Part shown: piece by piece, positions 1-64,000 of the stretch
Layout: each line of letters opens with the position of its first letter
Numbering within the stretch: the stretch's first letter is position 1
Assembly (NCBI GenBank): GCA_036381515.1
Contig: DASVCR010000078.1
Location: 14,371-78,370 of the forward strand
DNA: 64,000 nucleotides
DNA from: Gammaproteobacteria bacterium
GTDB lineage: Bacteria; Pseudomonadota; Gammaproteobacteria; Steroidobacterales; Rariloculaceae
Reading direction: 5' to 3'
Position numbers and translations under genes: made by a program
The notes under the pieces: model-generated
Seen by the model: the letters and a program-made list of their open reading frames with translations, nothing else
The model's database searches: none
Told to the model about the DNA's origin: nothing

Positions 1-201
1 GTGTGCGGCGCGGCCACGTTTCCGCGCGGCGGCGCGGTGCCGCCCGCCCTGACGGTCGCGGCGCTCGCGCATCGGCTCGCCGAGCACATCGCCGCGCGCG
101 TGCGATGGTGCGCAAGGGCGACCCCGAAGCCGCCGCACACGCCGGCCGCCGCGACCGTGGCCGCGCCGATTCCGCTCGTGCGCCGCCGGCCGCAGCCGTA
201 G
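1..201 (+). CDS. 3' end of an unidentified CDS (partial, enters from upstream of the window)
   Basis: Frame is open from base 1 to TAG at 199-201. Third codon positions are >90% G/C, like the verified genes here. No recognisable domain in the 66 aa. Confidence 0.3.
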   Translation: MCGAATFPRGGAVPPALTVAALAHRLAEHIAARVRWCARATPKPPHTPAAATVAAPIPLVRRRPQP

Positions 202-1737
202 CTATACGGCCGCGAGGAGCCGCTCGACCTGATCGCGTCGGACGGGTTTCAGCAGGAACTCGTCGAACACGTCCGCGTCGCCGGGAATCGCGCGACCCGT
301 CAGCGCAACGAGCCGCGGCGCATGTGCGCCGAGCTGTCGGCGGATGCGCTCCGCGACCTCCTCGCCGCCGATGTCCGGCAGGCCGATGTCGACGATCACG
401 AGATCGAAGTCGTGCTCTTCGATCTCGTGCATCGCGCTCTCGCCGTCGTACGCGACGCTCACGTCGTGGCCGAGCGACTTGAGCAGCAGCGCGAGCGCAT
501 CCGCGCTGTCCGCATCGTCCTCGATGACGAGCAGATGCAGCACGCGTGCGAACGCCTGCGGCACCTCGTGCTCCGAGGTCGGCGCCTCCGCGAGCGGCAG
601 GCAGACCTCGAACTCGGCGCCCTGCCCGACCCCGGCGCTGCGCGCGCTGATGCGCCCGCCGTGCAGCCGCGTCAGGTTGTCGGCCATCGCGAGCCCGAGG
701 CCGAGCCCGCGCGACCCGGCGGCGTGCGGCGCCGCGTCCTGGAAGAACGGCTCGAACACATAAGGCACGATCGACGGCTTGATGCCGTGGCCGTCGTCGG
801 TCACCGTAAGCCGCGCCTCGCTGCCGGAGCAGACGGCGAGCCGGATCCTTCCGCCCTCCTCCGTGTACTTGAAGGCGTTGTCGAGCAGGCTCTCGACGAT
901 CTGCGTGAGGCGCAGCGGGTCGCCGCGAACGAGCACCGGGTGCTTCGGCGTGAAAAGCGCGAAGTCGCGCCGCTTCGCCGCGGGATCGAACGTCTCGACG
1001 CTGCGGCGCGCGATCGCGCGCAGATCGACGGCGACCGCTTCGAGCCGGATCTTGCCGCGCTGCACGCGAGCGACGTCGAGAAGCTGGTCGAGCAGCCTCG
1101 ACAGGTGACGCAGCTGCCTGCCGATCACCTCGGCGCCCCACCGCGTCTGCTCGGGCGCGAGCGCGTCGCCTGCCATCGAGAATATCTCGGCCACGTAGCC
1201 GATCGAGTTGAGCGGATTGCGCAGCTCGTGGCCGAGCATCGCGAGATACTGATCGCGGAGCCGGACGTCCTTGTTCAGGCGGGCCAGCAGGTCGCGCACC
1301 TCGTACTGCCGGCGGCGCGACTTCAACGCGGAGCGGAGCGCGCTCGCGAGCGAGACCGCCGGGACGGGCCGATGCAGCAGCACGAGCTTCACGCGTGCGT
1401 GCAGCTCGAACTCCTCGAGCGCCGCGAGCGCCGCGTGCGGCGCGTCCTCGGTGAAGAGCACGATGACGGGCAGCTCCGACCACTTGCGCTGACGGTCGAG
1501 CACGCGGCGCAGCTCAGCGAGCCCCGTATCGAGCACCGCGTCGGACAAAAGCGCGGCGCCGGCACCGGCCGCGATCGACCTCGCGAGCTCGGGCACGTCG
1601 CGCACGAAACGAAGCTCCGCGTGCGCCTTGTCCGCGGCGGAGCGCGCGAGCTCCTGGTCGTCGCCGTCCCCGACGAGCACGAGAACGCGGTGGTCCGCCT
1701 CGCTCCGCCTTCGGCTCGCCCGTGCGCGACGTGCCAT
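202..1737 (-). CDS. Cytoplasmic hybrid sensor histidine kinase (REC-like N-domain, HisKA, HATPase_c, C-terminal receiver)
   Basis: H-box MLGHELRNPLNS; G-box GLGLGLAMADNLTRLHGG; receiver LLVIEDDADSADAL..DLVIVDIGLPD..LLKP. No TM segment. Start set at ATG 1737 (MARRARAS) because the upstream part of the 636-aa ORF is Arg/Ala shadow sequence. Confidence 0.85.
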   Translation of the reverse strand: MARRARASRRRSEADHRVLVLVGDGDDQELARSAADKAHAELRFVRDVPELARSIAAGAGAALLSDAVLDTGLAELRRVLDRQRKWSELPVIVLFTEDAPHAALAALEEFELHARVKLVLLHRPVPAVSLASALRSALKSRRRQYEVRDLLARLNKDVRLRDQYLAMLGHELRNPLNSIGYVAEIFSMAGDALAPEQTRWGAEVIGRQLRHLSRLLDQLLDVARVQRGKIRLEAVAVDLRAIARRSVETFDPAAKRRDFALFTPKHPVLVRGDPLRLTQIVESLLDNAFKYTEEGGRIRLAVCSGSEARLTVTDDGHGIKPSIVPYVFEPFFQDAAPHAAGSRGLGLGLAMADNLTRLHGGRISARSAGVGQGAEFEVCLPLAEAPTSEHEVPQAFARVLHLLVIEDDADSADALALLLKSLGHDVSVAYDGESAMHEIEEHDFDLVIVDIGLPDIGGEEVAERIRRQLGAHAPRLVALTGRAIPGDADVFDEFLLKPVRRDQVERLLAAV

Positions 1738-2032
1738 GTGCGTCGAGGCGGCGATCTGATCGGCGTCGTTCACGAAGGATCGCTCCGTCGGTGGATGCGG
1801 GAGCGGCGGCGCGGCGCTCGCGCTGCCTGCGTTCGAAGATCGGGCATTACGCCAAACCCGAGGCGCCGTGCGCAAGCGTGACGGCGGCGCCGCTCGGTCA
1901 CACGTGGCCCCGTGAGGCGGTCGCGCCCGATGTTGCGCGAGGGCCGCGTCGCCGTCCGGCAACCCTGCGCACTGCCGTCCCGCCCGAGCCTCGGCGCCGC
2001 TCGTTCGTCGTCCCCATTTCGTGTTGGCTCGA

Positions 2033-3748
2033 TCAGTGTTCCGCGCCCTCGGCCGGCACCGTGTAGCGGCGGCGAACTGCCGCCGCGATCTTCTCGCGGC
2101 TCGCGCGCGCATCGAGCGCGTCGTCCGCTTCTATTTTCGCGGCTTCGCGTGCGAGCGCGTCGTCCTTGATCGCGTCGCGGAACCATGCGGAGTAGTCGCC
2201 CGCCCGCCGATGATGCTCCCACGTGTCGTCGTCGACGCCGGCGGCGAGCTCGACGAAGAGCATCAGATTGTGTGCACGCAGGTTGAGCCGCCCGTCCGGA
2301 CCGCGGAAGTAGAAGCTGCGGTCCTCTCCGAGCCGCCCTTCCGCGTACTTCAGCGTGTGCCGGCGATGCGCTTGCCGCGGCACCCAGGCCTTCACGATCT
2401 GCGGCGCGGCGCCGCGGCGCACGTCGAGCAAGACGACCTCGTCGGGCCCGGGCGCCGGCAGGCTTGCGGGCGCGGCGCGGCCCGTGGCCTCGCAGAAGGC
2501 GCGGATCGCGTCGGCCGCCTGCGCGCCGACGGCGATCACGGTTCCGACCTTCTCGAGCGCGGAGGCCGAGACCGCTTCCGGATGCACCGTGACCAGCACG
2601 ATGGCCGGCAACGCGTCGGGAAGCACGACCGGGAGATCGGCCCGGTTCGCCGGCAGCAGATGGTGGGCTTCGTCGATCAGCAGCCAGTGAGGACGGCCGG
2701 TCCGAGCGCGCAGCGCCGCGATCTTCGGCAGCAGCGCGGCGAAATACTCGGGCCGCTCCTCCGTCGCGAAGCATTGCGTGTTGATCACGACGTTCGTTCC
2801 GCGCTGCTCGAGCAGCTTCAACGCTTCGTCGGTCTGCGGCGCGGTCTGCGCGTCGCCGATCGTCACCGCATGCTCGAGCTCGTCGTAGTCGCCTTCGGGG
2901 TCGAGCACGCAGAACTCGAAGCCGCGCTCCGCCATCCGCTCGGTCAGCGCGGTCGCGAGCCTCGACTTGCCGACACCCGACGTGCCCGCGATCAGCACGC
3001 TGCCGCCGTGCGGCTCGAGCACGACGTCCCGTCCGTCCGCCGCGGTCCCGACCGCGATCGCGTGGCGCTCGGGCACGAGCGTCGAGTCGTCCGCGATCAT
3101 ACGTTCGATGAGCTCGACGACCCCGGCGCCGTGCGCGGCGCCGAGCACGTGGTCGGCCTCGGCCTTCAGCATCGGCAGAGCATTCGCGACGGCTGCGGAG
3201 GCGCCGCACGCGCGCATGAACGCGTGATCGTTCTCCGCGTCCCCGACGCCGATCACGTTGTGCGCGGAGATGCGGAGATCGTCGAGCGCCGCGGCAAGAC
3301 CGGTCGCCTTGTTGACGCCGGCCGGCAGGACCATGACCGCACCCTTGTTGAAGACGATCTGCAGCTCGAGCCCGAGCTCCCGGATCACGTCGAGCACCGT
3401 CTTCTCCTCGGGCTCCCAGGTCGCGACGATCACGCGCCCGACGGACAGCGGCTCGATCCGCCGCGCGCGCAATCGCTCGATGAAGAGCTCGGGCGGCCGC
3501 TCGGCGAGCACGCGCTCCACGCCGGCCGAGGGATCGAACAGCACGGCGCCGTTCTCGGCAACGATGCGGTCGAAAACGTCGACGTCTCGGCAGACGCGCT
3601 CGAGATCGCCGAGCTCGCGCCCGGTCACGAGGATCAACCGTCGCCCCGTGTCCTTCAGCCGGCGGAGCGCCGCGCGGGTGTCTGCAGCGACGACCCCGCC
3701 GTGAGCGAGCGTTCCGTCGTAGTCGGTGGCGAGCGCGAGAAAGTACAC
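2033..3748 (-). CDS. HAD-IIB (Cof-type) phosphatase domain fused to a P-loop NTPase domain
   Basis: N-terminal HAD motifs: ALATDYDGTL (motif I), VTGR, GVGDAENDHAFM (motif IV). Then Walker A GTSGVGKS (2963-2986) and Walker B-like HWLLIDEAHHLLP. About 150-aa C-terminal extension of unknown fold. Confidence 0.8.
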   Translation of the reverse strand: MYFLALATDYDGTLAHGGVVAADTRAALRRLKDTGRRLILVTGRELGDLERVCRDVDVFDRIVAENGAVLFDPSAGVERVLAERPPELFIERLRARRIEPLSVGRVIVATWEPEEKTVLDVIRELGLELQIVFNKGAVMVLPAGVNKATGLAAALDDLRISAHNVIGVGDAENDHAFMRACGASAAVANALPMLKAEADHVLGAAHGAGVVELIERMIADDSTLVPERHAIAVGTAADGRDVVLEPHGGSVLIAGTSGVGKSRLATALTERMAERGFEFCVLDPEGDYDELEHAVTIGDAQTAPQTDEALKLLEQRGTNVVINTQCFATEERPEYFAALLPKIAALRARTGRPHWLLIDEAHHLLPANRADLPVVLPDALPAIVLVTVHPEAVSASALEKVGTVIAVGAQAADAIRAFCEATGRAAPASLPAPGPDEVVLLDVRRGAAPQIVKAWVPRQAHRRHTLKYAEGRLGEDRSFYFRGPDGRLNLRAHNLMLFVELAAGVDDDTWEHHRRAGDYSAWFRDAIKDDALAREAAKIEADDALDARASREKIAAAVRRRYTVPAEGAEH

Positions 3749-3767
3749 GCGTTCGCGCCCTCCCCGC

Positions 3768-4244
3768 TCAGAACTGCTGCTCGAGCTCCTGCTTGCGCTC
3801 CGCCATTCTTTCGCCGAGCTCCTCGAGCTCCTCCTTGCCGAGCGCCTTCTTGGCCTTCGGGAAGATCTCCTTCTCCTCTTCCTCCGCGTGGTGCTCGATC
3901 ATGTCCTTAAGCACCTTGATGCGGCCCGCGAACTCCTCGCTCGAGGGTTCCGTGGTCTCGACATCGGGCAGCACGAGCTCGTCGACGGCGCGATGCTCTT
4001 CCTTCGCTTCGTAGAAGAGCCTCTTGCTCTCCTCGGCTTTCGAGTCGCGGAACGCGGGGTAGAAGATCTCTTCCTCGATCTGCGTGTGGATCAGCACTTC
4101 CTTCTTGAGCTTCTGCAGCAGCTCGCTGCGCTTCTTCGCCGCGCGGTTCGTCGTGCTCGACAGTTGCGACAGCAACTCGCGCACCTTGTCGTGATCCTCG
4201 CGCAGCATATCGGTCGCGTTTATCGCGTGTTGTACCGCGGCCAT
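3768..4244 (-). CDS. Hemerythrin (HHE cation-binding) domain protein
   Basis: MLREDHDKVRELL, HTQIEEEIFYPA, EEHRAVDEL and IEHHAEEEEKEIFP give the His/Glu/Asp ligand pattern of hemerythrin-like domains. Start taken at MAAVQH (ATG 4244). Confidence 0.85.
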   Translation of the reverse strand: MAAVQHAINATDMLREDHDKVRELLSQLSSTTNRAAKKRSELLQKLKKEVLIHTQIEEEIFYPAFRDSKAEESKRLFYEAKEEHRAVDELVLPDVETTEPSSEEFAGRIKVLKDMIEHHAEEEEKEIFPKAKKALGKEELEELGERMAERKQELEQQF

Positions 4245-4346
4245 CTCGCTCGACTCCTCAGTATCGACGTTTCGACGTCGCACGCCTCGGAAGCAAGAGC
4301 CATGCCACGGAGCGAAGCCGAGCGGCCGCAAGGCAGCGCCTCGCCG

Positions 4347-4697
4347 TCAGCGCTCGATCTGGCGACGCAGCGTCGCGAAGCTCACGGGTTTCGTCAGATG
4401 CAGATTGAAGCCGGCGCTGTGCGCCGCGGCACGGTCCTTGTCGCGGCCGTAGCCGGTCAACGCGATGAGCAGCACGCCGCGGAGCTCGGGAAGACGCCGC
4501 GCGCGCCTTGCGATCTCGTAACCGTTCATGCCCGGCAGGTCGATGTCGACGATCGCGGTGTCGGGCTTTCCCGCAACGAGCTTCTCGAGACCATCCGGCC
4601 CCGTCGCCGCGGTGTCGACTCGATGCCCCGATGCCTCGAGCAGCATCCGCAAACCCTCACGTGAATCGTCGTCGTCCTCTACGACCAATATCCTCAT
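4347..4697 (-). CDS. Single-domain response regulator (CheY-like receiver)
   Basis: MRILVVEDDDDSREGL..AIVDIDLPGMNGYEI..LTGYG..HLTKP. Complete REC domain with no output domain. Confidence 0.9.
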   Translation of the reverse strand: MRILVVEDDDDSREGLRMLLEASGHRVDTAATGPDGLEKLVAGKPDTAIVDIDLPGMNGYEIARRARRLPELRGVLLIALTGYGRDKDRAAAHSAGFNLHLTKPVSFATLRRQIER

Positions 4698-4822
4698 CTA
4701 AGCCCGTGCATCGAAGCGGTTGTAAGGAGAGTGCGCAAGAGAGGTTGCCGGCAGCACGCGCGATTCTCACGCATGGGATTCTCGCGGTGCAAGGCGACGG
4801 CGATCGATGGGCAGTGAAACCG

Positions 4823-5203
4823 TCAACGCACGCGAATGGCCGCTTCCCGCGCGCCGCGGTCTCCGACGTAGGTCGCGGAGTGCAAGTCCCGGACTCGCCA
4901 GTGAATCGAAGAGAGCCGGCCGGACCGGCGCGCACCCCATGCTCCCTCGAAGCGGTCGCCGTCGAGGACGATCATCAGATTGAGACCGGCGCGATGAACG
5001 GAACGATCCGCGCGAATCCCGGCAAGCGCGCTCTCGTCCGCGAACGCGAGCAGGTCCCACTCGCTGCCCCGCTCGTCGTCTTCGTTCACGCGCGGACCGA
5101 GCAGCCAGACCTGGTCGATCGACGGATAGGCCTTGCGCAGCCCGTCGAGGTACATGCCGAGCTCCTCGGGAAGCTGGATCGGTCTCGTGACGTCGTTGCG
5201 CAT
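4823..5203 (-). CDS. Hypothetical protein (possible degenerate minimal nucleotidyltransferase fold)
   Basis: ATG at 5203; coding-like codon bias but with more A/T third positions than neighbours. The segment LLGPRVNEDDERGSEWDLLAFAD loosely resembles the GS-X-DxD NTase motif. No firm family assignment. Confidence 0.45.
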   Translation of the reverse strand: MRNDVTRPIQLPEELGMYLDGLRKAYPSIDQVWLLGPRVNEDDERGSEWDLLAFADESALAGIRADRSVHRAGLNLMIVLDGDRFEGAWGARRSGRLSSIHWRVRDLHSATYVGDRGAREAAIRVR

Positions 5204-5249
5204 TGGCGCCCCCGCCGTTTCGATGCGCCTCGCGCCGCCGGCCGACGCG

Positions 5250-5582
5250 TCAGCCGGCCGCCGCGCGATCGACCTTCGCCGCGAAGTAAAAGTCGCTTTC
5301 GGTCAGCCCGTCGATCTTGTGCGTCCACACTTCGACGGTGCAGCGGCCCCATGCGACGTGCAAGTCCGGATGGTGCTGCTCCGCTTCGGCGATCTCCCCG
5401 ACTCGATTCGCGAAATCGAGGGCTTGCTTGAAGTTCTTGAACTCGAACGTGCGCTCGAGGTGACCGGCCTCGTTCAGCCGCCACGCGCCGTCGAGCTGCT
5501 CGAGAAGCGCCTCCGCCCGGCTGCGCTCGAGCGGGGGGACACCGCCGCGGCACGGCACACACTTCTGGTCCGCCAGGCTCAT
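5250..5582 (-). CDS. phhB: Pterin-4-alpha-carbinolamine dehydratase
   Basis: 110 aa from MSLADQKCVPC; HHPD motif (EAEQHHPDLHVAWGRCTVEVWTH) is typical of PCD/DCoH. ATG verified at 5582. Confidence 0.85.
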   Translation of the reverse strand: MSLADQKCVPCRGGVPPLERSRAEALLEQLDGAWRLNEAGHLERTFEFKNFKQALDFANRVGEIAEAEQHHPDLHVAWGRCTVEVWTHKIDGLTESDFYFAAKVDRAAAG

Positions 5583-5815
5583 GATCGGCCTCCTTGTCGA
5601 TGCTCGTCGGCGCATGCTTCGAAGCGCCGTTTCGGTTTCATCGTACCCGAGTCCGGGCACGGCCTCACGCCGCAAGTTCTGAGCCGCCGGTTTGTAGATT
5701 CTGGGCGGCGAGCACGGGCAGAGCACGTAAGCCGCTGAACGACTGCAGACGCTGCGATGGCATGCATCTTGCTCCGCCTCCCTACTCCCCGACACCGCAT
5801 CCAAGGGCGTTCGAC

Positions 5816-7216
5816 ATGAAACCGATCGGCTGGGCCGTAGGGACGGGGTTCCTCGCCGTCGCTGTCGCGGCCTCATTCACCGTAGCGGGCGCATGGCCGT
5901 TCACCGACGAGAACGACAATCCGACACTTGCGCCGCTGCTCGAGCAGGTGACGCCGGCAGTGGTCAACGTCGCCGTCGCGGCGGCGGCGCCGCAGGTCCC
6001 GCAGAACCCGCTCCTCGAGGATCCGTTCTTCCGCCGGTTTTTCGATCTGCCCGAGGAATTCCAGCAGCCGCCGGTGCCGCAGCAGGGCGTCGGCTCCGGA
6101 GTTATCATCGACGCGGAGCGCGGACTGATCGTTTCGAACAACCACGTCGTGCAGAACGCGGACTCGATCGTCGTGACCCTGACCGATCAGCGCCAGTTCG
6201 AGGCCGAGGTGATCGGCAGCGACCCGCCGACCGACGTCGCCCTGCTCAAGATCGAGGCCGACGGCTTGAGCGAGCTCCAGCTCGGCAACTCGGACGATCT
6301 CGATGTCGGCGATTTCGTCGTCGCAATCGGCAATCCGTTCGGTCTCGGTCAGACCGCGACGGCCGGCATCGTCAGCGCGCTCGGCCGCAGCGGCATCAAC
6401 GTCGAGGGCTACGAGGACTTCATTCAGACGGACGCATCGATCAATCCGGGTAACTCGGGCGGCGCGCTGGTCGGTCTCGACGGCACGCTCAAAGGAATCA
6501 ACAGCGCGATCCTCTCGCCTGCGGGCGGCAACATCGGCATCGGCTTCGCGATCCCGAGCAACATGGTCCGCGAGGTCGTCGATCAGCTCCTCGAATACGG
6601 CGAGGTACAGCGAGGCCGCGTCGGCATCGGCATCCAGGACGTCGTGCCGGGACTCTCCGAGGCGCTCGGGCTCGGGGTCGACCGCGGCGCGCTCGTCAGC
6701 GAGGTCGAGCCGGGCTCCCCGGCCGAGGAGGCCGGCATCGAGGTCGGCGACGTCATCATTGCGGTGAACGGCGAGGAGGTCGCGAACGCGTCGCAGCTGC
6801 GCAATGCGATCGGCCTCGTCCGCCTCGGCGAGACCGTGACGCTCACATACGTGCGCGACGGACAGACGATGGAGGTCGACGTCCGCGTGGGCCCGGCCGA
6901 AGAGACCGCGGCCGCGCCTCAGCCGGGCGGCGAAGAGCAGCCGGAAGGCGCACGGGGGCTCGACGGCGCGGAGCTCGTGACGCTCGATCCGAGCGACCCG
7001 CGTTTCGACGGCCAGAGCGGCGTGCTCGTCGCGAGCGTGCGGCCGAACAGCGCCGCCGCCCGCAACGGCTTGCGCCCGAACGACATCATCACGGCGGTCA
7101 ATCGGACGGAGGTGACCACGGTCGCCGAGCTGACCGCGGCGCTCGAGCAGGCGACGGGTCCCGTCGCGCTGCGGATCGAGCGGATGGGACGACAGCTGTT
7201 CGTGCTGATTCAGTGA
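5816..7216 (+). CDS. Periplasmic serine endoprotease, DegP/DegQ (HtrA, Do) family, two PDZ domains
   Basis: Signal/TM start MKPIGWAVGTGFLAVAV. Trypsin-fold motifs NNHVV, DVALLK, TDASINPGNSGGALV, followed by two PDZ-like segments. Confidence 0.9.
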   Translation: MKPIGWAVGTGFLAVAVAASFTVAGAWPFTDENDNPTLAPLLEQVTPAVVNVAVAAAAPQVPQNPLLEDPFFRRFFDLPEEFQQPPVPQQGVGSGVIIDAERGLIVSNNHVVQNADSIVVTLTDQRQFEAEVIGSDPPTDVALLKIEADGLSELQLGNSDDLDVGDFVVAIGNPFGLGQTATAGIVSALGRSGINVEGYEDFIQTDASINPGNSGGALVGLDGTLKGINSAILSPAGGNIGIGFAIPSNMVREVVDQLLEYGEVQRGRVGIGIQDVVPGLSEALGLGVDRGALVSEVEPGSPAEEAGIEVGDVIIAVNGEEVANASQLRNAIGLVRLGETVTLTYVRDGQTMEVDVRVGPAEETAAAPQPGGEEQPEGARGLDGAELVTLDPSDPRFDGQSGVLVASVRPNSAAARNGLRPNDIITAVNRTEVTTVAELTAALEQATGPVALRIERMGRQLFVLIQ

Positions 7217-7251
7217 CGACCTCGAAGCGGCGAGCGTAAGGAGTGAAAGGC

Positions 7252-7485
7252 ATGCATTGGTCCCCCGACGTGCTGACGGCGATGACGCTGCGCGGCAGAC
7301 GCCTGCACGATCCCGCGGAGCAGAACAGGCAGAGGCAGCCGCAGCGCGCGATGCCGGCTCGGGGCACCCGCCGGTCCGCGCCGAACGAGCCCGGCGGGCC
7401 GAGCGAGCCCGGCGGGCCGGATTACGGCTGCGTCGACTGGTTCGTGTACGACGAGGAGCCCGCCGAGCAGGACAACGTCGTATGA
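7252..7485 (+). CDS. Small hypothetical protein (low complexity)
   Basis: AAGGAG Shine-Dalgarno about 9 nt upstream of ATG 7252; third positions about 90% G/C. Contains the tandem NEPGGP/SEPGGP repeat. No recognisable family. Confidence 0.35.
   Translation: MHWSPDVLTAMTLRGRRLHDPAEQNRQRQPQRAMPARGTRRSAPNEPGGPSEPGGPDYGCVDWFVYDEEPAEQDNVV
7384..7419 (+). repeat. Tandem 18-nt duplication (17/18 identical)
   Basis: aacgagcccggcgggccg / agcgagcccggcgggccg, read directly from the sequence. Confidence 0.9.
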
Positions 7486-7540
7486 GCGCGGCGCCGCAGG
7501 CCGAGCGACGCGCGATGACGTAAACGCCGCACCGTCGGCC

Positions 7541-8260
7541 GTGGTGTCGTCCGGCATTCCCCGAGGACGTTGGCGGGGGCTGCTCCGCTGGGCCGGCGCG
7601 CGGGAGCGCGGAGTGCTCGTCGCGCTGCTCGTCGCGCTCGGCGGCACGTGGCTGTTCGCGGAGATCGCCGACGAGGTGCTCGAAGGCGAGACGCGAGCGG
7701 TCGACGAGCAGCTGCTGCTCCTCTTTCGCGCCGAGCACGATCCGGCCGATCCGCTCGGTCCGCGCTGGGTCGAGGAGACCGCGCGCGACGTCACGGGACT
7801 CGGCGGCATCGGCATCCTGACGTTCGTCACGCTCGCATCGGCGGGCTTCCTCGTGCTGCAGGGCAAGGCGAACCTCGCGCGCTACGTGCTCGTCGCCGTC
7901 GGCAGCGGGATGCTCCTCAGCGTGCTGCTCAAGGCGGGCTTCGATCGCCCGCGGCCGGACCTCGTCCCGCACGGTCAGGCCGTTTATACGAGCAGCTTTC
8001 CGAGCGGCCACTCGATGATGGCCGCGGTCGCGTACCTGACGCTCGGCGCGCTGCTCGCGGGCGCGCAGACGAGCGCGGTGCTGCGCGCGTACCTGCTCGG
8101 CCTCGCCGTGCTGCTCACCGTCGCCATCGGCGTCTCGAGGGTCTATCTCGGCGTGCACTGGCCAACCGACGTGCTCGGCGGGTGGACCGCAGGCGGCGCC
8201 TGGGCGCTCGCATGCTACTCCGTTGCCCGCTATCTTCGCCGCCGGGGCAAGGTGGAATGA
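7541..8260 (+). CDS. PAP2-family membrane phosphatase
   Basis: PAP2 motifs KAGFDRPRP, SFPSGHS, SRVYLGVHWPTDV; multiple TM segments; GTG start. Confidence 0.85.
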   Translation: MVSSGIPRGRWRGLLRWAGARERGVLVALLVALGGTWLFAEIADEVLEGETRAVDEQLLLLFRAEHDPADPLGPRWVEETARDVTGLGGIGILTFVTLASAGFLVLQGKANLARYVLVAVGSGMLLSVLLKAGFDRPRPDLVPHGQAVYTSSFPSGHSMMAAVAYLTLGALLAGAQTSAVLRAYLLGLAVLLTVAIGVSRVYLGVHWPTDVLGGWTAGGAWALACYSVARYLRRRGKVE

Positions 8261-8333
8261 GGGCCGGGCGATGCGCGGGCACGCCGTCGGCCGGGCCGGC
8301 GACCGCGGCCGCCGGCCCGCAACGTCGATCACG

Positions 8334-8549
8334 TCAACGGGTAGGCTTCGTGTAATCGCGCTCGAGGGCCGGATCGTCTTCCTTCGCGCGGCTCAAGCCC
8401 TCCTTCTCGGCGCGCTCGAGCTCCGCGCGCTCCGCGTCGGACAGCGCTTCCGGCTCCTCCTGCACGCCGCGCTCCGCGGTCTTGCGCGCGCCCTCGTTGT
8501 AACGGCGCGCCGCCGTGCGGCTTCCTTCACCTTCATTGCGGTTCGGCAT
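8334..8549 (-). CDS. Small conserved hypothetical protein
   Basis: 71 aa, charged, starting MPNRNEGEGSRTAARRYNEGAR. Good codon bias. The N-terminal motif recalls small stress-associated proteins common in proteobacteria (from memory, not verified). Confidence 0.5.
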   Translation of the reverse strand: MPNRNEGEGSRTAARRYNEGARKTAERGVQEEPEALSDAERAELERAEKEGLSRAKEDDPALERDYTKPTR

Positions 8550-8611
8550 CCCGGTTCCCTCCTCGTGGGCCGTTCGGTCGGAACCGCACTGTCAGCAAGA
8601 TCCATACCACG

Positions 8612-9964
8612 GTGCCACGCGTGCCGCCGCTCCACGCTGCCCTGACCGTCGCCGCGACCGCGCTCGGGCTTTTCGCCGCGGTGCACGCGCTGCTGAACAA
8701 GCGCCGACCGCAGGCCGCGTTCGGCTGGATCGCGGTCAGCCTTGCGCTGCCGTTCGTCGGCCCGCTCCTCTACTACCTCTTCGGGATCAATCGCGTCGAG
8801 AGCCGCGCGCGCGTCCTGCGCGGGACGATCGTGTCGTCGGCACCGCTCGACCCCGCCGCCGAGCTTCCGCTCGTCGGCGGCAACCGCGTCGACGCGCTCC
8901 GCAACGGCGAGGACGCGTATCCCGCGATGCTCGCGGCGATTCGCGGCGCGGAGCGCTCGATCCGGCTGTCGACGTACATCTTCGGCACGCGCGGCGTCGG
9001 CGCGGAGTTCGTCGAGGCGCTCGCGGCCGCGCGCAGGCGCGGCGTCGACGTGCGCGTGCTGCTCGACGGCGTCGGCGAGCTCTATACGTGGCCCCGTGCC
9101 GGAGCGGAGCTCCGCCGCCGCGGGGTGCGGGTCGCGCGCTTCCTGCCCCCGCGGCTGATCCCGCCGACGCTGCACGTCAACCTGCGCAATCACCGCAAGA
9201 TCCTCGTCGTCGACGGCGCGGTCGCGTTCACGGGCGGCATGAACATCGACGCACGGCATCTCGTTGGCGATCCCGCCCGCGAGCGGCCGGTCGTCGATCT
9301 GCATTTCCGGCTCGCGGGCCCCGTCGTCGCGCTCCTCGACGCGGTCTTCGTCACCGACTGGCGCTTCGCGACCGGCGAGTCGCTCCCGCCCGCGGCGCCC
9401 GGCGAGCCGTGCGGCGACGCGCTCTGCAGGGTCGTCGCGGACGGCCCTGACGAGAACCGGGATCCGCTCGTCGCGCTGCTCCTCGAAGCCGTCGCGAGCG
9501 CGCGCCGGCGCGTCGCGATCATGACGCCGTATTTCCTGCCGCCGCCGGAGCTCGTCGGCGTCATGCAGGCGACGGCGCTCCGCGGAATCGACGTCGCCGT
9601 CGTGCTGCCGGCGACGAACAATCTGCCGTACGTGCATTGGGCGACACGGCACATGCTCTGGGAGCTCCTGCTGTTCGGCGTGCGCGTCTACTATCAGCCG
9701 GGGCCGTTCGTGCACACGAAGCTGCTCGTCGTCGACGACGAGCGCGCCGTCGTCGGCTCCTGGAATCTCGATCCCCGCAGCCTGCGGCTCAACTTCGAGC
9801 TCGCCGTCGAGGTCCGGGACGCGCGCCTCGTCGACGCGCTCGCCGCTCACTTCGACGAGTGCCGCGCGCGCTCGACGCCGGTCACGCTGCGCGACGTCGA
9901 CGGCAGGCCGCTGCCCGAGCGGATCCGCGACGGCGCCGCGTGGCTCTTCACGCCGTATCTCTGA
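8612..9964 (+). CDS. cls: Cardiolipin synthase (phospholipase D family, two HKD motifs)
   Basis: Two N-terminal TM helices. HKD motifs NHRKILVVDGAVAFTGGMNI and FVHTKLLVVDDERAVVGSWNLD. Confidence 0.9.
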   Translation: MPRVPPLHAALTVAATALGLFAAVHALLNKRRPQAAFGWIAVSLALPFVGPLLYYLFGINRVESRARVLRGTIVSSAPLDPAAELPLVGGNRVDALRNGEDAYPAMLAAIRGAERSIRLSTYIFGTRGVGAEFVEALAAARRRGVDVRVLLDGVGELYTWPRAGAELRRRGVRVARFLPPRLIPPTLHVNLRNHRKILVVDGAVAFTGGMNIDARHLVGDPARERPVVDLHFRLAGPVVALLDAVFVTDWRFATGESLPPAAPGEPCGDALCRVVADGPDENRDPLVALLLEAVASARRRVAIMTPYFLPPPELVGVMQATALRGIDVAVVLPATNNLPYVHWATRHMLWELLLFGVRVYYQPGPFVHTKLLVVDDERAVVGSWNLDPRSLRLNFELAVEVRDARLVDALAAHFDECRARSTPVTLRDVDGRPLPERIRDGAAWLFTPYL

Positions 9965-10033
9965 CGGGGACCACGGGTCCGCATGCTCGCTCTGTGGTAG
10001 CCTGTGCGCATCTTCGAATGCGGCGAGCTGGGA

Positions 10034-10510
10034 ATGAAAGGCAACGACGACGTAGTGGCGATGTTGAACAAGGTGCTCTACAACGAGCTCACCGCGATCA
10101 ACCAGTACTTCCTGCACTCGCGCATGCTGGCCAACTGGGGCGTCACGAAGCTCGCGAAGTACGAGTACGAGGAGTCCCTGGACGAGATGCGCCACGCCGA
10201 CAAGCTGATCGAGCGCATCCTGTTCCTCGAAGGCCTGCCGAACCTGCAGGACCTCGGCAAGCTCTTCATCGGGGAGGACGTCGAGGAGATCCTGCAGTGC
10301 GATCTGCGTCAAGAGCAGCTCGCGATCCCCCTGCTCAGGGAAGGGATCGCGCTATGCGAGCGCGCGAACGACTACGTGTCCCGCCGCCTGCTCGAGGAGA
10401 TCCTCGCTAACGAAGAGGAGCACGTGGACAAGCTCGAGGCTCAGTTCGAGCTGATAAAGCGCGTGGGTCTTCAGAACTACGTTCAGCTGCAGAGCGACCC
10501 GGCGGAGTAG
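10034..10510 (+). CDS. bfr: Bacterioferritin
   Basis: [59 protein letters not shown]: ferroxidase ligands and haem Met in canonical positions; 158 aa. Confidence 0.95.
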
Positions 10511-10587
10511 GCGCGGACTTGCGTGCCGGCAGGAGCCCCGCGTGCTCGAGCACGTCGAGCACGATGCCGGGACGCAGTCCTCGCCAG

Positions 10588-10791
10588 CTATGCAACCTCG
10601 GAGACCTCCACCGCGCGATCGTCCAGCGTCGCGTGCACTTCCTCGATGACCTGCTTCGCCACCTCGAGGCAGCGGCCGCACCGGACCGGCTTGCCCAGGC
10701 GGCGGTAGATCTCGGGCGCGGAACGGAGCCCCTCGCGGGCCGCGTCGCGGATGTCGCTGTCGCGATGGCCGTTGCAGATGCAGATGTACAT
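10588..10791 (-). CDS. bfd: Bacterioferritin-associated ferredoxin
   Basis: MYICICNG...CGRC pattern (BFD-like [2Fe-2S]); 67 aa; convergent with bfr. Confidence 0.85.
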   Translation of the reverse strand: MYICICNGHRDSDIRDAAREGLRSAPEIYRRLGKPVRCGRCLEVAKQVIEEVHATLDDRAVEVSEVA

Positions 10792-10812
10792 GGCGCCTAG
10801 GATGGGCGCGTT

Positions 10813-10831
10813 GCGAACGATTGTCAATTGC
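10813..10831 (-). promoter_or_regulatory. Candidate Fur box upstream of bfd
   Basis: Only AT-rich patch in the bfd upstream region. The minus-strand read GCAATTGACAATCGTTCGC matches the 19-nt Fur consensus GATAATGATAATCATTATC at 12/19 positions. Confidence 0.35.
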
Positions 10832-10936
10832 GTTTTGCCCGGCGCCCGAGCGGCGTCCGCTTTCCAGACGGGGTCAGCCCCGAGCGCCGGCTGGCTGAAG
10901 GGGTCGACCTTGAGCGGCGGCCGCTGGCGGACGGGG

Positions 10937-12139
10937 TTAGCCCCGGGCGGCGGCCGCGTCCGGCCGGGACGAGTCGCGAGCCGCGGCGGCGAGGTACTCG
11001 AGCGCGGATGCGACGCCGCCGGCCCGGTGCGGGACGCCGGCGAGCTCGAGGCCCATCTCGACGCCGGACAGTGTCCCGGCGAGCATCAGGTCGTTGAAGC
11101 TGCCGAGATGCCCGATCCTGAAGACCTTGCCGGCGATCCTGCCGAGGCCGGCGCCGAGCGACAGATCGAACGCGGCGAGGGTCTTGCGCCTGAACTCATC
11201 CGCATCGTGCCCGTCCGGCATCAGCACGGCGGTCAGCGAGTTGCTGCGCTCGTCGGGAACGACGCACCAGTTCTCGAGCCCCCACGCGTCGACCGCGCGG
11301 CGCGTCGCCTCGGCATGGCGGGCGTGGCGTGCGAACACGGTGTCGAGCCCCTCCTCGAGCAGCATCGCGATCGCCTCGCGAAGGCCGAACAGCAGGTTCG
11401 TCGACGGCGTGTACGGGAAGAAGCCTTTCGCGTTCGCGGCGAGCATCTCGTGCCAGTCCCAGTACGTGCTCCGGCAGCGCAGCGCCTTCGCGGCCGCAAG
11501 CGCCTTGTCCGACACCGCGTTGAACGCGAGCCCCGGTGGCAGCATCAGCCCCTTCTGCGAGCCCGCGACCGTCACGTCGACGCCCCATTCGTCCATTCGG
11601 TAGTCGATCGAGCCGAGCGACGAGATCGTGTCGACGAGGAGGAGCGCGGGATGGTTCGCGGCGTCGAGCGCGCGCCGCACGCGGTCGATCCGCGTGACCG
11701 CGCCGGTCGACGTCTCGTTGTGCACGACGCAGACCGCCTTGATGCGGTGGGCGCGGTCCTCCGCGAGGCGCGCCTCGATCGCCGCCGCGTCGGCGCCTCG
11801 CCGCCAGTCGGTCTCGATCGAGACGATCTCGAGCCCGAGACGGGCGCCGAGCTTCGCCCACGTGGCCGCGAAATGGCCCGTCTCGCACATCAGCACCGCG
11901 TCGCCCGGCGCGAGCACGTTCACGAGCGCGGCCTCCCACGCGCCCGTGCCGGACGCCGAGTAGATCACGACCGGATGACGGGTCCTGAAGATCGTGCGGA
12001 TCTCGGCAAGCACGTCGCGCGCGAGCGCGGCGAACTCGGGCCCGCGGTGGTCGATCGTCGGCCGATCGATCGCGCGCAGGATCCGGTCCGGCACGTTGGT
12101 CGGACCGGGGATCTGCAGGAAATGCCGCCCGCTGCGCAC
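10937..12139 (-). CDS. Class V aminotransferase, serine-glyoxylate / alanine-glyoxylate type
   Basis: GRHFLQIPGPTNVPDRILRA N-terminus; SGTGAWEAAL; PLP-lysine context VAGSQKGLMLPPG. GTG start at 12139 lies 2 nt after the TAA of the upstream PQQ gene. Confidence 0.85.
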   Translation of the reverse strand: MRSGRHFLQIPGPTNVPDRILRAIDRPTIDHRGPEFAALARDVLAEIRTIFRTRHPVVIYSASGTGAWEAALVNVLAPGDAVLMCETGHFAATWAKLGARLGLEIVSIETDWRRGADAAAIEARLAEDRAHRIKAVCVVHNETSTGAVTRIDRVRRALDAANHPALLLVDTISSLGSIDYRMDEWGVDVTVAGSQKGLMLPPGLAFNAVSDKALAAAKALRCRSTYWDWHEMLAANAKGFFPYTPSTNLLFGLREAIAMLLEEGLDTVFARHARHAEATRRAVDAWGLENWCVVPDERSNSLTAVLMPDGHDADEFRRKTLAAFDLSLGAGLGRIAGKVFRIGHLGSFNDLMLAGTLSGVEMGLELAGVPHRAGGVASALEYLAAAARDSSRPDAAAARG

Positions 12140-12141
12140 GC

Positions 12142-13941
12142 TTACCGCTCGGGCAGCGCGAACACGTTGAGCGAGTTGCCGCGATTCTCGGGCACGGTGA
12201 AGCCGGCGGGCCCCGCGACCCACTGCGCGCCGGTCAGCTGCTCGCCGTTCACGACCGCGACGTACTGCTTGCCGTCGACCGCGTACGTGATCGTGCTGTT
12301 CTGCACGGTCGCGCCCAGCGGCTCGGACTCCCACAGGATCTCGCCCGTCTCCGCGTCGAACGCGCGCAGCACCTGCCCGATGTCGCCCCAGAACACGAGG
12401 CCGCCGGCCGTCGCGAGCACCGCGCCCGCGCCGGCCGCCCTGCCCTCGTAGAGCCTGTGGATCTCGCCGGTCGTCATGTCGATGCGTGCGAGCCCGGCGA
12501 ACCTCTCGGGATCGGCGCCGGGGCGCAGCGCCCCCGTGCGCCGCTCGCCGGCGCCGCCGGGGACCGCGCGGGTCATGTCGAGGCAAAGGTCCGTGTACGG
12601 CACATACAACGAATTCGTGCCGGGGTGATACGCCGTCGGCCAGTAGCTGCGCGTGTTCCAGAAGCAGATCAGGCTGTTCGCGCCGGGCTCCTTCAGCACG
12701 AGGTCCCAGTTGATGTAGGTCGTGCCGGTTTCCTCGTCGATGTCCGACAGGATGAAATGCGGCGTGTCGTACGGGAACGGCGTCGCCCACAGAAATTCGC
12801 CGGTGCGCCGGTCGTTGACCCAGATGCCTCCGCCCTCGCCGACCGTGACGACGACGTCGCGCTCGGCGCCGCGCTCGAGCTTCGTGCTGATCCACTTCAC
12901 GTGCTCGGGATCGGGATCGACGACCGTGCGGATCAGCACCTTCTCCTGGTTGATGTCCATGTCCCAGTCGTCGCCCGGCAGATGCTGGTAGTACCAGACG
13001 AGCTCGCCGGTATCGACATCGAGCGCGACCGTCGAGTTGCTGTAGAGGTCGGCGGGCGCGTGGCGCGGGATCGCCTCGGGATCGCCGCCGTGCCGGTCCG
13101 CGCGCGTGTTCGGCATCGGGTTCGAGATGCCCCAGTACACGATGCCGAGCTCCGGGTCGTACGTCCCGGGGAGCCCCCACGTGGACGCGCGCCGCTCGCT
13201 CGGCGGCGTGCCGCCCCACGAGTCGTCGCCCGGCTCGCCGGCGCCGGGCGTCGTGTAGAAGCGCCACACCTCTTCGCCGGTCTTCGCGTCGTGCGCGACG
13301 ATGTAGCACTGCTCGCGGGAGCTGTTGCACGTGCGGCCCGAGATCACCTTGCCGTCCGCGACGATCGCGCCTGAAGTGTGCGTCTCGATCGAGACCTCAG
13401 TCTGCCAGCGGACCTCGCCCGTCGCGGCGTCGAGCGCGACGACCGAGTTCGGCTCGTTGCGCGGCGCGGGCGCGGTGAAGTAGATCATGTCGTCGTAGAT
13501 CGCGAGCGCCTTGATGCGCGACGACGTGCGCCCCTCGGGCGTATACCTCCAAAGCTCGTCGCCGGTTGCCGCATCGAGCGCGAGCACCTCGCTCGGCCCC
13601 TCGCGCCCGCCCGGCGTGACGAGGTACATCACGCCCTCGTAGACGAGCGGGATGATCTCGATCGTCCCGGGCGGGAGCGGCATCGTCCATGCCTTCTCCA
13701 GGTTCGCAACGTTGTCGCGATTGATCTGATCGAGCGGGCTGAAGCGCTGTGCGTCGTACGTGCGGCTGTACATCAGCCAGTCCGCCGCATCGGGCCGCTC
13801 GAGCACCTCGTCGTTCACGGGAGCCGCCGCGACGGCCGCGAGCCTGTCGGTCTGCGGCGCCGAGGTCTGCGCCGCCGCGAGCGCGGACGCGAGCACCGAA
13901 AGGCATCCGATGGAGATCATGTCGAGGCGCTTCGTGCTCAT
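12142..13941 (-). CDS. Periplasmic PQQ-dependent dehydrogenase-like beta-propeller protein
   Basis: Signal peptide. Contains WLMYSRTYDAQRFSPLDQINRDNVANLEKAW and repeated A.D..TGE..W propeller motifs. No vicinal Cys-Cys and no haem motif. Confidence 0.8.
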   Translation of the reverse strand: MSTKRLDMISIGCLSVLASALAAAQTSAPQTDRLAAVAAAPVNDEVLERPDAADWLMYSRTYDAQRFSPLDQINRDNVANLEKAWTMPLPPGTIEIIPLVYEGVMYLVTPGGREGPSEVLALDAATGDELWRYTPEGRTSSRIKALAIYDDMIYFTAPAPRNEPNSVVALDAATGEVRWQTEVSIETHTSGAIVADGKVISGRTCNSSREQCYIVAHDAKTGEEVWRFYTTPGAGEPGDDSWGGTPPSERRASTWGLPGTYDPELGIVYWGISNPMPNTRADRHGGDPEAIPRHAPADLYSNSTVALDVDTGELVWYYQHLPGDDWDMDINQEKVLIRTVVDPDPEHVKWISTKLERGAERDVVVTVGEGGGIWVNDRRTGEFLWATPFPYDTPHFILSDIDEETGTTYINWDLVLKEPGANSLICFWNTRSYWPTAYHPGTNSLYVPYTDLCLDMTRAVPGGAGERRTGALRPGADPERFAGLARIDMTTGEIHRLYEGRAAGAGAVLATAGGLVFWGDIGQVLRAFDAETGEILWESEPLGATVQNSTITYAVDGKQYVAVVNGEQLTGAQWVAGPAGFTVPENRGNSLNVFALPER

Positions 13942-14084
13942 GCCGATTTCCTTAGCTTCTTATCGTTAAAGGACGCCGGACGCGCGTCCGACGGCGCATG
14001 ATCCGCCCGAAGATTACTATGAACGCGGCGACCGGCGCTCGCCGACCGACGTACGCAGTCGTTCGGATGGGCACGGCGAACCGG

Positions 14085-15485
14085 TCAGCGTTCGCCCCAC
14101 CCGCCGCCGAGCGCAAGAAACAGCTCCACCTCGAGCTGGGCCGTCTGCGCGACCGAGCGCGCGAGCGCGGCCTCGGCCTCGGCCAGCGCGAGATCCGCCT
14201 GCAGCACGTCGAGGAAGCTGACCTGCCCCGCATCGAAACGCGCGCGCGCGAGCCGCGCCGCGTCCGCCGCGTGCCCGCGCGCGGCCGAAAGCGCGTCGCG
14301 CCGCTCGAGCTCCTTCGAGTAATCGACGAGCGCGCTCTCAACCTCGCGGAGCGCGTTCAGCCATGCGCCGTCGAACGCCGCGAGCGCCGCGTCCGCGTCG
14401 GCCTCGGCCTGCGCGAGCCGCGCGCGCACGATCGTGCGGTTCGGAAAGCTGAACCTGACGAGCGGCCCGAAGCTCCAGCGCGACGCGTCGCCGCTGTCGA
14501 GATCCGACGCCGCGAGCGCGACGGCGCCGGTCGACCCGGCGAGGCTCACGCTCGGATAGAGGTCCGCCGTCGCGACGCCGATCCGGGCCGTCGCGGCCGC
14601 GAGCCGACGCTCGGCCTCGCGGATGTCCGGCCGTCGCGCGAGCAGCGCGGCGCCGTCGCCGACGGCGATCGGCGCGTCGAGCGTCGGCGGCGTCCGGCAC
14701 TCGGCCGCCTCGGGCGGGAAATCCGTCGGCGCGCGTCCCATCAGCACCGCGAGGCGGTAGAGCGCGCTCCGATGCGCGGCCTCGAGCGTCGGGATCGTCG
14801 CGCGCGTCCGCTCCGCCGCCGCGGACGCACGCGCGACGTCGAGCGCCGTCCCGCGCCCGGCCGCGTAGAGGCGCTGCGTCAGCGCTTCCGTCTCGCGCTG
14901 CAGCGCGAGGCTCCTCTCCGCCGCCTCGAGCTCGAGCCGCGCCGCGCACGCCGCGACGTACGCGCGCGCCGTTTCCGCCGCGACCGTGATCTGGACCGTG
15001 TGATAGACCGCCTCGACCGCTTCGGCGTCGGCCCTCGCCGCCTGCACCGCGCGGCGCACGCGGCCGAAGAGATCGACCTGATACGACACGTCGAGGCCGA
15101 CGTCGTAGATCGTGTCCTCGAACGCGAAGCCCTGCTGCACGACGTTCTGCCGCCCGCTCGTCGCGCCCGCGCCGAACGTCGTCGTCGGCAGCCGGCCGCC
15201 GCGCGCCTCGGCGAGCAGCGCGCTCGCGCGGGCGAGATTCGCCGCGGCCCGGCGCAGGTCCGTGTTCGCGTCGAGCGCCTCGCCGATCGCCGCGTCGAGG
15301 ACCGGGTCGTCGTAGAGCCGCCACCAGTCGTCCGCCGGCGCGTCCTGACGGAACGCGTCGACGTCGGCGCCGGCGAAGGGCGCGACCGCGGCGGGCGCGG
15401 GCTCGGGTGCGCGGTAGTCGGGACCGACGGCGCAGCCGGCGCACGCGAGCGCGACGGCGAGCGCGACGTAACCCATGCGCCTCAT
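14085..15485 (-). CDS. RND efflux outer-membrane factor lipoprotein (NodT/OprM family)
   Basis: Lipobox LACAGC followed by AVGPDYRAP; two OEP repeats. ATG 15485 overlaps the pump stop (ATGA). Confidence 0.9.
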   Translation of the reverse strand: MRRMGYVALAVALACAGCAVGPDYRAPEPAPAAVAPFAGADVDAFRQDAPADDWWRLYDDPVLDAAIGEALDANTDLRRAAANLARASALLAEARGGRLPTTTFGAGATSGRQNVVQQGFAFEDTIYDVGLDVSYQVDLFGRVRRAVQAARADAEAVEAVYHTVQITVAAETARAYVAACAARLELEAAERSLALQRETEALTQRLYAAGRGTALDVARASAAAERTRATIPTLEAAHRSALYRLAVLMGRAPTDFPPEAAECRTPPTLDAPIAVGDGAALLARRPDIREAERRLAAATARIGVATADLYPSVSLAGSTGAVALAASDLDSGDASRWSFGPLVRFSFPNRTIVRARLAQAEADADAALAAFDGAWLNALREVESALVDYSKELERRDALSAARGHAADAARLARARFDAGQVSFLDVLQADLALAEAEAALARSVAQTAQLEVELFLALGGGWGER

Positions 15486-18400
15486 GCCGCCCTCCTTCGC
15501 ATCGACGCGAGCTTGCGGCAGACGACGTAGAAGACCGGCGTGAAGATCAGGCCGAACAGGGTCACGCCGATCATGCCGAAGAACACGGCCGTGCCGAGCG
15601 CCTGGCGCATCTCCTTGCCCGGCCCCTCCGCGATCGCGAGCGGCAGCACGCCCAGGATGAACGCGAACGACGTCATCAGGATCGGGCGAAGCCGCGTGCG
15701 CGCCGCCGCGATCGCCGCATCGAAGCGCGACATGCCGTCCCGCTCCTCGTACTGGCGCGCGAACTCGACGATCAGGATCGCGTTCTTCGCCGCGAGCGCG
15801 ATCAGCACGACGAGTCCGATCTGCGTCAGGATGTTCACGTCCATGCCGCGCAGGTTCACGCCGAGGATCGCCGCGAGCAGGCACATCGGCACGATCAGGA
15901 TCACGGACAGCGGCAGCATGAACGCCTCGTACTGCGCCGCGAGCACGAGGAACGCGAACACGACGGCGAGCCCGAACACGAGAATGCCGGTGTTGCCGGC
16001 GAGCCGCTCCTGGAACGCGATGTCGGTCCATTCGAAGCTCATGCCCGGCGGCAGCCGCTCGGCCGCGAGCTCCTCCATCGCGTCGAGCGCCTGCGCCGAC
16101 GAATAGCCCGGCGCCGCCTGCCCGCGAATGTCCGCGGTCGGGAACAGGTTATGGCGGATCACGCGCGTCGCGCCGGAGTCCTCTCGGAGCTCGATGACCG
16201 ACGCGAGCGGCACCATCTCTCCGGACACGGAGCGCACGTGCAGGTTCAGAATGTCGGAGCGGTCGTTCCTGTGGGTCGGCTCGGCCTGCGCGATCACCTG
16301 ATACGTGCGGCCGAACAGGTTCAGGTCGTTCACGTAGATCGACCCGAGGTACACGTTCATCGTGCTGTAGACGTCGGCGGGATGGACGCCCAAAAGCTGC
16401 GCCTTGTCGCGGTCGAGCTCGGCGAAGAGCCTGGGCGCGCCGGTGCTGAACTGGCTGAACGCGCCGACGATCTCGGGCCGCTGCGCCGCCGCCGCGACGA
16501 GATCGTTCGCGGCCGCCTCGAGCGCCGCGTAGTTCGCGCCGGTGCGGTCCTGGATCATCATGCGCCAGCCGCCGCCGTTGCCCATGCCCTGCACCGTCGG
16601 CGGCGGGATCACGACGATCGACGCGCCCTGGATCGCCGCGAGGCGCTGCGTCAGCACCTGGCTCAGCTCCACCGCGGTCACGCCTTCCCGCTCGCGCTCC
16701 TCGAACGACGCGAGCCGCGCGAACAGCGCGCCCGAGTTCGACTCGAGCGACGAGCTCGCCGCGTTGTAGCCCGAGAACGCGACGACCTCTGAGATGCCCG
16801 GCAGGTCCTCGACGATCGCCATCGCCTGCTGCATGACCTCGTTCGTGCGCGCGGACGCCGCCCCAGGCGGCAGCGTGATCACGCCGATCAGCGCGCCCTG
16901 GTCCTGCTCGGGGATGAAGCCGCTCGGCGTCGCGACGAAGCGCCAGCCGGTGAGCGCGAGGAGCCCCGCGTAGAGCACGAGCATCATCGCGGCGTGGCGG
17001 ACCGTTCGCGCGGTCAACCAGCCGTACCGCTCGCCGAGCCGGTCGAAGTAGTGGTTGAACGCGGCGCCGGCGCGGCGCAGCGGCGCGAGCCACCGCGGGC
17101 CGTGCGCCTCGTGCGCGTCGCCCGCCGCGTGCGGCCTGAGCAGCACGGCCGCCATCGCCGGCGTCAGCGTCAGCGACAGGAGCAGCGAGATCACCGCGGC
17201 CGCGGAGATCGTCACGGCGAACTGGCGGTAGAAGAGCCCCGGGATGCCGGCGACGAACGCGGTCGGGATGAACACGGAAAGCAGCACGAGACCGATCGCG
17301 ATCAGCGCGCCCGACACCTCGTCCATCGTCCGGTGCGCGGCCTCGCGCGGCGTGAGCCCGGCGCGGATGTTCCGCTCGACGTTCTCGACGACGACGATCG
17401 CGTCGTCGACGACGATGCCGACCGCGAGCACGAGCGCGAAGAGCGCGAGTGAGTTCAGCGAGTAGCCGAGCACGAGCAGCGCGGCCATCGCGCCGATCAG
17501 CGCGACCGGGATCACGACGATCGGAATGATCGCGGCGCGCCACGTCTGCAGGAACACGACGATGACGACGACGACGAGCAGCACGGCCTCGAGCAGCGTC
17601 TCCTGCACGGCGCCGATCGACGCCTCGACGAACTCGGTCGGGTTGTACGGAACGCTGTAGGTCACGCCGGGCGGGAACTCGGGCAGCATCGCCTCGAGCT
17701 CGGCGAGCACCGCGTTCGCGGCCGCGAGCTCGTTCGACTCGGGCTGCGCGATGATCGCCATGCCGATCGTCGGCAGCCCCCCGCTCGAGTACGCGCTGAC
17801 CGAGAAGTCCTGACGCGTCAGCTCCGCGCGGCCGACGTCCTTGAGCCGCGTCACGGCGCCGTCCGCGGCGACCTTGATGATCACGTCCTCGAACTCGGCC
17901 GGGTCCTCGAGCCGCCCCTGCATCTGGATCGGCAGCAGGAACGCGGCCTCGTGCTTGTCCATCGGCGCCTGGCCGATCGAGCCCGCCGCGACCTGCACGT
18001 TCTGCGTCCTGAGCGCCTGCACGATCTCCATCGCGGTCAGGTTGCGCGCGGCCGCGCGGTCCGGGTCGATCCAGATCCGCATCGCGTAGTCGCCGCCGCC
18101 GAACACGCGCACGTCGCCGACGCCGTCGATGCGCAGCAGCCGGTCGCGCACGACCGTGTTCGCCCAGTTGCCCATGTAGTCGACGTCGACGTCGGGGTCC
18201 GACGACTTCATCGTGACGAGCATCAGGAAGCCCGGCGCCTGCTTCGAGACGACGACGCCGAGCGCGCGCACCTGCTCGGGCAGGCGCGGCTCCGCGACCG
18301 CGACGCGGTTCTGCACCTGCACCTGCGCGGTGTCGAGGTCGGTCCCCTGCTCGAACGCGATCAGGATCTGCGACTGCCCGTTCGCGACCGCGGTCGACGT

Positions 18401-18640
18401 CATGTACAGCATGTTCTCCACGCCGTTGATCTGCTGCTCGAGCGGCGCGAGCACGGTCTCGGACACGATCTCGGCGGATGCACCGGGATAGGTCACGGCG
18501 ACGCTGATCGTCGGCGGCGCGATCTGCGGGAACTGCGCGACGGGCAGGAGCGGATACGAGAACGCGCCGACGAGCGTGATCACGATCGCGATCACGGTCG
18601 CGAAAATCGGGCGGTCGACGAAGAAGTGCGCTAGACGCAT
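15482..18640 (-). CDS. RND multidrug efflux permease (HAE1, AcrB/MexB-like)
   Basis: 1052 aa; MRLAHFFVDRPIFATVIAIVITLVG N-terminus; 12-TM architecture with two large periplasmic loops. Confidence 0.95.
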   Translation of the reverse strand: MRLAHFFVDRPIFATVIAIVITLVGAFSYPLLPVAQFPQIAPPTISVAVTYPGASAEIVSETVLAPLEQQINGVENMLYMTSTAVANGQSQILIAFEQGTDLDTAQVQVQNRVAVAEPRLPEQVRALGVVVSKQAPGFLMLVTMKSSDPDVDVDYMGNWANTVVRDRLLRIDGVGDVRVFGGGDYAMRIWIDPDRAAARNLTAMEIVQALRTQNVQVAAGSIGQAPMDKHEAAFLLPIQMQGRLEDPAEFEDVIIKVAADGAVTRLKDVGRAELTRQDFSVSAYSSGGLPTIGMAIIAQPESNELAAANAVLAELEAMLPEFPPGVTYSVPYNPTEFVEASIGAVQETLLEAVLLVVVVIVVFLQTWRAAIIPIVVIPVALIGAMAALLVLGYSLNSLALFALVLAVGIVVDDAIVVVENVERNIRAGLTPREAAHRTMDEVSGALIAIGLVLLSVFIPTAFVAGIPGLFYRQFAVTISAAAVISLLLSLTLTPAMAAVLLRPHAAGDAHEAHGPRWLAPLRRAGAAFNHYFDRLGERYGWLTARTVRHAAMMLVLYAGLLALTGWRFVATPSGFIPEQDQGALIGVITLPPGAASARTNEVMQQAMAIVEDLPGISEVVAFSGYNAASSSLESNSGALFARLASFEEREREGVTAVELSQVLTQRLAAIQGASIVVIPPPTVQGMGNGGGWRMMIQDRTGANYAALEAAANDLVAAAAQRPEIVGAFSQFSTGAPRLFAELDRDKAQLLGVHPADVYSTMNVYLGSIYVNDLNLFGRTYQVIAQAEPTHRNDRSDILNLHVRSVSGEMVPLASVIELREDSGATRVIRHNLFPTADIRGQAAPGYSSAQALDAMEELAAERLPPGMSFEWTDIAFQERLAGNTGILVFGLAVVFAFLVLAAQYEAFMLPLSVILIVPMCLLAAILGVNLRGMDVNILTQIGLVVLIALAAKNAILIVEFARQYEERDGMSRFDAAIAAARTRLRPILMTSFAFILGVLPLAIAEGPGKEMRQALGTAVFFGMIGVTLFGLIFTPVFYVVCRKLASMRRRAA

Positions 18641-18695
18641 AGGCGATGAGGCCTCGCTGGCGGTGGCAGCGGTTCGGAGAGAAGGCGCCGACGCC

Positions 18696-19865
18696 TCAGC
18701 GCGCGTCGGCGACCTCGGGCTCGGCGTCGATCGGCACGATCGCGACCGGTGCGCCGTCGGGGCCGGGCGCCTCGAGCCGCGCGAGCACGACGTCGGCGTT
18801 CTGTCCCGGCCGAACCCGCTGCTGCCCGTCGACGACGACGCGGTCCCCCGCGGCGAGCCCCGAGCGGATCACGCGCAGGCCCTCGTGCAGGTCGCCGAGC
18901 TCGATCGTCCGCGCGGACACGAGGCCCTCGTCGTCGACGACATAGACGATCCGGTCCGCGCCGCGCGTCGCGATTGCACTGTCCGGCAGCAGCACGCCCG
19001 AATATTCCGCCGACGCCTGCAGCAGCATGTGGCCAAACATTCCGGGCGTCAGGAAGCCGTCCGGGTTCGGCACGACCGCGCGGCCGCGAATCGTCCCCGA
19101 GCCCGTGTCGATCGAGTTGTCGAGGAAGTCGAGCTCGCCGGCCCAGCGATAATCGCGCTCGTCCTGCAGCCTGATCCTCACGATGCGCGGCCCTTCGATC
19201 TCGGCGCGCTTGTACTTCAGATACAGCGCCTCGGAGCCCTGGAACACGAAATGAATCGGGTCGACCGACACGACCGTCGTCAGCACGGTCTCGTCGGCCT
19301 TCACGGCGTTGCCGGGGTCGACGCGCCGATACGAGACTCTGCCCGATATCGGTGCGACGACCTTCGTGAACTCGACGTCGAGCTCGGCCGCGCGCACGGC
19401 CGCGCGCGCCGCGGTGAGCTCGGCCTCCGCGGTGCGGACGGCCGCCTCGAGCGCCTCGAGCTCCTCGGTGCTGACCGCGCCGATGTCGACCAGGCCGCGG
19501 GCGCGCTCGAGCTCCGTGCGCGCGTTCTCGAGGCGCGCGCTCGCCGCCGCCGCGCGTCCGCGTGCCTCGTCGCGCCGCGCCTCGAACGGCCGCGGATCGA
19601 TCGTGAAGAGGAGCTGGCCCCGCTCGACCCGCTGTCCCTCCTCGAAGTGCGCTTCGACGATGTAACCCGAGACGCGCGGGCGCACCTCGACGTGCTCCAC
19701 GGGCTCGAAGCGGCCGACGAACTCGTCCCAGTCGACGATCGTGCGGACGAGCGGCTCGGCCACGGTGACCTGCGGCCGCGCGGCCGCCTGCACGGGCTGC
19801 GCGTCGTCGCAGCCGCACAGCATGCCGGCAGCGGCAAGCGCCGAAAGGAGACGGAGAAAGCGCAT
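18696..19865 (-). CDS. RND efflux periplasmic adaptor (membrane fusion protein)
   Basis: Lipobox GMLCGC. Contains RPRVSGYIVEAHFEEGQRVERGQLLFTIDPRPFEA (biotinyl-lipoyl/hairpin region). Confidence 0.9.
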   Translation of the reverse strand: MRFLRLLSALAAAGMLCGCDDAQPVQAAARPQVTVAEPLVRTIVDWDEFVGRFEPVEHVEVRPRVSGYIVEAHFEEGQRVERGQLLFTIDPRPFEARRDEARGRAAAASARLENARTELERARGLVDIGAVSTEELEALEAAVRTAEAELTAARAAVRAAELDVEFTKVVAPISGRVSYRRVDPGNAVKADETVLTTVVSVDPIHFVFQGSEALYLKYKRAEIEGPRIVRIRLQDERDYRWAGELDFLDNSIDTGSGTIRGRAVVPNPDGFLTPGMFGHMLLQASAEYSGVLLPDSAIATRGADRIVYVVDDEGLVSARTIELGDLHEGLRVIRSGLAAGDRVVVDGQQRVRPGQNADVVLARLEAPGPDGAPVAIVPIDAEPEVADAR

Positions 19866-19926
19866 TGATCGTTGTCCTTGGCAGCGGAACGAGAAACGCG
19901 ACCCACGGCGGGCGCCGGGAGTCGCG

Positions 19927-19975
19927 TGTCAACAGATGGTGACTTATTAGATCCGCACTGCTAGCCTCTGTCAAC
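19927..19975. promoter_or_regulatory. Candidate TetR operator region in the divergent efflux/tetR intergenic
   Basis: Imperfect palindrome GTCAACagatGGTGAC (19928-19943). Direct repeat TGTCAAC at 19927-19933 and 19969-19975, in the lowest-GC part of the spacer. Confidence 0.25.
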
Positions 19976-20028
19976 GCAGCCGACGTGCCGGCCTCCGTTC
20001 CGTCCGGTATCGTGCTCCGGAGTCGCCT

Positions 20029-20598
20029 ATGTCGCTTCCGATCAAACACCGCAACGCGGCCAGCACGCGCGAAGCGATCCTTGCCGCCGCGCGGAATCGC
20101 TTCACGCTCGATGGCTACGATCACGCGGGTCTGCGCGCGATCGCCGCCGATGCGGGGGTCGATCCCGCGCTGATCTGCCGATACTTCGGCGGCAAGGAGC
20201 TCTTGTTCGCCGAGGTCCTCGCCACGACCGGACGTGATCCGATGGAGATCATCGCCGGCGATCGCGCGAGCTTCGGCAGACGCGTCGCCGAGGCGTTGCT
20301 GCGTCCCACCGACTGCCGGCCGGATCGTTTGGCCTTCGTGCAGCTCGCGATTCGCTCGAGCACGTCGCCCGTTGCAAGCAAGCTCGTGCGCGAGCGCATC
20401 GAGAGTCAGTTCATCGTGCCGTTCACCGCGTGGGTGGGCGGCGAATGCGCGGCGCAGAAGGCGTGGCTCGCGGGATCGATATTGATGGGCGCAGCGACGA
20501 TGCTCGCGCTCGGCTGCACGCCGTCGAACGAGACGCCCGACGACGGAATGCTCGATCACCTCGCACGCACGCTGCAGCGGCTCGTCGACGACGATTGA
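20029..20598 (+). CDS. TetR/AcrR family transcriptional regulator
   Basis: HTH region REAILAAARNRFTLDGYDHAGLRAIAADAGVDPALICRYFGGKE; divergent from the RND operon. Confidence 0.9.
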   Translation: MSLPIKHRNAASTREAILAAARNRFTLDGYDHAGLRAIAADAGVDPALICRYFGGKELLFAEVLATTGRDPMEIIAGDRASFGRRVAEALLRPTDCRPDRLAFVQLAIRSSTSPVASKLVRERIESQFIVPFTAWVGGECAAQKAWLAGSILMGAATMLALGCTPSNETPDDGMLDHLARTLQRLVDDD

Positions 20599-20743
20599 GC
20601 CGCGCGCCCGCACGCGACGCGCCCGCACACGACCCGCGGTTGCAGCCGAAGCGCGGGCTACCGTAATGTTCCGGGTTCACGAGAGTGCGGTCGGTCCCGG
20701 ATGAATACCCATTTCGAGTCCCCGAATTAGCGGCCTCGGCTCG

Positions 20744-22672
20744 ATGTTCGCGCTCATCAATCGTTCCGTCCGGTTCAAGCTGATCGCCGTCATCCTCGCG
20801 ACGACACTTGCCGCGTTACTCGTCGCGAGCGCCGCGTTGTTGAGCTACGACATCCGCCGCTACAGGCAGGGCGTGATCACGGACATTCGCACGCAAGCCG
20901 CGTTCCTCGCGGACGCGAACACCGTCGCATTGCAGTACGACGACCGCGAGCTCGCGCAGGAAAGCCTTTCGCCGTTGACGATTCGACCGGACATCCTGGC
21001 CGGCGCGATCTACACGGCCGAAGGCGATCTCTTCGCGGCCTACGAAGGCAGCGGCCGCGGCGACCTCGGCAAACCGCCGCCCACGCCGCCGCGCGAGCTG
21101 CGGCGCGGCGCCGGAAGCCTCCTGCGCTTCGAGGGCGGCGTGACCGAGCTGCTCGTTCCGGTGATCTCCGAGAACGAGGAGATCGGCATGGTGTTCCTGC
21201 GCGCGAGCTACGATCTCGGCGGCCGCGTCCAGGACTACCTGCTGATCCTGGGCGCCGTGATGCTGCTGAGCCTGATCGTAGCGGGCTTCATCTCGCTGCA
21301 GCTCCAGCGCAGCATCACCGCGCCGGTGCTCGCCGTGAGCGCGGTCGCGCGCAAGGTCATCGAGCAGCGTGACTTCGCGCATCGGGCGCAGAAGTCGACC
21401 GACGACGAGATCGGCGTCCTCGTCGACTCCTTCAACGCGATGCTCGGCGAGGTCGGCCGGATGACCGAGGCGCTCGAGACGACGAATCGCCGTCTGCTCG
21501 AGGAGACCGAGGAGCGCCGCAGCGCCGAGACGGCGCTCAGGATCGCCGACCGGCGCAAGGACGAGTTCCTCGCGACGCTCGCTCACGAGCTGCGCAATCC
21601 CCTCGCGCCGATGGTCAACGCCCTCGGCATGATCGACGTGTCGAAGCTCGGACCCGACGCGCAGCACGCGCGCGACATCATCGAGCGACAGCTCGGCCAC
21701 ATGGTGCGCCTCGTCGACGATCTGCTCGACGTGTCACGGATCACGCGCGGCAAGCTCACCGTGCACATGACGGAGGTCGAGCTCGGGGGCATCATCGGCA
21801 GCGCGGTCGACACCGTGAGGCCGGTCATCGACGCGCGCGGCCATCGGCTCGACGTCTCGCTGCCGCACGAGCCGGTGTACCTCGACGGCGACGCCGTGCG
21901 CCTGTCGCAGGTGTTCTCTAATCTCCTCAACAATTCCGCGAAGTACACCCACCCCGGAGGACGGATCGCGCTGTCGGCCACCCTCGACGGCGGCGAGGTC
22001 AAGGTCACGATCACGGACGACGGCATCGGCATGTCGCAGGAAACGCTCGGCACGATCTTCGAGATGTTCACGCAGGCGCCCGGGGACAAGACGAGCCGAG
22101 CACAGTCGGGGCTCGGCGTCGGCCTCGCCCTCGCCCGCCGCCTCGTCGAGCTGCACGGCGGCACGATCACGGCGTCGAGCCCGGGGCCGGGCCATGGCAG
22201 CACCTTCGAGGTGCGGCTGCCGGCGCGCGCGGACTCGAAGCAGGCCACCGAGCCACCGGCTGCGGATGCCGCCGTGCAGGCGGAGGCCGATGCCGGCGCG
22301 CGAACGCACCGCATCCTGCTCGTTGACGACAACATCGACTTCGCTACGAGCCTCGCGATCCTGCTCGAGTCGCTCGGCCACGAGGTGAAGGTCGCCCACG
22401 AGGCGCAGGGCGCGATCGAGGCCGCCGTGGAGCTCGAGCCGGACGTCGCGTTCCTCGACATCGGGCTGCCCGACGTGAGCGGCTACGAGGTTGCGGCGCG
22501 CCTCAAGGCATTGCCGTCGTGCGCAAACACGACGATGATCGCTCTGAGCGGTTGGGGGCAGATCGAGGATCGCAAGCGGTCCTACGAAGCGGGCTTCGCG
22601 GACCACCTCGTGAAGCCGGTGGACTTGCGGACGATCGAGAACGTGCTTGCCGGACTGGCGGGCGCCAGGTGA
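20744..22672 (+). CDS. Hybrid sensor histidine kinase with periplasmic CHASE8-like sensor, HAMP, HisKA, HATPase_c and receiver
   Basis: TM1, about 150-aa periplasmic domain, TM2. HAMP (DDEIGVLVDSFNAML), H-box LAHELRNPLAP, G-box GLGVGLALARRLVELHGG, receiver ILLVDDNIDF..DIGLPDVSGYEV..HLVKP. Confidence 0.85.
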   Translation: MFALINRSVRFKLIAVILATTLAALLVASAALLSYDIRRYRQGVITDIRTQAAFLADANTVALQYDDRELAQESLSPLTIRPDILAGAIYTAEGDLFAAYEGSGRGDLGKPPPTPPRELRRGAGSLLRFEGGVTELLVPVISENEEIGMVFLRASYDLGGRVQDYLLILGAVMLLSLIVAGFISLQLQRSITAPVLAVSAVARKVIEQRDFAHRAQKSTDDEIGVLVDSFNAMLGEVGRMTEALETTNRRLLEETEERRSAETALRIADRRKDEFLATLAHELRNPLAPMVNALGMIDVSKLGPDAQHARDIIERQLGHMVRLVDDLLDVSRITRGKLTVHMTEVELGGIIGSAVDTVRPVIDARGHRLDVSLPHEPVYLDGDAVRLSQVFSNLLNNSAKYTHPGGRIALSATLDGGEVKVTITDDGIGMSQETLGTIFEMFTQAPGDKTSRAQSGLGVGLALARRLVELHGGTITASSPGPGHGSTFEVRLPARADSKQATEPPAADAAVQAEADAGARTHRILLVDDNIDFATSLAILLESLGHEVKVAHEAQGAIEAAVELEPDVAFLDIGLPDVSGYEVAARLKALPSCANTTMIALSGWGQIEDRKRSYEAGFADHLVKPVDLRTIENVLAGLAGAR

Positions 22673-22674
22673 GT

Positions 22675-23454
22675 ATGCTGCACACGCAAGCGACGACGCG
22701 GCGCGGCTCGAGCACCGTACTGAGGCGGTGGCTGCACTCGCTGTGCGCCTCGACGGTCCTGCTCGGCGGCGCGGGCCCGGCGACGCTCGAGGCGCAGCCG
22801 GCGACGGCCGCGGCTTCGTCCGCGTACTCCGAGGTCGAGATCAAGGCCGCGTTCCTCTACAACTTCGGCAGCTACGTGCAGTGGCCGTGGGAGGCCGATG
22901 CGTCCGATCCGATCACGTTCGCTGTGCTCGGCGCGGCCGGCGTCGAGCAGGCGCTCGAGCGCCTCGTGGAGGGGCGGACGCTGCAGAACCGGCCGGTTCG
23001 GGTTCGAAGGCTGCGTTCGATCGACGAGCTCGACGGCGACGACGTGCTGTTCATCGGCCCGGCCGAGAATTGGCGCCTCGCGCAGCTCATCGCCGCGGTC
23101 GACGGCCCGACGCTGATCGTCACCGACGCCCCGGACGGGCTCGAGGCGGGCTCGATGATCAATTTCCAGCTCGTCGACCGGCGTGTGCGCTTCGAGGTCG
23201 GGCTCCCGGCGGCCGAATCGGCCGGTCTCGTGCTGAGCGCGAGGCTGCTCGCCGCGGCGCTGCGGGTCGAGACGACGCGCTGTGGCCTCGAGTGCCGGGG
23301 CGGCGCCGACGCCCGCCCTGCCCTGTCCGCGCTCGAGCGCGCGGGATCGCGCGGGAGGATCACGGCTCCGCGCCTTGCGGCGAATGCTCGTCCGGCTTGC
23401 CGTGATCGGACGGATCGACGCGCTGGCCCCGATAGCGGGCGACCGTGCGCGTGA
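22675..23454 (+). CDS. YfiR-like (DUF4154) periplasmic protein
   Basis: EIKAAFLYNFGSYVQWP...ITFAVLG...LFIG...LIVTD...INF..V..RVRFEV is the DUF4154 pattern. ATG lies 3 nt after the kinase stop. The last ~30 codons overlap the convergent yihY and may be read-through tail. Confidence 0.7.
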   Translation: MLHTQATTRRGSSTVLRRWLHSLCASTVLLGGAGPATLEAQPATAAASSAYSEVEIKAAFLYNFGSYVQWPWEADASDPITFAVLGAAGVEQALERLVEGRTLQNRPVRVRRLRSIDELDGDDVLFIGPAENWRLAQLIAAVDGPTLIVTDAPDGLEAGSMINFQLVDRRVRFEVGLPAAESAGLVLSARLLAAALRVETTRCGLECRGGADARPALSALERAGSRGRITAPRLAANARPACRDRTDRRAGPDSGRPCA

Positions 23455-24283
23455 TCTGCGCGCCGAAGAAGAAGATCAGCGCGGCATAGTAGACCCAGAC
23501 CATGAAGACGACGACGGAGCCCGCGGCGCCGAATACCGACCCGATGCTCGCCTGCCCCAGATAAGCGCCGATCACGTACCGGCCCGCGAGCAGCAGCAGC
23601 GACGTGATCAGGGCGCCGAGCCAGACGTTCGCCCAGCCTATCAACGCGTCCGGCAGATACTTGAAGATCATCGCGATCAGCAGCGTCGCGAACGTGAACG
23701 ACACGGCCGCGGTGACGAAGCGCCACCAGCCGACCGTAGCGAAGCCGAGCGTATCGAGATACCCCTGCAGCGCCGCGAGTATCGCGCTTGCGATCAGCGA
23801 GACCATCAGCAGGAAGCCGAGGCTCAGAATCAGCGCGAAGGACAAGAGCCGATGGCGCAGAAACCCGAGCACCGCGTTCTCCGGCGCTGCCTTCACCTGC
23901 CAGATCTGATTGAGCGCGCCCTGCAGCTGCGCGAAGACCGTCGTCGCTCCGAACAGCATCAGGCCGCCGCCGAGCAGGATCGAGAAGACGTCCTGCTCGA
24001 GCCGGTCGGCATTCTCGACCACGGTTCGGACGAGCGCGGCGCCCTCCTGCCCCGTCAATGTGCCGACCTGCTCGATCAGCTCCTCCCGCACGACGCCTTC
24101 TCCGAAGAAGAAGCCGGCGGTGCCGATCACGATCAGGAGCAGCGGCGCCATCGACAGCAGCGAGTAATACGACAGCGCGGCGGCGAGCCTGAACGGCTCG
24201 TGCGCGATGAACGACACGAAGGCGTCCGCGAAGATGCCCAACACCGTTCTCAGCGGGCCGGCCGGCCGCTCGTTCGACGCCAT
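23360..24283 (-). CDS. YihY/BrkB family membrane protein
   Basis: AAALSYYSLLSMAPLLL, GATTVFAQLQGALNQIW; six predicted TM helices. Confidence 0.85.
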   Translation of the reverse strand: MASNERPAGPLRTVLGIFADAFVSFIAHEPFRLAAALSYYSLLSMAPLLLIVIGTAGFFFGEGVVREELIEQVGTLTGQEGAALVRTVVENADRLEQDVFSILLGGGLMLFGATTVFAQLQGALNQIWQVKAAPENAVLGFLRHRLLSFALILSLGFLLMVSLIASAILAALQGYLDTLGFATVGWWRFVTAAVSFTFATLLIAMIFKYLPDALIGWANVWLGALITSLLLLAGRYVIGAYLGQASIGSVFGAAGSVVVFMVWVYYAALIFFFGAQITRTVARYRGQRVDPSDHGKPDEHSPQGAEP

Positions 24284-24433
24284 CGTCGGTCCTCCGCGGA
24301 AACGGCAGATTTCCGAGTGCCGGCTTCAGCATAGCCTGTGCGCGCGGATCGGCACGATCCCCGGCGCCCCGTCGGGTGAGGCAACGCAGCCCGGATTTGC
24401 CTACACTTCCGGGTCAGGCGAGAGGAGTTTCTC

Positions 24434-25561
24434 ATGAAGCAGAACGACGACCCGATCACGGATCTGCTGAGCCGCATCGGCCAGCGTCCGAAGCGCAGAG
24501 GCACGTCGGGGGCGCGGCCTCCGAAGCCGGCGTACGTGCTCCTCGGCCTCGCAGCCGCGATCGTCGCGATCGGTATCCTGACGTCGTTCTTCACCGTGCA
24601 GCCGGAGGAACAGGCCATCCTGAAGCGCTTCGGCCGCGTCTACGACATCGCCGAGCCCGGGCTGCACTTCAAGCTGCCGTTCGGCATCGATACCGTGCAG
24701 AAGGTCGCGACCGAGCGCGTGCTGAAGCAGGAGTTCGGCTTCCGCACGACCGAGAGCGCCGCGTTCGAGCGCAGCCAGTTCACCGGGCCGATCCCCGACG
24801 AGTCGCTGATGCTCACGGGCGACCTGAACATCATCCAGGTCGAATGGGTCGTGCAGTACCGCATCTCGGACCCGATCAAGTTCTTGTATTCGATGCGCAA
24901 CCCGACCCAGTCGCTGCGCGACCTGTCGGAGTCGGTGATGCGCCGCGTCGTCGGCAATCGCGTCGGCAGCGAGGTGCTGACGACCGCTCGCGTCGACATC
25001 GCGAACACCGCCCGCGAAGAGATTCAGGAGGCGATGGACCGGTACGACAACGGGATCCGGGTGATCACCGTCGAGCTGCAGGACGTCGTCCCGCCGGAGC
25101 GCGTGCAGCCGGCATTCAACGAGGTCAACGAGGCGCGCCAGGAGCGCGAGCGGATGATCAACGAGGCGAACCGTCAGGTGAACCAGCAGATCCCGCTCGC
25201 GCAGGGCACGGCGCAGCGCACGATCGCTGAAGCAGAAGGTTACGCGACGGAGCGCGTGAACCGCGCGCTCGGCGAGGCGGCCCGCTTCAGCGCGGTGCTC
25301 GCGGAGTACCGCAACGTGCCGGAGGTGACGCGGTCGCGGCTCTACCTCGAGGCGCTGAACGAGGTTCTGCCGGAGGTCGGCTCGGTGATCGTCGTGCAGG
25401 GCGACGGACAGATACCGCCGCTGCCGCTGCTCAATCTGCGCGACGGGGGCGCGCAGACTCGGCCGCGGCCGGAACAGGAGGCGACGCGTAGCGCCCCGCC
25501 GCAGCCCGTCCCGCCGCCCGAGCCCGAGCGCTCGCCTCGCAACACGGGGAGGTCCCGATGA
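24434..25561 (+). CDS. hflK: FtsH protease modulator HflK
   Basis: Single TM then SPFH domain (FTVQPEEQAILKRFGRV..GLHFKLPFGID). ATGA overlap with hflC. Confidence 0.9.
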   Translation: MKQNDDPITDLLSRIGQRPKRRGTSGARPPKPAYVLLGLAAAIVAIGILTSFFTVQPEEQAILKRFGRVYDIAEPGLHFKLPFGIDTVQKVATERVLKQEFGFRTTESAAFERSQFTGPIPDESLMLTGDLNIIQVEWVVQYRISDPIKFLYSMRNPTQSLRDLSESVMRRVVGNRVGSEVLTTARVDIANTAREEIQEAMDRYDNGIRVITVELQDVVPPERVQPAFNEVNEARQERERMINEANRQVNQQIPLAQGTAQRTIAEAEGYATERVNRALGEAARFSAVLAEYRNVPEVTRSRLYLEALNEVLPEVGSVIVVQGDGQIPPLPLLNLRDGGAQTRPRPEQEATRSAPPQPVPPPEPERSPRNTGRSR

Positions 25562-26505
25562 AGAACCTGACGATCCCGGCGCTCGCCGTCATCGTCACCG
25601 CGTTCATCGTGGTGAATTCCGCGTTCATCATCGATCAGGCCGAGCAAGGCATCATCGTGCAGTTCGGCGAGCCGATCGGAGGCGTGATCGACGAGCCGGG
25701 GCTGCACTTCCGCGTGCCCTTCATTCAGGAAGTCCGCCGCTTCGACAAGCGGCTCCTCGACTGGGTCGGCGACGTCAGTCAGATTCCGACGCTCGGCCGC
25801 GAGTTCATCATCGTCGACACGACGGCCCGCTGGCGCATCTCGGATCCGCTCCAGTTCCTGCGCTCGGTGCGCGACGAGCAAGGCGCGCACACGCGGCTCG
25901 ACGACATCCTCGATTCGGTCGTTCGCGACATCGTGTCCGGCACGGAGCTCGAGGAGATCGTGCGCTCCGCCGACTGGCAGGTGGACGTGTCCGCGCTCGC
26001 GGAGGAAGAGATCGACGCGCTCGCCGAGACGGACCTCGAGCGGCCCACGAAGGGGCGCGCCCAGCTCGAGGAAGAGATGCTCGAAGCGGCATCGCGGCTG
26101 ATGCCGGGTCTCGGTATCGAGCTCGTCGACGTCCGCATCAAGCGCATCAACTACATCGACTCCGTCCGCGAGCAGGTCGAGGCGCGCATGATCTCGGAGC
26201 GTGAGAGCATCGCCGCCCGCTTCCGCTCCGAGGGCGAAGGCAGGAGCCAGGAAATCCTCGGCGAGATGGAGCGGGAGCTCCGCAGGATCCGCTCCGAGGC
26301 CGAGCGGCGCGCGCAGGAGATCATCGGCGAGGCGGACGCCGAAGCGACGCGGATCTACGGCGAGGCCTTCGGCGCCGATCCCGAGTTCTACGACTTCTTC
26401 AAGACGCTCGAGAGCTACCGTGCGCTCGGCGAGAACACGACGCTGATGATCGACGCCGAGTCGGACTTCTTCCGCTATCTGCAGTCGATCGGGAACCGGC
26501 AGTAA
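25558..26505 (+). CDS. hflC: FtsH protease modulator HflC
   Basis: TM then SPFH domain (FIIDQAEQGIIVQFGEP..GLHFRVPFIQEV). Confidence 0.9.
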   Translation: MKNLTIPALAVIVTAFIVVNSAFIIDQAEQGIIVQFGEPIGGVIDEPGLHFRVPFIQEVRRFDKRLLDWVGDVSQIPTLGREFIIVDTTARWRISDPLQFLRSVRDEQGAHTRLDDILDSVVRDIVSGTELEEIVRSADWQVDVSALAEEEIDALAETDLERPTKGRAQLEEEMLEAASRLMPGLGIELVDVRIKRINYIDSVREQVEARMISERESIAARFRSEGEGRSQEILGEMERELRRIRSEAERRAQEIIGEADAEATRIYGEAFGADPEFYDFFKTLESYRALGENTTLMIDAESDFFRYLQSIGNRQ

Positions 26506-26615
26506 CGCCAGTGGCTCGAGTGTTACGAGCGCCGTACCGCGGCGTGTCACCGGTGTGCGCACCGGACTTCGACGCCGTGCGGCGTGCCCGCTGACGCCGT
26601 TTCGCGAAAACGACA

Positions 26616-28436
26616 GTGCCGACCCCGCCGAGCCTGCATGCCGCATTCGCGATCGCGTTCACCGTGTTCGCGATCTTTCTCTTCACGCGCGAGCGCTACC
26701 TGCTCGAGGCGAGCAGCCTCTTCATCGTCTGCGTCGTCATGCTGTGGTTCGAGCTCTTCCCGATCGACCCGCATCGCGACCTCGGCGCGGAGACCGTGCT
26801 CGCCGGCTTCGGCAACGAGGCGTTGATCGGCATCTCGGGGCTGATGATCCTCGCGAAGGCGCTCGAGACGACCGGCGCGCTGCAGCCGATCTCGCGGTCG
26901 CTCGCGACGATGTGGGCCGAGCGACCGCAGCTCGCGTTCCTCGCGACGCTGCTGCTCTCCGCGTTCATCAGCATGTTTCTGAACAACACGCCGGTCGTCG
27001 CCGCGCTGATGCCGCTCCTGATCGCCGTGTCGTTGCGCGCGAAGGTTTCCCCCGCCGGCATCCTGATGCCGGTCGGCTTCTCGACGGTGATCGGCGGCAC
27101 GGCGACGACGATCGGCACGTCGACGAACCTGCTCGTCGTGACGATCGCGGCCGATCTCGGCATGCGCGAGCTCAAGATGTTCGATTTCGCGCTGCCGGTC
27201 TTCATCGTCGGCTCGGTCGCGATCCTGTATCTGTGGCTCGTCGCGCCGCGGCTGATCCCGGAACGGCGGCCGCCGCTGACGGACGTCGCGCCGCGCGTGT
27301 TCGACGCGAAGCTGCGCGTGAACGAGGGGAGCGCCGCGCAAGGCCGCACGCTCGCCGAGGTCCTCGCGATGACGCGGGGACGCATGAAGGTTTCCCGGAT
27401 CGCGCGTGGAAACCTGTCGCTCGCGAAGCTGCCGTCGGTCGTGATCGCCGCAGGCGACCGGCTGCACGTGCGCGACACGGCCGAGAACCTCAAGGAGTTC
27501 GAGCGGCTGCTCGGCGCAACGCTCCTCGCGGGCGACGCGGACGAGAACGTCGGCGGGGAGCACCCGCTGACGAGCGACCAGCACCTCGCGGAGGTCGTCG
27601 TCACCCCCGGCTCTGCGCTCGACGGCGCGTCGCTCGACTCGAGCCGCGTGCTCTCCGCTTACGAGCTCGTCCCGCTCGCGCTCCATCGCTCGGGCGCCGC
27701 GCCGGGCGAGACGGTTGAGCCCGCGATCCGCGAGACGCTCCACGTCGGCGACATCGTGCTCGTGCAGGGCAGCACGGAGGCGCTCGAGCGGCTGAAGCGC
27801 TCGGGCCAGGTGCTCGTGCTCGACGGACGCATCACGGTCCCGCGGACGGAGCGGGCGACGGCCGCGCTCGCGATCATGGCGGGCGTCGTCGCGTTCGCCG
27901 CGCTCGGCGTGCTGCGCATCTCGGTCGCGGCGCTCCTCGGCGTCGCGCTGCTGCTCGCGACGCGCTGCCTCACGTGGCGCGACGTCCTCGGCGCGCTCGA
28001 CCGCCGGATCATCTTCGTGATCGTCGCGAGCCTCGCGCTCGGCCTCGCGCTGACCGAGACCGGGGCCGCGGCCTACATCGCGTCGCTGTACGTCGCGGCG
28101 ATCGGCGACGCGCCGGTGCCGGTCGCCCTCGCCGCCTTCCTGCTGATCATGTGGCTTCTGACGGAGGTCGTGACGAACAACGCGGTCGCCGTGATCGGCA
28201 CGCCGATCGCGTTCAGCGTCGCGCAGCAGCTCGGCGCGCCGGTCGAGCCGTTCGTGCTCGCGGTGCTGTTCGGCGCGAACATGAGCTACATGATCCCGGT
28301 CGGCTACCAGACGAACCTGCTCGTCATGAGCGCGGGCGGCTACCAGTTCAACGACTTCATTCGCGTCGGCCTGCCGCTTTCGCTGATCATGCTGATCGGG
28401 CTGTCGCTCGTGATGCCGCTCCTGTACGACCTCTGA
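26616..28436 (+). CDS. SLC13/DASS-family permease with two central TrkA-C (RCK_C) domains
   Basis: 606 aa. Two membrane halves flank a soluble insert with the duplicated pattern G..L.E......V..I.R.....P.....L..GD.L.V.G. Confidence 0.8.
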   Translation: MPTPPSLHAAFAIAFTVFAIFLFTRERYLLEASSLFIVCVVMLWFELFPIDPHRDLGAETVLAGFGNEALIGISGLMILAKALETTGALQPISRSLATMWAERPQLAFLATLLLSAFISMFLNNTPVVAALMPLLIAVSLRAKVSPAGILMPVGFSTVIGGTATTIGTSTNLLVVTIAADLGMRELKMFDFALPVFIVGSVAILYLWLVAPRLIPERRPPLTDVAPRVFDAKLRVNEGSAAQGRTLAEVLAMTRGRMKVSRIARGNLSLAKLPSVVIAAGDRLHVRDTAENLKEFERLLGATLLAGDADENVGGEHPLTSDQHLAEVVVTPGSALDGASLDSSRVLSAYELVPLALHRSGAAPGETVEPAIRETLHVGDIVLVQGSTEALERLKRSGQVLVLDGRITVPRTERATAALAIMAGVVAFAALGVLRISVAALLGVALLLATRCLTWRDVLGALDRRIIFVIVASLALGLALTETGAAAYIASLYVAAIGDAPVPVALAAFLLIMWLLTEVVTNNAVAVIGTPIAFSVAQQLGAPVEPFVLAVLFGANMSYMIPVGYQTNLLVMSAGGYQFNDFIRVGLPLSLIMLIGLSLVMPLLYDL

Positions 28437-28458
28437 TCCGCCGCGCCGCGGGCGCGTG

Positions 28459-28487
28459 CGGACATTCGGGACCGGTTCCTTTAGTAT
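28459..28487 (+). promoter_or_regulatory. Candidate sigma70 promoter for the PQQ gene
   Basis: cGGACA (28459-28464), 17-nt spacer, TAGTAT (28482-28487); about 50 nt upstream of ATG 28536. Confidence 0.3.
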
Positions 28488-28535
28488 CTGGTGGCCGATC
28501 ATCCGGCGCGAGAAAACTTAAGAAGAGCAAAGCCA

Positions 28536-30497
28536 ATGAAGCGCAGACGACCCAATCTTCGCCCATCCTTCGCGCCCGCGAGCCGCCTCGCGCGCGTCGC
28601 GGCGGGCAGCCTCGTCATGGGGGTGCTGGCCGCCGCGATCGCGGAGGCGCAGACGGTGCAGCGGCCCGCCGAGCCCGACTACCGCACGTGGAACCAGTAT
28701 CTCGGCGGCGTCGACTCGTCGCAGTACTCCGCGCTCGATCAAATCAACCGGGACAACGTCACGCAGCTCGAGCCGGTGTGGAGCTACGAGACGGGCGACA
28801 ATCCGCTGTTCAACCCGATCGTCGTCGACGGCGTCATGTACGTGCGCGCACAGGGCGGGCTCGTCGCGCTCGACGCGGCCACGGGCCGCGAGATCTGGAG
28901 GAACGACATCTCCCCCGGGACGCGCGGCGTCAGCTACTGGGAGAGCGAGGACCGCTCGGACCGGCGGCTCCTGTATCTGAACCGCGGCTTCCTGACCGCG
29001 GTGGATGCGCGCACCGGCAAGGTGATCGAGTCGTTCGGCGACGGCGGCCGCGTCGACCTGCGGGTCGGTCTCGTCGACGACGTGAACAGCGTGCGGCCGC
29101 TACAGACGAACAATCCCGGCCGCGTCTTCGAGAACCTGATCATCATGTCGCTGCCCGCGGGCGGCGCGAGCTACAACTCGACGCCGGCGGACATCCACGC
29201 ATACGACGTTCGCTCGGGCGAGCTCGTCTGGGTCTTCCACACGGTGCCCCGCCCCGGCGAGTTCGGCGCGGACACGTGGCCGGACGGCGCGGCGCACGAC
29301 TTCGGCGGCGTGCACAACTGGAGCGAGTCCACCGTCGACGTCGAGCGCGGCATCGTCTTCATCCCGACCGGCACGGCACGTTACGACTTCTACGGCGCGA
29401 ACCGGCACGGCGACAACCTGTTCGGCAACAGCCTCATCGCGATCGACGCCCGCACCGGGAAGCGGCTGTGGCACTTCCAGACGATCCACCACGATCTGTG
29501 GGACTACGATATTCCGCAGGCGCCGAAGCTCCTGACCGTGCGCCACGACGGCGAGGAGGTCGACGTCGTCGCGCAGGCGACGAAGCAGGGATTCCTCTTC
29601 GTGTTCGAGCGTGACACGGGCGAGCCGCTCTGGCCGATCGAGGAGCGGCCCGTGCCGCAGTCGGATGCGCCGGGCGAGCAGTCGTCGCCGACGCAGCCGT
29701 TCCCGACCGCGCCGCCGCCGTTCGCGCGGCAATCGTTCACCGAGGACGACATCAATCCGTACATCCCGGAGGAAGACCAGGAGCGCCTGCGGGAGATGCT
29801 CCGGACGTACCGGAACGAAGGCCTGTACACGCCGCCGAGCCTGCAGGGCACGATCATGCTGCCGGGCCACAACGGCGGCGCGAACTGGGGCAGCGCGGCC
29901 GTCGATCCGGTGAACGGCAAGCTCTACATCGTCTCGAAGGAGCTGCCGACGACGGCGAACCTGCAGCTCCGTCAGGGCGGCGGCCCCGGCGGGCCGCAGG
30001 GCGGCGGCGGTCCCGTGCCGAACGAGGGCGAGGACTTCATCCCGTACTCGGTGCCGGTCGACTTCATGCTGCAGAGCAACGGCCTCTCCGCGATCGGCCC
30101 GCCGTGGTCCCGGCTCACCGCGTACGACCTGAACGAGGGCGTGATCGAGTGGCAGGTGCCGAACGGCGAGGTCGCATACCTTGCGGCCCAGGGCATCACC
30201 GGCACCGGCAGCCATGCGCCGCGCGGCGGCCCCGTCGTCACGGCCGGCGGGCTGCTCTTCGTCGGCACGTCGTCGGATCGCGCCTTCCGCGCGTACGACG
30301 TCGACACCGGCGAGGTGCTGTGGACGTATCGGCTCGACGCGGCATCGGAAGGCGTGCCGGCCGTCTACGAGGTGAACGGCCGCCAGTACATCACGATCGC
30401 GAGCGGCGGCTGGGGCCTCTTCGGCGTCCGCGAAGGGCTGCCGGAGCCGGGGCCGGGCAAGTACATCACGTTCGCGCTGCCCGACTCGGAAAGCTGA
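28536..30497 (+). CDS. Soluble periplasmic PQQ-dependent dehydrogenase, glucose/quinate/shikimate family (no membrane anchor)
   Basis: Signal peptide ..AAAIAEAQ. Contains SQYSALDQINRDNVTQLEPVW and HHDLWDYDIPQAPKLL (family hallmark). About 650 aa, equal to the propeller alone. Confidence 0.85.
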   Translation: MKRRRPNLRPSFAPASRLARVAAGSLVMGVLAAAIAEAQTVQRPAEPDYRTWNQYLGGVDSSQYSALDQINRDNVTQLEPVWSYETGDNPLFNPIVVDGVMYVRAQGGLVALDAATGREIWRNDISPGTRGVSYWESEDRSDRRLLYLNRGFLTAVDARTGKVIESFGDGGRVDLRVGLVDDVNSVRPLQTNNPGRVFENLIIMSLPAGGASYNSTPADIHAYDVRSGELVWVFHTVPRPGEFGADTWPDGAAHDFGGVHNWSESTVDVERGIVFIPTGTARYDFYGANRHGDNLFGNSLIAIDARTGKRLWHFQTIHHDLWDYDIPQAPKLLTVRHDGEEVDVVAQATKQGFLFVFERDTGEPLWPIEERPVPQSDAPGEQSSPTQPFPTAPPPFARQSFTEDDINPYIPEEDQERLREMLRTYRNEGLYTPPSLQGTIMLPGHNGGANWGSAAVDPVNGKLYIVSKELPTTANLQLRQGGGPGGPQGGGGPVPNEGEDFIPYSVPVDFMLQSNGLSAIGPPWSRLTAYDLNEGVIEWQVPNGEVAYLAAQGITGTGSHAPRGGPVVTAGGLLFVGTSSDRAFRAYDVDTGEVLWTYRLDAASEGVPAVYEVNGRQYITIASGGWGLFGVREGLPEPGPGKYITFALPDSES

Positions 30498-30512
30498 CCC
30501 TCGAAAGACGCG

Positions 30513-30544
30513 AAGCGGGCCGGCGATCGCTCGCCGGCCCGCTT
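30513..30544. terminator. Bidirectional hairpin terminator between convergent genes
   Basis: Perfect 14-bp stem aagcgggccggcga / tcgccggcccgctt with a 4-nt loop, verified base by base. Confidence 0.6.
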
Positions 30545-30570
30545 CCTATCGAGCGCGAGAGACGCGCGCC

Positions 30571-31581
30571 TCAGTTCTGGTTCCGCACCTGCTGCTGACG
30601 CTCGTAGCGCGACGTCTCGATGTAACTGCGCACCTGGATGTTGCCCTCGTGGCACGCGTACTCGAAGATCTCGTAGTCGTTGTTCAGCACCCACGTGTAG
30701 GCCGCCGTCCACGGCCGCGTCTGCATGACGGGATCCGCGACGGTGATCTCGTACTCGAGGCGATCATCGCTGACGCGCGTGAAGCGCTCCGTGATGTGAA
30801 GCTCCTCGCTCGTCGGCGTGTTGTAGCGCGGCGACCCGCTCGTGCCGATGTTCGTCATGTGCGGGATGCCGTTGAAGTTCGTCGTCTCGACGACGAGCGT
30901 GTTGCCCTCCCAGCGGCCGCGTGACTCGCCCATCCACTGCTTGATCTCGGGATCGAGCGGCGGCCGGCCGTCGAGCGGAATGATGCGCGCCTCGTGGATC
31001 ATCTCGAGCCGCAGCACGACATAGCCCGGCGTCTGGATGATCTCGATGCCGTTGTTGTACTGCATCGGGAACATCGACGCGGGCAGACCGCGCGTGATGC
31101 AGCGATCCCAGACGTCGAAGTCCTCGGGGCGATCCCACGTGTCGCGGAACCAGCTCGAGCCCATCGTCGGCGAGATCTGCTTGCCGAGCTCGGTCAGCTC
31201 CGGGAACTGGCCGTCCGGCGGATCGACGATCAGCGACGCGACGCGCGTCGGGATCTGCCCGGCCTCGGCCCAGTGGCCCATGCCCATCCGGCCCGACTGA
31301 ATCTCGCGTTCGTAGGCCGAGTTGCGGTTCGCGAGCTGCTCCTCGCGCTGCCTGTACTCCTCCTCCGTCAGCACGTTCCGCGTGCCGAACTCCGGCGGAC
31401 GAACGAGCGGAACGCCGGTCATGTGATTCACCGGCCACATGCCCTGCAGGTCGGGGTCGCCCCACGGCGTCCTCGGGTGCTCCCAGCTCGACTCCTGCGC
31501 GACGCTCGGCGCAGTCGCCCCGAGCAGGGCCGCGGCGACGCCTGCCGCGATCAGTCCGGGCCGCAAGATCCGCTCCTTCAT
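30571..31581 (-). CDS. Secreted uncharacterised protein, paralog A (WEG[ND]TLVVET family)
   Basis: Signal peptide MKERILRPGLIAAGVAAALLGATAPSVA. Shares GDPDLQGMW, C..RG.P and GRWEGNTLVVETTNFNG blocks with the 33880-34698 product. Confidence 0.75.
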   Translation of the reverse strand: MKERILRPGLIAAGVAAALLGATAPSVAQESSWEHPRTPWGDPDLQGMWPVNHMTGVPLVRPPEFGTRNVLTEEEYRQREEQLANRNSAYEREIQSGRMGMGHWAEAGQIPTRVASLIVDPPDGQFPELTELGKQISPTMGSSWFRDTWDRPEDFDVWDRCITRGLPASMFPMQYNNGIEIIQTPGYVVLRLEMIHEARIIPLDGRPPLDPEIKQWMGESRGRWEGNTLVVETTNFNGIPHMTNIGTSGSPRYNTPTSEELHITERFTRVSDDRLEYEITVADPVMQTRPWTAAYTWVLNNDYEIFEYACHEGNIQVRSYIETSRYERQQQVRNQN

Positions 31582-31770
31582 CGAAACCCTCCGTCGATTC
31601 GAAATTTTCGCTCGAGCCCGCAGAGCTTTCTCATCCGGACTCGCGAGTTCGCCGAGTATACGCGCTCGTCCGCGACAGCGTCGAACGCGGCGCCCTTGGG
31701 CTCGGGCACATTCAGCGTGTATCTTTAGCGCGATTCTGCCCGCCACGCGGCATTGCGGAGATCAAGAATA

Positions 31771-33708
31771 ATGAAGCGAATTCCGGCACTCGTCGCCGCG
31801 GGAGCGGCGGCGGCCTTCGTTGGCGCAGCGGGTTCCGACGCACGCGCCCAGGACAGCGACGCCCGATGGAGCAACAGTCACATGCCCGCCGGTGACTGGC
31901 GCACGATCCACCGCGATCTCGCCGCGACGCGCTACTCGCCGCTCGATCAGATCGACGTGCACAACGTCGCGAGCCTCGAGCGCGTCTGGACCTACCGCCT
32001 GAACGGCAACTCGACCGCGGTGCCGATCGTGATCGACGGCGTCATGTACGTGCCGAGCGGCGACCGCGTCGTCGCCCTCGACGGGAGCACCGGCGAGGAG
32101 AAGTGGGCTTATGTCGTCCCCCGGCCGGAAGGTCGGGGCGGCGGACCGGGCGGCGTGTCGACGCGCGGCGTCGGGTACTGGGCGGGCGACGCGAGCACGC
32201 CGCCGCGCATCCTCTTCATGGCCGGCTCGCGCCTCTACGCGGTCGACGCCGCGACCGGCACGCCGTCCGCGGGGTTCGGCGAGAACGGCAGCGTCGACGT
32301 CGGCGTACCGTACCGCGGCACGCCGACGATCTACGGCAACGTCGCCGTGATCGGCGCGAACGTGAACGAGGTGCCGCAGGGGCCGCCCGGCAACCCGCGC
32401 GCGTTCGACGTGCGCACAGGCAGGAAGCTCTGGGAGTTTCAGACGGTGCCGCGCCCCGGCGAGCCCTACAACGAGACGTGGGGCGACGGCTGGGAGAACC
32501 GCTCCGGCACGAACATGTGGGCGTTTGCCGCGCCCGTCGACGCGGAGCGAGGAATCGTCTATCTGCCGATCGCGGGGCCCGCGGCGAACTACTACGGCGG
32601 CGACCGCCCGGGCGAGAACGTGTTCGCGAACTCGATCGTCGCGGTCGACGCGGAAACCGGCGAGTACCTGTGGCATTTCCAGACGGTGCATCACGACCTC
32701 TGGGACTCCGACATGCCGTCCGCCGGCGCGCTGATCGACACGATCGTCGGCGGCCGGCGCGTGCCGTCGCTCGTGCACGTCGGCAAGACGAGCTACCTCT
32801 TCGTGCTGAACCGCGAGACCGGCGAGCCCGTGATCGACGTCGAGGAGCGGCCGGTGCCGAAGGGCGACGTGCCGGGCGAGTGGTACTCGCCGACGCAGCC
32901 GTTCCCGGTCAAGCCGCCCCCGCTCGCGCGCGTCAGCTTCACGCGCGACGAGATCGTGACGCCCGAGGAGACGACGCCCGAGCACTCGGCCGCGTGCCAC
33001 AAGTTCTGGGAGATGAGCGGCGGCTTCTACAACGCGGGGCCGTTCACGCCGTTCCTCTATCACGAGAAGGGGACTCCGCCCGCGTCGACGATCCAGTTCC
33101 CGGGCGGCACCGGCGGCGTCAACTGGGGCGGCGTCGCGGCGGACCCGACGACCGGCATCGTGTACGTGAACTCGCACGACACGTCGCTCGTCGGCTGGGT
33201 CGAGGACAAGGACCCGAACGTAACGTACAGCTTCGAGGCCGTCGGCTCGAGGCAGCCCTACGATCGCGCGAGCATCCTCGGCGTCGGGCCGTTCTTCAGC
33301 TTCAACGCGCCGATCAGCGGCGAGTTCGACGAGCAAGGCAGGCCCGTCGGCCCGACCCTGCCCTGCCACCGGCCGCCGTGGGCGCGGCTGATCGCCGTCG
33401 ACACGAACAAGGGCGAGATCCTGTGGGAGTCGGTGCTCGGGCTGAACGAGCTCCTGCCCGAGGGCAAGCAGCTCGTCGGCAACTCGGGCAGCGCAGGGCC
33501 CACGGTCACCGGCGGCGACCTCGTGTTCATCGGCGCGACGAACGACCGGCGCTTCCGCGCGTTCGACGCCCGCACCGGCGAGGAGCTGTGGCACGCCGAG
33601 CTCGAAGCCAACGCGAACGCGAATCCGATGAGCTACGCGGATGCTCTCGGCAAGCAGCACGTCGCGATCGTCGCCGGAGACACGGTCAACGTATTTGCGT
33701 TACCCTGA
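31771..33708 (+). CDS. Soluble periplasmic PQQ-dependent dehydrogenase, glucose/quinate/shikimate family (paralog of 28536-30497)
   Basis: Signal peptide. Contains TRYSPLDQIDVHNVASLERVW and HHDLWDSDMPSAGALI; collinear similarity to the 28536 gene. Confidence 0.85.
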   Translation: MKRIPALVAAGAAAAFVGAAGSDARAQDSDARWSNSHMPAGDWRTIHRDLAATRYSPLDQIDVHNVASLERVWTYRLNGNSTAVPIVIDGVMYVPSGDRVVALDGSTGEEKWAYVVPRPEGRGGGPGGVSTRGVGYWAGDASTPPRILFMAGSRLYAVDAATGTPSAGFGENGSVDVGVPYRGTPTIYGNVAVIGANVNEVPQGPPGNPRAFDVRTGRKLWEFQTVPRPGEPYNETWGDGWENRSGTNMWAFAAPVDAERGIVYLPIAGPAANYYGGDRPGENVFANSIVAVDAETGEYLWHFQTVHHDLWDSDMPSAGALIDTIVGGRRVPSLVHVGKTSYLFVLNRETGEPVIDVEERPVPKGDVPGEWYSPTQPFPVKPPPLARVSFTRDEIVTPEETTPEHSAACHKFWEMSGGFYNAGPFTPFLYHEKGTPPASTIQFPGGTGGVNWGGVAADPTTGIVYVNSHDTSLVGWVEDKDPNVTYSFEAVGSRQPYDRASILGVGPFFSFNAPISGEFDEQGRPVGPTLPCHRPPWARLIAVDTNKGEILWESVLGLNELLPEGKQLVGNSGSAGPTVTGGDLVFIGATNDRRFRAFDARTGEELWHAELEANANANPMSYADALGKQHVAIVAGDTVNVFALP

Positions 33709-33879
33709 GCGCCCCGGAGAGGGCCGGCGGAGCGAGCACGCTAGGGAAAATCAGGATCGCCCTTGTAGAAAATTAAGATCGCCGGGGGCCGGGAACGGGG
33801 TACTGTCGCACCCGTTCCTGCGGACCTCGGGCATTTTGCAAAACAGGTCCCGGTAACTATGGCAGAGGAGAGCTTTCAG

Positions 33880-34698
33880 ATGCGAAATCGATTGGCAGGC
33901 GCTATCGCGACGGCCCTGGCAGTGGCCGTCACCGCGGGTACCGCGCAAGCGCAGCAACAAGAGCGACCGGAGCGCCTGTTGGGCAAGCCCAACCTGAACG
34001 GGATTTGGCAGGCGATGAACACTGCGTACTGGAACCTCGAGGCGCATTCGGCCGAGCAGATCGAGGAGTTCTGGCAGATGGGCGCCTTCGCCGCGATCCC
34101 GGCAGGACAGAGCGTCGTCCGCGAAGGCAAGATCCCGTACAAGCCCGAAGCCCTCGCACAGCGCGACGAGAACCGCAAGAACTGGCCCGAGGCCGACCCC
34201 GCCGCGAAGTGCTACATGCCCGGGATTCCGCGCGCCACGTATCAGCCCTTCCCGTTCCAGATCTTCCAGGGGGACGGCGACATCCTGATGGTCTACCCGT
34301 TCGCGTCGACGAACCGGGTCATCAACATGGTCGAGCACCAGCCCGCCGTCGTCGACACGTGGATGGGCTACTCGAACGGCCGCTGGGAAGGCGACACGCT
34401 AGTCGTAGAAACCGAAGGGTTCAACGGCAAGACGTGGCTCGACCGCGCGGGTAACTTCGCGAGCCGCACGCTGAAGGTCACCGAGCGCTTCACGCCGCGC
34501 GGGCCGGACCACCTCTGGTACGAGGCGACGCTCGAGGATCCGGCTACGTTCTCGTCGCCGTGGACGATCGAGATGATGCTGTACCGTAACGTCGAGCCGA
34601 ATGCGCAGCTGCTCGAGTTCAAGTGCGTGCCGTTCGCCGACATGCTGCTGTACCACGATCTGCTGCTTCCGCAGGACCAGCAGCCACAGCAAGATTGA
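33880..34698 (+). CDS. Secreted uncharacterised protein, paralog B (WEG[ND]TLVVET family)
   Basis: GAGGAG Shine-Dalgarno 9 nt before ATG 33880. Signal peptide ..TAGTAQA. Contains GKPNLNGIW, KCYMPGIPR, GRWEGDTLVVETEGFNGKTW. An alternative ATG lies at 33859. Confidence 0.75.
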   Translation: MRNRLAGAIATALAVAVTAGTAQAQQQERPERLLGKPNLNGIWQAMNTAYWNLEAHSAEQIEEFWQMGAFAAIPAGQSVVREGKIPYKPEALAQRDENRKNWPEADPAAKCYMPGIPRATYQPFPFQIFQGDGDILMVYPFASTNRVINMVEHQPAVVDTWMGYSNGRWEGDTLVVETEGFNGKTWLDRAGNFASRTLKVTERFTPRGPDHLWYEATLEDPATFSSPWTIEMMLYRNVEPNAQLLEFKCVPFADMLLYHDLLLPQDQQPQQD

Positions 34699-34823
34699 GA
34701 AAGCGACCGGAACAAACCCATACGAACTGGTCTAAAATGTCAGCCGACGAGCACGCACCGAGACGATTTGTTAAATACCCGGACGAAGTGCGAAGCGATC
34801 AGCTGAAATAGGAGTAAGAGGTT

Positions 34824-35219
34824 ATGCGAAAGACGTTTTTGAGCATCGCGGCCGGGGCCGGATTCATGCTCTCCGCCGGATCGGCGCTCGCGCATCATTC
34901 CTTTGCTGCGGAGTTCGACCGCAACAAGCCCGTGTCTCTCGAGGGCGTGGTCGTGGAGTTCGAGTGGGTCAATCCGCACTCGTGGCTGCACATCGACGTC
35001 ACGAAGCCGGACGGCACGGTCGAGCGCTGGATGATCGAGGGCGGTGCGCCGAGCGCCCTGCTCCGCCGAGGCTGGACGCGTGACACGCTCCCGCCCGGAA
35101 CGAAGGTCCAGGTCACCGGCTTCCAGGCGAAGGACGGCTCGCTCCGAGCGAACTCGACGGGCGTCGTGTTCCCGGACGGCACGAGCCTCGACCTCGGCGG
35201 CACTCGCGTCGACCAGTAA
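34824..35219 (+). CDS. DUF6152-like small periplasmic protein
   Basis: Signal peptide ..SAGSALA, then mature N-terminus HHSFAAEFD..VSLEGVVVEFEWVNPHSW. Strong AGGAG Shine-Dalgarno. Confidence 0.75.
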   Translation: MRKTFLSIAAGAGFMLSAGSALAHHSFAAEFDRNKPVSLEGVVVEFEWVNPHSWLHIDVTKPDGTVERWMIEGGAPSALLRRGWTRDTLPPGTKVQVTGFQAKDGSLRANSTGVVFPDGTSLDLGGTRVDQ

Positions 35220-35261
35220 CACCGACGGCCCTCGCCGCGCGAGGGCCTGCACGGACGAAGG

Positions 35262-35292
35262 AACGGGGCCCTCGGGCCCCGTTTCCTTTTTT
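35262..35292 (+). terminator. Rho-independent terminator
   Basis: 9-bp stem aacggggcc/ggccccgtt, 4-nt loop, followed by a tcctttttt tail. Confidence 0.8.
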
Positions 35293-35308
35293 CGTGCCCC
35301 CGCCATTC

Positions 35309-35337
35309 GCGACAATACCGCGTCGATCAAGTATATT
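35309..35337 (+). promoter_or_regulatory. Candidate sigma70 promoter with overlapping inverted repeat (operator?)
   Basis: gcGACA (35309-35314), 17 nt, TATATT (35332-35337). Inverted repeat GACAATA (35311-35317) / TATTGTC (35334-35340). Confidence 0.4.
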
Positions 35338-35389
35338 GTCTCGCTGTTTCCACACCTTTATTTGCCCGCGCGGCGAAGGAGAAAGAAAG

Positions 35390-36268
35390 ATGCCGCTCGT
35401 CAATATGAAGCCGGTTCTGGCCGAGGCGAAGTCGCAGGGATATGCGGTCGCGGCCTTCAATCCGGTCGACTATGCGTCGATGAAAGCAATGGTGGCCGCA
35501 GCCGAGGAGCTGAATGCGCCCGTCATCGTCCAGACGTCCGCGAAGACGATCAAGTACTACGGCCATCGTGCGCTCGTCGAATGGATGCGTGAGATCGCCG
35601 GCGAGTCCCCGGTCCCCGTCGTGCTGCATCTCGACCACGGCAAGGACTTCGAGATGATCAAGAAGTGCGTCGAGATGGGCTGGACCTCGGTCATGATCGA
35701 CGCGTCCGAGTACCCGTTCGAGAAGAACCTCGAGCTGTCGCGCCGCGTCGTCGACATCGCGTCGGCGAAGAGCGTCGGCGTCGAGGCGGAGATCGGGCAG
35801 ATCATGGGCGTCGAGGACGACATGGTCGTCGACGAGAAAGACTCGCATTACACCGATCCGAACGAGGCCGAGAAGTTCTGCCGTGAGCTCGATCTCGCCG
35901 CGTTCGCCGCCGCGATCGGCACGGCGCACGGCTACTACAAGGGCGAGCCGAACGTTCGTTTCGACTTGATCGAAGAGATCAACAAGCGCACCGGCGTGCC
36001 GATGGCGCTGCACGGCGGCACGGGTCTCTCGGACGAGGTGATCCAGCGCTGCATCAAGCTCGGCTGCGCGAAGATCAACATCTCCACGAACCTGAAGCAC
36101 GTCTTCATCGACAGCTTCGTCGGGTATCACGAGCAGAACCCGAAGGACTACGAGCCTCTGCGGGTGCTCGGCGCCCAGTTCGAAGCGATGAAGGCGCTCT
36201 TCAAGGAGAAGATCCAGCAGTTCGGCGGCGCGAACCGGGCGCCCGAGCTCCTCGCGAAGGTCGCGTGA
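35390..36268 (+). CDS. Class II ketose/fructose-bisphosphate aldolase family protein
   Basis: YAVAAFN, VIVQTS, LHLDHG, EAEIG, HGGTG motifs. AAGGAGAAAG Shine-Dalgarno before ATG 35390. Confidence 0.9.
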   Translation: MPLVNMKPVLAEAKSQGYAVAAFNPVDYASMKAMVAAAEELNAPVIVQTSAKTIKYYGHRALVEWMREIAGESPVPVVLHLDHGKDFEMIKKCVEMGWTSVMIDASEYPFEKNLELSRRVVDIASAKSVGVEAEIGQIMGVEDDMVVDEKDSHYTDPNEAEKFCRELDLAAFAAAIGTAHGYYKGEPNVRFDLIEEINKRTGVPMALHGGTGLSDEVIQRCIKLGCAKINISTNLKHVFIDSFVGYHEQNPKDYEPLRVLGAQFEAMKALFKEKIQQFGGANRAPELLAKVA

Positions 36269-36275
36269 GCCCGCG

Positions 36276-37001
36276 ATGACGATGCAAGCGTTGATTTTCG
36301 ACTGCGACGGCGTGCTCGTCGACACGGAACGCGACGGTCATCGCGTCGCGTTCAACCGAGCCTTCGCGGAGATGGGGCTCGACGTCTCGTGGGACGTCGA
36401 GCTCTACGGCGAGCTTCTGAAGGTCGCCGGCGGAAAGGAACGGATGACGGCGTACTTCGAGAAGGCTGGCTGGCCGGCCGAAGCGAAGGACAAGACCGCG
36501 TTCATCGCCGAGCTCCACAAGCGCAAGACGGCGATCTTCAAGGACATGATCGCGACGGGCCAGCTTCCGCTGCGCTCCGGCATCAACCGCATCATCGACG
36601 AGGCGTCCGCCGCAGGCATCCGCCTCGGGGTCTGCACGACGTCGAATCCGATCTCGGTGGACGGCGTGCTCGACCTGATGGGCCCAGAGCGCAAGCGCAA
36701 GTTCGAGTTCGTCCTCGCCGGCGACGTGGTCTCGAAGAAAAAGCCGGATCCGGAAATCTACAATCTCGCGAAAGAGCGGCTCGGCCTGCCCGGCTCGAGC
36801 TGCATGGTCATCGAGGATAGCCGTAACGGTCTGCTCGCCGCGCACGGCGCCGGCATGCCGTGCCTGATCACGACGAGCACGTACACGATCAACGAGAACT
36901 TCGATCACGCGGTCAAGGTCGTGCCCGAGCTGGGCGATCCGCCCAACGTCCTCGTGACGCTCGCCGACCTGAAGGCGCTCGCGGCCGAACGCGCCGCCTA
37001 A
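36276..37001 (+). CDS. HAD-IA hydrolase, CbbY-like sugar-phosphate phosphatase
   Basis: LIFDCDGVLVDTERDGHRVAFN, CTTS, KKPDPEIY, IEDSRNGLLAAHGAGM. Confidence 0.8.
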   Translation: MTMQALIFDCDGVLVDTERDGHRVAFNRAFAEMGLDVSWDVELYGELLKVAGGKERMTAYFEKAGWPAEAKDKTAFIAELHKRKTAIFKDMIATGQLPLRSGINRIIDEASAAGIRLGVCTTSNPISVDGVLDLMGPERKRKFEFVLAGDVVSKKKPDPEIYNLAKERLGLPGSSCMVIEDSRNGLLAAHGAGMPCLITTSTYTINENFDHAVKVVPELGDPPNVLVTLADLKALAAERAA

Positions 37002-37027
37002 GCGGCTTGCACGAGAGGAACGACAAC

Positions 37028-37687
37028 ATGAAGGAAATCACGCTTGCGGACGTCGAACGCGCGATCCAATCGATCGCGGATACGGCGCTGCGCAACGAAA
37101 AGTATTTCTCGGAGCTCGATTCGGCCGCCGGCGACGCCGATTTCGGCGTCTCCCTCGCGTCCGGCTTTCGCGTTGTGCAGAAGGACTGGGACCAGCTCGA
37201 CCGCAGCTCGATCGGCGCGTTCCTGTTGAAGATCAGCATGATCATCAGCAGGAACGTCGGCGGCTGCTCGGGACCGATCTGGGGCACCGGGTTCATGCGG
37301 GCCGCCGCGCTGTCGCGCGACAAGACGAGCATCACGCTCGACGAGCTCGAGAAGATGCTGACGGCGGCGATCGAGGGGATCCAGCAGCGCGGCGGCGCGG
37401 TCGCCGGCGACAAGACGCTGCTCGACGCGCTGATCCCGGTGCGCGACAAGATCAAGGAGTACGTCGGCCGCGACGATGCCGATCCCGGCGAGGTGCTGCG
37501 CGAGGCGGCGGCCGTCGCGACCGACGCGATCGAGCGTACGCGCGACTGGGTCGCGAAGCGCGGCCGTCAGTCGTTCACGGGCGAGCGCAGCATCGGAAGC
37601 CCCGATCCCGGCATCGTGGCGGTTGCGACGATGCTGAACGACCTCTGCAAAGCGGTCGGCGTCGAGCCGGTGAGCAAGGCGAGCTGA
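37028..37687 (+). CDS. dhaL: Dihydroxyacetone kinase, ADP-binding subunit DhaL
   Basis: LDSAAGDADFG, GCSGPIWG, GDKTLLDAL, GRQSFTGERSIGSPDPG. ATG 37028. Confidence 0.9.
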   Translation: MKEITLADVERAIQSIADTALRNEKYFSELDSAAGDADFGVSLASGFRVVQKDWDQLDRSSIGAFLLKISMIISRNVGGCSGPIWGTGFMRAAALSRDKTSITLDELEKMLTAAIEGIQQRGGAVAGDKTLLDALIPVRDKIKEYVGRDDADPGEVLREAAAVATDAIERTRDWVAKRGRQSFTGERSIGSPDPGIVAVATMLNDLCKAVGVEPVSKAS

Positions 37688-37732
37688 TCCATCCGCATCA
37701 TTGACAATACCAACAACCCTGGGGGCCAGGTC

Positions 37733-38728
37733 ATGAAGAAATTCGTCAACGATCCCGCGAACTTCGTACCGGAGATGCTCGAGGGCGTCGCGCTCGCCAA
37801 TCCCGAGCTGCTGCGCTACAAGCCCGAGTACAACATCATCTACCGCGCCGACCGGCCGCGCGACGACAAGGTGTCGATCGTGCAGGGATCGGGCAGCGGT
37901 CACGAGCCGGCGCACATCATGGCCGTCGGCCCCGGCATGCTCGATGCCGCATCGCCGGGCAACGTATTCTCCGCGCCGCCGATGGAGTTCTGCTATGAGT
38001 GCATCAAGCTGATGAACTCGCCGAAGGGCGTCCTGGTGCTGATCAACAACTATCAGGGCGACCGGATGAACTGGGACATGGCGGTCGAGATGGCCCAGGC
38101 CGAGGGCATCAACGTCAAGAGCTTCGTGATCGACGACGACGTCGCCGTGCAGGATTCGACGCACACGGTCGGCCGTCGCGGTGTCGCCGGCAACTTCTTC
38201 GTGATCAAGGCCTGCGGCGCGGCTGCCGAGAAGGGCGCGAGCCTCGACGACCTGCTCAAGCTCGCGGCGAAAGTGAACAGCCAGGTGCGCACGATGGGCA
38301 TCGCGCTGACGTCGTGCACTCCGCCCGCGAAGGGCACGCCGATCTTCGAGATCGGGCCGGACGAGATGGAGGTCGGCGTCGGCATCCACGGCGAGCCGGG
38401 CCGCCGGCGCGACAAGCTGAAGAGCGCCGACGCGATCGTCGACGAGCTTTTCGATGCCGTCTACAACGACCTGCCGTTCAAGTCGGGCGACCGCGTCGCG
38501 GTCATGATCAACGGCCTCGGCGGCACGCCGATCAGCGAGCTCTACATCCTCTATCGCCGCGCGGCGCAGCGCTGCAAGGAGAAGGGTCTCACGATCGTCC
38601 GCAACTACGTCGGCGAGTACTGCACGTCGCTCGAGATGGCCGGCGCTTCGCTCACGCTGCTGCGCCTCGACAACGAGCTCGAGGAGCTGCTCGCGGCGCC
38701 GGCCGAGATCGCGGTCCGCGTATTTTGA
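37733..38728 (+). CDS. dhaK: Dihydroxyacetone kinase, substrate-binding subunit DhaK
   Basis: MKKFVNDPANFVPEMLEG, SGSGHEPAH, GDRMNWDMA, GIHGEPG. Confidence 0.9.
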   Translation: MKKFVNDPANFVPEMLEGVALANPELLRYKPEYNIIYRADRPRDDKVSIVQGSGSGHEPAHIMAVGPGMLDAASPGNVFSAPPMEFCYECIKLMNSPKGVLVLINNYQGDRMNWDMAVEMAQAEGINVKSFVIDDDVAVQDSTHTVGRRGVAGNFFVIKACGAAAEKGASLDDLLKLAAKVNSQVRTMGIALTSCTPPAKGTPIFEIGPDEMEVGVGIHGEPGRRRDKLKSADAIVDELFDAVYNDLPFKSGDRVAVMINGLGGTPISELYILYRRAAQRCKEKGLTIVRNYVGEYCTSLEMAGASLTLLRLDNELEELLAAPAEIAVRVF

Positions 38729-39417
38729 CCTCCGCATCCTCGAAGGCCAGCATCGAGGTGCTGGCCTTCGATCTCGACGGCACCCTCGTCGACTCCGTCC
38801 CCGACCTCAACTACTGCCTCGGCGAAGCGTTCGAGTCGCTCGGGCTCGCGCGCTCGACCGAGGCCGACACGCGCGACTGGGTCGGCGACGGCGTCGAGGA
38901 GCTCGTTCGCCGCGGGCTCGAGCGCTCCGTTCCGCCGTCCGAAGCGGAAGCCCTCCTCTCGACGGCGATCGAGCGCTTCTCGGCCTGCTACGCGCGTAAC
39001 CTCTTCGTGCGCACCCGCCTCTACCCTGGCGTCGCCGAGACGCTAGACGTGCTTCGCGCACGCGGCGTGCGTCTCGCGTGCGTCACGAACAAGCGGCTGC
39101 GCTTCGCCGAGGCGCTGCTCGATCAGGCCGGCCTCCGCGAACGCTTCGAGCTCGTGCTCGGCGGCGACAGCGTCGCCGAGAGGAAGCCGAGCCCGATGCT
39201 GCTCGATGAGGCCGCCGCGCGGCTCGGCATCACGCCGGACGTTGCCGCCTACGTCGGCGACTCGTACCACGACATGCACGCGGCCCAGGCCGCACGCTGG
39301 CGCTTCGTCTGGGCGAGCTACGGCTATCGAAGAATTCCGCGCGACGAGCTGGTCGCCGCGCTCACGATCGACGCGATGCCGGAGCTTGCGGAGCGGCTCG
39401 AGGAGCTGGCCGTGTAG
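38725..39417 (+). CDS. gph: Phosphoglycolate phosphatase-type HAD hydrolase
   Basis: VLAFDLDGTLVDSVPDL, VTNK, KPSPMLL, YVGDSYHDMHAAQAA. Start uncertain: TTG 38725 overlaps the dhaK stop; GTG 38758 is the alternative. Confidence 0.8.
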   Translation: MTSASSKASIEVLAFDLDGTLVDSVPDLNYCLGEAFESLGLARSTEADTRDWVGDGVEELVRRGLERSVPPSEAEALLSTAIERFSACYARNLFVRTRLYPGVAETLDVLRARGVRLACVTNKRLRFAEALLDQAGLRERFELVLGGDSVAERKPSPMLLDEAAARLGITPDVAAYVGDSYHDMHAAQAARWRFVWASYGYRRIPRDELVAALTIDAMPELAERLEELAV

Positions 39418-39444
39418 TCCCGGCCGACTAGCCCGGTTGTCTGA

Positions 39445-39756
39445 TCAGCAAGACCGAATCGACGCTCGCTGCCTCGCGCGGTCGCGGTGCCGCACGAGCC
39501 CGTCGACCGCGATCCCGTAGTCCATCCGCTCGCCGGCCCAGCGGCAGGCTGACGCCTCGGCACAGCTGCGCGCGCCGTGACACGCCCAAAGCTCTTCCTC
39601 GTCGAAGCGCGCGATCAGCTCCAACCAGCGCGCCTCCGCGGCCGCGATGTGCGCCGAGAGCTCGACGATTTGCTCGCCGAGCGCCTCCGCGCGCATCGCC
39701 CGCTGATCGGTATCAGAGCAGGCGGACCACGGCATCAGGTGGGCTCGAGCGGACAT
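39445..39756 (-). pseudogene. Truncated DUF222 (13E12-repeat / HNH endonuclease family) N-terminal remnant
   Basis: ALGEQIVELSAHIAAAEARWLELIARFDEEELWACHGARSCAE matches the N-terminal helix pattern of DUF222 proteins. The ORF stops at 103 aa, whereas the family is normally 400-500 aa with a C-terminal HNH. It retains a GGAGG Shine-Dalgarno. Confidence 0.5.
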
Positions 39757-39774
39757 CTCCGCCTCCGTCGCAGG

Positions 39775-39790
39775 CTGGCTATAAATACAG
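39775..39790 (-). promoter_or_regulatory. SOS-box-like palindrome upstream of the DUF222 remnant
   Basis: CTGG-N8-ACAG (LexA gamma-proteobacterial consensus is CTGT-N8-ACAG, one mismatch), embedded in a CATAAT -10-like AT-rich patch. Confidence 0.25.
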
Positions 39791-40059
39791 TATTATGCCA
39801 CCGACGGATGCGGGCTCAAGCCCTACGGTACGTCCACGGTCATCCGTGGCCCGGAAGGAAAGCGGCCAGGTTGGCGATGCAGCAAACTGCGGTTTCGAGC
39901 GAAGTGAAACGACCGGATAGCCGCCCTCGCTCGTCTCGTAAGCGTGGCTTTCCGATGACGATCTGCCGCGTCTCCGAGTATCTGTGACTCGAGCTCGATC
40001 GTTTCGCCAAGATCCACTGCGCCTGTAACGTCCGAGCCGACGCAGCGATGCGGAAGCGC

Positions 40060-41562
40060 CTAGTTCCGCATCAGCTCCGTCGCGAAGATCAGCGCCATCG
40101 CGCCGGCGCGGGGATCGGGGCCTAGGATCGCCTCGCGCTCGAGGTAGCCCTGAAGAGACTCGATCCGCGCGGTCGACTCGCACACGTCGATGAACGAGCC
40201 GCCCGGCCCGGTGCGGGCGTTCACCGCGTCCCAGGCCCGCTCGACGGCCGAACGGTAGGCGTCCTCGTCCTCGAGCCAGCCGTTCGTCAGGCCGCGCTGC
40301 ATCGCGAAGCCGATCATCGCGGTGCCGGTGAACTCGGGGTACGCGCCCGGGACGTCGATCACGTTGCGCCACAGCCCGTCCCGGTTCTGATGCGGCAACA
40401 GCGCCGCCATGTGCGAACGGTAGCTGTCGAGCACGAAGCCGTACCTCGGATGGTCGCTCGGCAGCTCCGAAAGCAGCAGCGCGAGACCGAGCGCCGCGAA
40501 GCCGTTGCCGCGTCCCCACGCGGCATCCGTCGCCGGCTGATGACGGTAGAGCCCGTCCGGGCGCAGCACGATGCGCTGCATGAACGCGAGATGCCGCACT
40601 GCCATGTCGAAGTACTTGCGCTCGCCGGTCAACGCGCCCGCCTGCGCCAGGCTCACGGTCCCCATGAAGACCGAGTCGCTGTATTCGCCGTGATACGGCA
40701 TCGACTCGCGCATCGCGCCGCTCTCGTCGAAGCCGAGATCGGCCACCTTGCGGACGAGCGCGACGTAGCGGGCGTCGCCCGTCGCTCGCGCGAGGTCGCC
40801 GAAGATCAGGTGCCCCGCCATCGCGAGCGCGCTCGGGCGCTCGAGGCTGTCGCGTTCGCCGCTCGCATAGGGCTCCGCGAGCTCGCGGACGAGGTCGACG
40901 CGGCCGAGCGCGAGCTGCGCGCGGAGCGCGAGCGCCTCGATGTACCACGGCCTGTCGAGCTCGAGGCCGTAGTGCTCCGTGAGCTCGAGTGCAAGGTCGC
41001 GCGGCGTGCGCGCGCGGCGGCGCTCGAGCTCACGGGCCGCTTCCGATCGCGGGACGTTATCCGCATCGAGCGCGGCGAGATCGTCCTCGCCCGACCAGCT
41101 CCGGCTCGGGATGCGGCCGACGAGCGCCACCGGCTCGCTCGCGAGCGCGTCGCCGAGGCCGAACGTGTCCTCGCCCGCAATCAGCACGAGATCGGGCCCG
41201 TGCGCGCCGACGAAGCGCCACAGCGTGTTCGCTTCCGGGTTCTCGCGATAGGCCCTGCCCGACGGCGGGAACGCGAGCGGCGCGCGGGCCGGATTCGCGA
41301 GCGGAATCGCGATCACGTTGACGCCCCGCTCGGACCGCGGAAGCGCATCGAAGCGCTCGACCGCAGCACGCACCGCGGCGCTGTCGTCGCCGTCGCCCGC
41401 GAGGCCGCCTACGAGGACGACGAGCGGCGCATCGTCGCTCGCCCCCTGCACGAAGACGCCGTCGATTCGCGTGCCGTCCGACGCGAGGCCGACGTCGAAC
41501 GTCTCGGCCGCGTGGGCGGTAAGCGCACCGCAAGCTCCGAGCACGATGCCCAGAAGCTGCAT
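40060..41562 (-). CDS. Secreted glycoside hydrolase family 88/105-like protein with extra N-terminal domain
   Basis: C-terminal ~300 aa carry an (alpha/alpha)6-type pattern with AAWGRGNGFAALGL and GLWRNVID typical of unsaturated glucuronyl/rhamnogalacturonyl hydrolases. Start at MQLLGIVLGACGALTAHA (41562); upstream ATGs are possible. Confidence 0.65.
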   Translation of the reverse strand: MQLLGIVLGACGALTAHAAETFDVGLASDGTRIDGVFVQGASDDAPLVVLVGGLAGDGDDSAAVRAAVERFDALPRSERGVNVIAIPLANPARAPLAFPPSGRAYRENPEANTLWRFVGAHGPDLVLIAGEDTFGLGDALASEPVALVGRIPSRSWSGEDDLAALDADNVPRSEAARELERRRARTPRDLALELTEHYGLELDRPWYIEALALRAQLALGRVDLVRELAEPYASGERDSLERPSALAMAGHLIFGDLARATGDARYVALVRKVADLGFDESGAMRESMPYHGEYSDSVFMGTVSLAQAGALTGERKYFDMAVRHLAFMQRIVLRPDGLYRHQPATDAAWGRGNGFAALGLALLLSELPSDHPRYGFVLDSYRSHMAALLPHQNRDGLWRNVIDVPGAYPEFTGTAMIGFAMQRGLTNGWLEDEDAYRSAVERAWDAVNARTGPGGSFIDVCESTARIESLQGYLEREAILGPDPRAGAMALIFATELMRN

Positions 41563-41858
41563 ATCGCGCTTCGTGATCGAACGCGGCGGCATGCACTCGG
41601 GTCTCCCGATGTCGGGCATGGTCCTCCCCCGGCCTATTCCACACGACGGCGTGTTAGCCTGGATGATAGTTCGAGTGCTTGCATGTTTTCAGCACGTGCC
41701 GATCTCGCAGTCGCCTGGGCCCCCCCGGCGCGTGCCAGTCTCGATACCGGATTCGTCGTCCCGCGCCCGGGAACCGCCGTTCCGACAAGCCGCCCTCTTC
41801 GGCGAGCCGTATCCGAACGAGGACGAGCTCGTGAGCGTCAGGCATTGCTGCTCCCGGC

Positions 41859-42056
41859 GTGAACGTCCCCGACGATCTGGGCGAGGATCGGCCGATGTAC
41901 CTCACGTCGTCGCTGTTGTACGGCGTCGATCCGTTGGACCCTGCAGCGTACATCGCGGCGGTCGTCGTCGTCCTCGCGGCCTCGGCGTTCGCGGCCTACC
42001 TGCCGGCGCGCCGCGCGGCGACGATCGACCCGATGAGAACGCTCGGCGCGGAGTAG
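41859..42056 (+). pseudogene. C-terminal remnant of an FtsX/MacB-type ABC permease
   Basis: SLLYGVDPLDPAAYIAAVVVVLAASAFAAYLPARRAATIDPMRTLGAE is the canonical last TM plus tail of MacB-like permeases. No upstream permease sequence in any frame. Confidence 0.6.
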
Positions 42057-42073
42057 CCACGTCGTCGGCAGCG

Positions 42074-43210
42074 CTACTCGAGCGCGCCGGTCACCAGCAG
42101 CGTCGTCACGAACACCGACAGCGCGATCGCGGCGGCAAGCAGCACGAAAAAGAGCCTGACCAGCGCCGAGAGCCGCGACAATCGATAGGTACCGCGCAAG
42201 TGGCTGTAGAGGTGCACCGGCGGAGACAGCATCAGCAGCAGGGCGGAGAGGCCCGAGCCGACACCGGCGATCGACGCAAGCGTGCTCAAGATCAGCAGGA
42301 TCATCATGAAGCTGATCGAGTACGTCACGAACACCGCGTGATCGTATAGATTGAACTCGCGCCGCCAGAAGAAGAGCAGCCACATGAAGGGGATGCTGAG
42401 CGGGACGAGCAGCCAGGACCACTTGTATCCGTTGGCCTTCATCTTGTAGAAGACGAGGTCCGGATCGTCCTCGAGCTTCTGCAAGGCTCGGCTCAGTGCG
42501 TTACCGCCCTGCCCGTCCGCTTCCGCGGGAGACGGAGTCTCGCCCGGATCGATACGTTCCGCATCCGCCGCGTTCGCGCGCTCCGCCTGGGATCGAAGCT
42601 CTGCTCCCAGCTCGTCGTATCGCTCCCAGTCCTCGGACGCCGCCGCCCGGGCCATCGCGATGACGATCTCGAGGTCCGCAAGCTGCTGCTCGAGCGCGAG
42701 TCGCTCCTCCGCGGAGATCCCCGGCGTGTCGAGTCGCCGACGCAGCGCCTCGGCGTCTGCCTCCATCGAATCGACGGCTTCGGCCGCAAAGGGCGGCGGG
42801 CCGTTCCAGTCGACGCCGGGGGCGAAGGCGAAGACCCCGTACATCGCAAACACGGTGAAGAGAAAGAGCGCCATCGGGGAAACGAACTTCGCGCGCTCGC
42901 CCTCGATGTAGCGGCGAGTGAGCCGTCCGGGGCGAAACGCGAGCTCGGGGATCGTGCGCCAGAACTTCCCGTCGAAATGGAAAACCGAGTGCAGGACGTC
43001 GTGACCGATCGAGCGGAAGTCGCGACGAATGTGCGCGGACTGGCCGCACATCGCGCAGTAGCGGCCCGTCAGCGTCGCGCCGCAGTTGAGACAGACGCGG
43101 GGATGGCTTCCGCGCTCGGCCCTGCCCCTTCCTGCCTCGGTGTCGATCGCATCGGCCGCGACCGCCCCGGTCAGAACGTCTGCGGCCGTCTCGCCGCCCT
43201 CGATTGTCAC
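42074..43210 (-). CDS. DUF3667-like membrane protein with N-terminal zinc ribbon
   Basis: CLNCGATLTGRYCAMCGQ, then FHFDGKFWRT..RPG..TRRYIEG.R..FVSP, and several C-terminal TM helices. Confidence 0.7.
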   Translation of the reverse strand: MTIEGGETAADVLTGAVAADAIDTEAGRGRAERGSHPRVCLNCGATLTGRYCAMCGQSAHIRRDFRSIGHDVLHSVFHFDGKFWRTIPELAFRPGRLTRRYIEGERAKFVSPMALFLFTVFAMYGVFAFAPGVDWNGPPPFAAEAVDSMEADAEALRRRLDTPGISAEERLALEQQLADLEIVIAMARAAASEDWERYDELGAELRSQAERANAADAERIDPGETPSPAEADGQGGNALSRALQKLEDDPDLVFYKMKANGYKWSWLLVPLSIPFMWLLFFWRREFNLYDHAVFVTYSISFMMILLILSTLASIAGVGSGLSALLLMLSPPVHLYSHLRGTYRLSRLSALVRLFFVLLAAAIALSVFVTTLLVTGALE

Positions 43211-43281
43211 GGTCGCGAGACCAACTCTTCACCGCGATGACCGAAATGGTATCGGCAACGCCGATGCGCTGTCCAAGGCCG

Positions 43282-44613
43282 CTACGGCACCTCGCGGACA
43301 ACGGGCTCGACTCCCGCCGGCACCGGCCCGCCGAGCGCCCAATCGAGCAGCTGCACCGTGTGCACGACCGGGGTTTGCGCCGCGGACGCGAGCTGCACGA
43401 TGCAGCCGATGTTGCCGGTCGCGACGACGTCGGCCTCCGTGCGGGCAATGTTCGCAATCTTGCGATCGCGCAGGCGGTCCGCGATCTCGGGGTGAAGCAG
43501 GTTGTACGTTCCGGCCGAGCCGCAGCAGAGATGCCCTTCCGGAATCGTTCTCACTTCGAAGCCTGCACGCGCGAGCAGCTCGCGCGGCTCTGCGTCCACC
43601 TTCTGGCCGTGCTGCATCGAGCACGCGGAGTGGTACGCGACGCGGAGACCGAGCCGGCGCCGGGGCGCGGGCAAACCGACCTCGTGCAGATACTCGCTGA
43701 CGTCGCGCACGCGCGCGGCGACCGATGCCGCCTTCGCGGCGAGCGACGGATCGTTGCGGAACAGGAAGCCGTAGTCCTTCGCGTGCGTGCCGCAGCCCGA
43801 AGCCGTCGACAGGATCGCGTCCAGCCCGCTGCCTTCGATCTCGCGCTCGAGGCTCTCGATCAGCGCGCCCGCGAGACGCCGGTTGTCCCGCTCGCGGCCG
43901 AGATGATGCACGATCGACCCGCAGCAGCCGGGGACGGAGACGACGTCGACTCCGGCCGCGGCGAGCACGCGCTTCGCGGACGCGTGGATCTCAGGAGCGA
44001 GCACGGACTCGACGCAGCCTTCGAGCAGCGCGACCCGCCTCGTCGGCCGCGCCGCGGCGCCGTGGACGCCGGCGGCCGGACGGTCCGCCGACGACGTTGG
44101 TGCGACGCGCGCGCCTCCGGGCGGGTCGAAGCGGTCCTGCAGAAGACCCCGAAGCCGCGACACCCGTGCCGGCATCCACGCGAGCACGGGCCGCGCGAGC
44201 ATGCCGAGCCTCACCGCGACGGCGAAGCGCTTCGGATACGGCATCACCGCGGCGATCAGCTCACGGATCCATCGCTCGCGCAAAGGCCTGTGGTACGTGC
44301 GCTCGACGTGCACGCGCGCGTGATCGATCAGGTGCTGATAGTGGACGCCGGACGGGCACGTCGTCATGCATGCGAGGCACGACAGGCATCGGTCGATGTG
44401 CCGGACGACGTCCGCCGTCGCCGGCCGGTCGTTCTCGAGCATGTCCTTGATTAGATAGATCCGGCCGCGCGGGCTGTCGAGCTCGTCGCCGAGCAGCACG
44501 TAGGTCGGGCACGTCGCCGTGCAGAAGCCGCAATGCACGCATTTGCGGAGCACCTGCTCCGCTTCGCGCACGTCGGGATCGGCGAGCTGCTCGGGCTTGA
44601 ATCGGGTTTGCAT
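43282..44613 (-). CDS. glcF: Glycolate oxidase iron-sulfur subunit
   Basis: CVHCGFCTATCP and CLSCLACMTTCP ferredoxin motifs plus two CCG domains. The TGATG junction with glcE was verified. Confidence 0.9.
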   Translation of the reverse strand: MQTRFKPEQLADPDVREAEQVLRKCVHCGFCTATCPTYVLLGDELDSPRGRIYLIKDMLENDRPATADVVRHIDRCLSCLACMTTCPSGVHYQHLIDHARVHVERTYHRPLRERWIRELIAAVMPYPKRFAVAVRLGMLARPVLAWMPARVSRLRGLLQDRFDPPGGARVAPTSSADRPAAGVHGAAARPTRRVALLEGCVESVLAPEIHASAKRVLAAAGVDVVSVPGCCGSIVHHLGRERDNRRLAGALIESLEREIEGSGLDAILSTASGCGTHAKDYGFLFRNDPSLAAKAASVAARVRDVSEYLHEVGLPAPRRRLGLRVAYHSACSMQHGQKVDAEPRELLARAGFEVRTIPEGHLCCGSAGTYNLLHPEIADRLRDRKIANIARTEADVVATGNIGCIVQLASAAQTPVVHTVQLLDWALGGPVPAGVEPVVREVP

Positions 44614-45794
44614 CAGTGTCGCGTGTCGAACGCCCGTCGGCCGGGCGCAACCGGCGGGCCCATGCGGCCGGGATTCAACCGGCCGTCGGGGTCGAACGCC
44701 GACTTGAGCTTCGCCGCGAGCGTGGCGACGGCCGCGGGCAACGGCGGAAACACCGCGACGGACTCGCGCAGACGACGCGGCGCCTTCCATAACGTCGCGT
44801 GCCCTTCGTGAATCACCGAGCGAATGCGGTCGATGTCCACGTCGGCGAATGCCGCCCAGATCAAGCCGCCGCCCCAGTCGAGCAGATACCGCTCGGGCTC
44901 GATCGCGTCGAGCACGCGCGGCGCGTCCGACGGCGGCACGCTGATCCTGACGACGCACGGCGCATCGCCGAGCTCGGCCGCCTCACCGGTCCGTCTCCAG
45001 AACGCGTGCGACTCCGCGTCGGCGAGCACGTCCGCGTCGTCGCACCCGAGCCATTCGAGGAGCCCCTGGACGCGCGCCGCGACGGACGCGCCGAACCCCT
45101 CGAGCCGAAGCGCCGCCCCTCGGCCGGGCGCGAACGCGGCCGCCGAGACGTCGTGCGGCGAGCCGAGCCCCCGCCCGAGGACGTCGACCGCCGCCGCGGG
45201 ATCGCGGACCGGCACGACGATCGTCGTCTCAGTCTCCGGCATCGGCGCGACGCGCACGGTGACCGAAACGAGCACCGCGAGCGTGCCCCACGAGCCCGCG
45301 AGGAGCTTCGGCAGGTCGTAGCCCGTCACGTTCTTCACGACGCGGCCGCCGGCCTTGAACGGCACGCCGTCGCCGCTGACCGCTTCGAAGCCGAGGAAAT
45401 GATCGCGCGCCGCGCCGGCCGACACGCGGCGGGAGCCGGCGAGGTTCGCCGCGAGGACGCCGCCGATCGTCTGCGCGCCGCACGGCGCCGCGCCGAGGAG
45501 CGCACCGAAGTCGGGCGGCTCGAACGCGAGGCGCTGACCGCGGCGTGCGAGCTCGGCCTCGATCGTCGCGAGCGGCGTCGCCGCGCGCGCGGTCAGCACG
45601 AGCTCGGCCGGCTCGTACGCGACGATGCCGGAGAATGCGGAGAGCTCGAGCGGATCGGCGTCGACCGGCGCGCCGATCGCGCGCTTCGATCCGCCGCCGA
45701 TCGGCTCGAGCGGCCGCGGGTGCGAACGCAGGATCTCGACGAGGTCCGCGCGATCGCGCGGCCGCAGGACGTTCTCGGCGCGAGCGTGAGCCAT
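44613..45794 (-). CDS. glcE: Glycolate oxidase FAD-binding subunit
   Basis: FAD_binding_4-like N-domain (IGGGSK...); positioned between glcD and glcF with 1-nt overlaps on both sides. Confidence 0.85.
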   Translation of the reverse strand: MAHARAENVLRPRDRADLVEILRSHPRPLEPIGGGSKRAIGAPVDADPLELSAFSGIVAYEPAELVLTARAATPLATIEAELARRGQRLAFEPPDFGALLGAAPCGAQTIGGVLAANLAGSRRVSAGAARDHFLGFEAVSGDGVPFKAGGRVVKNVTGYDLPKLLAGSWGTLAVLVSVTVRVAPMPETETTIVVPVRDPAAAVDVLGRGLGSPHDVSAAAFAPGRGAALRLEGFGASVAARVQGLLEWLGCDDADVLADAESHAFWRRTGEAAELGDAPCVVRISVPPSDAPRVLDAIEPERYLLDWGGGLIWAAFADVDIDRIRSVIHEGHATLWKAPRRLRESVAVFPPLPAAVATLAAKLKSAFDPDGRLNPGRMGPPVAPGRRAFDTRH

Positions 45795-47284
45795 CAGAAC
45801 CGCGGCAGATCGGGGAAGCGCTCCGCGCCCGCATGCACGTGCTCGCGCCCGAGCTCGGCGCAGCGAGAGAGCGTCGGATACACCTTCCCCGGGTTGAACC
45901 GGAGCTCCGGATCGAACGCGCGCTTCACGCGGTGCTGGATCTCGAGGTCGCGCTCGTCGAACTGATACGTCATCAGGTCACGCTTCTCGAGACCGACGCC
46001 GTGCTCGCCGGTCAGCACGCCGCCGACGTCGACGCAGAGCTTCAGAATCTCGTTGCCGAATTCCTCCGCGCGCTCGAGCTCGCCCGGCGCGTTCGCGTCG
46101 TAGAGGATCAAAGGGTGCAGGTTGCCGTCGCCCGCGTGAAATACGTTTGCGACGCGCAGCCCGTAGCGCGCGGACATCTCGCTCATCGCGCGCAGCACGC
46201 GCGGCAGCTCGCGGCGCGGGATCGTGCCGTCCATGCAGTAGTAGTCCGGAGACAAACGCCCGACGGCCGGAAAGGCGGCCTTGCGTCCCGCCCAGAACGC
46301 GAGGCGCTCGGCCTCGCTCGTCGAGACGCGGCAGCTCGTCGAGCCGAGCCCCGTCGCGATGCGCTGCACCCGCTCGCTCAGAAGGTCGACCTCGGCGGCC
46401 GGCCCGTCGAGCTCGACGATCAGGAGCGCCTCGACGTCGAGCGGATAGCCGACGCGAACGAACGCCTCGGCCGCGTGGATCGCCGGTCGATCCATCATCT
46501 CCATGCCGGCCGGCACGATGCCGTCGCCGATGACGCGCGCGACGCATTCGCCGGCGTCCTCGACCGACGCGAACCCGATCAAGAGCGCGCGCGCCGTCTC
46601 CGGGCGCTTCAGAATCCGCACGGTGACCTCGGTCACGATGCCGATCAGCCCCTCCGAGCCGATCGTGAGGCCGAGCAGATCGTAGTGGCCGCTGTCGAGA
46701 TGGCGGCCGCCGAGCCGAACGATCTCGCCTTCCGGCGTGACCATCTCGACGCCGAGCACGTTGTTCGTAGTGAGGCCGTACTTCAGGCAGTGCACGCCGC
46801 CCGAGTTCTCCGCGACGTTCCCGCCGATCGTGCACGCGATCTGGCTCGACGGGTCCGGTGCGTAATAGAAGCCGCGATCCGCGACTGCGTGGCTGATCGC
46901 GAGATTCGTCACGCCGCTCTGCGCGACGACGCAGCGGTTCGCGTAGTCGATGTCGAGGATCCGGTTGAACTTGCCGAGCCCGACGACGATCGCGTCGGCG
47001 GCCGGGATCGCGCCGCCCGACAGCGACGTGCCGGCGCCGCGCGGCACGATCCTGATGCCCTCCCGATGCGCGAAGCGCAGGATCTCCGCGACCTCGGCCG
47101 TCGTCTCCGGCAACGCGACCGCGAGCGGGCGCTGCCGATACGCCGTCAGCGCGTCCGTCTCGTACGCCGCAAGCCGCAGCGAGTCGTCGATGATCCGCTC
47201 GCGGCCGAGCATCGCCCGCAGCGCGCGGACGATTTCGCCGCGACGTGCAAGGACGCCCGGATCGGGCTCGGGGAGGCAAATCAT
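45794..47284 (-). CDS. glcD: Glycolate oxidase subunit GlcD (FAD-linked oxidase)
   Basis: VPRGAGTSLSGGAIP, GGNVAENSGG, HAGDGNLHP, GEHGVG. ATG 47284 (MICLPEPD). Confidence 0.9.
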   Translation of the reverse strand: MICLPEPDPGVLARRGEIVRALRAMLGRERIIDDSLRLAAYETDALTAYRQRPLAVALPETTAEVAEILRFAHREGIRIVPRGAGTSLSGGAIPAADAIVVGLGKFNRILDIDYANRCVVAQSGVTNLAISHAVADRGFYYAPDPSSQIACTIGGNVAENSGGVHCLKYGLTTNNVLGVEMVTPEGEIVRLGGRHLDSGHYDLLGLTIGSEGLIGIVTEVTVRILKRPETARALLIGFASVEDAGECVARVIGDGIVPAGMEMMDRPAIHAAEAFVRVGYPLDVEALLIVELDGPAAEVDLLSERVQRIATGLGSTSCRVSTSEAERLAFWAGRKAAFPAVGRLSPDYYCMDGTIPRRELPRVLRAMSEMSARYGLRVANVFHAGDGNLHPLILYDANAPGELERAEEFGNEILKLCVDVGGVLTGEHGVGLEKRDLMTYQFDERDLEIQHRVKRAFDPELRFNPGKVYPTLSRCAELGREHVHAGAERFPDLPRF

Positions 47285-47354
47285 GGTCGGCCATTTAACA
47301 CGATCGGCTTCCGCGGGGCGAGCGACGCGCGGCCCGCGCGAACGGCCGGGCGTG

Positions 47355-49382
47355 TCAACGTGCGCCGAGCGGCGGCGTAGGGTCCTCGGCGGCCCGCTCG
47401 CCGAGCGCGAAGACCTCGAGGGGCACCTGGATGCGCGGCGGCTCGACCTCGGTCGAAGCGTCGTCCTCGACGTCATCCCCGGTCGCATCGCCGTCGGCGC
47501 CGTCCGGGGGCGCGTCGTCGTCGGCGCCGTCCGGGGGCGCGTCGTCGTCGGCACCGCCCCCGGTCGCGGACCGCACGACGGCCCGCGCGAGCTCGATGCG
47601 CGTGTCCGCGACGCCCCGCTCAGTCAGCGCATCGGCGATCGCGAGCGCGCGATATCGGCCGAGACGCGCGATGCCGCTCTCCGGGATGGCCTCGTTCTCA
47701 ACGAGCGCGTCGAAGAGCGCGCGGTAGTAAGCGTCGCGCTCGGCCTCGACGACGCGGCCGTCCGGTCCGCGCGTGAAGTACGACGCGATCGTCTCCCGCC
47801 GCTCGGCACCCAGGCGCTCGCCGACGAACTCCTCGAGCAGATCCTGATGACGGGGCGACGCGAAATCGACGGGCTGCGGCTCCGTGACGAGCGTCGGCCC
47901 GGCCGTCTCGAGCGTAACGTGCAGCTCGATCTGCCGCGCGGCGAGCGCGTCCCGATCGACGACGCGATCCGCGACGCCCTGGACGCGCACGCCGATCCTC
48001 GGCCGCGCGGCGAGCGCCTCGGCCCATGCGTCGAGCGTCTCGAGCTCGACGGGCTCGGCCTCGCCGGGCGGGAACGACACCGGCGCAAGCGTCGCCGCAT
48101 CGACGCTGGCCGCGGCGGCGAGCACGTCGAGCGGCGCCGAAGCGACCGCGTCGAGCTGCTCGACGACGCTCGAGGCCAGCACGCGGCCGATACCGGTGCC
48201 GTCGTTCGGAGCGGAGAAGACGTAGGCCGTCTCGACGACGCCGCGCGGATCCTCGAGGAGCGCGAGCGCGAGCTCGATGCTCGGGCCGCCGGGATCCGTC
48301 GCGGCCTGCTCGATCGCGAGCCCTCGCGCGCTGAAGCGAACGTCGCCTTCGATGCCGCCAGCGGCGACGCGATACTCGATCCGCGCATCGATCGCCTCGG
48401 CGTCTAGCGCAGAGCCCGCGAGCCGCAGCGACGGACGGAGCAGATCGAGCTCCGCGGCGAGCCGCCACTTGCCGTCGAGCAGCTCGGCGTCGCCGGCAGC
48501 CTCGAGGCTCGCGGCCGACAGCGCATCGCCGTCCGCCGATCCGAGCTCGGCACGAAGCACCCTGAGCGTCGCCGCGCCGAGCCGCAGCGTCCGCTCGCGG
48601 CCGCGCCACTCGAAGTCGGCCGCGCCGCTCGACACTCCGGCGACCGACGGCGATCCGGGGAACCGCGCGGCGATCGGCGCGACGTCGACGTTCTCGAACA
48701 GCATGCGGCCGTCCGCGGCGAGGGTGCCGACGTCGATCTCTCCGGAAAGCCGCAGCACGCCGCCGACCGCGTTCCGCGCGTCGATCTCGACGCGTGCGCG
48801 CGTCGCCGCCGGGCGAGCGACGTCGAACGCGCGCACCGACACGCCGTCGACGACGAGCGGCTCGCCCGCGTCGTCGTGCCATTCGATGCGGCCGCCGTCG
48901 ATCGTTGCGTGCGCAATCTCGAACGGCGCCGCGGGCGCGAACGCGTCCCAGCCGGCGTCAGCCGGTCGAGCCTCTGCGCCGAGCGTCACGCGCGGCGCGT
49001 CGACGTCGAGCAGGTCGAGGACGAACCCGCCGCCGAGCAGCGCGGCGACGTCGAAATCGAGCGCGATTCGGCGCGTCTCCACCGAGACCCCGGGCGCATC
49101 GAGCGCCGAGTCGTGCAGCGTGACCGTCAATGTGAACGGGTTCACGGCGACGCGCCCCACGGCGACACGCCTGCCCGGAGCCGCCGCGGCCCACTCGTCG
49201 AGGACCGCGCCGACCGCGAGCGGCACGACGACGTAGGTCCCGAGCGCAAACGCGACCGCGAGGACCACGACGCCTGAAGCCACGAGCTGCGCGCGGCGGC
49301 TTCGACGCAAGCGCCGGCCGATGCGCCGCCCTCTGACGTACAGACGGGACGCGGGCGTGCCTCTCTGCAAAGCTCCGGTCAT
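47355..49382 (-). CDS. DUF748-like (AsmA-related) membrane-anchored protein with acidic repeat tail
   Basis: N-terminal TM. Repeated F.L..L.V..P...L / I..G.I...D segments typical of DUF748. C-terminus contains DDDAPPDGA x2. Confidence 0.65.
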   Translation of the reverse strand: MTGALQRGTPASRLYVRGRRIGRRLRRSRRAQLVASGVVVLAVAFALGTYVVVPLAVGAVLDEWAAAAPGRRVAVGRVAVNPFTLTVTLHDSALDAPGVSVETRRIALDFDVAALLGGGFVLDLLDVDAPRVTLGAEARPADAGWDAFAPAAPFEIAHATIDGGRIEWHDDAGEPLVVDGVSVRAFDVARPAATRARVEIDARNAVGGVLRLSGEIDVGTLAADGRMLFENVDVAPIAARFPGSPSVAGVSSGAADFEWRGRERTLRLGAATLRVLRAELGSADGDALSAASLEAAGDAELLDGKWRLAAELDLLRPSLRLAGSALDAEAIDARIEYRVAAGGIEGDVRFSARGLAIEQAATDPGGPSIELALALLEDPRGVVETAYVFSAPNDGTGIGRVLASSVVEQLDAVASAPLDVLAAAASVDAATLAPVSFPPGEAEPVELETLDAWAEALAARPRIGVRVQGVADRVVDRDALAARQIELHVTLETAGPTLVTEPQPVDFASPRHQDLLEEFVGERLGAERRETIASYFTRGPDGRVVEAERDAYYRALFDALVENEAIPESGIARLGRYRALAIADALTERGVADTRIELARAVVRSATGGGADDDAPPDGADDDAPPDGADGDATGDDVEDDASTEVEPPRIQVPLEVFALGERAAEDPTPPLGAR
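47494..47547 (-). repeat. Perfect 2 x 27-nt tandem duplication inside the DUF748 gene
   Basis: tcggcgccgtccgggggcgcgtcgtcg occurs at 47494-47520 and again at 47521-47547, with a degenerate third copy following. Confidence 0.95.
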
Positions 49383-49523
49383 CGCTTCGGCCGATCATAC
49401 TCCCGAACGGGCGCGGCTTTGCTTTGCCTCGGTCAAAGGTATATCGTGGAACGTGATGATGCCGTTCGACTTTCCGCCCAGGATGTGCATCCTGTCGCAC
49501 GATACGGTATCCGGAGTGAGTTC

Positions 49524-50054
49524 ATGCGGAGTGAGCCCATGAGCCGTCCAATCGTCGCGGCGGCCGTGGTCGCTGCCACGGTCGTCCTCGTCGCCGTCCT
49601 GTATTACGTGTTCTCTCCGACGACGACGGTTTCCCCGGACGGGCGCCGCATCACCGATGCGGATCGCGGCGAGCAGGCGCGCGAGACCATCGCCGAGCTG
49701 CGCGAGGAGAGCGAAGCCGGCCGCCCGGATCTCGACGAGGCGTTCGCACGGGCCGAGGCGCACCGCGAGGCGGGCGAGCTCGCGGACGCGCAGCTCCTCT
49801 ATTTCTTCGCGGCCCGGAACGGCCATGCTCAGGCGGCGTTCCGCCTCGCGACGTCGTACGACCCGCTGCATCACGATCCGGAGACGAGCCTGCTCGACGA
49901 GCCGGACCCGTTCCAGGCCTTCAAGTACTACATGCAGGCCCTCGAAGGCGGCGTCACGGAGGCGCAGGCCCGGCTCGACGCGCTGCACGCGTGGGCCGAG
50001 CGTGAAGCCCCTTCGAACCCGGAAGCCGAGCGTCTTCTGTTGCAGTGGAATTGA
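49524..50054 (+). CDS. Membrane-anchored Sel1-like repeat protein
   Basis: N-terminal TM IVAAAVVAATVVLVAVLYYVF. Two Sel1-type repeats (AQLLYFFAARNGHAQAAFRLATSYDP; FQAFKYYMQALEGGVTEAQARL). Alternative ATG at 49539. Confidence 0.7.
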   Translation: MRSEPMSRPIVAAAVVAATVVLVAVLYYVFSPTTTVSPDGRRITDADRGEQARETIAELREESEAGRPDLDEAFARAEAHREAGELADAQLLYFFAARNGHAQAAFRLATSYDPLHHDPETSLLDEPDPFQAFKYYMQALEGGVTEAQARLDALHAWAEREAPSNPEAERLLLQWN

Positions 50055-50056
50055 CG

Positions 50057-52009
50057 ATGATGCGCGCGATCACATTCGGTAACGCGATGCGGCTCCTGCT
50101 CGTCGCCGTTGCTGCGTTCGCCGTCACGGCGCACGCGCAGCAGAACCGTCCGCTGACCGTCGAGGGCAAGCGAACGCTTTATCAACGCGTGATCGCGGTG
50201 CCCGGCGCGCTGCTGCTCGATGCGCCCGGCGCGTCCCGCGCGTTCGCGCAGCCGGTCACGCCGTTCACCGTGTTCTACGTCTACGACCGGCAGACGCACG
50301 AGGGCCGCAACTACGTGCAGGTCGGCATCGACAGCGCGGGCGAGATCGACGGCTGGCTGCCGGCCGAGCAGGCGATCGACTGGCAGCAGACGCTGACCGT
50401 CGGCTTCAGGGACCCCGCGCAGCACCCGCGCGTGCTGCTCTTCAACGACCGCGACGCGCTGCGCGAGATCATCGACACGAACGACGCGGCGCGCTACGAG
50501 ACGCTCCGCGAGCAGGCGATCGCGGGCGACGTGCGCGACTCGCCCGTCGCCGCGATCCAGCCGGACGGGTTCATCGACATCCGCCGCAACTTCTATCTCG
50601 TGCCGATCCTGAGCCACGAGGACGTGCTGATCGGCGACTACCAGGGCCGGCTGCTGCACGTCGCGAGCGTGCCGCTGCGCGATCCGGCCCCGGAGGAGGA
50701 TCCGTACCGCGCGGGCATCGTCTTCGTGATCGACACGACGCAGTCGATGCGTCCGTACATCGACAGGACGCGCGAGATCATGCGCGACGTCTACGCGCAG
50801 ATCGAGGAAGCGGGGCTCGCGGACAAGGTCGCGTACGGGCTCGTCGGCTTTCGCGACAGCACGAAGGCCGTGCCCGCGCTCGGCTACGAGGCCCGCGTGT
50901 TCGCCGACCTGACCAGCAGCGGCGAAGAGTTCCTCACGCAGGTCGCCGACGTCGATGCCTCCGACGTCTCGAGCCAGGGCTTCGACGAGGACGCGTACGC
51001 CGGTGTAGTCGAAGCTTTAGAATCAATTAATTGGGGAAATTTTTTTGCGCGTTACATCATCCTCATCACCGACGCGGGTCCGCGCCTCGCCGACGATCCG
51101 CTGTCGTCCACGGGCCTCGATACCGCCGAGCTCGCCGCGCACCTCCGCGACCGCGGCATCGCGCTCTGGGCGATCCACCTGAAGACGGAGGTCGGCCGCG
51201 ACGATCATGCGTTCGCGGAGCGCGAGTACCGCGCGCTGTCGACCGTGCCCGACATCGGCTCGTTCTACTATCCGATCGAGGCGGGGAACGTCGACGATTT
51301 CGGCGAGGCGCTGTCCGCGATGATGCGCCAGCTCACGGCGCAGGTCGCCGCGGCGGCTCAAGGGTTTCAGCCGCTGCAGGGCCAGCCGACGATCGAGATC
51401 GCGGAGGACGACAGCGAGCTCTCCGCGTTCCAGCAGAAGGTCGCGCGGCTCGGGTATGCGCTCCGCATGGATTACCTGCAGCAGGCCGGCGACGACGGCC
51501 GCGTGCCCGCGCTGTTCGATGCGTGGATGATCGACCGCGACTTCTCGAATCCCGCCGAGCTTGCGATCGACGTGCGCGTGCTCCTGACGCGCGACCAGCT
51601 CTCCGATCTGCACGACGTGCTGCGGCGCGTCGTCGAGCGCGCCGAGGAAGGCGCGATCGCGCCGCAGGGGTTCCTCGACGAGCTGCGCAGCCTCGCCGCG
51701 ATCATCAGCCGAGACCCCGAGGCCGTCGAGGCGGCGGCCGCCGCCGGGGACGGCGTGAGCCTCGCGGAGCTCGGCTACATGCGCGAGTACATCGAGGGCC
51801 TGCCGTACCAGAGCGAGGTGATGCACATCGACCTGTCAGACTGGCAGCAGTGGTCCGCGCAGCAGCAGTTCGAGTTCATCAACCGGCTCGACGGCAAGGT
51901 CGCCTACTATCGCGCGCTGCACGACAACGTCGATCTGTGGGTGTCGCTCGACGGCGGCCCCATCGACGGCGATTCCGTCTATCCGTTGCCGCTGGAGGCC
52001 CTGCCCTGA
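50057..52009 (+). CDS. Secreted von Willebrand factor A (vWA) domain protein
   Basis: Signal peptide ..AVTAHA. MIDAS-type strand IVFVIDTTQSM and downstream YIILITDAG. About 230-aa N-domain and about 250-aa C-domain are unassigned. Confidence 0.8.
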   Translation: MMRAITFGNAMRLLLVAVAAFAVTAHAQQNRPLTVEGKRTLYQRVIAVPGALLLDAPGASRAFAQPVTPFTVFYVYDRQTHEGRNYVQVGIDSAGEIDGWLPAEQAIDWQQTLTVGFRDPAQHPRVLLFNDRDALREIIDTNDAARYETLREQAIAGDVRDSPVAAIQPDGFIDIRRNFYLVPILSHEDVLIGDYQGRLLHVASVPLRDPAPEEDPYRAGIVFVIDTTQSMRPYIDRTREIMRDVYAQIEEAGLADKVAYGLVGFRDSTKAVPALGYEARVFADLTSSGEEFLTQVADVDASDVSSQGFDEDAYAGVVEALESINWGNFFARYIILITDAGPRLADDPLSSTGLDTAELAAHLRDRGIALWAIHLKTEVGRDDHAFAEREYRALSTVPDIGSFYYPIEAGNVDDFGEALSAMMRQLTAQVAAAAQGFQPLQGQPTIEIAEDDSELSAFQQKVARLGYALRMDYLQQAGDDGRVPALFDAWMIDRDFSNPAELAIDVRVLLTRDQLSDLHDVLRRVVERAEEGAIAPQGFLDELRSLAAIISRDPEAVEAAAAAGDGVSLAELGYMREYIEGLPYQSEVMHIDLSDWQQWSAQQQFEFINRLDGKVAYYRALHDNVDLWVSLDGGPIDGDSVYPLPLEALP

Positions 52010-52752
52010 CCGTCGACGCCGTCTTCGCGCTTCGGGACGTCACGAAAACGTACAGCGCCGGAGGCGTCGAGTTTCGCCTCCGCGTGCCGCGACTCGACGT
52101 GCCGCGCGGCGCGAAGATCGCGCTGATCGGCGAGAGCGGCTCGGGCAAGAGCACGCTGCTCGAGCTGCTCGCGATGATCCTGAAGCCGACGAGCGCGGGC
52201 AGCTTCCGGTTCACGCCGACCGCCGGCGAGCCGCTCGACGTCGACGCGGCCTGGCGCAGGGGCGATTCCGACGGCATGAGCCGCTGGCGGAGCCGTTACA
52301 TCGGCTACGTGCTGCAGCACGGCGGGCTCCTGCCGTATCTCAGCGTGCGCCGCAACATCGAGCTGCCGCGGCGGCTCCTCGATCTCCCGGTCGGCGACGT
52401 CGCGGACGACCTCGCGGCGCGGCTCGGCATCCGCCAGCAGCTCGACAAGCTGCCCGCGGCGCTGTCCGTCGGGCAGCGCCAGCGCGCGGCGATCGCGCGC
52501 GCGCTCGCACACGAGCCGCCGGTCGTGATCGCGGACGAGCCGACGGCCGCGATCGATCCGCTGAACGCCGAGCGGATCACAGCGCTCCTCGCGAAGCTCG
52601 CGGACGAGCTCGACGTCACGCTGATCGTCGCGAGCCACGCGCAGGAGCTCGTGCGAAGCGCCGGCTTCACGCTGATCGCGCACGAGATCGATGCGGCGGA
52701 CGAGGAGTCGATGACGGTCAGCGTGTGCTCCGCCGAGCCGATGGCCGCGTGA
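51937..52752 (+). CDS. ABC transporter ATP-binding protein (MacB/LolD-like)
   Basis: Walker A GESGSGKST, signature LSVGQRQR, Walker B VVIADEPTAAID. Start uncertain: the homologous N-terminus begins about 52006 (LTVDAVFALRDVTKTY), where only CTG is available. The nearest canonical in-frame start is GTG 51937, overlapping the vWA gene. Confidence 0.8.
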   Translation: MGVARRRPHRRRFRLSVAAGGPALTVDAVFALRDVTKTYSAGGVEFRLRVPRLDVPRGAKIALIGESGSGKSTLLELLAMILKPTSAGSFRFTPTAGEPLDVDAAWRRGDSDGMSRWRSRYIGYVLQHGGLLPYLSVRRNIELPRRLLDLPVGDVADDLAARLGIRQQLDKLPAALSVGQRQRAAIARALAHEPPVVIADEPTAAIDPLNAERITALLAKLADELDVTLIVASHAQELVRSAGFTLIAHEIDAADEESMTVSVCSAEPMAA

Positions 52753-52753
52753 C

Positions 52754-53983
52754 ATGCCGATGGGATCGCCGAACGGCAGGATGCGGCTCGTCGGCCGCCT
52801 CGCGCTCGACGACTATCGTCACGAGTGGGTGCTGTCCGGGTGCTCCGTGCTCGCGCTCGCGGCCGTGCTGATCCCGCTGCTCGTCCTGTTCGGGCTGCGC
52901 TACGGCATCATCACGAACCTGCTCGATCCGCTGATCGAGAACCCGCGCTATCGCGAGGTCACGCCGGTCACGAGCGGCCGCTTCACGCCGGAATGGTTCG
53001 AGACGATGCGCGCGCGCGACGACGTCGAGTTCGTCGTGCCGAGGACGCGCTCGCTCGCCGCGACGATCCGGCTGCGCGTGCCCGACAGCGAGGTCGGCCG
53101 GATCGTCGACGTCGAGCTGATCCCGTCCGGTCCCGGCGACCCGGTGCTCACGGAGGAGCTCGAGCCGCCCAAAGGCTACGGCCAGGTGCTCTTGTCGACG
53201 AGCGTCGCGGAGCGTCTCGGCGCGGCCGCAGGCACGCGCGTCGAAGGCATCGTCACGCGTACGCGGCAGGGCGAGGTCGAGACGAAGCTTTTGCCGCTCG
53301 ACGTCGCCGGCGTCGCACCGCCGGCGGCGTTCGGCCGGGACGGCATGTTCGTCTCGAGCGAGCTGCTCGTCGCGATCGAGGACTTCCTCGACGGACGCGC
53401 GGTGCCCCCGCTCGACTGGGAAGGCAGCGAGCCCCGGTCCGCGGACCGCGCGTTCGCGGGCTTTCGGATGTACGCGCGCGAGCTCGACGACGTCGCGACG
53501 CTGCGCGCCGAGCTCCTCGCGCAGAACGTCGACGTGCGGACGAGCATCGCGGACATCTCGCTCGTGCAGACGCTCGACCGCAATCTCGGCATCGTCTACT
53601 GGATCATCGCGACGATGGCGATCGTCGGCTACTGCCTGTCGTTCGCGACGAGCGTCTGGGCGAACGTCGACCGCAAGCGGCGCGAGTTCAGCGTGCTGCG
53701 CCTCACCGGCTTTCGCACGCGCGACATCGTCTGGTTCCCGATCCTGCAGGCCGCGTTCACGGCCGTGCTCGCGTGGCTCGTCGCGTGCGTCGCGTACTTC
53801 GTCGTGCAGGGCATCCTGAACGGGCTCTTCGCCGACAGCATCGGCGGGGGCGAGCCGGTCTGCCGGATCCGCGCGTGGCACCTCGCGCTCGCGCTGCTCC
53901 TCACGCTCGCCGCGTCGTCCGTCGCGGCCGCGGCCGGCGGGCGGCGCGTCGCGCAGCTCGAGCCGTCGCTCGGGCTGCGCTGA
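52754..53983 (+). CDS. FtsX-family ABC permease with large periplasmic domain (type VII / MacB-like)
   Basis: TM1, about 220-aa periplasmic insert, then three TM helices with RKRREFSVLRLTGFRTRDIV. ATG lies 1 nt after the ATPase stop. Confidence 0.8.
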   Translation: MPMGSPNGRMRLVGRLALDDYRHEWVLSGCSVLALAAVLIPLLVLFGLRYGIITNLLDPLIENPRYREVTPVTSGRFTPEWFETMRARDDVEFVVPRTRSLAATIRLRVPDSEVGRIVDVELIPSGPGDPVLTEELEPPKGYGQVLLSTSVAERLGAAAGTRVEGIVTRTRQGEVETKLLPLDVAGVAPPAAFGRDGMFVSSELLVAIEDFLDGRAVPPLDWEGSEPRSADRAFAGFRMYARELDDVATLRAELLAQNVDVRTSIADISLVQTLDRNLGIVYWIIATMAIVGYCLSFATSVWANVDRKRREFSVLRLTGFRTRDIVWFPILQAAFTAVLAWLVACVAYFVVQGILNGLFADSIGGGEPVCRIRAWHLALALLLTLAASSVAAAAGGRRVAQLEPSLGLR

Positions 53984-54044
53984 TCCCCTCGACGCTGGCA
54001 CGCTCCTTGCCTCGAGTCCGGATCCACGTAGACGGGAGGCGAGT

Positions 54045-54962
54045 GTGCGCTTGGGACTCATCGGACTCGGCCGCATGGGCGGCAACATGGCGCGGCGGCT
54101 GCGGCGCGCGTCGATCGAGGTCGTCGGCTTCACGCGCGGCCGCAACGTCGTCGATGCGCTCGCGCGCGAGTGCGGGCTGATCCCGGCCGCGTCGCTCGAC
54201 GCGGTCGTCGCCGCCCTCCCCCCGCCCCGCGTCGTCTGGCTGATGCTGCCCGCGGGAAGCGTGACGCACGAGTACGTCGTCGCGCTCGGCGAGCGGCTCG
54301 AGGCCGGCGACATCGTTGTCGACGGCGCGAACTCGTACTATCGCGACTCGATCGCGCACGGCGCGTATCTCGGCGAGCGCAACATCGCGTTCGTCGACGC
54401 GGGCGTGTCGGGCGGCATCTGGGGGCTCGACGAAGGCTATGCGCTGATGGTCGGCGGACCCGAGGCCGCGATCAGGACAATCGAGCCCGCGCTGCGGGCG
54501 CTCGCGCCCGGACCTGACCGCGGCTGGCTCCACTGCGGGCTCACGGGCAGCGGGCACTTCGTGAAGATGGTCCACAACGGCATCGAGTACGGCATGATGC
54601 AGGCGTACGCCGAAGGTTTCGCGCTGCTCGCGTCACGCAAGGATTTCGACCTCGACCTCGCGGCGATCGCCGAGATGTGGCGCCACGGCAGCGTCGTGCG
54701 CAGCTGGCTGCTCGATCTGGCCGCGGACGTGCTGCGCGACGACGCGGGCCTCGAGCAAGTCGCGCCGTACGTCGCCGATTCCGGCGAGGGCCGCTGGGCG
54801 GCGATCGAGTCGATCGAGCGGGGCGTGCCGGCACCGGTCATCGGCACGGCGCTGATGATGCGCTTCGCGAGCCAGGGCGGGCTCCACTACGGCTCGAAGC
54901 TGCTCGCGCTGCTGCGGAACCGCTTCGGCGGACACGCCGTCCGCGGCGAGGACGGGAAGTGA
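54045..54962 (+). CDS. gnd: 6-phosphogluconate dehydrogenase, decarboxylating (short form)
   Basis: [25 protein letters not shown]-like [26 protein letters not shown]. Confidence 0.9.
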
Positions 54963-56434
54963 GCCGGCCGGATACGCCGTGCCGCTTCGTGATCTTCGGG
55001 GTGACCGGCGACCTCGCGCGCCGGAAGCTGCTGCCGGCGTTGTACGACCTCGACTGCCGCGGGCACCTCGACGACGCGCTCTACTTCGTCGGCGTCGGGC
55101 GCCGCGAATGGGACGACGACGGGTTCCGCGGGTATCTCCGCGACGAGATCGCGGAGCGGCGCCGCGGCACCGCGCCCGCCGCGCTCGAGCGCTTCGCGGC
55201 GCGCTTCCGCTTCGTGCGCGGCGATTACGGCGATTCCGAGACCTACGCGCGGCTCGCGCGCACGCTGCGTGACGGCGGCACGGACCGCTGCGAGAACGTC
55301 GCGTTCTACCTCGCCGTGCCGCCCGCCGAGTTCGGGATGATCGTCCGCAAGCTCGACGAGGCGGACCTCACGCATACCTCGGCCGGCAACCGGATCGTCG
55401 TCGAGAAGCCGTTCGGCCACGACCTCGCGAGCGCGCGCGCGTTGAACGAGGAGCTGCACCGGTACTTTCCGGAGGAACGGATCTATCGCATCGATCACTT
55501 CCTCGGCAAGGAAACCGTGCAGAACCTGCTCGTGTTCCGCTTCGCGAACGCGGTCATCGAGCCGATCTGGAACCGGCATCACGTCGACCACGTGCAGATC
55601 ACGTTCGCCGAGACGCTCGGCATCGGCGGCCGCGCCGGCTATTTCGACCGCGCCGGCACGCTGCGCGATATGGTCCAGAATCACCTGCTGCAGGTGCTCG
55701 CGGTCGTCGGCATGGAGCCGCCCGCGACGCTCGGGGCGGACGACATGCGTACCGAGAAGGAGAAGGTCCTGCGCTCGATCCGGCCGCTCACCGTCGAGTC
55801 CGTCGACGCGCATGCGCTGCGGGCGCGCTATACCGCGGGCGAGATCGGCGGCGCCGCGGTGCCGGGCTACCTCGACGAGGAAGGCGTGCCGCCCGACTCG
55901 ACGACCGAGACGTACGTCGCGATGAAGCTCTTCGTCGACAACTGGCGCTGGCGAGGCGTGCCGTTCTACCTGCAGACGGGCAAGCGGCTCGCGGCAGACG
56001 TCTCGCATGTCGCGATCCGCTTTCGCGACGTGCCCGTGCAGCTCTTTCGGGCCGCCGCGTGCGCCGAGCCCGCGCCGAACTGGCTGACGCTGGGGCTCGA
56101 GCCCGAGGACACGCTCGGGTTCGAGCTCGAGACCCGCGCACCGGGCTTCGAGATGACGCCGCAGACGATGCACTTCGACACGCGGCCGCGCGACGGGCGC
56201 GACGGCCGGCTCGGGCCGTACGCGATGCTGCTGCTCGACGTGATCGAAGGCGACCGGACGCTGTTCATCCGGTTCGACGAGGTCGAGACCGCGTGGCGCG
56301 TCGTCGAGCCGGTGCTCGAGCGCTGGCGGATGCCGGACGCACCGCTCGCCGAGTACGCCGCCGGGACCTGGGGGCCGGCCGAGGCGAACGCGCTGTTCGA
56401 GCGTCCGCACCAGGCGTGGCGGAGACGCGCGTGA
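54959..56434 (+). CDS. zwf: Glucose-6-phosphate dehydrogenase
   Basis: [42 protein letters not shown] overlap with gnd. Confidence 0.95.
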
Positions 56435-57165
56435 GCCCCGCGGCGCTCCGCTGGCACCTCTATCCCGACGCGGAGCGGCTCGCCGAGGGGCTCGCGGCCG
56501 CGCTCGCGATCCGCGCCGAGGAATGCCTGACGATGCGCGGCCGCTATCTGATCGTGCTGACCGGCGGCGAGACCCCGCGCCTCCTGTACCGACGGCTCGC
56601 GGCGATCGACACTGACTGGCCGCGCTGGCACGTCTACTTCTGCGACGAGCGCTGCGTGCCGGCGGGCCACCGCGAGCGGAACGACGCGATGGCCCGCGGC
56701 GAGTGGCTCGACCACGTGCAGATCCCGCCGGCGAACGTGCACGCGATTCCCGGCGAGCTCGGTCCCGAGCGGGCCGCGGACGCCTATTGCCGCGTGCTCG
56801 ACGGCGTCGGCCCCTTCGACACAACGCTTCTCGGTCTCGGCGAGGACGGGCATGCGGCGAGCCTGTTCCCGGGGCGGCCCGACGGCCTCGCCGCGGACGC
56901 GCCGGACGCGATCCCGGTGCGCGCGTCGCCGAAGCCGCCACCCGAACGAGTCAGCCTGAGCGCACGGCGGCTCAAGGCTTCGCGCGAGGTCGTGTTCGTC
57001 GTCGCAGGCGCGGAGAAGCGCGACGCGGTCGGGCGGCTCGCCCGGCTCGACCCGGCGATCCCGGCGAGCGCCGTCGTGCCGCCGGCGGGGGCCGACGTCT
57101 GGCTCGACGACGCGGCGGCATCGGACATACGATCCGAAGTCCGATCCGACACTCGCTCGCTCTGA
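56431..57165 (+). CDS. pgl: 6-phosphogluconolactonase
   Basis: [36 protein letters not shown] overlap with zwf. Confidence 0.9.
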
Positions 57166-57187
57166 CCACGGGATTCGAGGATTCGCG

Positions 57188-57958
57188 ATGCCCGAGCCGA
57201 AGCGCCGCGCGGCGCAGCGCCGAGCCCCGTTCCGCGCAGGCCGCGGCGCCCGCCTCGCCCGCGTCGCGGCCCTGGCCGCCGCGCTGTGCGCGCCCGCGGC
57301 CCCGCTCATGGCGCAGGTGCTCGAGCCCGTCGTCAGCGGGTACGTCACGGTCGCGAGCGACTATCGCCATCGGGGCTTGAGCGAAAGCAGCGGCGAGCCG
57401 TCGATCCAGTTCGGCGCGGACTATCAGCACGCGAGCGGCTTCTTCGCGGGCGCATGGGCGGCGCGCATCGACTACGCGCACCCCGCGCACGAGTCGTCGA
57501 CGCGCTTCAAGGTCGGCTACTACGTCGGCGTCAGCAAGCGCATCGCCCGCTGGTCGTGGACGGCGACCGCCGTCCGCTACACGTATCCCGGCCTCGCGTA
57601 CGACTACGACTACAACGAGCTGTCCGCGACGGCGGGCTTCAGGGATCGCGTGTTCGTCACCGCGGCGTACATCGACGACTTCTTCGCGCGCGACGCGTCC
57701 GCGTTCTACAGCGAGATCGGCACCGCGCTGCCGCTGCCGCACGGCCTCGAGCTCGGCGCCACGCTCGGGCGCGTCACGTCGTCCGCGTCACAGCTCGAGT
57801 ACACGCACTGGAACGTCGGGCTGTCGAAAACGTTCGCGCGGCGGCTCGGCATCGACGTGCGCTACCACGACGGCAGCCGCTACGTGTCGAACGCGATCGC
57901 GACGACGGACGCCGACGCCTGGGTCGTCAGCGCGTCCTACGGCTTCCGCTCGCGCTGA
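57188..57958 (+). CDS. TorF-family putative outer-membrane porin
   Basis: GYVTVASDYRHRGLSESSGEPSIQFGADY..GFFAGAW pattern; terminal aromatic-rich strand SASYGF. Confidence 0.7.
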   Translation: MPEPKRRAAQRRAPFRAGRGARLARVAALAAALCAPAAPLMAQVLEPVVSGYVTVASDYRHRGLSESSGEPSIQFGADYQHASGFFAGAWAARIDYAHPAHESSTRFKVGYYVGVSKRIARWSWTATAVRYTYPGLAYDYDYNELSATAGFRDRVFVTAAYIDDFFARDASAFYSEIGTALPLPHGLELGATLGRVTSSASQLEYTHWNVGLSKTFARRLGIDVRYHDGSRYVSNAIATTDADAWVVSASYGFRSR

Positions 57959-59220
57959 AGCGCGGCCGCGACCGGGACGCCGCACACGTGCACGTCCGCG
58001 AGCGCCTCGACCGCGTAGCACGCGTTCACCGTCATCCCGTCTGCGAGCCGGACGACCGATTGCCGCAACAGCTCCGCGACGCGCGGCGTCTCGATGCCGG
58101 GTGAGCGCTCGCGCAGCAGCGCGACGATGCCGCTCAAATGAGCCGCGGCGAGGCTCGTGCCGGAGAAGATCGCGTAGCCGCCGCCGGGCGTCGTCGTCAG
58201 GATCTCGTCCGCCGGGGCCGGCAGCCCGAAGGGCCGGTCGAGGGCGGCGGCTTCGCTCGGCGGATGCGCGACGAGCACGCCGGGCACCGACGCCGGGAAC
58301 TCCGCCTCGTCGGAGGCGTCGGGCGGCGCCGCCGCGACGACGACCGCGCCGCGTGCGACGGCCTCGGCGACGAGGCGCTCGAGCAGCGGATCGGCCGGCC
58401 CCCCGAGGCTCAGATTGATCACGTCCGCGCCGACGTCGATCGCGATCTCGAGCGCCTGAGCGAGCGTGAAGCTCGAGCAGAGCGCGTGTGCGGGCGCCGC
58501 GGGCGCGGCCCAGCACGCGCGCAGCGCGACGATCTCGACGTCCGGTGCGATGCCGAAAATCCCCTGCCGGTTATTCGCGGCCGATGCGATCACGCCGGCG
58601 ACCGCGGTGCCGTGCACCTCGGCGGCCGAGCGGCGCAAGCGCGGGTCGACGACGTCCCGCGAGAAGCCGATGCGGCCCTCGAGCTCCGGGTGCTTCGCGT
58701 CGACGCCCGAGTCGATCACGGCGACCTGCACCCCTTTGCCGGTCGCGAGCGTGTGCGCCTCCTCGACGCCGAGCTCGCGCGCAGCCGGCAGCAAGTCCGC
58801 GTACGGGTCGTCGTAGCGGCTGCCGAGCGTCCGGAACTGATGCATCGGCTGTGCGAGATCGACGCGCGGATCCGCGCTGAGCCTCTCGAGGACCTCGTCG
58901 AGGTCGCGATCCTCCGGCACGACGAAGACCTCGCAGTAGACCTCGAGCGACCGGATCGGCCATCCGTCCTTGCGGCGGATACCGTGCTCCTTCGCGAGCT
59001 GATCCAGGAGGCGATCGACGTCGGGCGGCGGCGCGCCGTAGCCGCGCCTGCGCAGATAGCGCGAGTCGAGCGGCCCCGTCAGGCCGATCCCGCTGCTCTC
59101 GGGCTGCGCGACCGTCAACAGCACCTCGCGCTCGAGCGCCCCGCTCGACGCGACGGGCACGTCGACCGTCGCGCAGCCGGCCGCGACGAGCAGAGCGACG
59201 GCGGCGAGCACGCGCATCAT
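57937..59220 (-). CDS. S8 (subtilisin-family) serine peptidase lipoprotein with I9-like propeptide
   Basis: Lipobox LLVAAGC. Catalytic triad contexts VAVIDSGVD, HGTAVAGVIAS, GTSLAAAHLSG. The ATGA overlap with the anti-sigma stop was verified. Confidence 0.85.
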   Translation of the reverse strand: MMRVLAAVALLVAAGCATVDVPVASSGALEREVLLTVAQPESSGIGLTGPLDSRYLRRRGYGAPPPDVDRLLDQLAKEHGIRRKDGWPIRSLEVYCEVFVVPEDRDLDEVLERLSADPRVDLAQPMHQFRTLGSRYDDPYADLLPAARELGVEEAHTLATGKGVQVAVIDSGVDAKHPELEGRIGFSRDVVDPRLRRSAAEVHGTAVAGVIASAANNRQGIFGIAPDVEIVALRACWAAPAAPAHALCSSFTLAQALEIAIDVGADVINLSLGGPADPLLERLVAEAVARGAVVVAAAPPDASDEAEFPASVPGVLVAHPPSEAAALDRPFGLPAPADEILTTTPGGGYAIFSGTSLAAAHLSGIVALLRERSPGIETPRVAELLRQSVVRLADGMTVNACYAVEALADVHVCGVPVAAALQRERKP

Positions 59221-59855
59221 CGCTCGGCTTCCCGATTCGCCGGCGCCGCGGCCGCCGGCGTCGCGAACGTTTGCCCGGCGAAGCGAATGCGCGGATCGTC
59301 GAGCAGCCGGCGCACGACCGTGCCCGCGTCCGCGGACGCCGGAAGCCGCAGCGTGTAGCGGCCGAGGTTCCTGCTCGGCCCCGCGACGATCTCGGCATCG
59401 AGCTCGTCGAGCAGCGCGCGCATCTCCGCCTCGCGGACGCCGTCGGCGAAGATCACGTCGATGAGCTCGCCGCTGCCTGCGGCGTCCGACAGCGTCCGGT
59501 ACGTCGCGCCGCCGTCGGGTTCGGTGCCGACGAGCCCTGCCGCGAGCGGCAGGCCGACCGCGATGACGACGGCGGCCGCGAGGGCCCAGAGCGTCCGTCG
59601 CGACGTGCCGGGCGGCGATGCCCGGTCGAGACGGCTCCGCAGCCGCTCGAAATTCGCATCCGGCGCGAGCGGCACGACGGGCTGACGCCGCACGAGCGCT
59701 GCGACCCGCGTCTGCTCCGCGAGCTCGGCCCGGCAGGCCAGGCACTGCCTGACGTGCCGCTCGACGCGCTCGCGCTCGTCGCCGGCGAGCGTGCCGTTCA
59801 CGAGCCACGGCAGGAGCGCGGCGGCGAGCTCGTGATCCGATACGTGGCGCGTCAT
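59217..59855 (-). CDS. Anti-sigma factor (zf-HC2 type, single TM, periplasmic C-domain)
   Basis: H..RQCLACRAEL zinc motif, TM WALAAAVVIAVGLPLAAGLV. Overlaps the sigma gene stop. Confidence 0.8.
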   Translation of the reverse strand: MTRHVSDHELAAALLPWLVNGTLAGDERERVERHVRQCLACRAELAEQTRVAALVRRQPVVPLAPDANFERLRSRLDRASPPGTSRRTLWALAAAVVIAVGLPLAAGLVGTEPDGGATYRTLSDAAGSGELIDVIFADGVREAEMRALLDELDAEIVAGPSRNLGRYTLRLPASADAGTVVRRLLDDPRIRFAGQTFATPAAAAPANREAER

Positions 59856-60466
59856 TTGAGCTCGTCCCTGCCGAGCCTCGGCAACAGCGCCCGGAGCTTT
59901 CCGCGCGCGTGGAACATCCGCGTCTTCACCGTGTTCACCGGACAGTTCACGATGCTCGCGATCTCCTCGTACGAGCAGCCGAAGTAGTACGTCAGCTCGA
60001 CGACCGCGCGCTGCTCGGCCGGCAGCACGCGCAGCGCCTGCTCGAGCAGATCCTCGAGCTCGGCCCGCTCCGTGAGTTCCGCGCCGCGCTCCGTGCGTTC
60101 AATCGACGCATCGAAATCGGCGGCCGCGAACCGGCTGTACCAGCGCCGCGCGCGCTGCGCGAGCTTCATCGCCTTGCGGTATGCGATGCCCATGATCCAC
60201 GTCGCGACGCGCGAGCGCGCCTCGAACGCGCCCGCGTCCCGCCACACGACGAGCATCACGTCGTTGACCGTCTCCTCGGCGAGATCGAGTCGGCCGGTGA
60301 GACGGTACGTGAAGCGCAACAGCGGCTGGTAGTACTTGCGGTAGAGCTCCTGCAGCGCATCGCGGTCGCCGCCGCGGACGCGCGCGAGGAGCGCCGTGTC
60401 CACAGCGTCGTCGTCCGACGCGGAGATCGGATTCGCTGACGAATGCGTTTGCCGGTCGATGGTCAT
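59852..60466 (-). CDS. ECF (sigma-70 family group 4) RNA polymerase sigma factor
   Basis: Region 2: LYRKYYQPLLRFTYRLTG..AEETVNDVMLVVW. Region 4: SYEEIASIVNCPVNTVKTRMFHARGKL. ATG 60466. Confidence 0.9.
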   Translation of the reverse strand: MTIDRQTHSSANPISASDDDAVDTALLARVRGGDRDALQELYRKYYQPLLRFTYRLTGRLDLAEETVNDVMLVVWRDAGAFEARSRVATWIMGIAYRKAMKLAQRARRWYSRFAAADFDASIERTERGAELTERAELEDLLEQALRVLPAEQRAVVELTYYFGCSYEEIASIVNCPVNTVKTRMFHARGKLRALLPRLGRDELK

Positions 60467-60531
60467 CTCTGGCCGACGCCGATCGAGGAGCGGTCGCTCA
60501 AGTCTACGGCCGCGCCGTCCGTCCCGCCATT

Positions 60532-60561
60532 GAACCTTGCGGTTAAGCGCCGGCACTCAAG
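60532..60561 (+). promoter_or_regulatory. Candidate ECF-type promoter upstream of the haem-lipoprotein gene
   Basis: tGAACCtt (60531-60538) ... TCAAG (60557-60561), resembling GGAACTT-N16-TCAAA, but the spacer is 18 nt. A GGAGG Shine-Dalgarno sits at 60579-60583. Confidence 0.25.
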
Positions 60562-60593
60562 CGCTGCCACCACCGATGTAGGAGGCCGCCCCG

Positions 60594-61877
60594 ATGAGTC
60601 CTTCGAACGCCGGAAATTCCCGCAATCGTCTCGTGCTCGGGCTCGAAGCCGCGTTGCTCGCCGTCGTGCTCGCCGCGGCGGCCGGCTGCGGCTCGGGGAG
60701 CGGCGGAGGAAGCTCGGCTCCGCAACCGCCGCCGTCCGGCGGGGGCGGCGGTGGAGGCGGAGGCGGCGGCGGGGGCGGCGGCGCTCCGCCGGTCCTCGAG
60801 CCGAACTTCGCGTCGATCCAGCAGAACGTGTTCACGCCGATCTGCACGACGTGTCATGCCGGCGCCACGGCGCCCCAGGGGCTCAGGCTCGACGAAGCGA
60901 ACAGCTACGGCCTTCTCGTCGGCGTGCCGAGCGCCGAGGTGCCGTCGATCCTGCGCGTCGCGCCGGGCGACCCGAACAACAGCTACCTGATCCAGAAGCT
61001 CGAGGGCACCGCGGCCGTCGGCGGGCGGATGCCGCTGAACATGACGCCGCTGTCGCAGGCGGACATCGCCGTGATCCGCCAATGGATCACGGAAGGCGCG
61101 CAGCCGGCGACGCCGCCGGCGCCGCCGAGCGAGCCGCTGCGCGTGACCTCGCTGTCCCCGCTCCCGGATTCGACGCTCGACGCGCTGCCGCCGCAGATCA
61201 TCGCGATGTTCGACCGCGAGCTCGACGCGACGTCGATCACCGCGCAGTCGTTCACGCTGACCGCGAGCGGCGGCGACGGCACGTTCGCCGACGGCAACGA
61301 GACCATCGTGACGGCGGCGTCCGTCGGCGTCTCGCAGAGCAATCCGGCCTCGGCCGTGATGGACCTGACCGGCGTCACGGCCGGCGACGATACGTACCGC
61401 GTGCGGCTCGCGGGCGACGGCCCGGCACCGATCCTCGACCTCGACAGCAATGCGCTCGACGGCGAGTTCGCGGGCACGTTCCCGTCCGGCGACGGCACGC
61501 AGGGCGGCGACTTCGTCGCGGACTTCATGGTCGTGGCGCCGCCGCAGGGCATCCAGCCGACGCTCGACTCGATCCAGACGAACGTGTTCTCGCCGATCTG
61601 CTCGGCGTGCCACACGGGTCCGACCTCCGGCACGCTGCCGTCGGGCCTCGATCTGTCGGACGCCGATGCGAGCTTCGCGAGCCTCGTCGGGGTCGCGAGC
61701 CTCGAGCAGCCCGCCGTGCAGCGCGTCGCGCCGAACGACCCGGACGCGAGCTATCTCGTGCACAAGATCGAAGGCACGGCCGCCGTCGGCGGGCAGATGC
61801 CGCTCTTCCAGGCCCCGCTCGAGCAGGACGCCATCGACGCGATTCGCGAATGGATCGCGCAAGGCGCGGCACGCTGA
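60594..61877 (+). CDS. Lipoprotein with two duplicated CxxCH (PSCyt1-like c-type cytochrome) domains flanking an Ig-like domain
   Basis: Lipobox LAAAAGC and a 15-Gly tether. CTTCH (60843-60857) and CSACH (61599-61613), each inside a ~100-aa repeat: SIQ.NVF.PIC..CH...L.L......L......V.P.DP..SYL..K.EGTAAVGG.MP......I..I..WI..GA. Confidence 0.8.
   Translation: MSPSNAGNSRNRLVLGLEAALLAVVLAAAAGCGSGSGGGSSAPQPPPSGGGGGGGGGGGGGGGAPPVLEPNFASIQQNVFTPICTTCHAGATAPQGLRLDEANSYGLLVGVPSAEVPSILRVAPGDPNNSYLIQKLEGTAAVGGRMPLNMTPLSQADIAVIRQWITEGAQPATPPAPPSEPLRVTSLSPLPDSTLDALPPQIIAMFDRELDATSITAQSFTLTASGGDGTFADGNETIVTAASVGVSQSNPASAVMDLTGVTAGDDTYRVRLAGDGPAPILDLDSNALDGEFAGTFPSGDGTQGGDFVADFMVVAPPQGIQPTLDSIQTNVFSPICSACHTGPTSGTLPSGLDLSDADASFASLVGVASLEQPAVQRVAPNDPDASYLVHKIEGTAAVGGQMPLFQAPLEQDAIDAIREWIAQGAAR
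60738..60782 (+). repeat. (GGN)15 simple repeat encoding a poly-glycine tether
   Basis: 15 consecutive Gly codons, counted on the sequence. Confidence 0.95.
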
Positions 61878-61889
61878 CCGGAGCGCCGC

Positions 61890-63005
61890 ATGAAGACGAC
61901 GATCGGAAGGACGACGATCGCCGCGGCCGCGCTGTGGCTCGCAGCCATGCTGCTCGCGGCCGGTGCTCGGGCGGAGCCCTATCTCGCCGTCAGGACCGGG
62001 CTCAAGTGCGTGAGCTGTCACGTCAACCCGTCGGGCGGCGGGATGCGCAACGCGTTCGGGAACGCGTGGGCGCGCAACGAGCTCGCCGCGCGAATCGTCA
62101 CGCCGCCCGGCGTCGACGCTTCGGACGCGGGCTGGACGGGCGAGCTGCACCGCTACCTCGCGGTCGGCGGCGACTTGCGCACGGGGCTCGTCCACGAGGA
62201 CGTCCCCGGGCTCGATCCGGAGTCGGAGTTCGCGATCTCGCGCGCGACGGTCTATGCCGCGCTTCGCGCGATCCCGAATCTGCTGACGGTCTATCTCGAC
62301 GAGCAGGTCGCGCCCGGCGGCGCCGTCGCGCGCGAAGCGTACGCGCTCCTCACGCCGGCGAACGGACGCTACACGATCAAGGCGGGCAAGTTCTTCCTGC
62401 CGCACGGGCTGCGCCTGCAGGACGACACCGCGTTCGTGCGGCAGATTACGGGCATCAACTTCGACACGCCCGACCACGGCGTCGAGCTCGGGCTCGAGCT
62501 GCCGCGCTGGTCCGCGCAGCTCGGCGTCACGAACGGCACGGCGGGCGGCGGCGAGAACGACTCGTCGAAGCAGACGTCGCTGAACGCGAGCTACGTCCTG
62601 CCCCGGTGGCGGATCGGCGCGAGCTACAACTACAACAACGCGGACCTGGGCGACCGCGAGATCCGCGGAGCCTACGTCGGCTGGCGCACCGGACCGATCG
62701 CGTGGCTCGCCGAAGCGGATCTCGTCACCGACGACGTGGCCGGCGGCGAGCGCGATACGTACGTGAGCCTGCTCGAGGGCAACTGGCAGCTGCGCCGCGG
62801 CCACAACCTCAAGGTCACGTACGAGTACTACGATCCGGACGACGACCTCGACGAGGACGAGCGCGAGCGATACAGCGTCGTCTGGGAGCTGTCGCCGATG
62901 CAGAACCTGCAGTCACGGATCGGCATGCGCTTCTACAACGGCGTGCCCGAAGACGACGCGAGCAACCGCGACGTGTTCTTCGCGGAGCTGCACGTCTACT
63001 TCTGA
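61890..63005 (+). CDS. Fused monohaem cytochrome-porin candidate (Cyc2-like outer-membrane beta-barrel with N-terminal CxxCH)
   Basis: Signal peptide ..AAGARA. CVSCH at residues 40-44 (62007-62021), followed by NPSGGGM. Then ~320 aa of alternating amphipathic strands ending ..FFAELHVYF. Confidence 0.65.
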   Translation: MKTTIGRTTIAAAALWLAAMLLAAGARAEPYLAVRTGLKCVSCHVNPSGGGMRNAFGNAWARNELAARIVTPPGVDASDAGWTGELHRYLAVGGDLRTGLVHEDVPGLDPESEFAISRATVYAALRAIPNLLTVYLDEQVAPGGAVAREAYALLTPANGRYTIKAGKFFLPHGLRLQDDTAFVRQITGINFDTPDHGVELGLELPRWSAQLGVTNGTAGGGENDSSKQTSLNASYVLPRWRIGASYNYNNADLGDREIRGAYVGWRTGPIAWLAEADLVTDDVAGGERDTYVSLLEGNWQLRRGHNLKVTYEYYDPDDDLDEDERERYSVVWELSPMQNLQSRIGMRFYNGVPEDDASNRDVFFAELHVYF

Positions 63006-63014
63006 CGTGTGCGG

Positions 63015-64000
63015 CTACTCGAAGCGGTACGTCACGCCGAAGCGCAGCGTCCTCGGCTCCTCCGCGCGGCTCATGCGGCAGTTCACGACGTCGCAGTCGA
63101 TGTCCTCCGACGTGAGCCCCGGAGGGTCGAGCCCTTCGACGTACGCTTCGTACCAGTACACGATGTCCTTGCCGTTCTCGTCGAGCGCGTTCAAGAGCTC
63201 GCCGTAGATCGTCGTGCGGCCCAGCGTGTAGGCCGCGCGCACGTTCAGATGCGTCTCGCTGCCGGCGCGCCTCGAGTTGTCCGGCAGGAGCGCGTACGGG
63301 CCGAGATAGCGCAGCCGCACGCTCGCCTCCCACGGGCCCGTCACGGCCGAGACGCCGAGCTGTCCCGCGTGCTCGACGGCCCCCTCGATCCGCCGGCCGC
63401 CGTCGACCGCATTGACGTAGCGCGCGCGGCTGCCGGTATAGACCGCGTCGAGGCCGAGCCAGTCGATCGGCCGCCAGAACGCGACGAGCTCGTACCCGCG
63501 CCGCTCGGACGCGCCGGACGGCTCCACCGAGTTCGAATCGCCGACGAACTTGAGCTCGCTGTCGAGGTCGAGCCACCAGTACGCCGTCGTGAGCTTCAGG
63601 TTGCCGACCTCGAAGCGGGCGCCGGCCTCGTAGCCGGTCCCCCTCACGAGGCCCGGGACCGGCTCGACCTCGTTGACGACGCCCCGCGCATCGTTCGAAT
63701 GAAAGCCGCGCCCCCAGTTCGCGTAGAGCTCGACGTTGTCGGTCAGCGTGAAGGCCGCGCCGAGCTTCGGCGACACGCGGCTGTCGCGCTCGCTGCCGGC
63801 GAAGCTGCCCGGCGTCCGCGCGACGACGTCGAACGCGTACACGTCGCCGCGCAGCCCCGCGAGCACGCGCATGCGATCGGTCGGCGACCACGTCGCCTCC
63901 GCGTACACCCCGAGCGACGTCTCGTCGATCGAGTTGCTCGCGATGTTCTCGACGAACTCGCCGGCGTCGGTGTGATCGACCCCGACCTTGCCGATGTCGT
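63015..64000 (-). CDS. TonB-dependent receptor, C-terminal barrel (partial, continues past window end)
   Basis: Terminal strand RTLRFGVTYRFE and typical barrel repeats. The frame stays open upstream of the tracked GTG through base 64000. Confidence 0.85.
   Translation of the reverse strand, partial: DIGKVGVDHTDAGEFVENIASNSIDETSLGVYAEATWSPTDRMRVLAGLRGDVYAFDVVARTPGSFAGSERDSRVSPKLGAAFTLTDNVELYANWGRGFHSNDARGVVNEVEPVPGLVRGTGYEAGARFEVGNLKLTTAYWWLDLDSELKFVGDSNSVEPSGASERRGYELVAFWRPIDWLGLDAVYTGSRARYVNAVDGGRRIEGAVEHAGQLGVSAVTGPWEASVRLRYLGPYALLPDNSRRAGSETHLNVRAAYTLGRTTIYGELLNALDENGKDIVYWYEAYVEGLDPPGLTSEDIDCDVVNCRMSRAEEPRTLRFGVTYRFE

Follow-up and report, generated by a model that had tools for sequence, protein, structure and literature searches.

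The window analysed here is a stretch of 64,000 nucleotides of gammaproteobacterial DNA, and the block of interest within it consists of five genes followed by an intrinsic terminator. PQQ1 (28536-30497, plus strand) encodes a 653-aa periplasmic PQQ beta-propeller dehydrogenase of the mGDH family that lacks a transmembrane (TM) anchor. Next to it is X1 (30571-31581, minus strand), coding for a secreted protein of 336 aa, a long-form member of what we call the X family, set apart from X2 by an N-terminal insertion. Across an intergenic region of 189 bp (31582-31770) lies PQQ2 (31771-33708, plus strand), a second anchor-less periplasmic propeller of the mGDH family (645 aa), followed on the same strand by X2 (33880-34698), a secreted 272-aa X-family member with a calycin/FABP-like beta-barrel core in its predicted structure, and by a gene for a small secreted DUF6152 protein (34824-35219). 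The PQQ2–X2–DUF6152 unit is closed by a terminator on the plus strand at 35260-35295, with an 11-bp stem (8 G-C pairs), a 4-nt loop and a T-rich tail. All five genes, the sequence motifs and the terminator were found where a preliminary description of this DNA had placed them. That description also presented each dehydrogenase gene as standing side by side with an X gene; both pairs are indeed adjacent, but it left out that X1 is on the minus strand. Since X1 converges on PQQ1, with 74 bp separating the two stop codons, and is transcribed divergently from PQQ2, of the two X genes only X2 could be co-transcribed with a PQQ gene. The X1/PQQ2 gap contains a sigma-70-like match on the minus strand (31684-31655), which is a consensus match only. 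As had been noted before, neither a cytochrome c nor a cupredoxin nor a pqq gene is present in the block according to the Pfam matches of its five proteins and the CXXCH-containing ORFs of the window, the nearest of which are at 60594-63005. A third PQQ propeller gene occurs in the window at 12142-13941, and a dihydroxyacetone kinase/aldolase cluster adjoins the block, a neighbourhood that would fit polyol-to-ketose oxidation.

The assignment of PQQ1 and PQQ2 to the mGDH family, with a signal peptide in place of the 5-TM anchor, holds up well. Both match PF01011 over profile positions 1-595 (E 7e-185 and 616 bits for PQQ1, E 1e-167 and 560 bits for PQQ2; gathering cutoff 26.7). Among NCBIfam models, the membrane glucose/quinate/shikimate dehydrogenase family TIGR03074 scores highest, with 430 and 369 bits, respectively, below the curated cutoff of 832.65 bits. 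The alignments start at profile position 146 in PQQ1 (covering 146-774 only) and 134 in PQQ2. The two proteins are 37% identical to each other; against E. coli Gcd, identity across the full catalytic domain is 31-34% (34% for PQQ1, 32% for PQQ2). In an alignment of Gcd, PQQ1, PQQ2 and three orthologues, the HHDLWD motif is conserved and D466, K493, W404 and D730 are invariant; residues 1 to about 150 of Gcd, comprising the 5-TM anchor, have no counterpart in PQQ1 and PQQ2, which instead have a single signal-peptide-like hydrophobic segment, and Gcd H775 is not kept. An aspartate two residues after the catalytic one, the D-x-D marker, is present in both (WDYD in PQQ1, WDSD in PQQ2). E. coli Gcd, which uses Ca/Mg, has the same arrangement (WDMD), so that D-x-D is here a family trait and not diagnostic of lanthanide dependence.

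X1 and X2 are genuine paralogues, aligning over 156 aa at 33% identity (E 3e-19), and share the blocks G.P.L.G.W, C...G.P and GRWEG[ND]TLVVET..FNG. Their earlier characterization as secreted proteins without a known domain was borne out by profile searches, which gave no match to any Pfam or NCBIfam model for either protein. Likewise, 65 members of the family have no Pfam family in common at E<=1, searches by sequence found no counterpart in the PDB, and neither sequence nor profile comparison connected the family with an enzyme family. At least 8000 homologues of X2 were found, every one of them annotated as hypothetical and devoid of Pfam domains, and the family as a whole comprises 16,913 representatives of 50%-identity clusters (E<=1e-3). 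Judged by sequence, X is thus a very large, widespread and uncharacterised family of secreted proteins. Structure prediction for the 272-aa protein, which had been proposed as a check, produced a confident AF2 model (pLDDT 89.8, pTM 0.84). Its best matches in the PDB are weak (CRBP/CRABP/FABP/SAHS barrels, E 2e-3 and weaker, TM 0.47-0.58), and the model weakly points to a closed, FABP/CRABP/lipocalin-like beta-barrel as the core of X2. Two cysteines, C111 and C249, are nearly invariant, and conservation analysis of the family revealed no conserved histidine, no His/Met cluster and no recognisable motif for a redox cofactor, CXXCH included. Many loci carry multiple X paralogues, up to 4-5 in tandem (loci L019 and L133), which we take as typical of binders diversified in specificity. 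Orthologues of X1 display 50-60% identity, and in relatives X1 is co-directional and co-transcribed with a type-B carboxylesterase gene rather than with a PQQ gene.

The last protein of the block matches PF19649 with 120.1 bits (cutoff 27, E 4.5e-35). In 98 of 100 DUF6152 sequences the signal-peptide cleavage site falls after the alanine of AHH[SAG]x (between ALA and HHSF in the window), and since the mature protein consequently begins with His-His, an N-terminal metal site is suggested. A third histidine, within NPH, is conserved in at least 90% of the sequences and is kept in remote homologues too. DUF6152 thereby has the sequence hallmark of histidine-brace-type sites, namely a mature His1 plus a second conserved histidine, and Cu(II) sites built on an N-terminal histidine have precedents in YcnI and CopC (PMC8424229, PMC12362106, PMC10952591). 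Some source annotations label DUF6152 as an OB-fold, and the label stems from these annotations only.

To see which of these genes belong together, we surveyed loci anchored on X2, counting adjacency in 79 loci and the 10-kb neighbourhood in the 49 that were fully flanked. DUF6152 lies directly downstream of the X2 orthologue in 75 of the 79 loci and, conversely, 82 of 88 DUF6152 genes adjoin an X-family gene. An X1 gene accompanies X2 at a distance of up to 10 kb in 43/49. The enzymes at these loci are PQQ propellers of two subfamilies, a B3-like (B3-type) metallo-hydrolase of the metallo-beta-lactamase fold and a type-B carboxylesterase. The commonest enzyme neighbour is the metallo-hydrolase (30/49), a PQQ propeller is near X2 in 26/49, and the remaining 23 have no PQQ gene within 10 kb; a TonB-receptor next to X2 is rare (1/49). 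The linkage is therefore graded: X2–DUF6152 is nearly invariant, X1 is usual and the enzymes are variable. In other words, the core unit is X2–DUF6152, and the most constant partner of the barrels is DUF6152, not the PQQ enzymes. DUF6152 does close the block before the terminator, as previously described, but it is a key partner rather than a bystander.

The pairing of PQQ and X genes is nonetheless real: it is kept in other genomes and is not due to chance. About a dozen related gammaproteobacterial MAGs contain the complete PQQ1–X1–PQQ2–X2–DUF6152 block, and at X2-anchored loci an X or DUF6152 gene is no more than 300 bp away from 30 of 54 PQQ genes. The co-occurrence count that had been called for gave a mixed answer. 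An X gene is directly downstream of PQQ2 relatives in 16/24 cases at 58% identity or more, in 2/21 at 50-57% and in 0/20 below 50%, although these last relatives still match the mGDH family (X within 4 kb in 3/24). Close PQQ2 relatives are followed by X in two arrangements, PQQ2–X2–DUF6152 and PQQ2–X1-like; because in several loci the X1-like gene follows PQQ2 without DUF6152, the latter is not always needed. At greater distance, the X–DUF6152 pair persists at 27-29% identity in cultured Alphaproteobacteria (Novosphingobium, Croceibacterium and Sinorhizobium), often accompanied by DUF6644 membrane proteins, and no PQQ gene is near these pairs in the cultured sphingomonads and rhizobia. Taken together, the counts anchored on X2 and on PQQ2 and the PQQ-free distant pairs show that the PQQ–X link is confined to one clade, that of PQQ2, and that X2–DUF6152 is the core. 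The idea of one dehydrogenase plus one X protein as the functional unit, suggested previously, is not sustained by these data.

Based on these observations, our tentative preference is for a module that carries ligands in the periplasm, includes a partner that binds metal, and was recruited by the PQQ2 clade. The X barrels would bind a small, poorly soluble periplasmic ligand, a role suggested by the confident model, by its fold matches being exclusively calycin binders, by the tandem paralogues and by the periplasmic hydrolases and dehydrogenases encoded nearby. The ligand would most likely be a substrate or product of these neighbouring enzymes, of ester or alcohol type, or possibly a quinone, and the barrels may deliver it to the now unanchored, soluble enzymes. 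DUF6152, as the fixed partner of X2, would hold a metal ion through its N-terminal amine and histidines. The PQQ2 clade would have taken up the X–DUF6152 module as an accessory, and anchor-less PQQ enzymes at large would not depend on it as a subunit. The block as a whole might then, with similar reservation, be a periplasmic catabolic locus in which two soluble mGDH-family PQQ dehydrogenases are combined with a much more widespread and hitherto undescribed periplasmic module. Counting against this reading are the weakness of the fold match, the rarity of TonB-receptor genes beside X2, the X1-like genes that follow PQQ2 without DUF6152, and the strong conservation of X2 with its many nearly invariant polar residues.

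Emphasis could instead be placed on the metal. With its N-terminal histidine site, DUF6152 might serve in the periplasm as a chaperone for, or in the uptake of, Cu, Zn or Ni, with X as its partner and DUF6644 as the transporter in other lineages. Periplasmic metalloenzymes, among them the di-zinc B3 hydrolase, would then have their metal supplied or buffered by the module, and the PQQ link would be indirect. Apart from the conserved histidines and the frequency of the metallo-hydrolase among the neighbours, this reading draws on the genomes of Paracoccus, Cupriavidus, Sinorhizobium and Novosphingobium, where DUF6152 is paired with a following DUF6644 gene and the two are in some cases translationally coupled. 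DUF6644 has four TM helices, the first of them with a conserved histidine, and weakly matches DUF2214; CopC/CopD and YcnI/YcnJ are arranged in an analogous way (PMC8424229, PMC12362106). However, the constant partner X has no conserved histidine or methionine cluster, the X/DUF6152 loci contain no conserved metal-responsive regulator or P-type ATPase, and DUF6644 is missing from the window and from nearly all loci of the X2 lineage. Moreover, PQQ enzymes need Ca or a lanthanide, neither of which is bound by histidines. For these reasons we regard metal trafficking as the main role as unlikely.

X as a fixed component of the PQQ enzymes seems rather improbable to us. Here, each anchor-less PQQ dehydrogenase and the adjacent X protein would form an obligate two-component enzyme, X being an electron acceptor, a maturation factor or a substrate-binding subunit dedicated to its own dehydrogenase. 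The twofold pairing kept as a block, the two independent arrangements behind close PQQ2 relatives, the clustering of PQQ genes within 300 bp and the fact that mGDH-like as well as ADH-like propellers adjoin X genes all speak for it. Against it stand the PQQ-free loci, close and remote, the absence of X directly behind the more distant PQQ2 relatives, the convergent orientation of X1 and its co-transcription with the esterase, and the lack of a redox-cofactor motif in X; in addition, the ADH-type PQQ enzyme beside X at locus L006 has a cytochrome c of its own.

Similarly improbable is that X1 and X2 are themselves calycin-fold enzymes (for instance an isomerase, lyase or cyclase) that convert what the dehydrogenases or hydrolases produce, with DUF6152 as a small subunit. 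Enzymes do exist among calycin barrels, examples being allene oxide cyclase and lipocalin-type prostaglandin D synthase. X2 is unusually conserved between phyla (62-70% identity between Acidobacteriota and Gammaproteobacteria) and has nearly invariant polar residues (D106, R118, Q130, R146, S165, D188, E202, R203, Y214 and D220), all but the first two of which belong to a dense polar/charged set. Such conservation would be expected of an enzyme, or of a protein with a fixed cofactor site, more than of a generic lipid carrier. Yet no enzyme family was matched at the sequence or profile level, and the fold matches in the PDB are binders.

We give little weight to a further reading, in which X–DUF6152 would be a periplasmic relay replacing the lost anchor. 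DUF6152 would be a redox metalloprotein of histidine-brace-like type and the X proteins would carry a quinone or a similar redox ligand, delivering electrons to the respiratory chain, via DUF6644 in other lineages. If true, this would be an electron-acceptor system for quinoproteins based on neither cytochrome c nor cupredoxin. Finally, PQQ–X adjacency as functionally meaningless synteny inherited in one lineage of PQQ-rich genomes is highly improbable: these taxa are rich in PQQ propeller genes and the full five-gene block occurs only in related gammaproteobacterial MAGs, but adjacency recurs across Acidobacteriota, Vicinamibacteria, Hyphomicrobiales and Gammaproteobacteria with varied gene orders and PQQ subfamilies, and the PQQ genes are clustered close to X/DUF6152 instead of being spread over the flanks.

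Among known systems, E. coli Gcd and the TIGR03074 family share with PQQ1 and PQQ2 the eight-bladed PQQ propeller and HHDLWD with catalytic D466, K493, W404 and D730, whereas the 5-TM ubiquinone-coupling domain and H775 are missing from the latter and their scores are far under 833. In the Gluconobacter polyol/glycerol dehydrogenase SldAB, the catalytic subunit is a propeller of the mGDH family that has a signal peptide, lacks a built-in anchor and needs a separately encoded partner; SldB, a small hydrophobic membrane peptide, is the equivalent of the mGDH anchor. PQQ1 and PQQ2 resemble it in having a signal peptide without an anchor and in the kinase/aldolase cluster next door. Unlike in that system, the block has no SldB-like small hydrophobic anchor ORF (its gaps of 73-189 bp hold no further ORFs), and the PQQ neighbours are, according to the model, soluble beta-barrel proteins. 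MxaJ/XoxJ-type proteins are secreted, have an unclear role and a solute-binding-protein-like fold, and are encoded beside PQQ methanol dehydrogenase genes. X proteins are likewise secreted, encoded beside PQQ dehydrogenases and conserved with them, but X is predicted to have a calycin-like barrel and is widespread without a PQQ neighbour. The calycins (FABP, CRBP/CRABP, SAHS, lipocalins), as the best matches of the X2 model, have a closed antiparallel beta-barrel similar in size to the predicted core of X2. The match is at the level of the fold only and weak (9-16% identity), no sequence-profile relationship exists, and X2 differs further by an N-terminal wrap of about 120 aa and by the conserved cysteine pair.

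For DUF6152, the nearest parallels are CopC/CopD, YcnI/YcnJ and histidine-brace proteins, with which it shares small size, extracytoplasmic location and a mature His1 plus further histidines (PMC8424229, PMC12362106, PMC10952591). In other lineages it also adjoins a small polytopic membrane protein, DUF6644, as in CopC/CopD and YcnI/YcnJ. Unlike these proteins, DUF6152 shows no detectable sequence relationship to any solved structure, and its metal site is putative. In E. coli, YceI, a periplasmic lipocalin-like binder of isoprenoid quinones, is combined with YceJ, a membrane cytochrome b561. While the window itself lacks DUF6644, this combination of a barrel with a 4-TM, histidine-bearing membrane protein parallels, by analogy, that of X with DUF6644 in Sinorhizobium and Novosphingobium.

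The block at 28536-35219, as inventoried from the ORF listing and domain scans, encodes five proteins, all of them secreted. Two are PQQ propeller dehydrogenases with a PF01011 domain, PQQ1 (28536-30497, + strand, 653 aa) and PQQ2 (31771-33708, +, 645 aa); two have no recognizable domain, X1 (30571-31581, - strand, 336 aa) and X2 (33880-34698, +, 272 aa); the last is a DUF6152 protein (34824-35219, +, 131 aa; PF19649, E 4.5e-35), after which there is a strong stem-loop with a T-run (35260-35295). X1 is convergent to PQQ1 and divergent from PQQ2, and only PQQ2-X2-DUF6152 look like a single transcription unit. The 5' side of the block is occupied by BrkB, HflK/C-like genes and a CitMHS/TrkA_C transporter. 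The same block is found on a gammaproteobacterial MAG contig (L009, CAZKNH010000004.1), where X2 is 96% identical, and a DUF6152 sequence 100% identical to that of the window (P0271) lies on a 121-kb NCBI MAG contig, which places the window in this uncultured lineage. The window also encodes a third, more distant PQQ beta-propeller (12142-13941, -, 599 aa; PF01011, E 8e-62), whose neighbours include neither X nor DUF6152.

To determine which of these genes belong together, we classified every ORF around X2 orthologues (62-96% identical; 80 genome loci and 8 contig loci) using the window proteins as queries. All of these loci come from MAGs (80/80 genome hits, 0 isolates) of Gammaproteobacteria, Acidobacteriota (Terriglobia, Bryobacterales, Vicinamibacteria), Hyphomicrobiales and Rhodospirillaceae. 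The linkage is strongest between X2 and DUF6152, followed by X1 and then by variable periplasmic enzymes. DUF6152 is immediately downstream of X2 on the same strand in 75 of 79 loci, and 82 of the 88 DUF6152 genes in X2 loci abut an X-family gene; only 3 of 57 X1 orthologues have a DUF6152 of their own. Among the 49 fully flanked loci, an X1 orthologue occurs within 10 kb of X2 in 43, a B3-like metallo-beta-lactamase-fold protein is nearby in 30, and a PQQ propeller of any type is within 10 kb in 26, immediately adjoining X2 in 13. These PQQ genes, 30/54 of which are no more than 300 bp from an X or DUF6152 gene, represent two subfamilies, mGDH-like and ADH-like; in one locus (L006) the ADH-like gene is accompanied by its own cytochrome c. 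The B3-like metallo-hydrolase, which scores 235 bits against the NF033105 cutoff of 240, is the commonest enzyme neighbour of X2-DUF6152 and has no counterpart gene in the window. Examples of this secreted protein are found at 9301-10161 of L006 and 6085-7065 of L016, and Bryobacterales have a second, CAR-like type. Ten of 82 loci encode a secreted type-B carboxylesterase. In L001 (3083-5745, -) this gene directly follows X1 on the X1 strand, in the interval towards PQQ1, and in other gammaproteobacterial loci it is likewise between the two and co-directional with X1, as judged by position. It is absent from the window, in which the stop codons of PQQ1 and X1 are just 73 bp apart. Apart from X, DUF6152, PQQ, metallo-beta-lactamase-fold and carboxylesterase genes, unbiased clustering of flanking ORFs, many of whose clusters consisted of shadow ORFs from high-GC genes, revealed no family in more than ~12% of loci. 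TonB receptors occur in one relative locus (L003) and in Croceibacterium, but in just 1/49 loci with the query used, and we dropped them as a core component.

The link to PQQ2 is narrower. In a sample of 80 metagenome loci anchored on PQQ2 relatives, an X gene is directly downstream in 16/24 relatives of at least 58% identity (20/26 have any X within 4 kb), in 2/21 of those at 50-57% and in 0/20 of those below 50%. Two layouts recur, PQQ2 followed by X2 and DUF6152, and PQQ2, in some cases preceded by PQQ1, followed by an X1-like gene without DUF6152. Taken together with the dependence on identity, these layouts indicate that the PQQ-X link is genuine and that it arose or persisted in several gene orders. 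Thus, the pairing proposed in the preliminary description is real in one PQQ clade (16/24 at ≥58%) but is not general to anchor-less mGDH-type enzymes (0/20 at <50%).

Cultured strains carry X next to DUF6152 at 24-29% identity and without a PQQ neighbour. X precedes DUF6152 in Novosphingobium humi KACC 19094 and Novosphingobium sp. PP1Y, two DUF6152 genes are followed by X and a TonB receptor in Croceibacterium atlanticum 26DY36, and DUF6152 precedes X in Sinorhizobium mexicanum ITTG R7. One or two DUF6644 genes lie beside DUF6152 in the Novosphingobium, Croceibacterium and Sinorhizobium loci, the Sinorhizobium operon reading DUF6152-X-DUF6644-DUF6644; in Paracoccus versutus and Cupriavidus campinensis, DUF6644 is beside DUF6152 and X is absent. 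The order DUF6152 and then DUF6644, in one or two copies, is seen repeatedly (L091 5986-6849, L092 5962-6846, L093 5998-8474, L095 12542-15539, L089 6068-7043 and L085 9190-10127). DUF6644 is a protein of ~160 aa with four TM segments, a TM1 His that is conserved, a DLRLxG motif and weak similarity to DUF2214; none is encoded in the window or, with one exception, in X2-lineage loci. In DUF6152 itself, the signal-peptide cleavage site reads Ala|His-His-[Ser/Ala/Gly] in 98/100 distinct sequences, so that the mature protein starts with two histidines. The AEFD, NPH, EGG.P and KDG motifs are conserved as well, and remote homologues retain HH and the His equivalent to that of NPH. In some JGI records, DUF6152 is labelled after the YhcR OB-fold COG. 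DUF6152 is a putative metal-binding partner of X; alternatively, the module as a whole may have a role in metal trafficking. Our literature search found no paper on either DUF6152 or DUF6644, and nothing relevant on PQQ in combination with lipocalin. A 2026 preprint describes a small lanthanide 'cargo' protein, which we rejected as a DUF6152 because it has no conserved domain and uses Asp/Glu ligands.

X1 and X2 are paralogous (33% identity, E 3e-19) and have common motif blocks, as had been noted from the sequence. At least 8000 X2 homologues exist, every one 'hypothetical' and without a Pfam domain, and an exhaustive profile search collected 16,913 representatives of 50%-identity clusters at E≤1e-3 (8,930 at E≤1e-10). 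A Pfam scan of 65 diverse members at E≤1 found no family in common, an NCBIfam scan found nothing, and sequence and profile searches of the PDB, whether started from the X profile or from DUF6152, returned only noise. A first X2 model based on a shallow alignment of 21 sequences was unusable (pLDDT 59.7) and was superseded by one from 65 sequences (pLDDT 89.8, pTM 0.84). This model predicts with confidence a barrel of at least eight consecutive strands in residues 126-236 with an N-terminal wrap. Its Foldseek matches in PDB are exclusively calycin-type ligand binders (CRBP, CRABP, FABP, SAHS, nitrophorin), all weak (E 2e-3 or weaker, TM 0.47-0.58). We favour the reading that the X barrels would bind a sparingly soluble small ligand on behalf of the adjoining esterase, metallo-hydrolase and PQQ enzymes. 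On the other hand, X may itself be an enzyme, as would be in keeping with its extreme conservation and invariant polar residues. The nearly invariant positions are a Cys pair (C111, C249) and D106, R118, Q130, R146, S165, D188, E202, R203, Y214 and D220; the alignment has no conserved His. Between Acidobacteriota and Gammaproteobacteria, X2 is 62-70% identical, compared with ~50% for PQQ2 and ~60-65% for DUF6152 in the same loci (L009-L088), which suggests either that constraint is exceptionally strong or that the module has recently spread by horizontal transfer. Most of the ten longest X homologues, none of which is a fusion with DUF6152 or another protein, have two or three X matches, suggestive of tandem repeats. 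Arrays of three to five tandem X paralogues, some with their own DUF6152, are present in several loci (L133 1206-4764, L019 16030-20592, L097 1-3269) and point to lineage-specific expansion.

For both dehydrogenases, the best NCBIfam family is TIGR03074 (membrane glucose/quinate/shikimate), with scores of 430 and 369 bits, far under the cutoff of 833, and alignments starting at profile position 146 or 134. The catalytic domain is 31-34% identical to that of E. coli Gcd, and W404, D466 (within HHDLWD), K493 and D730 of Gcd are conserved in both; the closest solved structures are quinohemoprotein alcohol dehydrogenases (E ~1e-38). The first ~150 residues of Gcd have no counterpart, and the earlier assignment of both proteins to anchor-less mGDH-family enzymes with an undefined acceptor was correct. 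Among the window ORFs, no CXXCH protein is closer to the block than the 60.6-kb mark; the only such genes, at 60594-63005 (+), encode a PSCyt1/cbb3-type cytochrome c-like protein and then a weakly porin-like CXXCH protein. A D-x-D pattern is a marker of lanthanide enzymes within the alcohol-dehydrogenase family. PQQ1 and PQQ2 have it as WDYD/WDSD, but so does Gcd (WDMD); hence, the motif is uninformative on metal choice here and we dropped it as diagnostic of lanthanide dependence. Directly beyond the terminator lies a separate cluster (35390-39417, +) of class II FBP aldolase, HAD phosphatase, Dak2, Dak1 (dihydroxyacetone kinase) and a further HAD gene. It keeps its position next to the block in 5-8 gammaproteobacterial relatives. 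By analogy with SldA, it would fit a pathway in which PQQ1 and PQQ2 oxidize a polyol or glycerol to a ketose that is then phosphorylated, although this is only a hint. We also considered a possible PQQ-binding role for X, prompted by the lack of pqq genes in the block. A novel electron relay in place of the lost anchor seems improbable to us.

Soil Acidobacteriota and Gammaproteobacteria commonly have anchor-less mGDH-type quinoproteins. The locus ties one clade of these enzymes to DUF6152 and to a family without annotation that comprises nearly 17,000 sequence clusters, and it offers three handles: a confidently modelled X fold, the invariant N-terminal His-His of DUF6152 and cultured hosts with the pair. 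Solving the module would bring annotation to thousands of 'hypothetical' periplasmic proteins and could show how soluble quinoproteins obtain their substrate, their metal or an outlet for electrons. Histidine-brace and related Cu(II) sites, such as those of CopC and YcnI, which act with membrane partners, are characterized by an obligatory His at the N-terminus (PMC10952591, PMC8424229, PMC12362106). DUF6152 shares this His with them, a likeness that we treat as an analogy. PQQ1 and PQQ2 represent a familiar kind of enzyme in an already known variant, the accessory module is previously undescribed, and we rate the locus as a quinoprotein with a periplasmic accessory.

Follow-up and report, generated by a model that had tools for sequence, protein, structure and literature searches.

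A four-gene operon encoding a predicted kinase-less relative of the TagTS-PpkA envelope-damage sensor

The ORF list of the window (the whole stretch of 64,000 nucleotides that was analysed) was found to contain four plus-strand ORFs at positions 49524-53983, encoding a small Sel1-like membrane protein, a secreted vWA protein, an ABC ATPase and an FtsX/MacB-type permease. The spacer between the stop codon of the small gene and the vWA ATG at 50057 is 2 nt, and that between the ATPase and permease genes is 1 nt. The vWA/ATPase junction has no canonical start codon, the sole candidate being a CTG at 52006 which overlaps the TGA stop (CTGA). The tight packing given in the first-pass annotation is confirmed at all three junctions. 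The CTGA junction is conserved, and the overlap of the vWA stop with the ATPase start suggests translational coupling of the two genes. The operon is flanked in the window by housekeeping genes, and no MacA-like adaptor, outer-membrane protein (OMP) or Lol component was found adjacent to it, as had been noted earlier for adaptors, OMPs and lipoprotein sorting.

The first gene (49524..50054, plus strand) encodes a small bitopic protein of 176 aa, for which hydropathy indicates approximately 8 cytoplasmic residues and one TM helix (about residues 9-30) followed by a periplasmic domain with two Sel1-like repeats and a conserved end, ...LLLQW(N). The initial description of a two-repeat Sel1 anchor is supported at the level of the family, as the family profile matches solved Sel1-repeat proteins (best 8sxq, E 7.5e-12) and 20 of 30 orthologues match Pfam Sel1 (PF08238); the window's own copy gave no match to Pfam Sel1.

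The second gene (50057..52009, plus strand) encodes a protein of 650 aa from the ATG at 50057, or of 654 aa from an alternative GTG at 50045, with neither a kinase domain nor a TM helix. A putative Sec signal peptide (MMRAITFGNAMRLLLVAVAAFAVTAHA before QQ; 50057..50137, plus strand) is suggested by hydrophobic residues 8-29 followed by an A-H-A motif; it looks cleavable, at a putative site between AHA and QQ that was read from the sequence, and has no lipobox cysteine. The AF2 model (pLDDT 80) has three domains, all encoded on the plus strand: an N-terminal beta-rich domain (residues 33-212 in the 654-aa numbering, 50141..50680), delimited by AF2 secondary structure and conserved in PpkA, a vWA domain (residues 222-440, 50708..51364) and a C-terminal helical/beta domain (residues 458-654, 51416..52006). 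The Pfam VWA match (PF00092) is weak (residues 225-387, E 3e-5), and Foldseek matched the middle domain to integrin beta-I and SpaC vWA domains (E 1e-9 to 1e-7). Within it lies the MIDAS-like motif DTTQS (residues 230-234, 50732-50746, plus strand), and D230, S234, D316 and D343 are conserved across the family. In the fold search with the AF2 model, known folds were matched by the middle domain only, and the N-terminal domain gave no Pfam match, no PDB sequence match and no fold match. The signal peptide, the PF00092 match and the two flanks without a fold match bear out the proposal of a secreted vWA/MIDAS protein with two flanking domains. The C-terminus (...LP-COOH) is invariant, with P654 being the same in 28 diverse vWA members, PpkA-type proteins included.

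A search with the vWA protein matched 1337 clusters (50% identity) at E<=1e-3, and its residues 30-650 were found to align with residues 378-993 of Pseudomonas lurida PpkA at 35% identity (E 7e-118), to the last residue. The homology covers all of the periplasmic part of PpkA, namely the N domain, the MIDAS-type vWA domain and the C domain, and the protein is not a member of the BatA/B or TerY families, which had been named as possible assignments. Two homologues (P0136 and P0165) bear a Pkinase domain plus the same module, and their contexts are T6SS loci (fha-tssJKLM-tagF-pppA-ppkA and tagF-ppkA-ABC-FtsX-FGE-sulfatase), with other members carrying Zn-ribbon or AAA_22 cytoplasmic extensions.

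The third gene (52006..52752, plus strand) encodes an ABC ATPase of 248 aa if the CTG at 52006 starts translation, with an ABC_tran domain (PF00005, E 5e-26 in Pfam). Its Walker A motif (GESGSGKST, 52129-52155, plus strand) and H-loop are intact, as are the LSVGQRQR signature and a Walker B motif (VVIADEPT) that includes the catalytic Glu. The best NCBIfam match of the ATPase is LolD, at 126 bits where the cutoff is 308; for FtsE the score is 108 bits and the cutoff 265. The ATPase shares 44% identity with the tagT-position gene of a Pseudomonas T6SS locus and is a TagT homologue.

The fourth gene (52754..53983, plus strand) encodes an FtsX/MacB-type (type VII ABC) permease of 409 aa with an FtsX domain (PF02687, residues 284-404, E 5e-12 in Pfam). 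Hydropathy places TM1 at residues 24-57 and TM2-4 at 277-396, with the ~220 aa between them (58-276) forming a periplasmic loop, and these four TM helices and the LolC/LolE/MacB-like AF2 model (pLDDT 82) agree with the type VII layout first proposed. The best PDB folds for the model are LolC/LolE (E 6e-18 to 1e-14), then MacB, YtrF and HrtB, with the LolC periplasmic domain-LolA complex 6f3z also among the matches and FtsX structures being weaker ones (E 7e-7 to 3e-5). Sequence identity is 11-18% to LolC/E/MacB (13-18% to LolC/E) and 44% to the gene at the tagS position of a Pseudomonas T6SS locus; the permease is a TagS homologue. Its periplasmic domain (residues 58-276, 52925..53581, plus strand) is, from hydropathy and conservation, the presumed contact surface for the vWA protein; P64, W81, F93, P96, R99, R169, E209, G214, R232, F237 and R238 are invariant here across stand-alone, T6SS-linked and FGE-linked members.

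The arrangement of the operon is conserved far beyond chance. In related genomes the Sel1 gene lies upstream of the vWA gene in 77/77 loci, and the vWA gene is followed by the ATPase gene in 76/78 testable loci and by the permease gene in 65/67. Distant metagenomic members (about 55 Pseudomonas-type T6SS loci together with SrfC-linked and other loci) showed linkage of the vWA gene to the ATPase gene in 70/71 cases and to the permease gene in 64/64, which upholds the view of the vWA protein as the obvious partner of the permease. The same collinear order was seen in over 130 independent loci, with identities of 33-93%, and the linkage, for which the first-pass annotation had called for a neighbourhood survey, is not confined to the window genome. 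The vWA protein, ATPase and permease are co-inherited, with their identities to the window copies being correlated (r = 0.83-0.90, 137 loci). In T6SS clusters, SrfABC toxin loci and stand-alone operons alike, PpkA ectodomain, TagT and TagS form a near-invariant triad. The four genes remain together while the flanking genes change by lineage, a DUF748/YhdP-like gene adjoining the operon in 15/81 loci and lptE in 14/81, each in a lineage-specific manner. In one related genome (L026) no ABC or FtsX gene lies within 8 kb of the Sel1 and vWA genes, and the AAA_22-fused member (P0123, L084) likewise has no adjacent ABC/FtsX, so the vWA module can exist without an adjacent ABC. No kinase, PP2C, FHA, FGE-sulfatase, T6SS or Srf gene was detected by tblastn in the 64-kb window or within 8 kb in 81 related loci, and no MFP or OMP gene was found nearby in any genomic context sampled.

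A possible role for the small protein is suggested by two loci (L102 and L103) that encode, in this order, a Pkinase-TM-Sel1 protein, a secreted vWA protein, ABC, FtsX and FGE; the C-terminus of the L102 protein is 43% identical to the Sel1 part of the window's small protein. The kinase is joined to the vWA module in PpkA and to the Sel1 domain in L102/L103, and this alternative fusion (a 'Rosetta stone') suggests that the two associate and that the Sel1 domain may dock the vWA protein.

In P. aeruginosa TagR and TagQ are required, and the accepted order TagQR, TagTS, PpkA is a genetic one. Both proteins are missing here, and the input of the system may consequently differ. The P. aeruginosa TagQRST-PpkA pathway has been published (PMC13584744, PMC7817224, PMC3224232), with TagTS described as an inner-membrane ABC-like complex needed upstream of PpkA (PMC13584744, PMC7817224, PMC12607579) and the PpkA sensor domain as holding a vWA domain, TagR binding the C-terminal part (PMC3224232). 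As the vWA protein matches the full PpkA ectodomain and the ABC pair matches TagT/TagS, the same triad is the core of this pathway; the earlier statement that such a pairing was not a described system had missed the family. On the observed homologies, architecture and conserved linkage, the operon appears to be a kinase-less relative of the TagTS-PpkA envelope-damage sensor which switches on the T6SS in Pseudomonas, that is, a variant of a known but poorly understood module and not a wholly new system. Its lineage has no kinase, TagR or TagQ at the locus and always encodes the short, inner-membrane-anchored Sel1 protein first.

There is good inferential support for an ATP-driven type VII ABC acting together with the periplasmic vWA protein, and we somewhat favour the operon being a self-contained envelope module that shares homology with the sensor half of threonine phosphorylation in the T6SS and that works without the kinase in the way proposed here. 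The physical contacts, direction of action and biological role that we infer would be as follows. The ATPase and permease would assemble into a type VII ABC that resembles LolCDE but has a single permease, presumably as a homodimer, and the Sel1 domain would hold the soluble vWA protein at the inner membrane. Binding and hydrolysis of ATP would move the conserved periplasmic domain of the permease (mechanotransmission), and engagement of the vWA protein by this domain would alter its MIDAS-dependent binding state or hand over something from the membrane. The output would probably be periplasmic (envelope surveillance or maintenance) and not phosphorylation, because no cytoplasmic signalling domain occurs in the operon or within 8 kb in any relative.

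It is less likely, by analogy with LolCDE-LolA and YbbAP-TesA, that the ABC extracts some hydrophobic ligand (lipid, lysolipid, mislocalised lipoprotein or lipid-linked molecule) from the inner membrane's outer leaflet and passes it to the soluble vWA protein as periplasmic acceptor or carrier, which would be substrate hand-off and not pure mechanotransmission. The closest solved folds of the permease, LolC/LolE with bound lipoprotein (E down to 6e-18), and the match to 6f3z are consistent with such extraction, as are the LolD match of the ATPase, the designation of the cassette permease as LolF-like in the SrfABC preprint (10.64898/2026.09.18.752743) and the envelope-lipid genes (DUF748/YhdP-like; lptE) that adjoin the operon in different lineages. 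In YbbAP-TesA a soluble periplasmic partner receives membrane-extracted compounds (PMC12646458), and products of lipid hydrolysis have been put forward as the signal for TagQRST (PMC7817224). However, the ligands normally bound by vWA/MIDAS domains are acidic proteins, held via a metal ion, and not lipids, a domain with a hydrophobic cavity could not be recognised (neither the N nor the C domain has a fold match), the scores fall far under the LolD/LolC equivalog cutoffs, and the DUF748 or lptE neighbourhoods are restricted to particular lineages.

Slightly less probable again is that the Sel1/vWA/TagTS module senses a disturbance of the envelope and signals to a cytoplasmic partner encoded elsewhere in the genome, which might be a separate Ser/Thr kinase, an ECF anti-sigma factor or, as in BceAB-BceS, a histidine kinase. 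Signalling is the function of all characterised relatives (TagQRST to PpkA; PMC7817224, PMC13584744), kinase fusions to both the vWA module and the Sel1 anchor are known, other members have the Zn-ribbon and AAA_22 extensions, and, according to PMC3608642, Casabona et al. likened TagTS to ABC transporters interacting with membrane histidine kinases. Against this, the tblastn search returned no kinase, PP2C, FHA, FGE-sulfatase, T6SS or Srf gene near any of the 81 related loci (0/81) or in the window, the Sel1 anchor has only those ~8 cytoplasmic residues, the vWA protein is soluble, and the flanking genes are housekeeping and lineage-variable. The adhesion/assembly role first proposed for the vWA protein, as a surface, biofilm or matrix factor whose deployment is switched by the ABC, found no specific support and is improbable. 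The conserved MIDAS-like motif and the matches to integrin I-like domains and pilus-tip adhesins speak for it, but these matches are to the generic vWA fold only. The nearest relatives of the protein serve as periplasmic sensor domains in an inner-membrane kinase, and its Sel1 partner has an inner-membrane anchor. The protein carries a Sec signal alone, and neither an outer-membrane export system nor sortase or pilus genes occur nearby. That the ABC is an efflux or export pump of the MacB type, with its adaptor and outer-membrane channel elsewhere and with the vWA and Sel1 genes as mere neighbours, is very improbable in spite of the MacB structures among the permease fold matches, given the near-universal collinear vWA linkage in three unrelated genomic contexts, none with a nearby MFP or OMP gene, and the CTGA overlap of the vWA and ATPase genes.

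Among known systems, the kinase-less module favoured here resembles TagQRST-PpkA-Fha1-PppA of the Pseudomonas H1-T6SS, in that its vWA protein matches the PpkA ectodomain from end to end (35% identity), its ATPase and permease each share 44% identity with the tagT- and tagS-position genes, and the gene order (ectodomain, ABC, FtsX) is the same. It differs in that its vWA protein lacks the kinase domain and TM helix, in that TagR (FGE-sulfatase-like), TagQ, PppA, Fha and T6SS genes are missing from the window and from 81 relatives (8 kb), in its extra Sel1 anchor gene, absent from T6SS loci, and in its position among housekeeping genes. A cassette of vWA, Lol-like ABC and SUMF1 beside srfABC has also been noted (bioRxiv 10.64898/2026.09.18.752743; PMC3608642), which likewise encodes a secreted vWA protein that has no kinase and belongs to this family, with ABC and FtsX next in order, and in which the preceding protein (p340 or kinase-TM-Sel1) has the same C-terminal Sel1 domain. 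That cassette, unlike the window operon, adjoins srfB/srfC and has its own FGE-sulfatase protein and often a Gly-zipper (TagQ-like) lipoprotein and trypsin-like proteases, and the Sel1 protein of the window is cut down to a TM helix and Sel1 repeats.

LolCDE-LolA shares the type VII ABC fold, with LolC/LolE being the best structural matches of the permease and LolD the best NCBIfam match of the ATPase, and has a soluble periplasmic partner, as is proposed for the window operon; however, it has LolC plus LolE where a single permease gene is found here, its partner is LolA and not a 650-aa vWA protein, and both the ATPase score (126 vs 308 bits) and the permease identity (13-18%) are low. YbbAP-TesA pairs a type VII ABC with a soluble periplasmic protein (PMC12646458), and in BceAB-BceS a type VII ABC cycle is read by a kinase, an analogy drawn for TagTS-PpkA; both are among the fold matches, but their permeases are built differently (fused or 10-TM), they work with unrelated partners (thioesterase; histidine kinase) and neither has a vWA or Sel1 component. 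FtsEX-EnvC (also the PcsB, RipC and CwlO systems) is a weaker match in fold, FtsE scores 108 bits vs 265, and the partner here is not a coiled-coil activator of a hydrolase, but it offers the mechanistic template, in which ATP-driven motion is passed to a periplasmic partner without transport of a substrate.

All four genes were found as open reading frames on the plus strand, with the coordinates and spacings that the first-pass annotation had assigned to them. They encode a Sel1-like small protein of 176 aa (49524–50054), a vWA protein (from ATG at 50057 or GTG at 50045 to 52009), an ABC ATPase (CTG at 52006 as the only candidate start, ending at 52752) and an FtsX-type permease (52754–53983). 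The first stop codon lies 2 nt from the ATG at 50057, and the ATPase and permease genes are 1 nt apart. Near the vWA stop the ATPase frame contains no ATG, GTG or TTG, and the CTG at 52006 overlaps the vWA TGA (CTGA, within GCC CTG A; 52006–52009). This CTGA junction is kept in ten relatives, with CTG/stop overlaps recorded in the window and at the related loci L018, L004, L008, L005, L001, L006, L009, L010 and L014; in three of the ten relatives an in-frame upstream stop rules out an earlier ATPase start. The junction suggests that the ATPase is translated either from a CTG start or by termination-reinitiation coupling. At another locus (L168) the ATPase orthologue was cut to 217 aa by the gene caller, with loss of the conserved first beta-strand. 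A promoter and terminator scan gave no match and was uninformative given the G+C content of 70%.

The ATPase was found to match PF00005 (E = 5e-26) with the Walker A motif, signature, Walker B motif with catalytic Glu and H-loop all intact, and the permease to match PF02687 at residues 284–404. Hydropathy analysis of the permease placed TM1 at residues 24–57, a periplasmic loop of ~220 aa at 58–276 and TM2–4 at 277–396, in agreement with the helices of an AF2 model (pLDDT 82) based on an alignment built from database sequences. The closest PDB matches to this model by Foldseek were LolC/LolE (E = 6e-18 to 1e-14) and MacB (1e-14), followed by YtrF, HrtB, BceB and YbbP, with FtsX weaker (TM-scores 0.45–0.65). 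This LolC/LolE/MacB-like fold confirms a type VII ABC fold, and the layout proposed earlier for the permease was borne out by its four TM helices, periplasmic loop, FtsX C-terminal domain and fold matches. All three features of the type are present, namely the permease architecture, the overall fold and a cognate ATPase with intact motifs.

Assignment to three characterized type VII systems was rejected. The identity of the permease to LolC, LolE and MacB is only 11–18%. For LolCDE, the LolD model TIGR02211 scored 126 bits, well short of its cutoff (307.75), no NCBIfam match to LolC or LolE was obtained, and there is a single permease gene as opposed to the two distinct permeases of LolCDE. 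FtsEX was excluded by scores of 108 bits for FtsE (cutoff 264.85) and 14.8 for FtsX_actino (cutoff 250). MacAB-TolC has the nucleotide-binding domain fused to the permease and an adjacent membrane-fusion adaptor, whereas the window operon has neither; its ATPase is encoded separately, and genes for an MFP or OMP are absent from the neighborhood. Among PADLOC defence families, generic ABC/AAA matches were obtained for the ATPase only and none for the Sel1, vWA or FtsX proteins.

The vWA protein (654 aa from the GTG start, 650 aa from the ATG) has a signal peptide with an AHA/QQ end, as judged by hydropathy, and a weak Pfam VWA match at residues 225–387. An AF2 model (pLDDT 80) comprises three domains, in the numbering of the 654-aa product: N (33–212), vWA (222–440) and C (458–654). 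When the whole model was searched with Foldseek, solved-fold matches were to integrin beta-I-like and pilus-adhesin vWA domains and covered the middle domain only, the N and C domains being without matches to solved folds. The family profile had no match among PDB sequences at E ≤ 1, and an exact look-up of the protein sequence returned no record. The family comprises 495 clusters (50% identity) at E ≤ 1e-30 and 1337 when the threshold is relaxed to E ≤ 1e-3; almost all are ~650 aa long and match over their full length, and MIDAS-like residues are conserved throughout. The module has an invariant ...LP-COOH end (52001–52006; alignment A1), and P654 does not vary among 28 diverse members, which include PpkA kinases, so the extreme C-terminus may be functionally important.

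Several family representatives have additional domains. P0123 (1041 aa; locus L084, 667–3792) has an AAA_22 ATPase domain N-terminal to the module and no adjacent ABC or FtsX gene, and P0146 and P0266 have, ahead of the module, a cytoplasmic zinc-ribbon (CxxC...CxxC) and then a TM helix. P0184 (890 aa) resembles a vWA-ABC fusion; since joining a periplasmic to a cytoplasmic part is topologically implausible, a frameshift or read-through artefact where the two genes overlap is the probable cause.

Residues 30–650 of the window vWA protein, counted in the 650-aa product, were found to align with residues 378–993 of a Pseudomonas lurida protein named PpkA by NCBI (35% identity, E = 7e-118), as far as the last residue; the extracytoplasmic module of PpkA, consisting of the N-domain, vWA and C-domain, is thus present. 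PpkA is the T6SS Ser/Thr kinase class K11912 of KEGG. The window protein begins with a signal peptide, has no Pfam Pkinase match and lacks the PpkA TM helix. As the N-terminal Hanks-type kinase domain and TM helix are absent, it was rejected as a true PpkA and is regarded as PpkA-ectodomain-like. A kinase domain is present in only two of 149 family representatives. P0136 and P0165 (~1000 aa) carry a Pkinase domain ahead of the same three-domain module, P0165 in the context fha-tssJ-tssK-tssL-tssM-tagF-pppA-ppkA and P0136 in the context tagF-ppkA-ABC-FtsX-FGE-sulfatase. The latter order is that of the H1-T6SS, ppkA-tagT-tagS-tagR (PA0070–PA0081). A look-up of cluster-member names returned none for either protein. 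Many kinase-less 650-aa members (P0005, P0011, P0017 and others) carry the JGI label ‘serine/threonine-protein kinase PpkA’; this appears to be a systematic error arising from KO transfer, and it leaves many proteins mislabelled as kinases at present.

The relationship extends to the other two genes. Comparison with the genes following ppkA at a Pseudomonas fluorescens-group locus (L105) gave 44% identity for the ATPase (218 aa aligned, E = 3e-53) and likewise 44% for the permease against the gene in the tagS position (402 aa aligned, E = 4e-94). Identities to the tagT- and tagS-position genes of locus L003 were 54 and 43%, respectively. The ATPase lies directly downstream of a PpkA-ectodomain gene, as it does in ~55 T6SS loci. 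By these comparisons the pair would be close relatives of the tagT/tagS-position genes of H1-type T6SS. A bona fide T6SS TagTS was rejected, there being no T6SS context in the window or in 81 related loci. TagT and TagS have been described as an ABC-like complex of the inner membrane (COG1136/COG4591) that precedes PpkA in the pathway (PMC13584744; PMC7817224; PMC12607579), and the sensor domain of PpkA contains a vWA domain which is bound by TagR (PMC3224232).

By hydropathy, a single TM helix follows ~8 cytoplasmic residues in the small protein. Taken alone, the window copy falls below the threshold for Pfam Sel1; its place in the Sel1-like repeat class comes from its orthologues, of which 20 of 30 matched PF08238 and whose profile matched the solved SLR proteins 8sxq (E = 7.5e-12), 6deh, 6ork and 4bwr. 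The same domain forms the C-terminus of a 340-aa protein preceding the vWA gene in Srf-linked loci. At L102 (6069–7976) and L103, and probably in similar form at L101, it is the C-terminus of a Pkinase-TM-Sel1 fusion encoded between srfC and a vWA gene. In L102 and L103 the fusion has 636 aa; its Sel1 part shares 43% identity with that of the window protein (E = 1e-10) and has the same ...LLQ(E)W ending. Directly downstream of the fusion come the gene for a secreted vWA protein of 649 aa and then ABC, FtsX and FGE-sulfatase-like genes. A trypsin-like gene follows the FGE-sulfatase gene in L102. In the kinase-TM-Sel1 protein a kinase is linked to the module by a second route. That a kinase is joined to the vWA module in PpkA and to the Sel1 domain here is a ‘Rosetta stone’ argument for association of the Sel1 and vWA proteins in the periplasm, and the fusions provide a testable prediction of the role of the Sel1 protein. 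No Sel1-vWA fusion was found among the 149 family representatives, and the window Sel1 protein is an anchor only, without a cytoplasmic domain.

A scan of species-representative genomes, with a 10-sequence alignment as query, identified at least 579 relatives. The best 80 of these are all gammaproteobacterial (44–91% identity) and come from unclassified MAGs, Woeseiaceae, Wenzhouxiangellaceae, Chromatiales, Sedimenticolaceae, Thiodiazotropha, Arenicellales and Thiotrichales; together with L001 they make up the 81 related loci, in which counts refer to testable loci. The Sel1 gene is upstream in 77/77, the ATPase gene follows the vWA gene in 76/78 and the permease gene is next in 65/67. The only clear break in this set is L026 (8001–9929), where Sel1 and vWA genes have no ABC or FtsX gene within 8 kb downstream; at L073 the linkage is interrupted by a 3.4-kb insertion. 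Another 80 loci came from a metagenome scan for which distant members, ~30% identical to the window, served as seeds; ABC is adjacent in 70/71 and FtsX next in 64/64. About 55 of these are of the Pseudomonas T6SS type (tssK-L-M-tagF-pppA-ppkA-ABC-FtsX-FGE), and the remainder are linked to SrfC or are other kinase-linked loci. Over 137 loci, the identity of the vWA protein to its window counterpart correlates with that of the permease (r = 0.90) and the ATPase (r = 0.83). The linkage for which a survey had been proposed is therefore conserved outside this genome, in related and distant loci alike. Distant kinase-less members at L087 (4236–8371) and L088 (12125–16954) have a full pair of TagR-like (FGE-sulfatase) and TagQ-like (Gly-zipper_YMGG) genes after the permease, and trypsin-like proteases also occur downstream of it; by gene content these loci hold a TagQRST set that lacks the kinase and is not part of a T6SS cluster.

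The surroundings of the operon are variable. Searches by tblastn with kinase, PppA (PP2C), Fha, TssJKLM, TagF, FGE/TagR, TagQ-like and SrfC sequences found none in the 64-kb window or the 81 loci, and a fifth conserved gene was rejected, as clusters of flanking ORFs each reach at most 15/81 loci. BatA/BatB and TerY, either of which would have given the vWA protein an unrelated mechanism, were rejected: the window neighbors are DUF748, glcDEF, 6PGD, zwf and pgl, and no Bat partners (MoxR AAA+, DUF58) or TerY partners (Ter genes, PP2C, kinase) were found at 160 related loci. Within the window's clade the flanks shift by lineage: the nearest 15 loci have DUF748 and glcDEF, whereas 14 others have leuS-lptE ... 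holA. A divergent DUF748 gene (47355–49382, minus strand) lies 140 bp upstream of the operon, and its L001 orthologue also matches Pfam YhdP. Proteins of the DUF748/YhdP type fall within the AsmA-like group involved in envelope lipid transport. This adjacency is probably synteny and not a functional link, as it is kept only in the nearest 15/81 loci. In one subclade, represented by L038 (4290–7232) and 13 similar loci and by L059 (12106–13215), the operon is inserted in the housekeeping cluster leuS-lptE ... holA directly after lptE, which encodes the LPS-assembly lipoprotein. DUF748/YhdP-like proteins and lptE were both rejected as functional partners, being lineage-specific. Genes for an ECF sigma factor, a zf-HC2 anti-sigma factor and an S8 peptidase (57937–60556, minus strand) lie ~4 kb downstream, with no sign of a link to the operon.

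Gene neighborhoods across these loci show the PpkA ectodomain and TagTS as an apparently inseparable unit, which occurs without kinase, TagQ/TagR or T6SS at the locus in ~80 species-representative gammaproteobacterial genomes (the best of at least 579), the wider family being much larger. The ectodomain is for this reason likely to be the direct partner of TagTS, and the earlier proposal of the vWA protein as partner of the permease is strengthened both by the near-invariant linkage and by the PpkA/TagTS homology. The ABC complex would work on the vWA protein, or together with it, by way of the permease periplasmic domain, the only periplasmic component common to all contexts and one strongly conserved across them. 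The Sel1 protein would tether the vWA protein at the membrane, and the output of the kinase-less form would be periplasmic.

Four other explanations were considered. Lol-like extraction of a ligand and its hand-off would be in keeping with the closest fold matches of the permease, set against scores far below the LolD cutoff. Signalling to an unlinked partner would fit the kinase fusions to the vWA module and to the Sel1 domain; against it stands the absence of kinase genes from the window and the 81 loci by tblastn. An adhesion role for the vWA protein would draw on the pilus-adhesin matches, which are confined to its middle domain. An unrelated efflux pump would fit the MacB-like fold; it is the least likely of the four, the near-invariant vWA linkage standing against it.

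A tentative reading, which we consider possible rather than probable, is that the triad of ectodomain, TagT and TagS with its Sel1 docking protein is an old autonomous envelope machine, to which kinases (in T6SS), SrfABC toxins and FGE/TagQ were attached later, and that the minimal operon does a direct ATP-powered periplasmic job. The job could be mechanical switching of the MIDAS vWA protein or, alternatively, handing it a membrane-derived ligand. Should this be true, Pseudomonas TagTS would act directly on the PpkA ectodomain. The operon offers a minimal four-protein system for studying the ectodomain-TagTS interaction, with a bearing on the acknowledged question of how envelope damage is sensed by TagQRST and PpkA switched on.

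The suggestion that the system is undescribed was overstated, as the PpkA/TagTS module is known and related cassettes outside T6SS, adjoining srfABC, have been reported (PMC3608642; bioRxiv 10.64898/2026.09.18.752743); of the minimal stand-alone Sel1-vWA-ABC-FtsX operon itself, literature searches found no description. The TagQRST-PpkA pathway differs in having a kinase, TagQ and TagR, none of which is encoded in the window operon. The operon is thus a form of the PpkA-ectodomain/TagTS module that lacks both the kinase and TagQR, and not LolCDE, FtsEX, MacAB, Bat or TerY; if it is indeed an autonomous machine, it would add another functional class to the type VII ABC systems, beside FtsEX-EnvC, LolCDE-LolA, MacAB-TolC and YbbAP-TesA.
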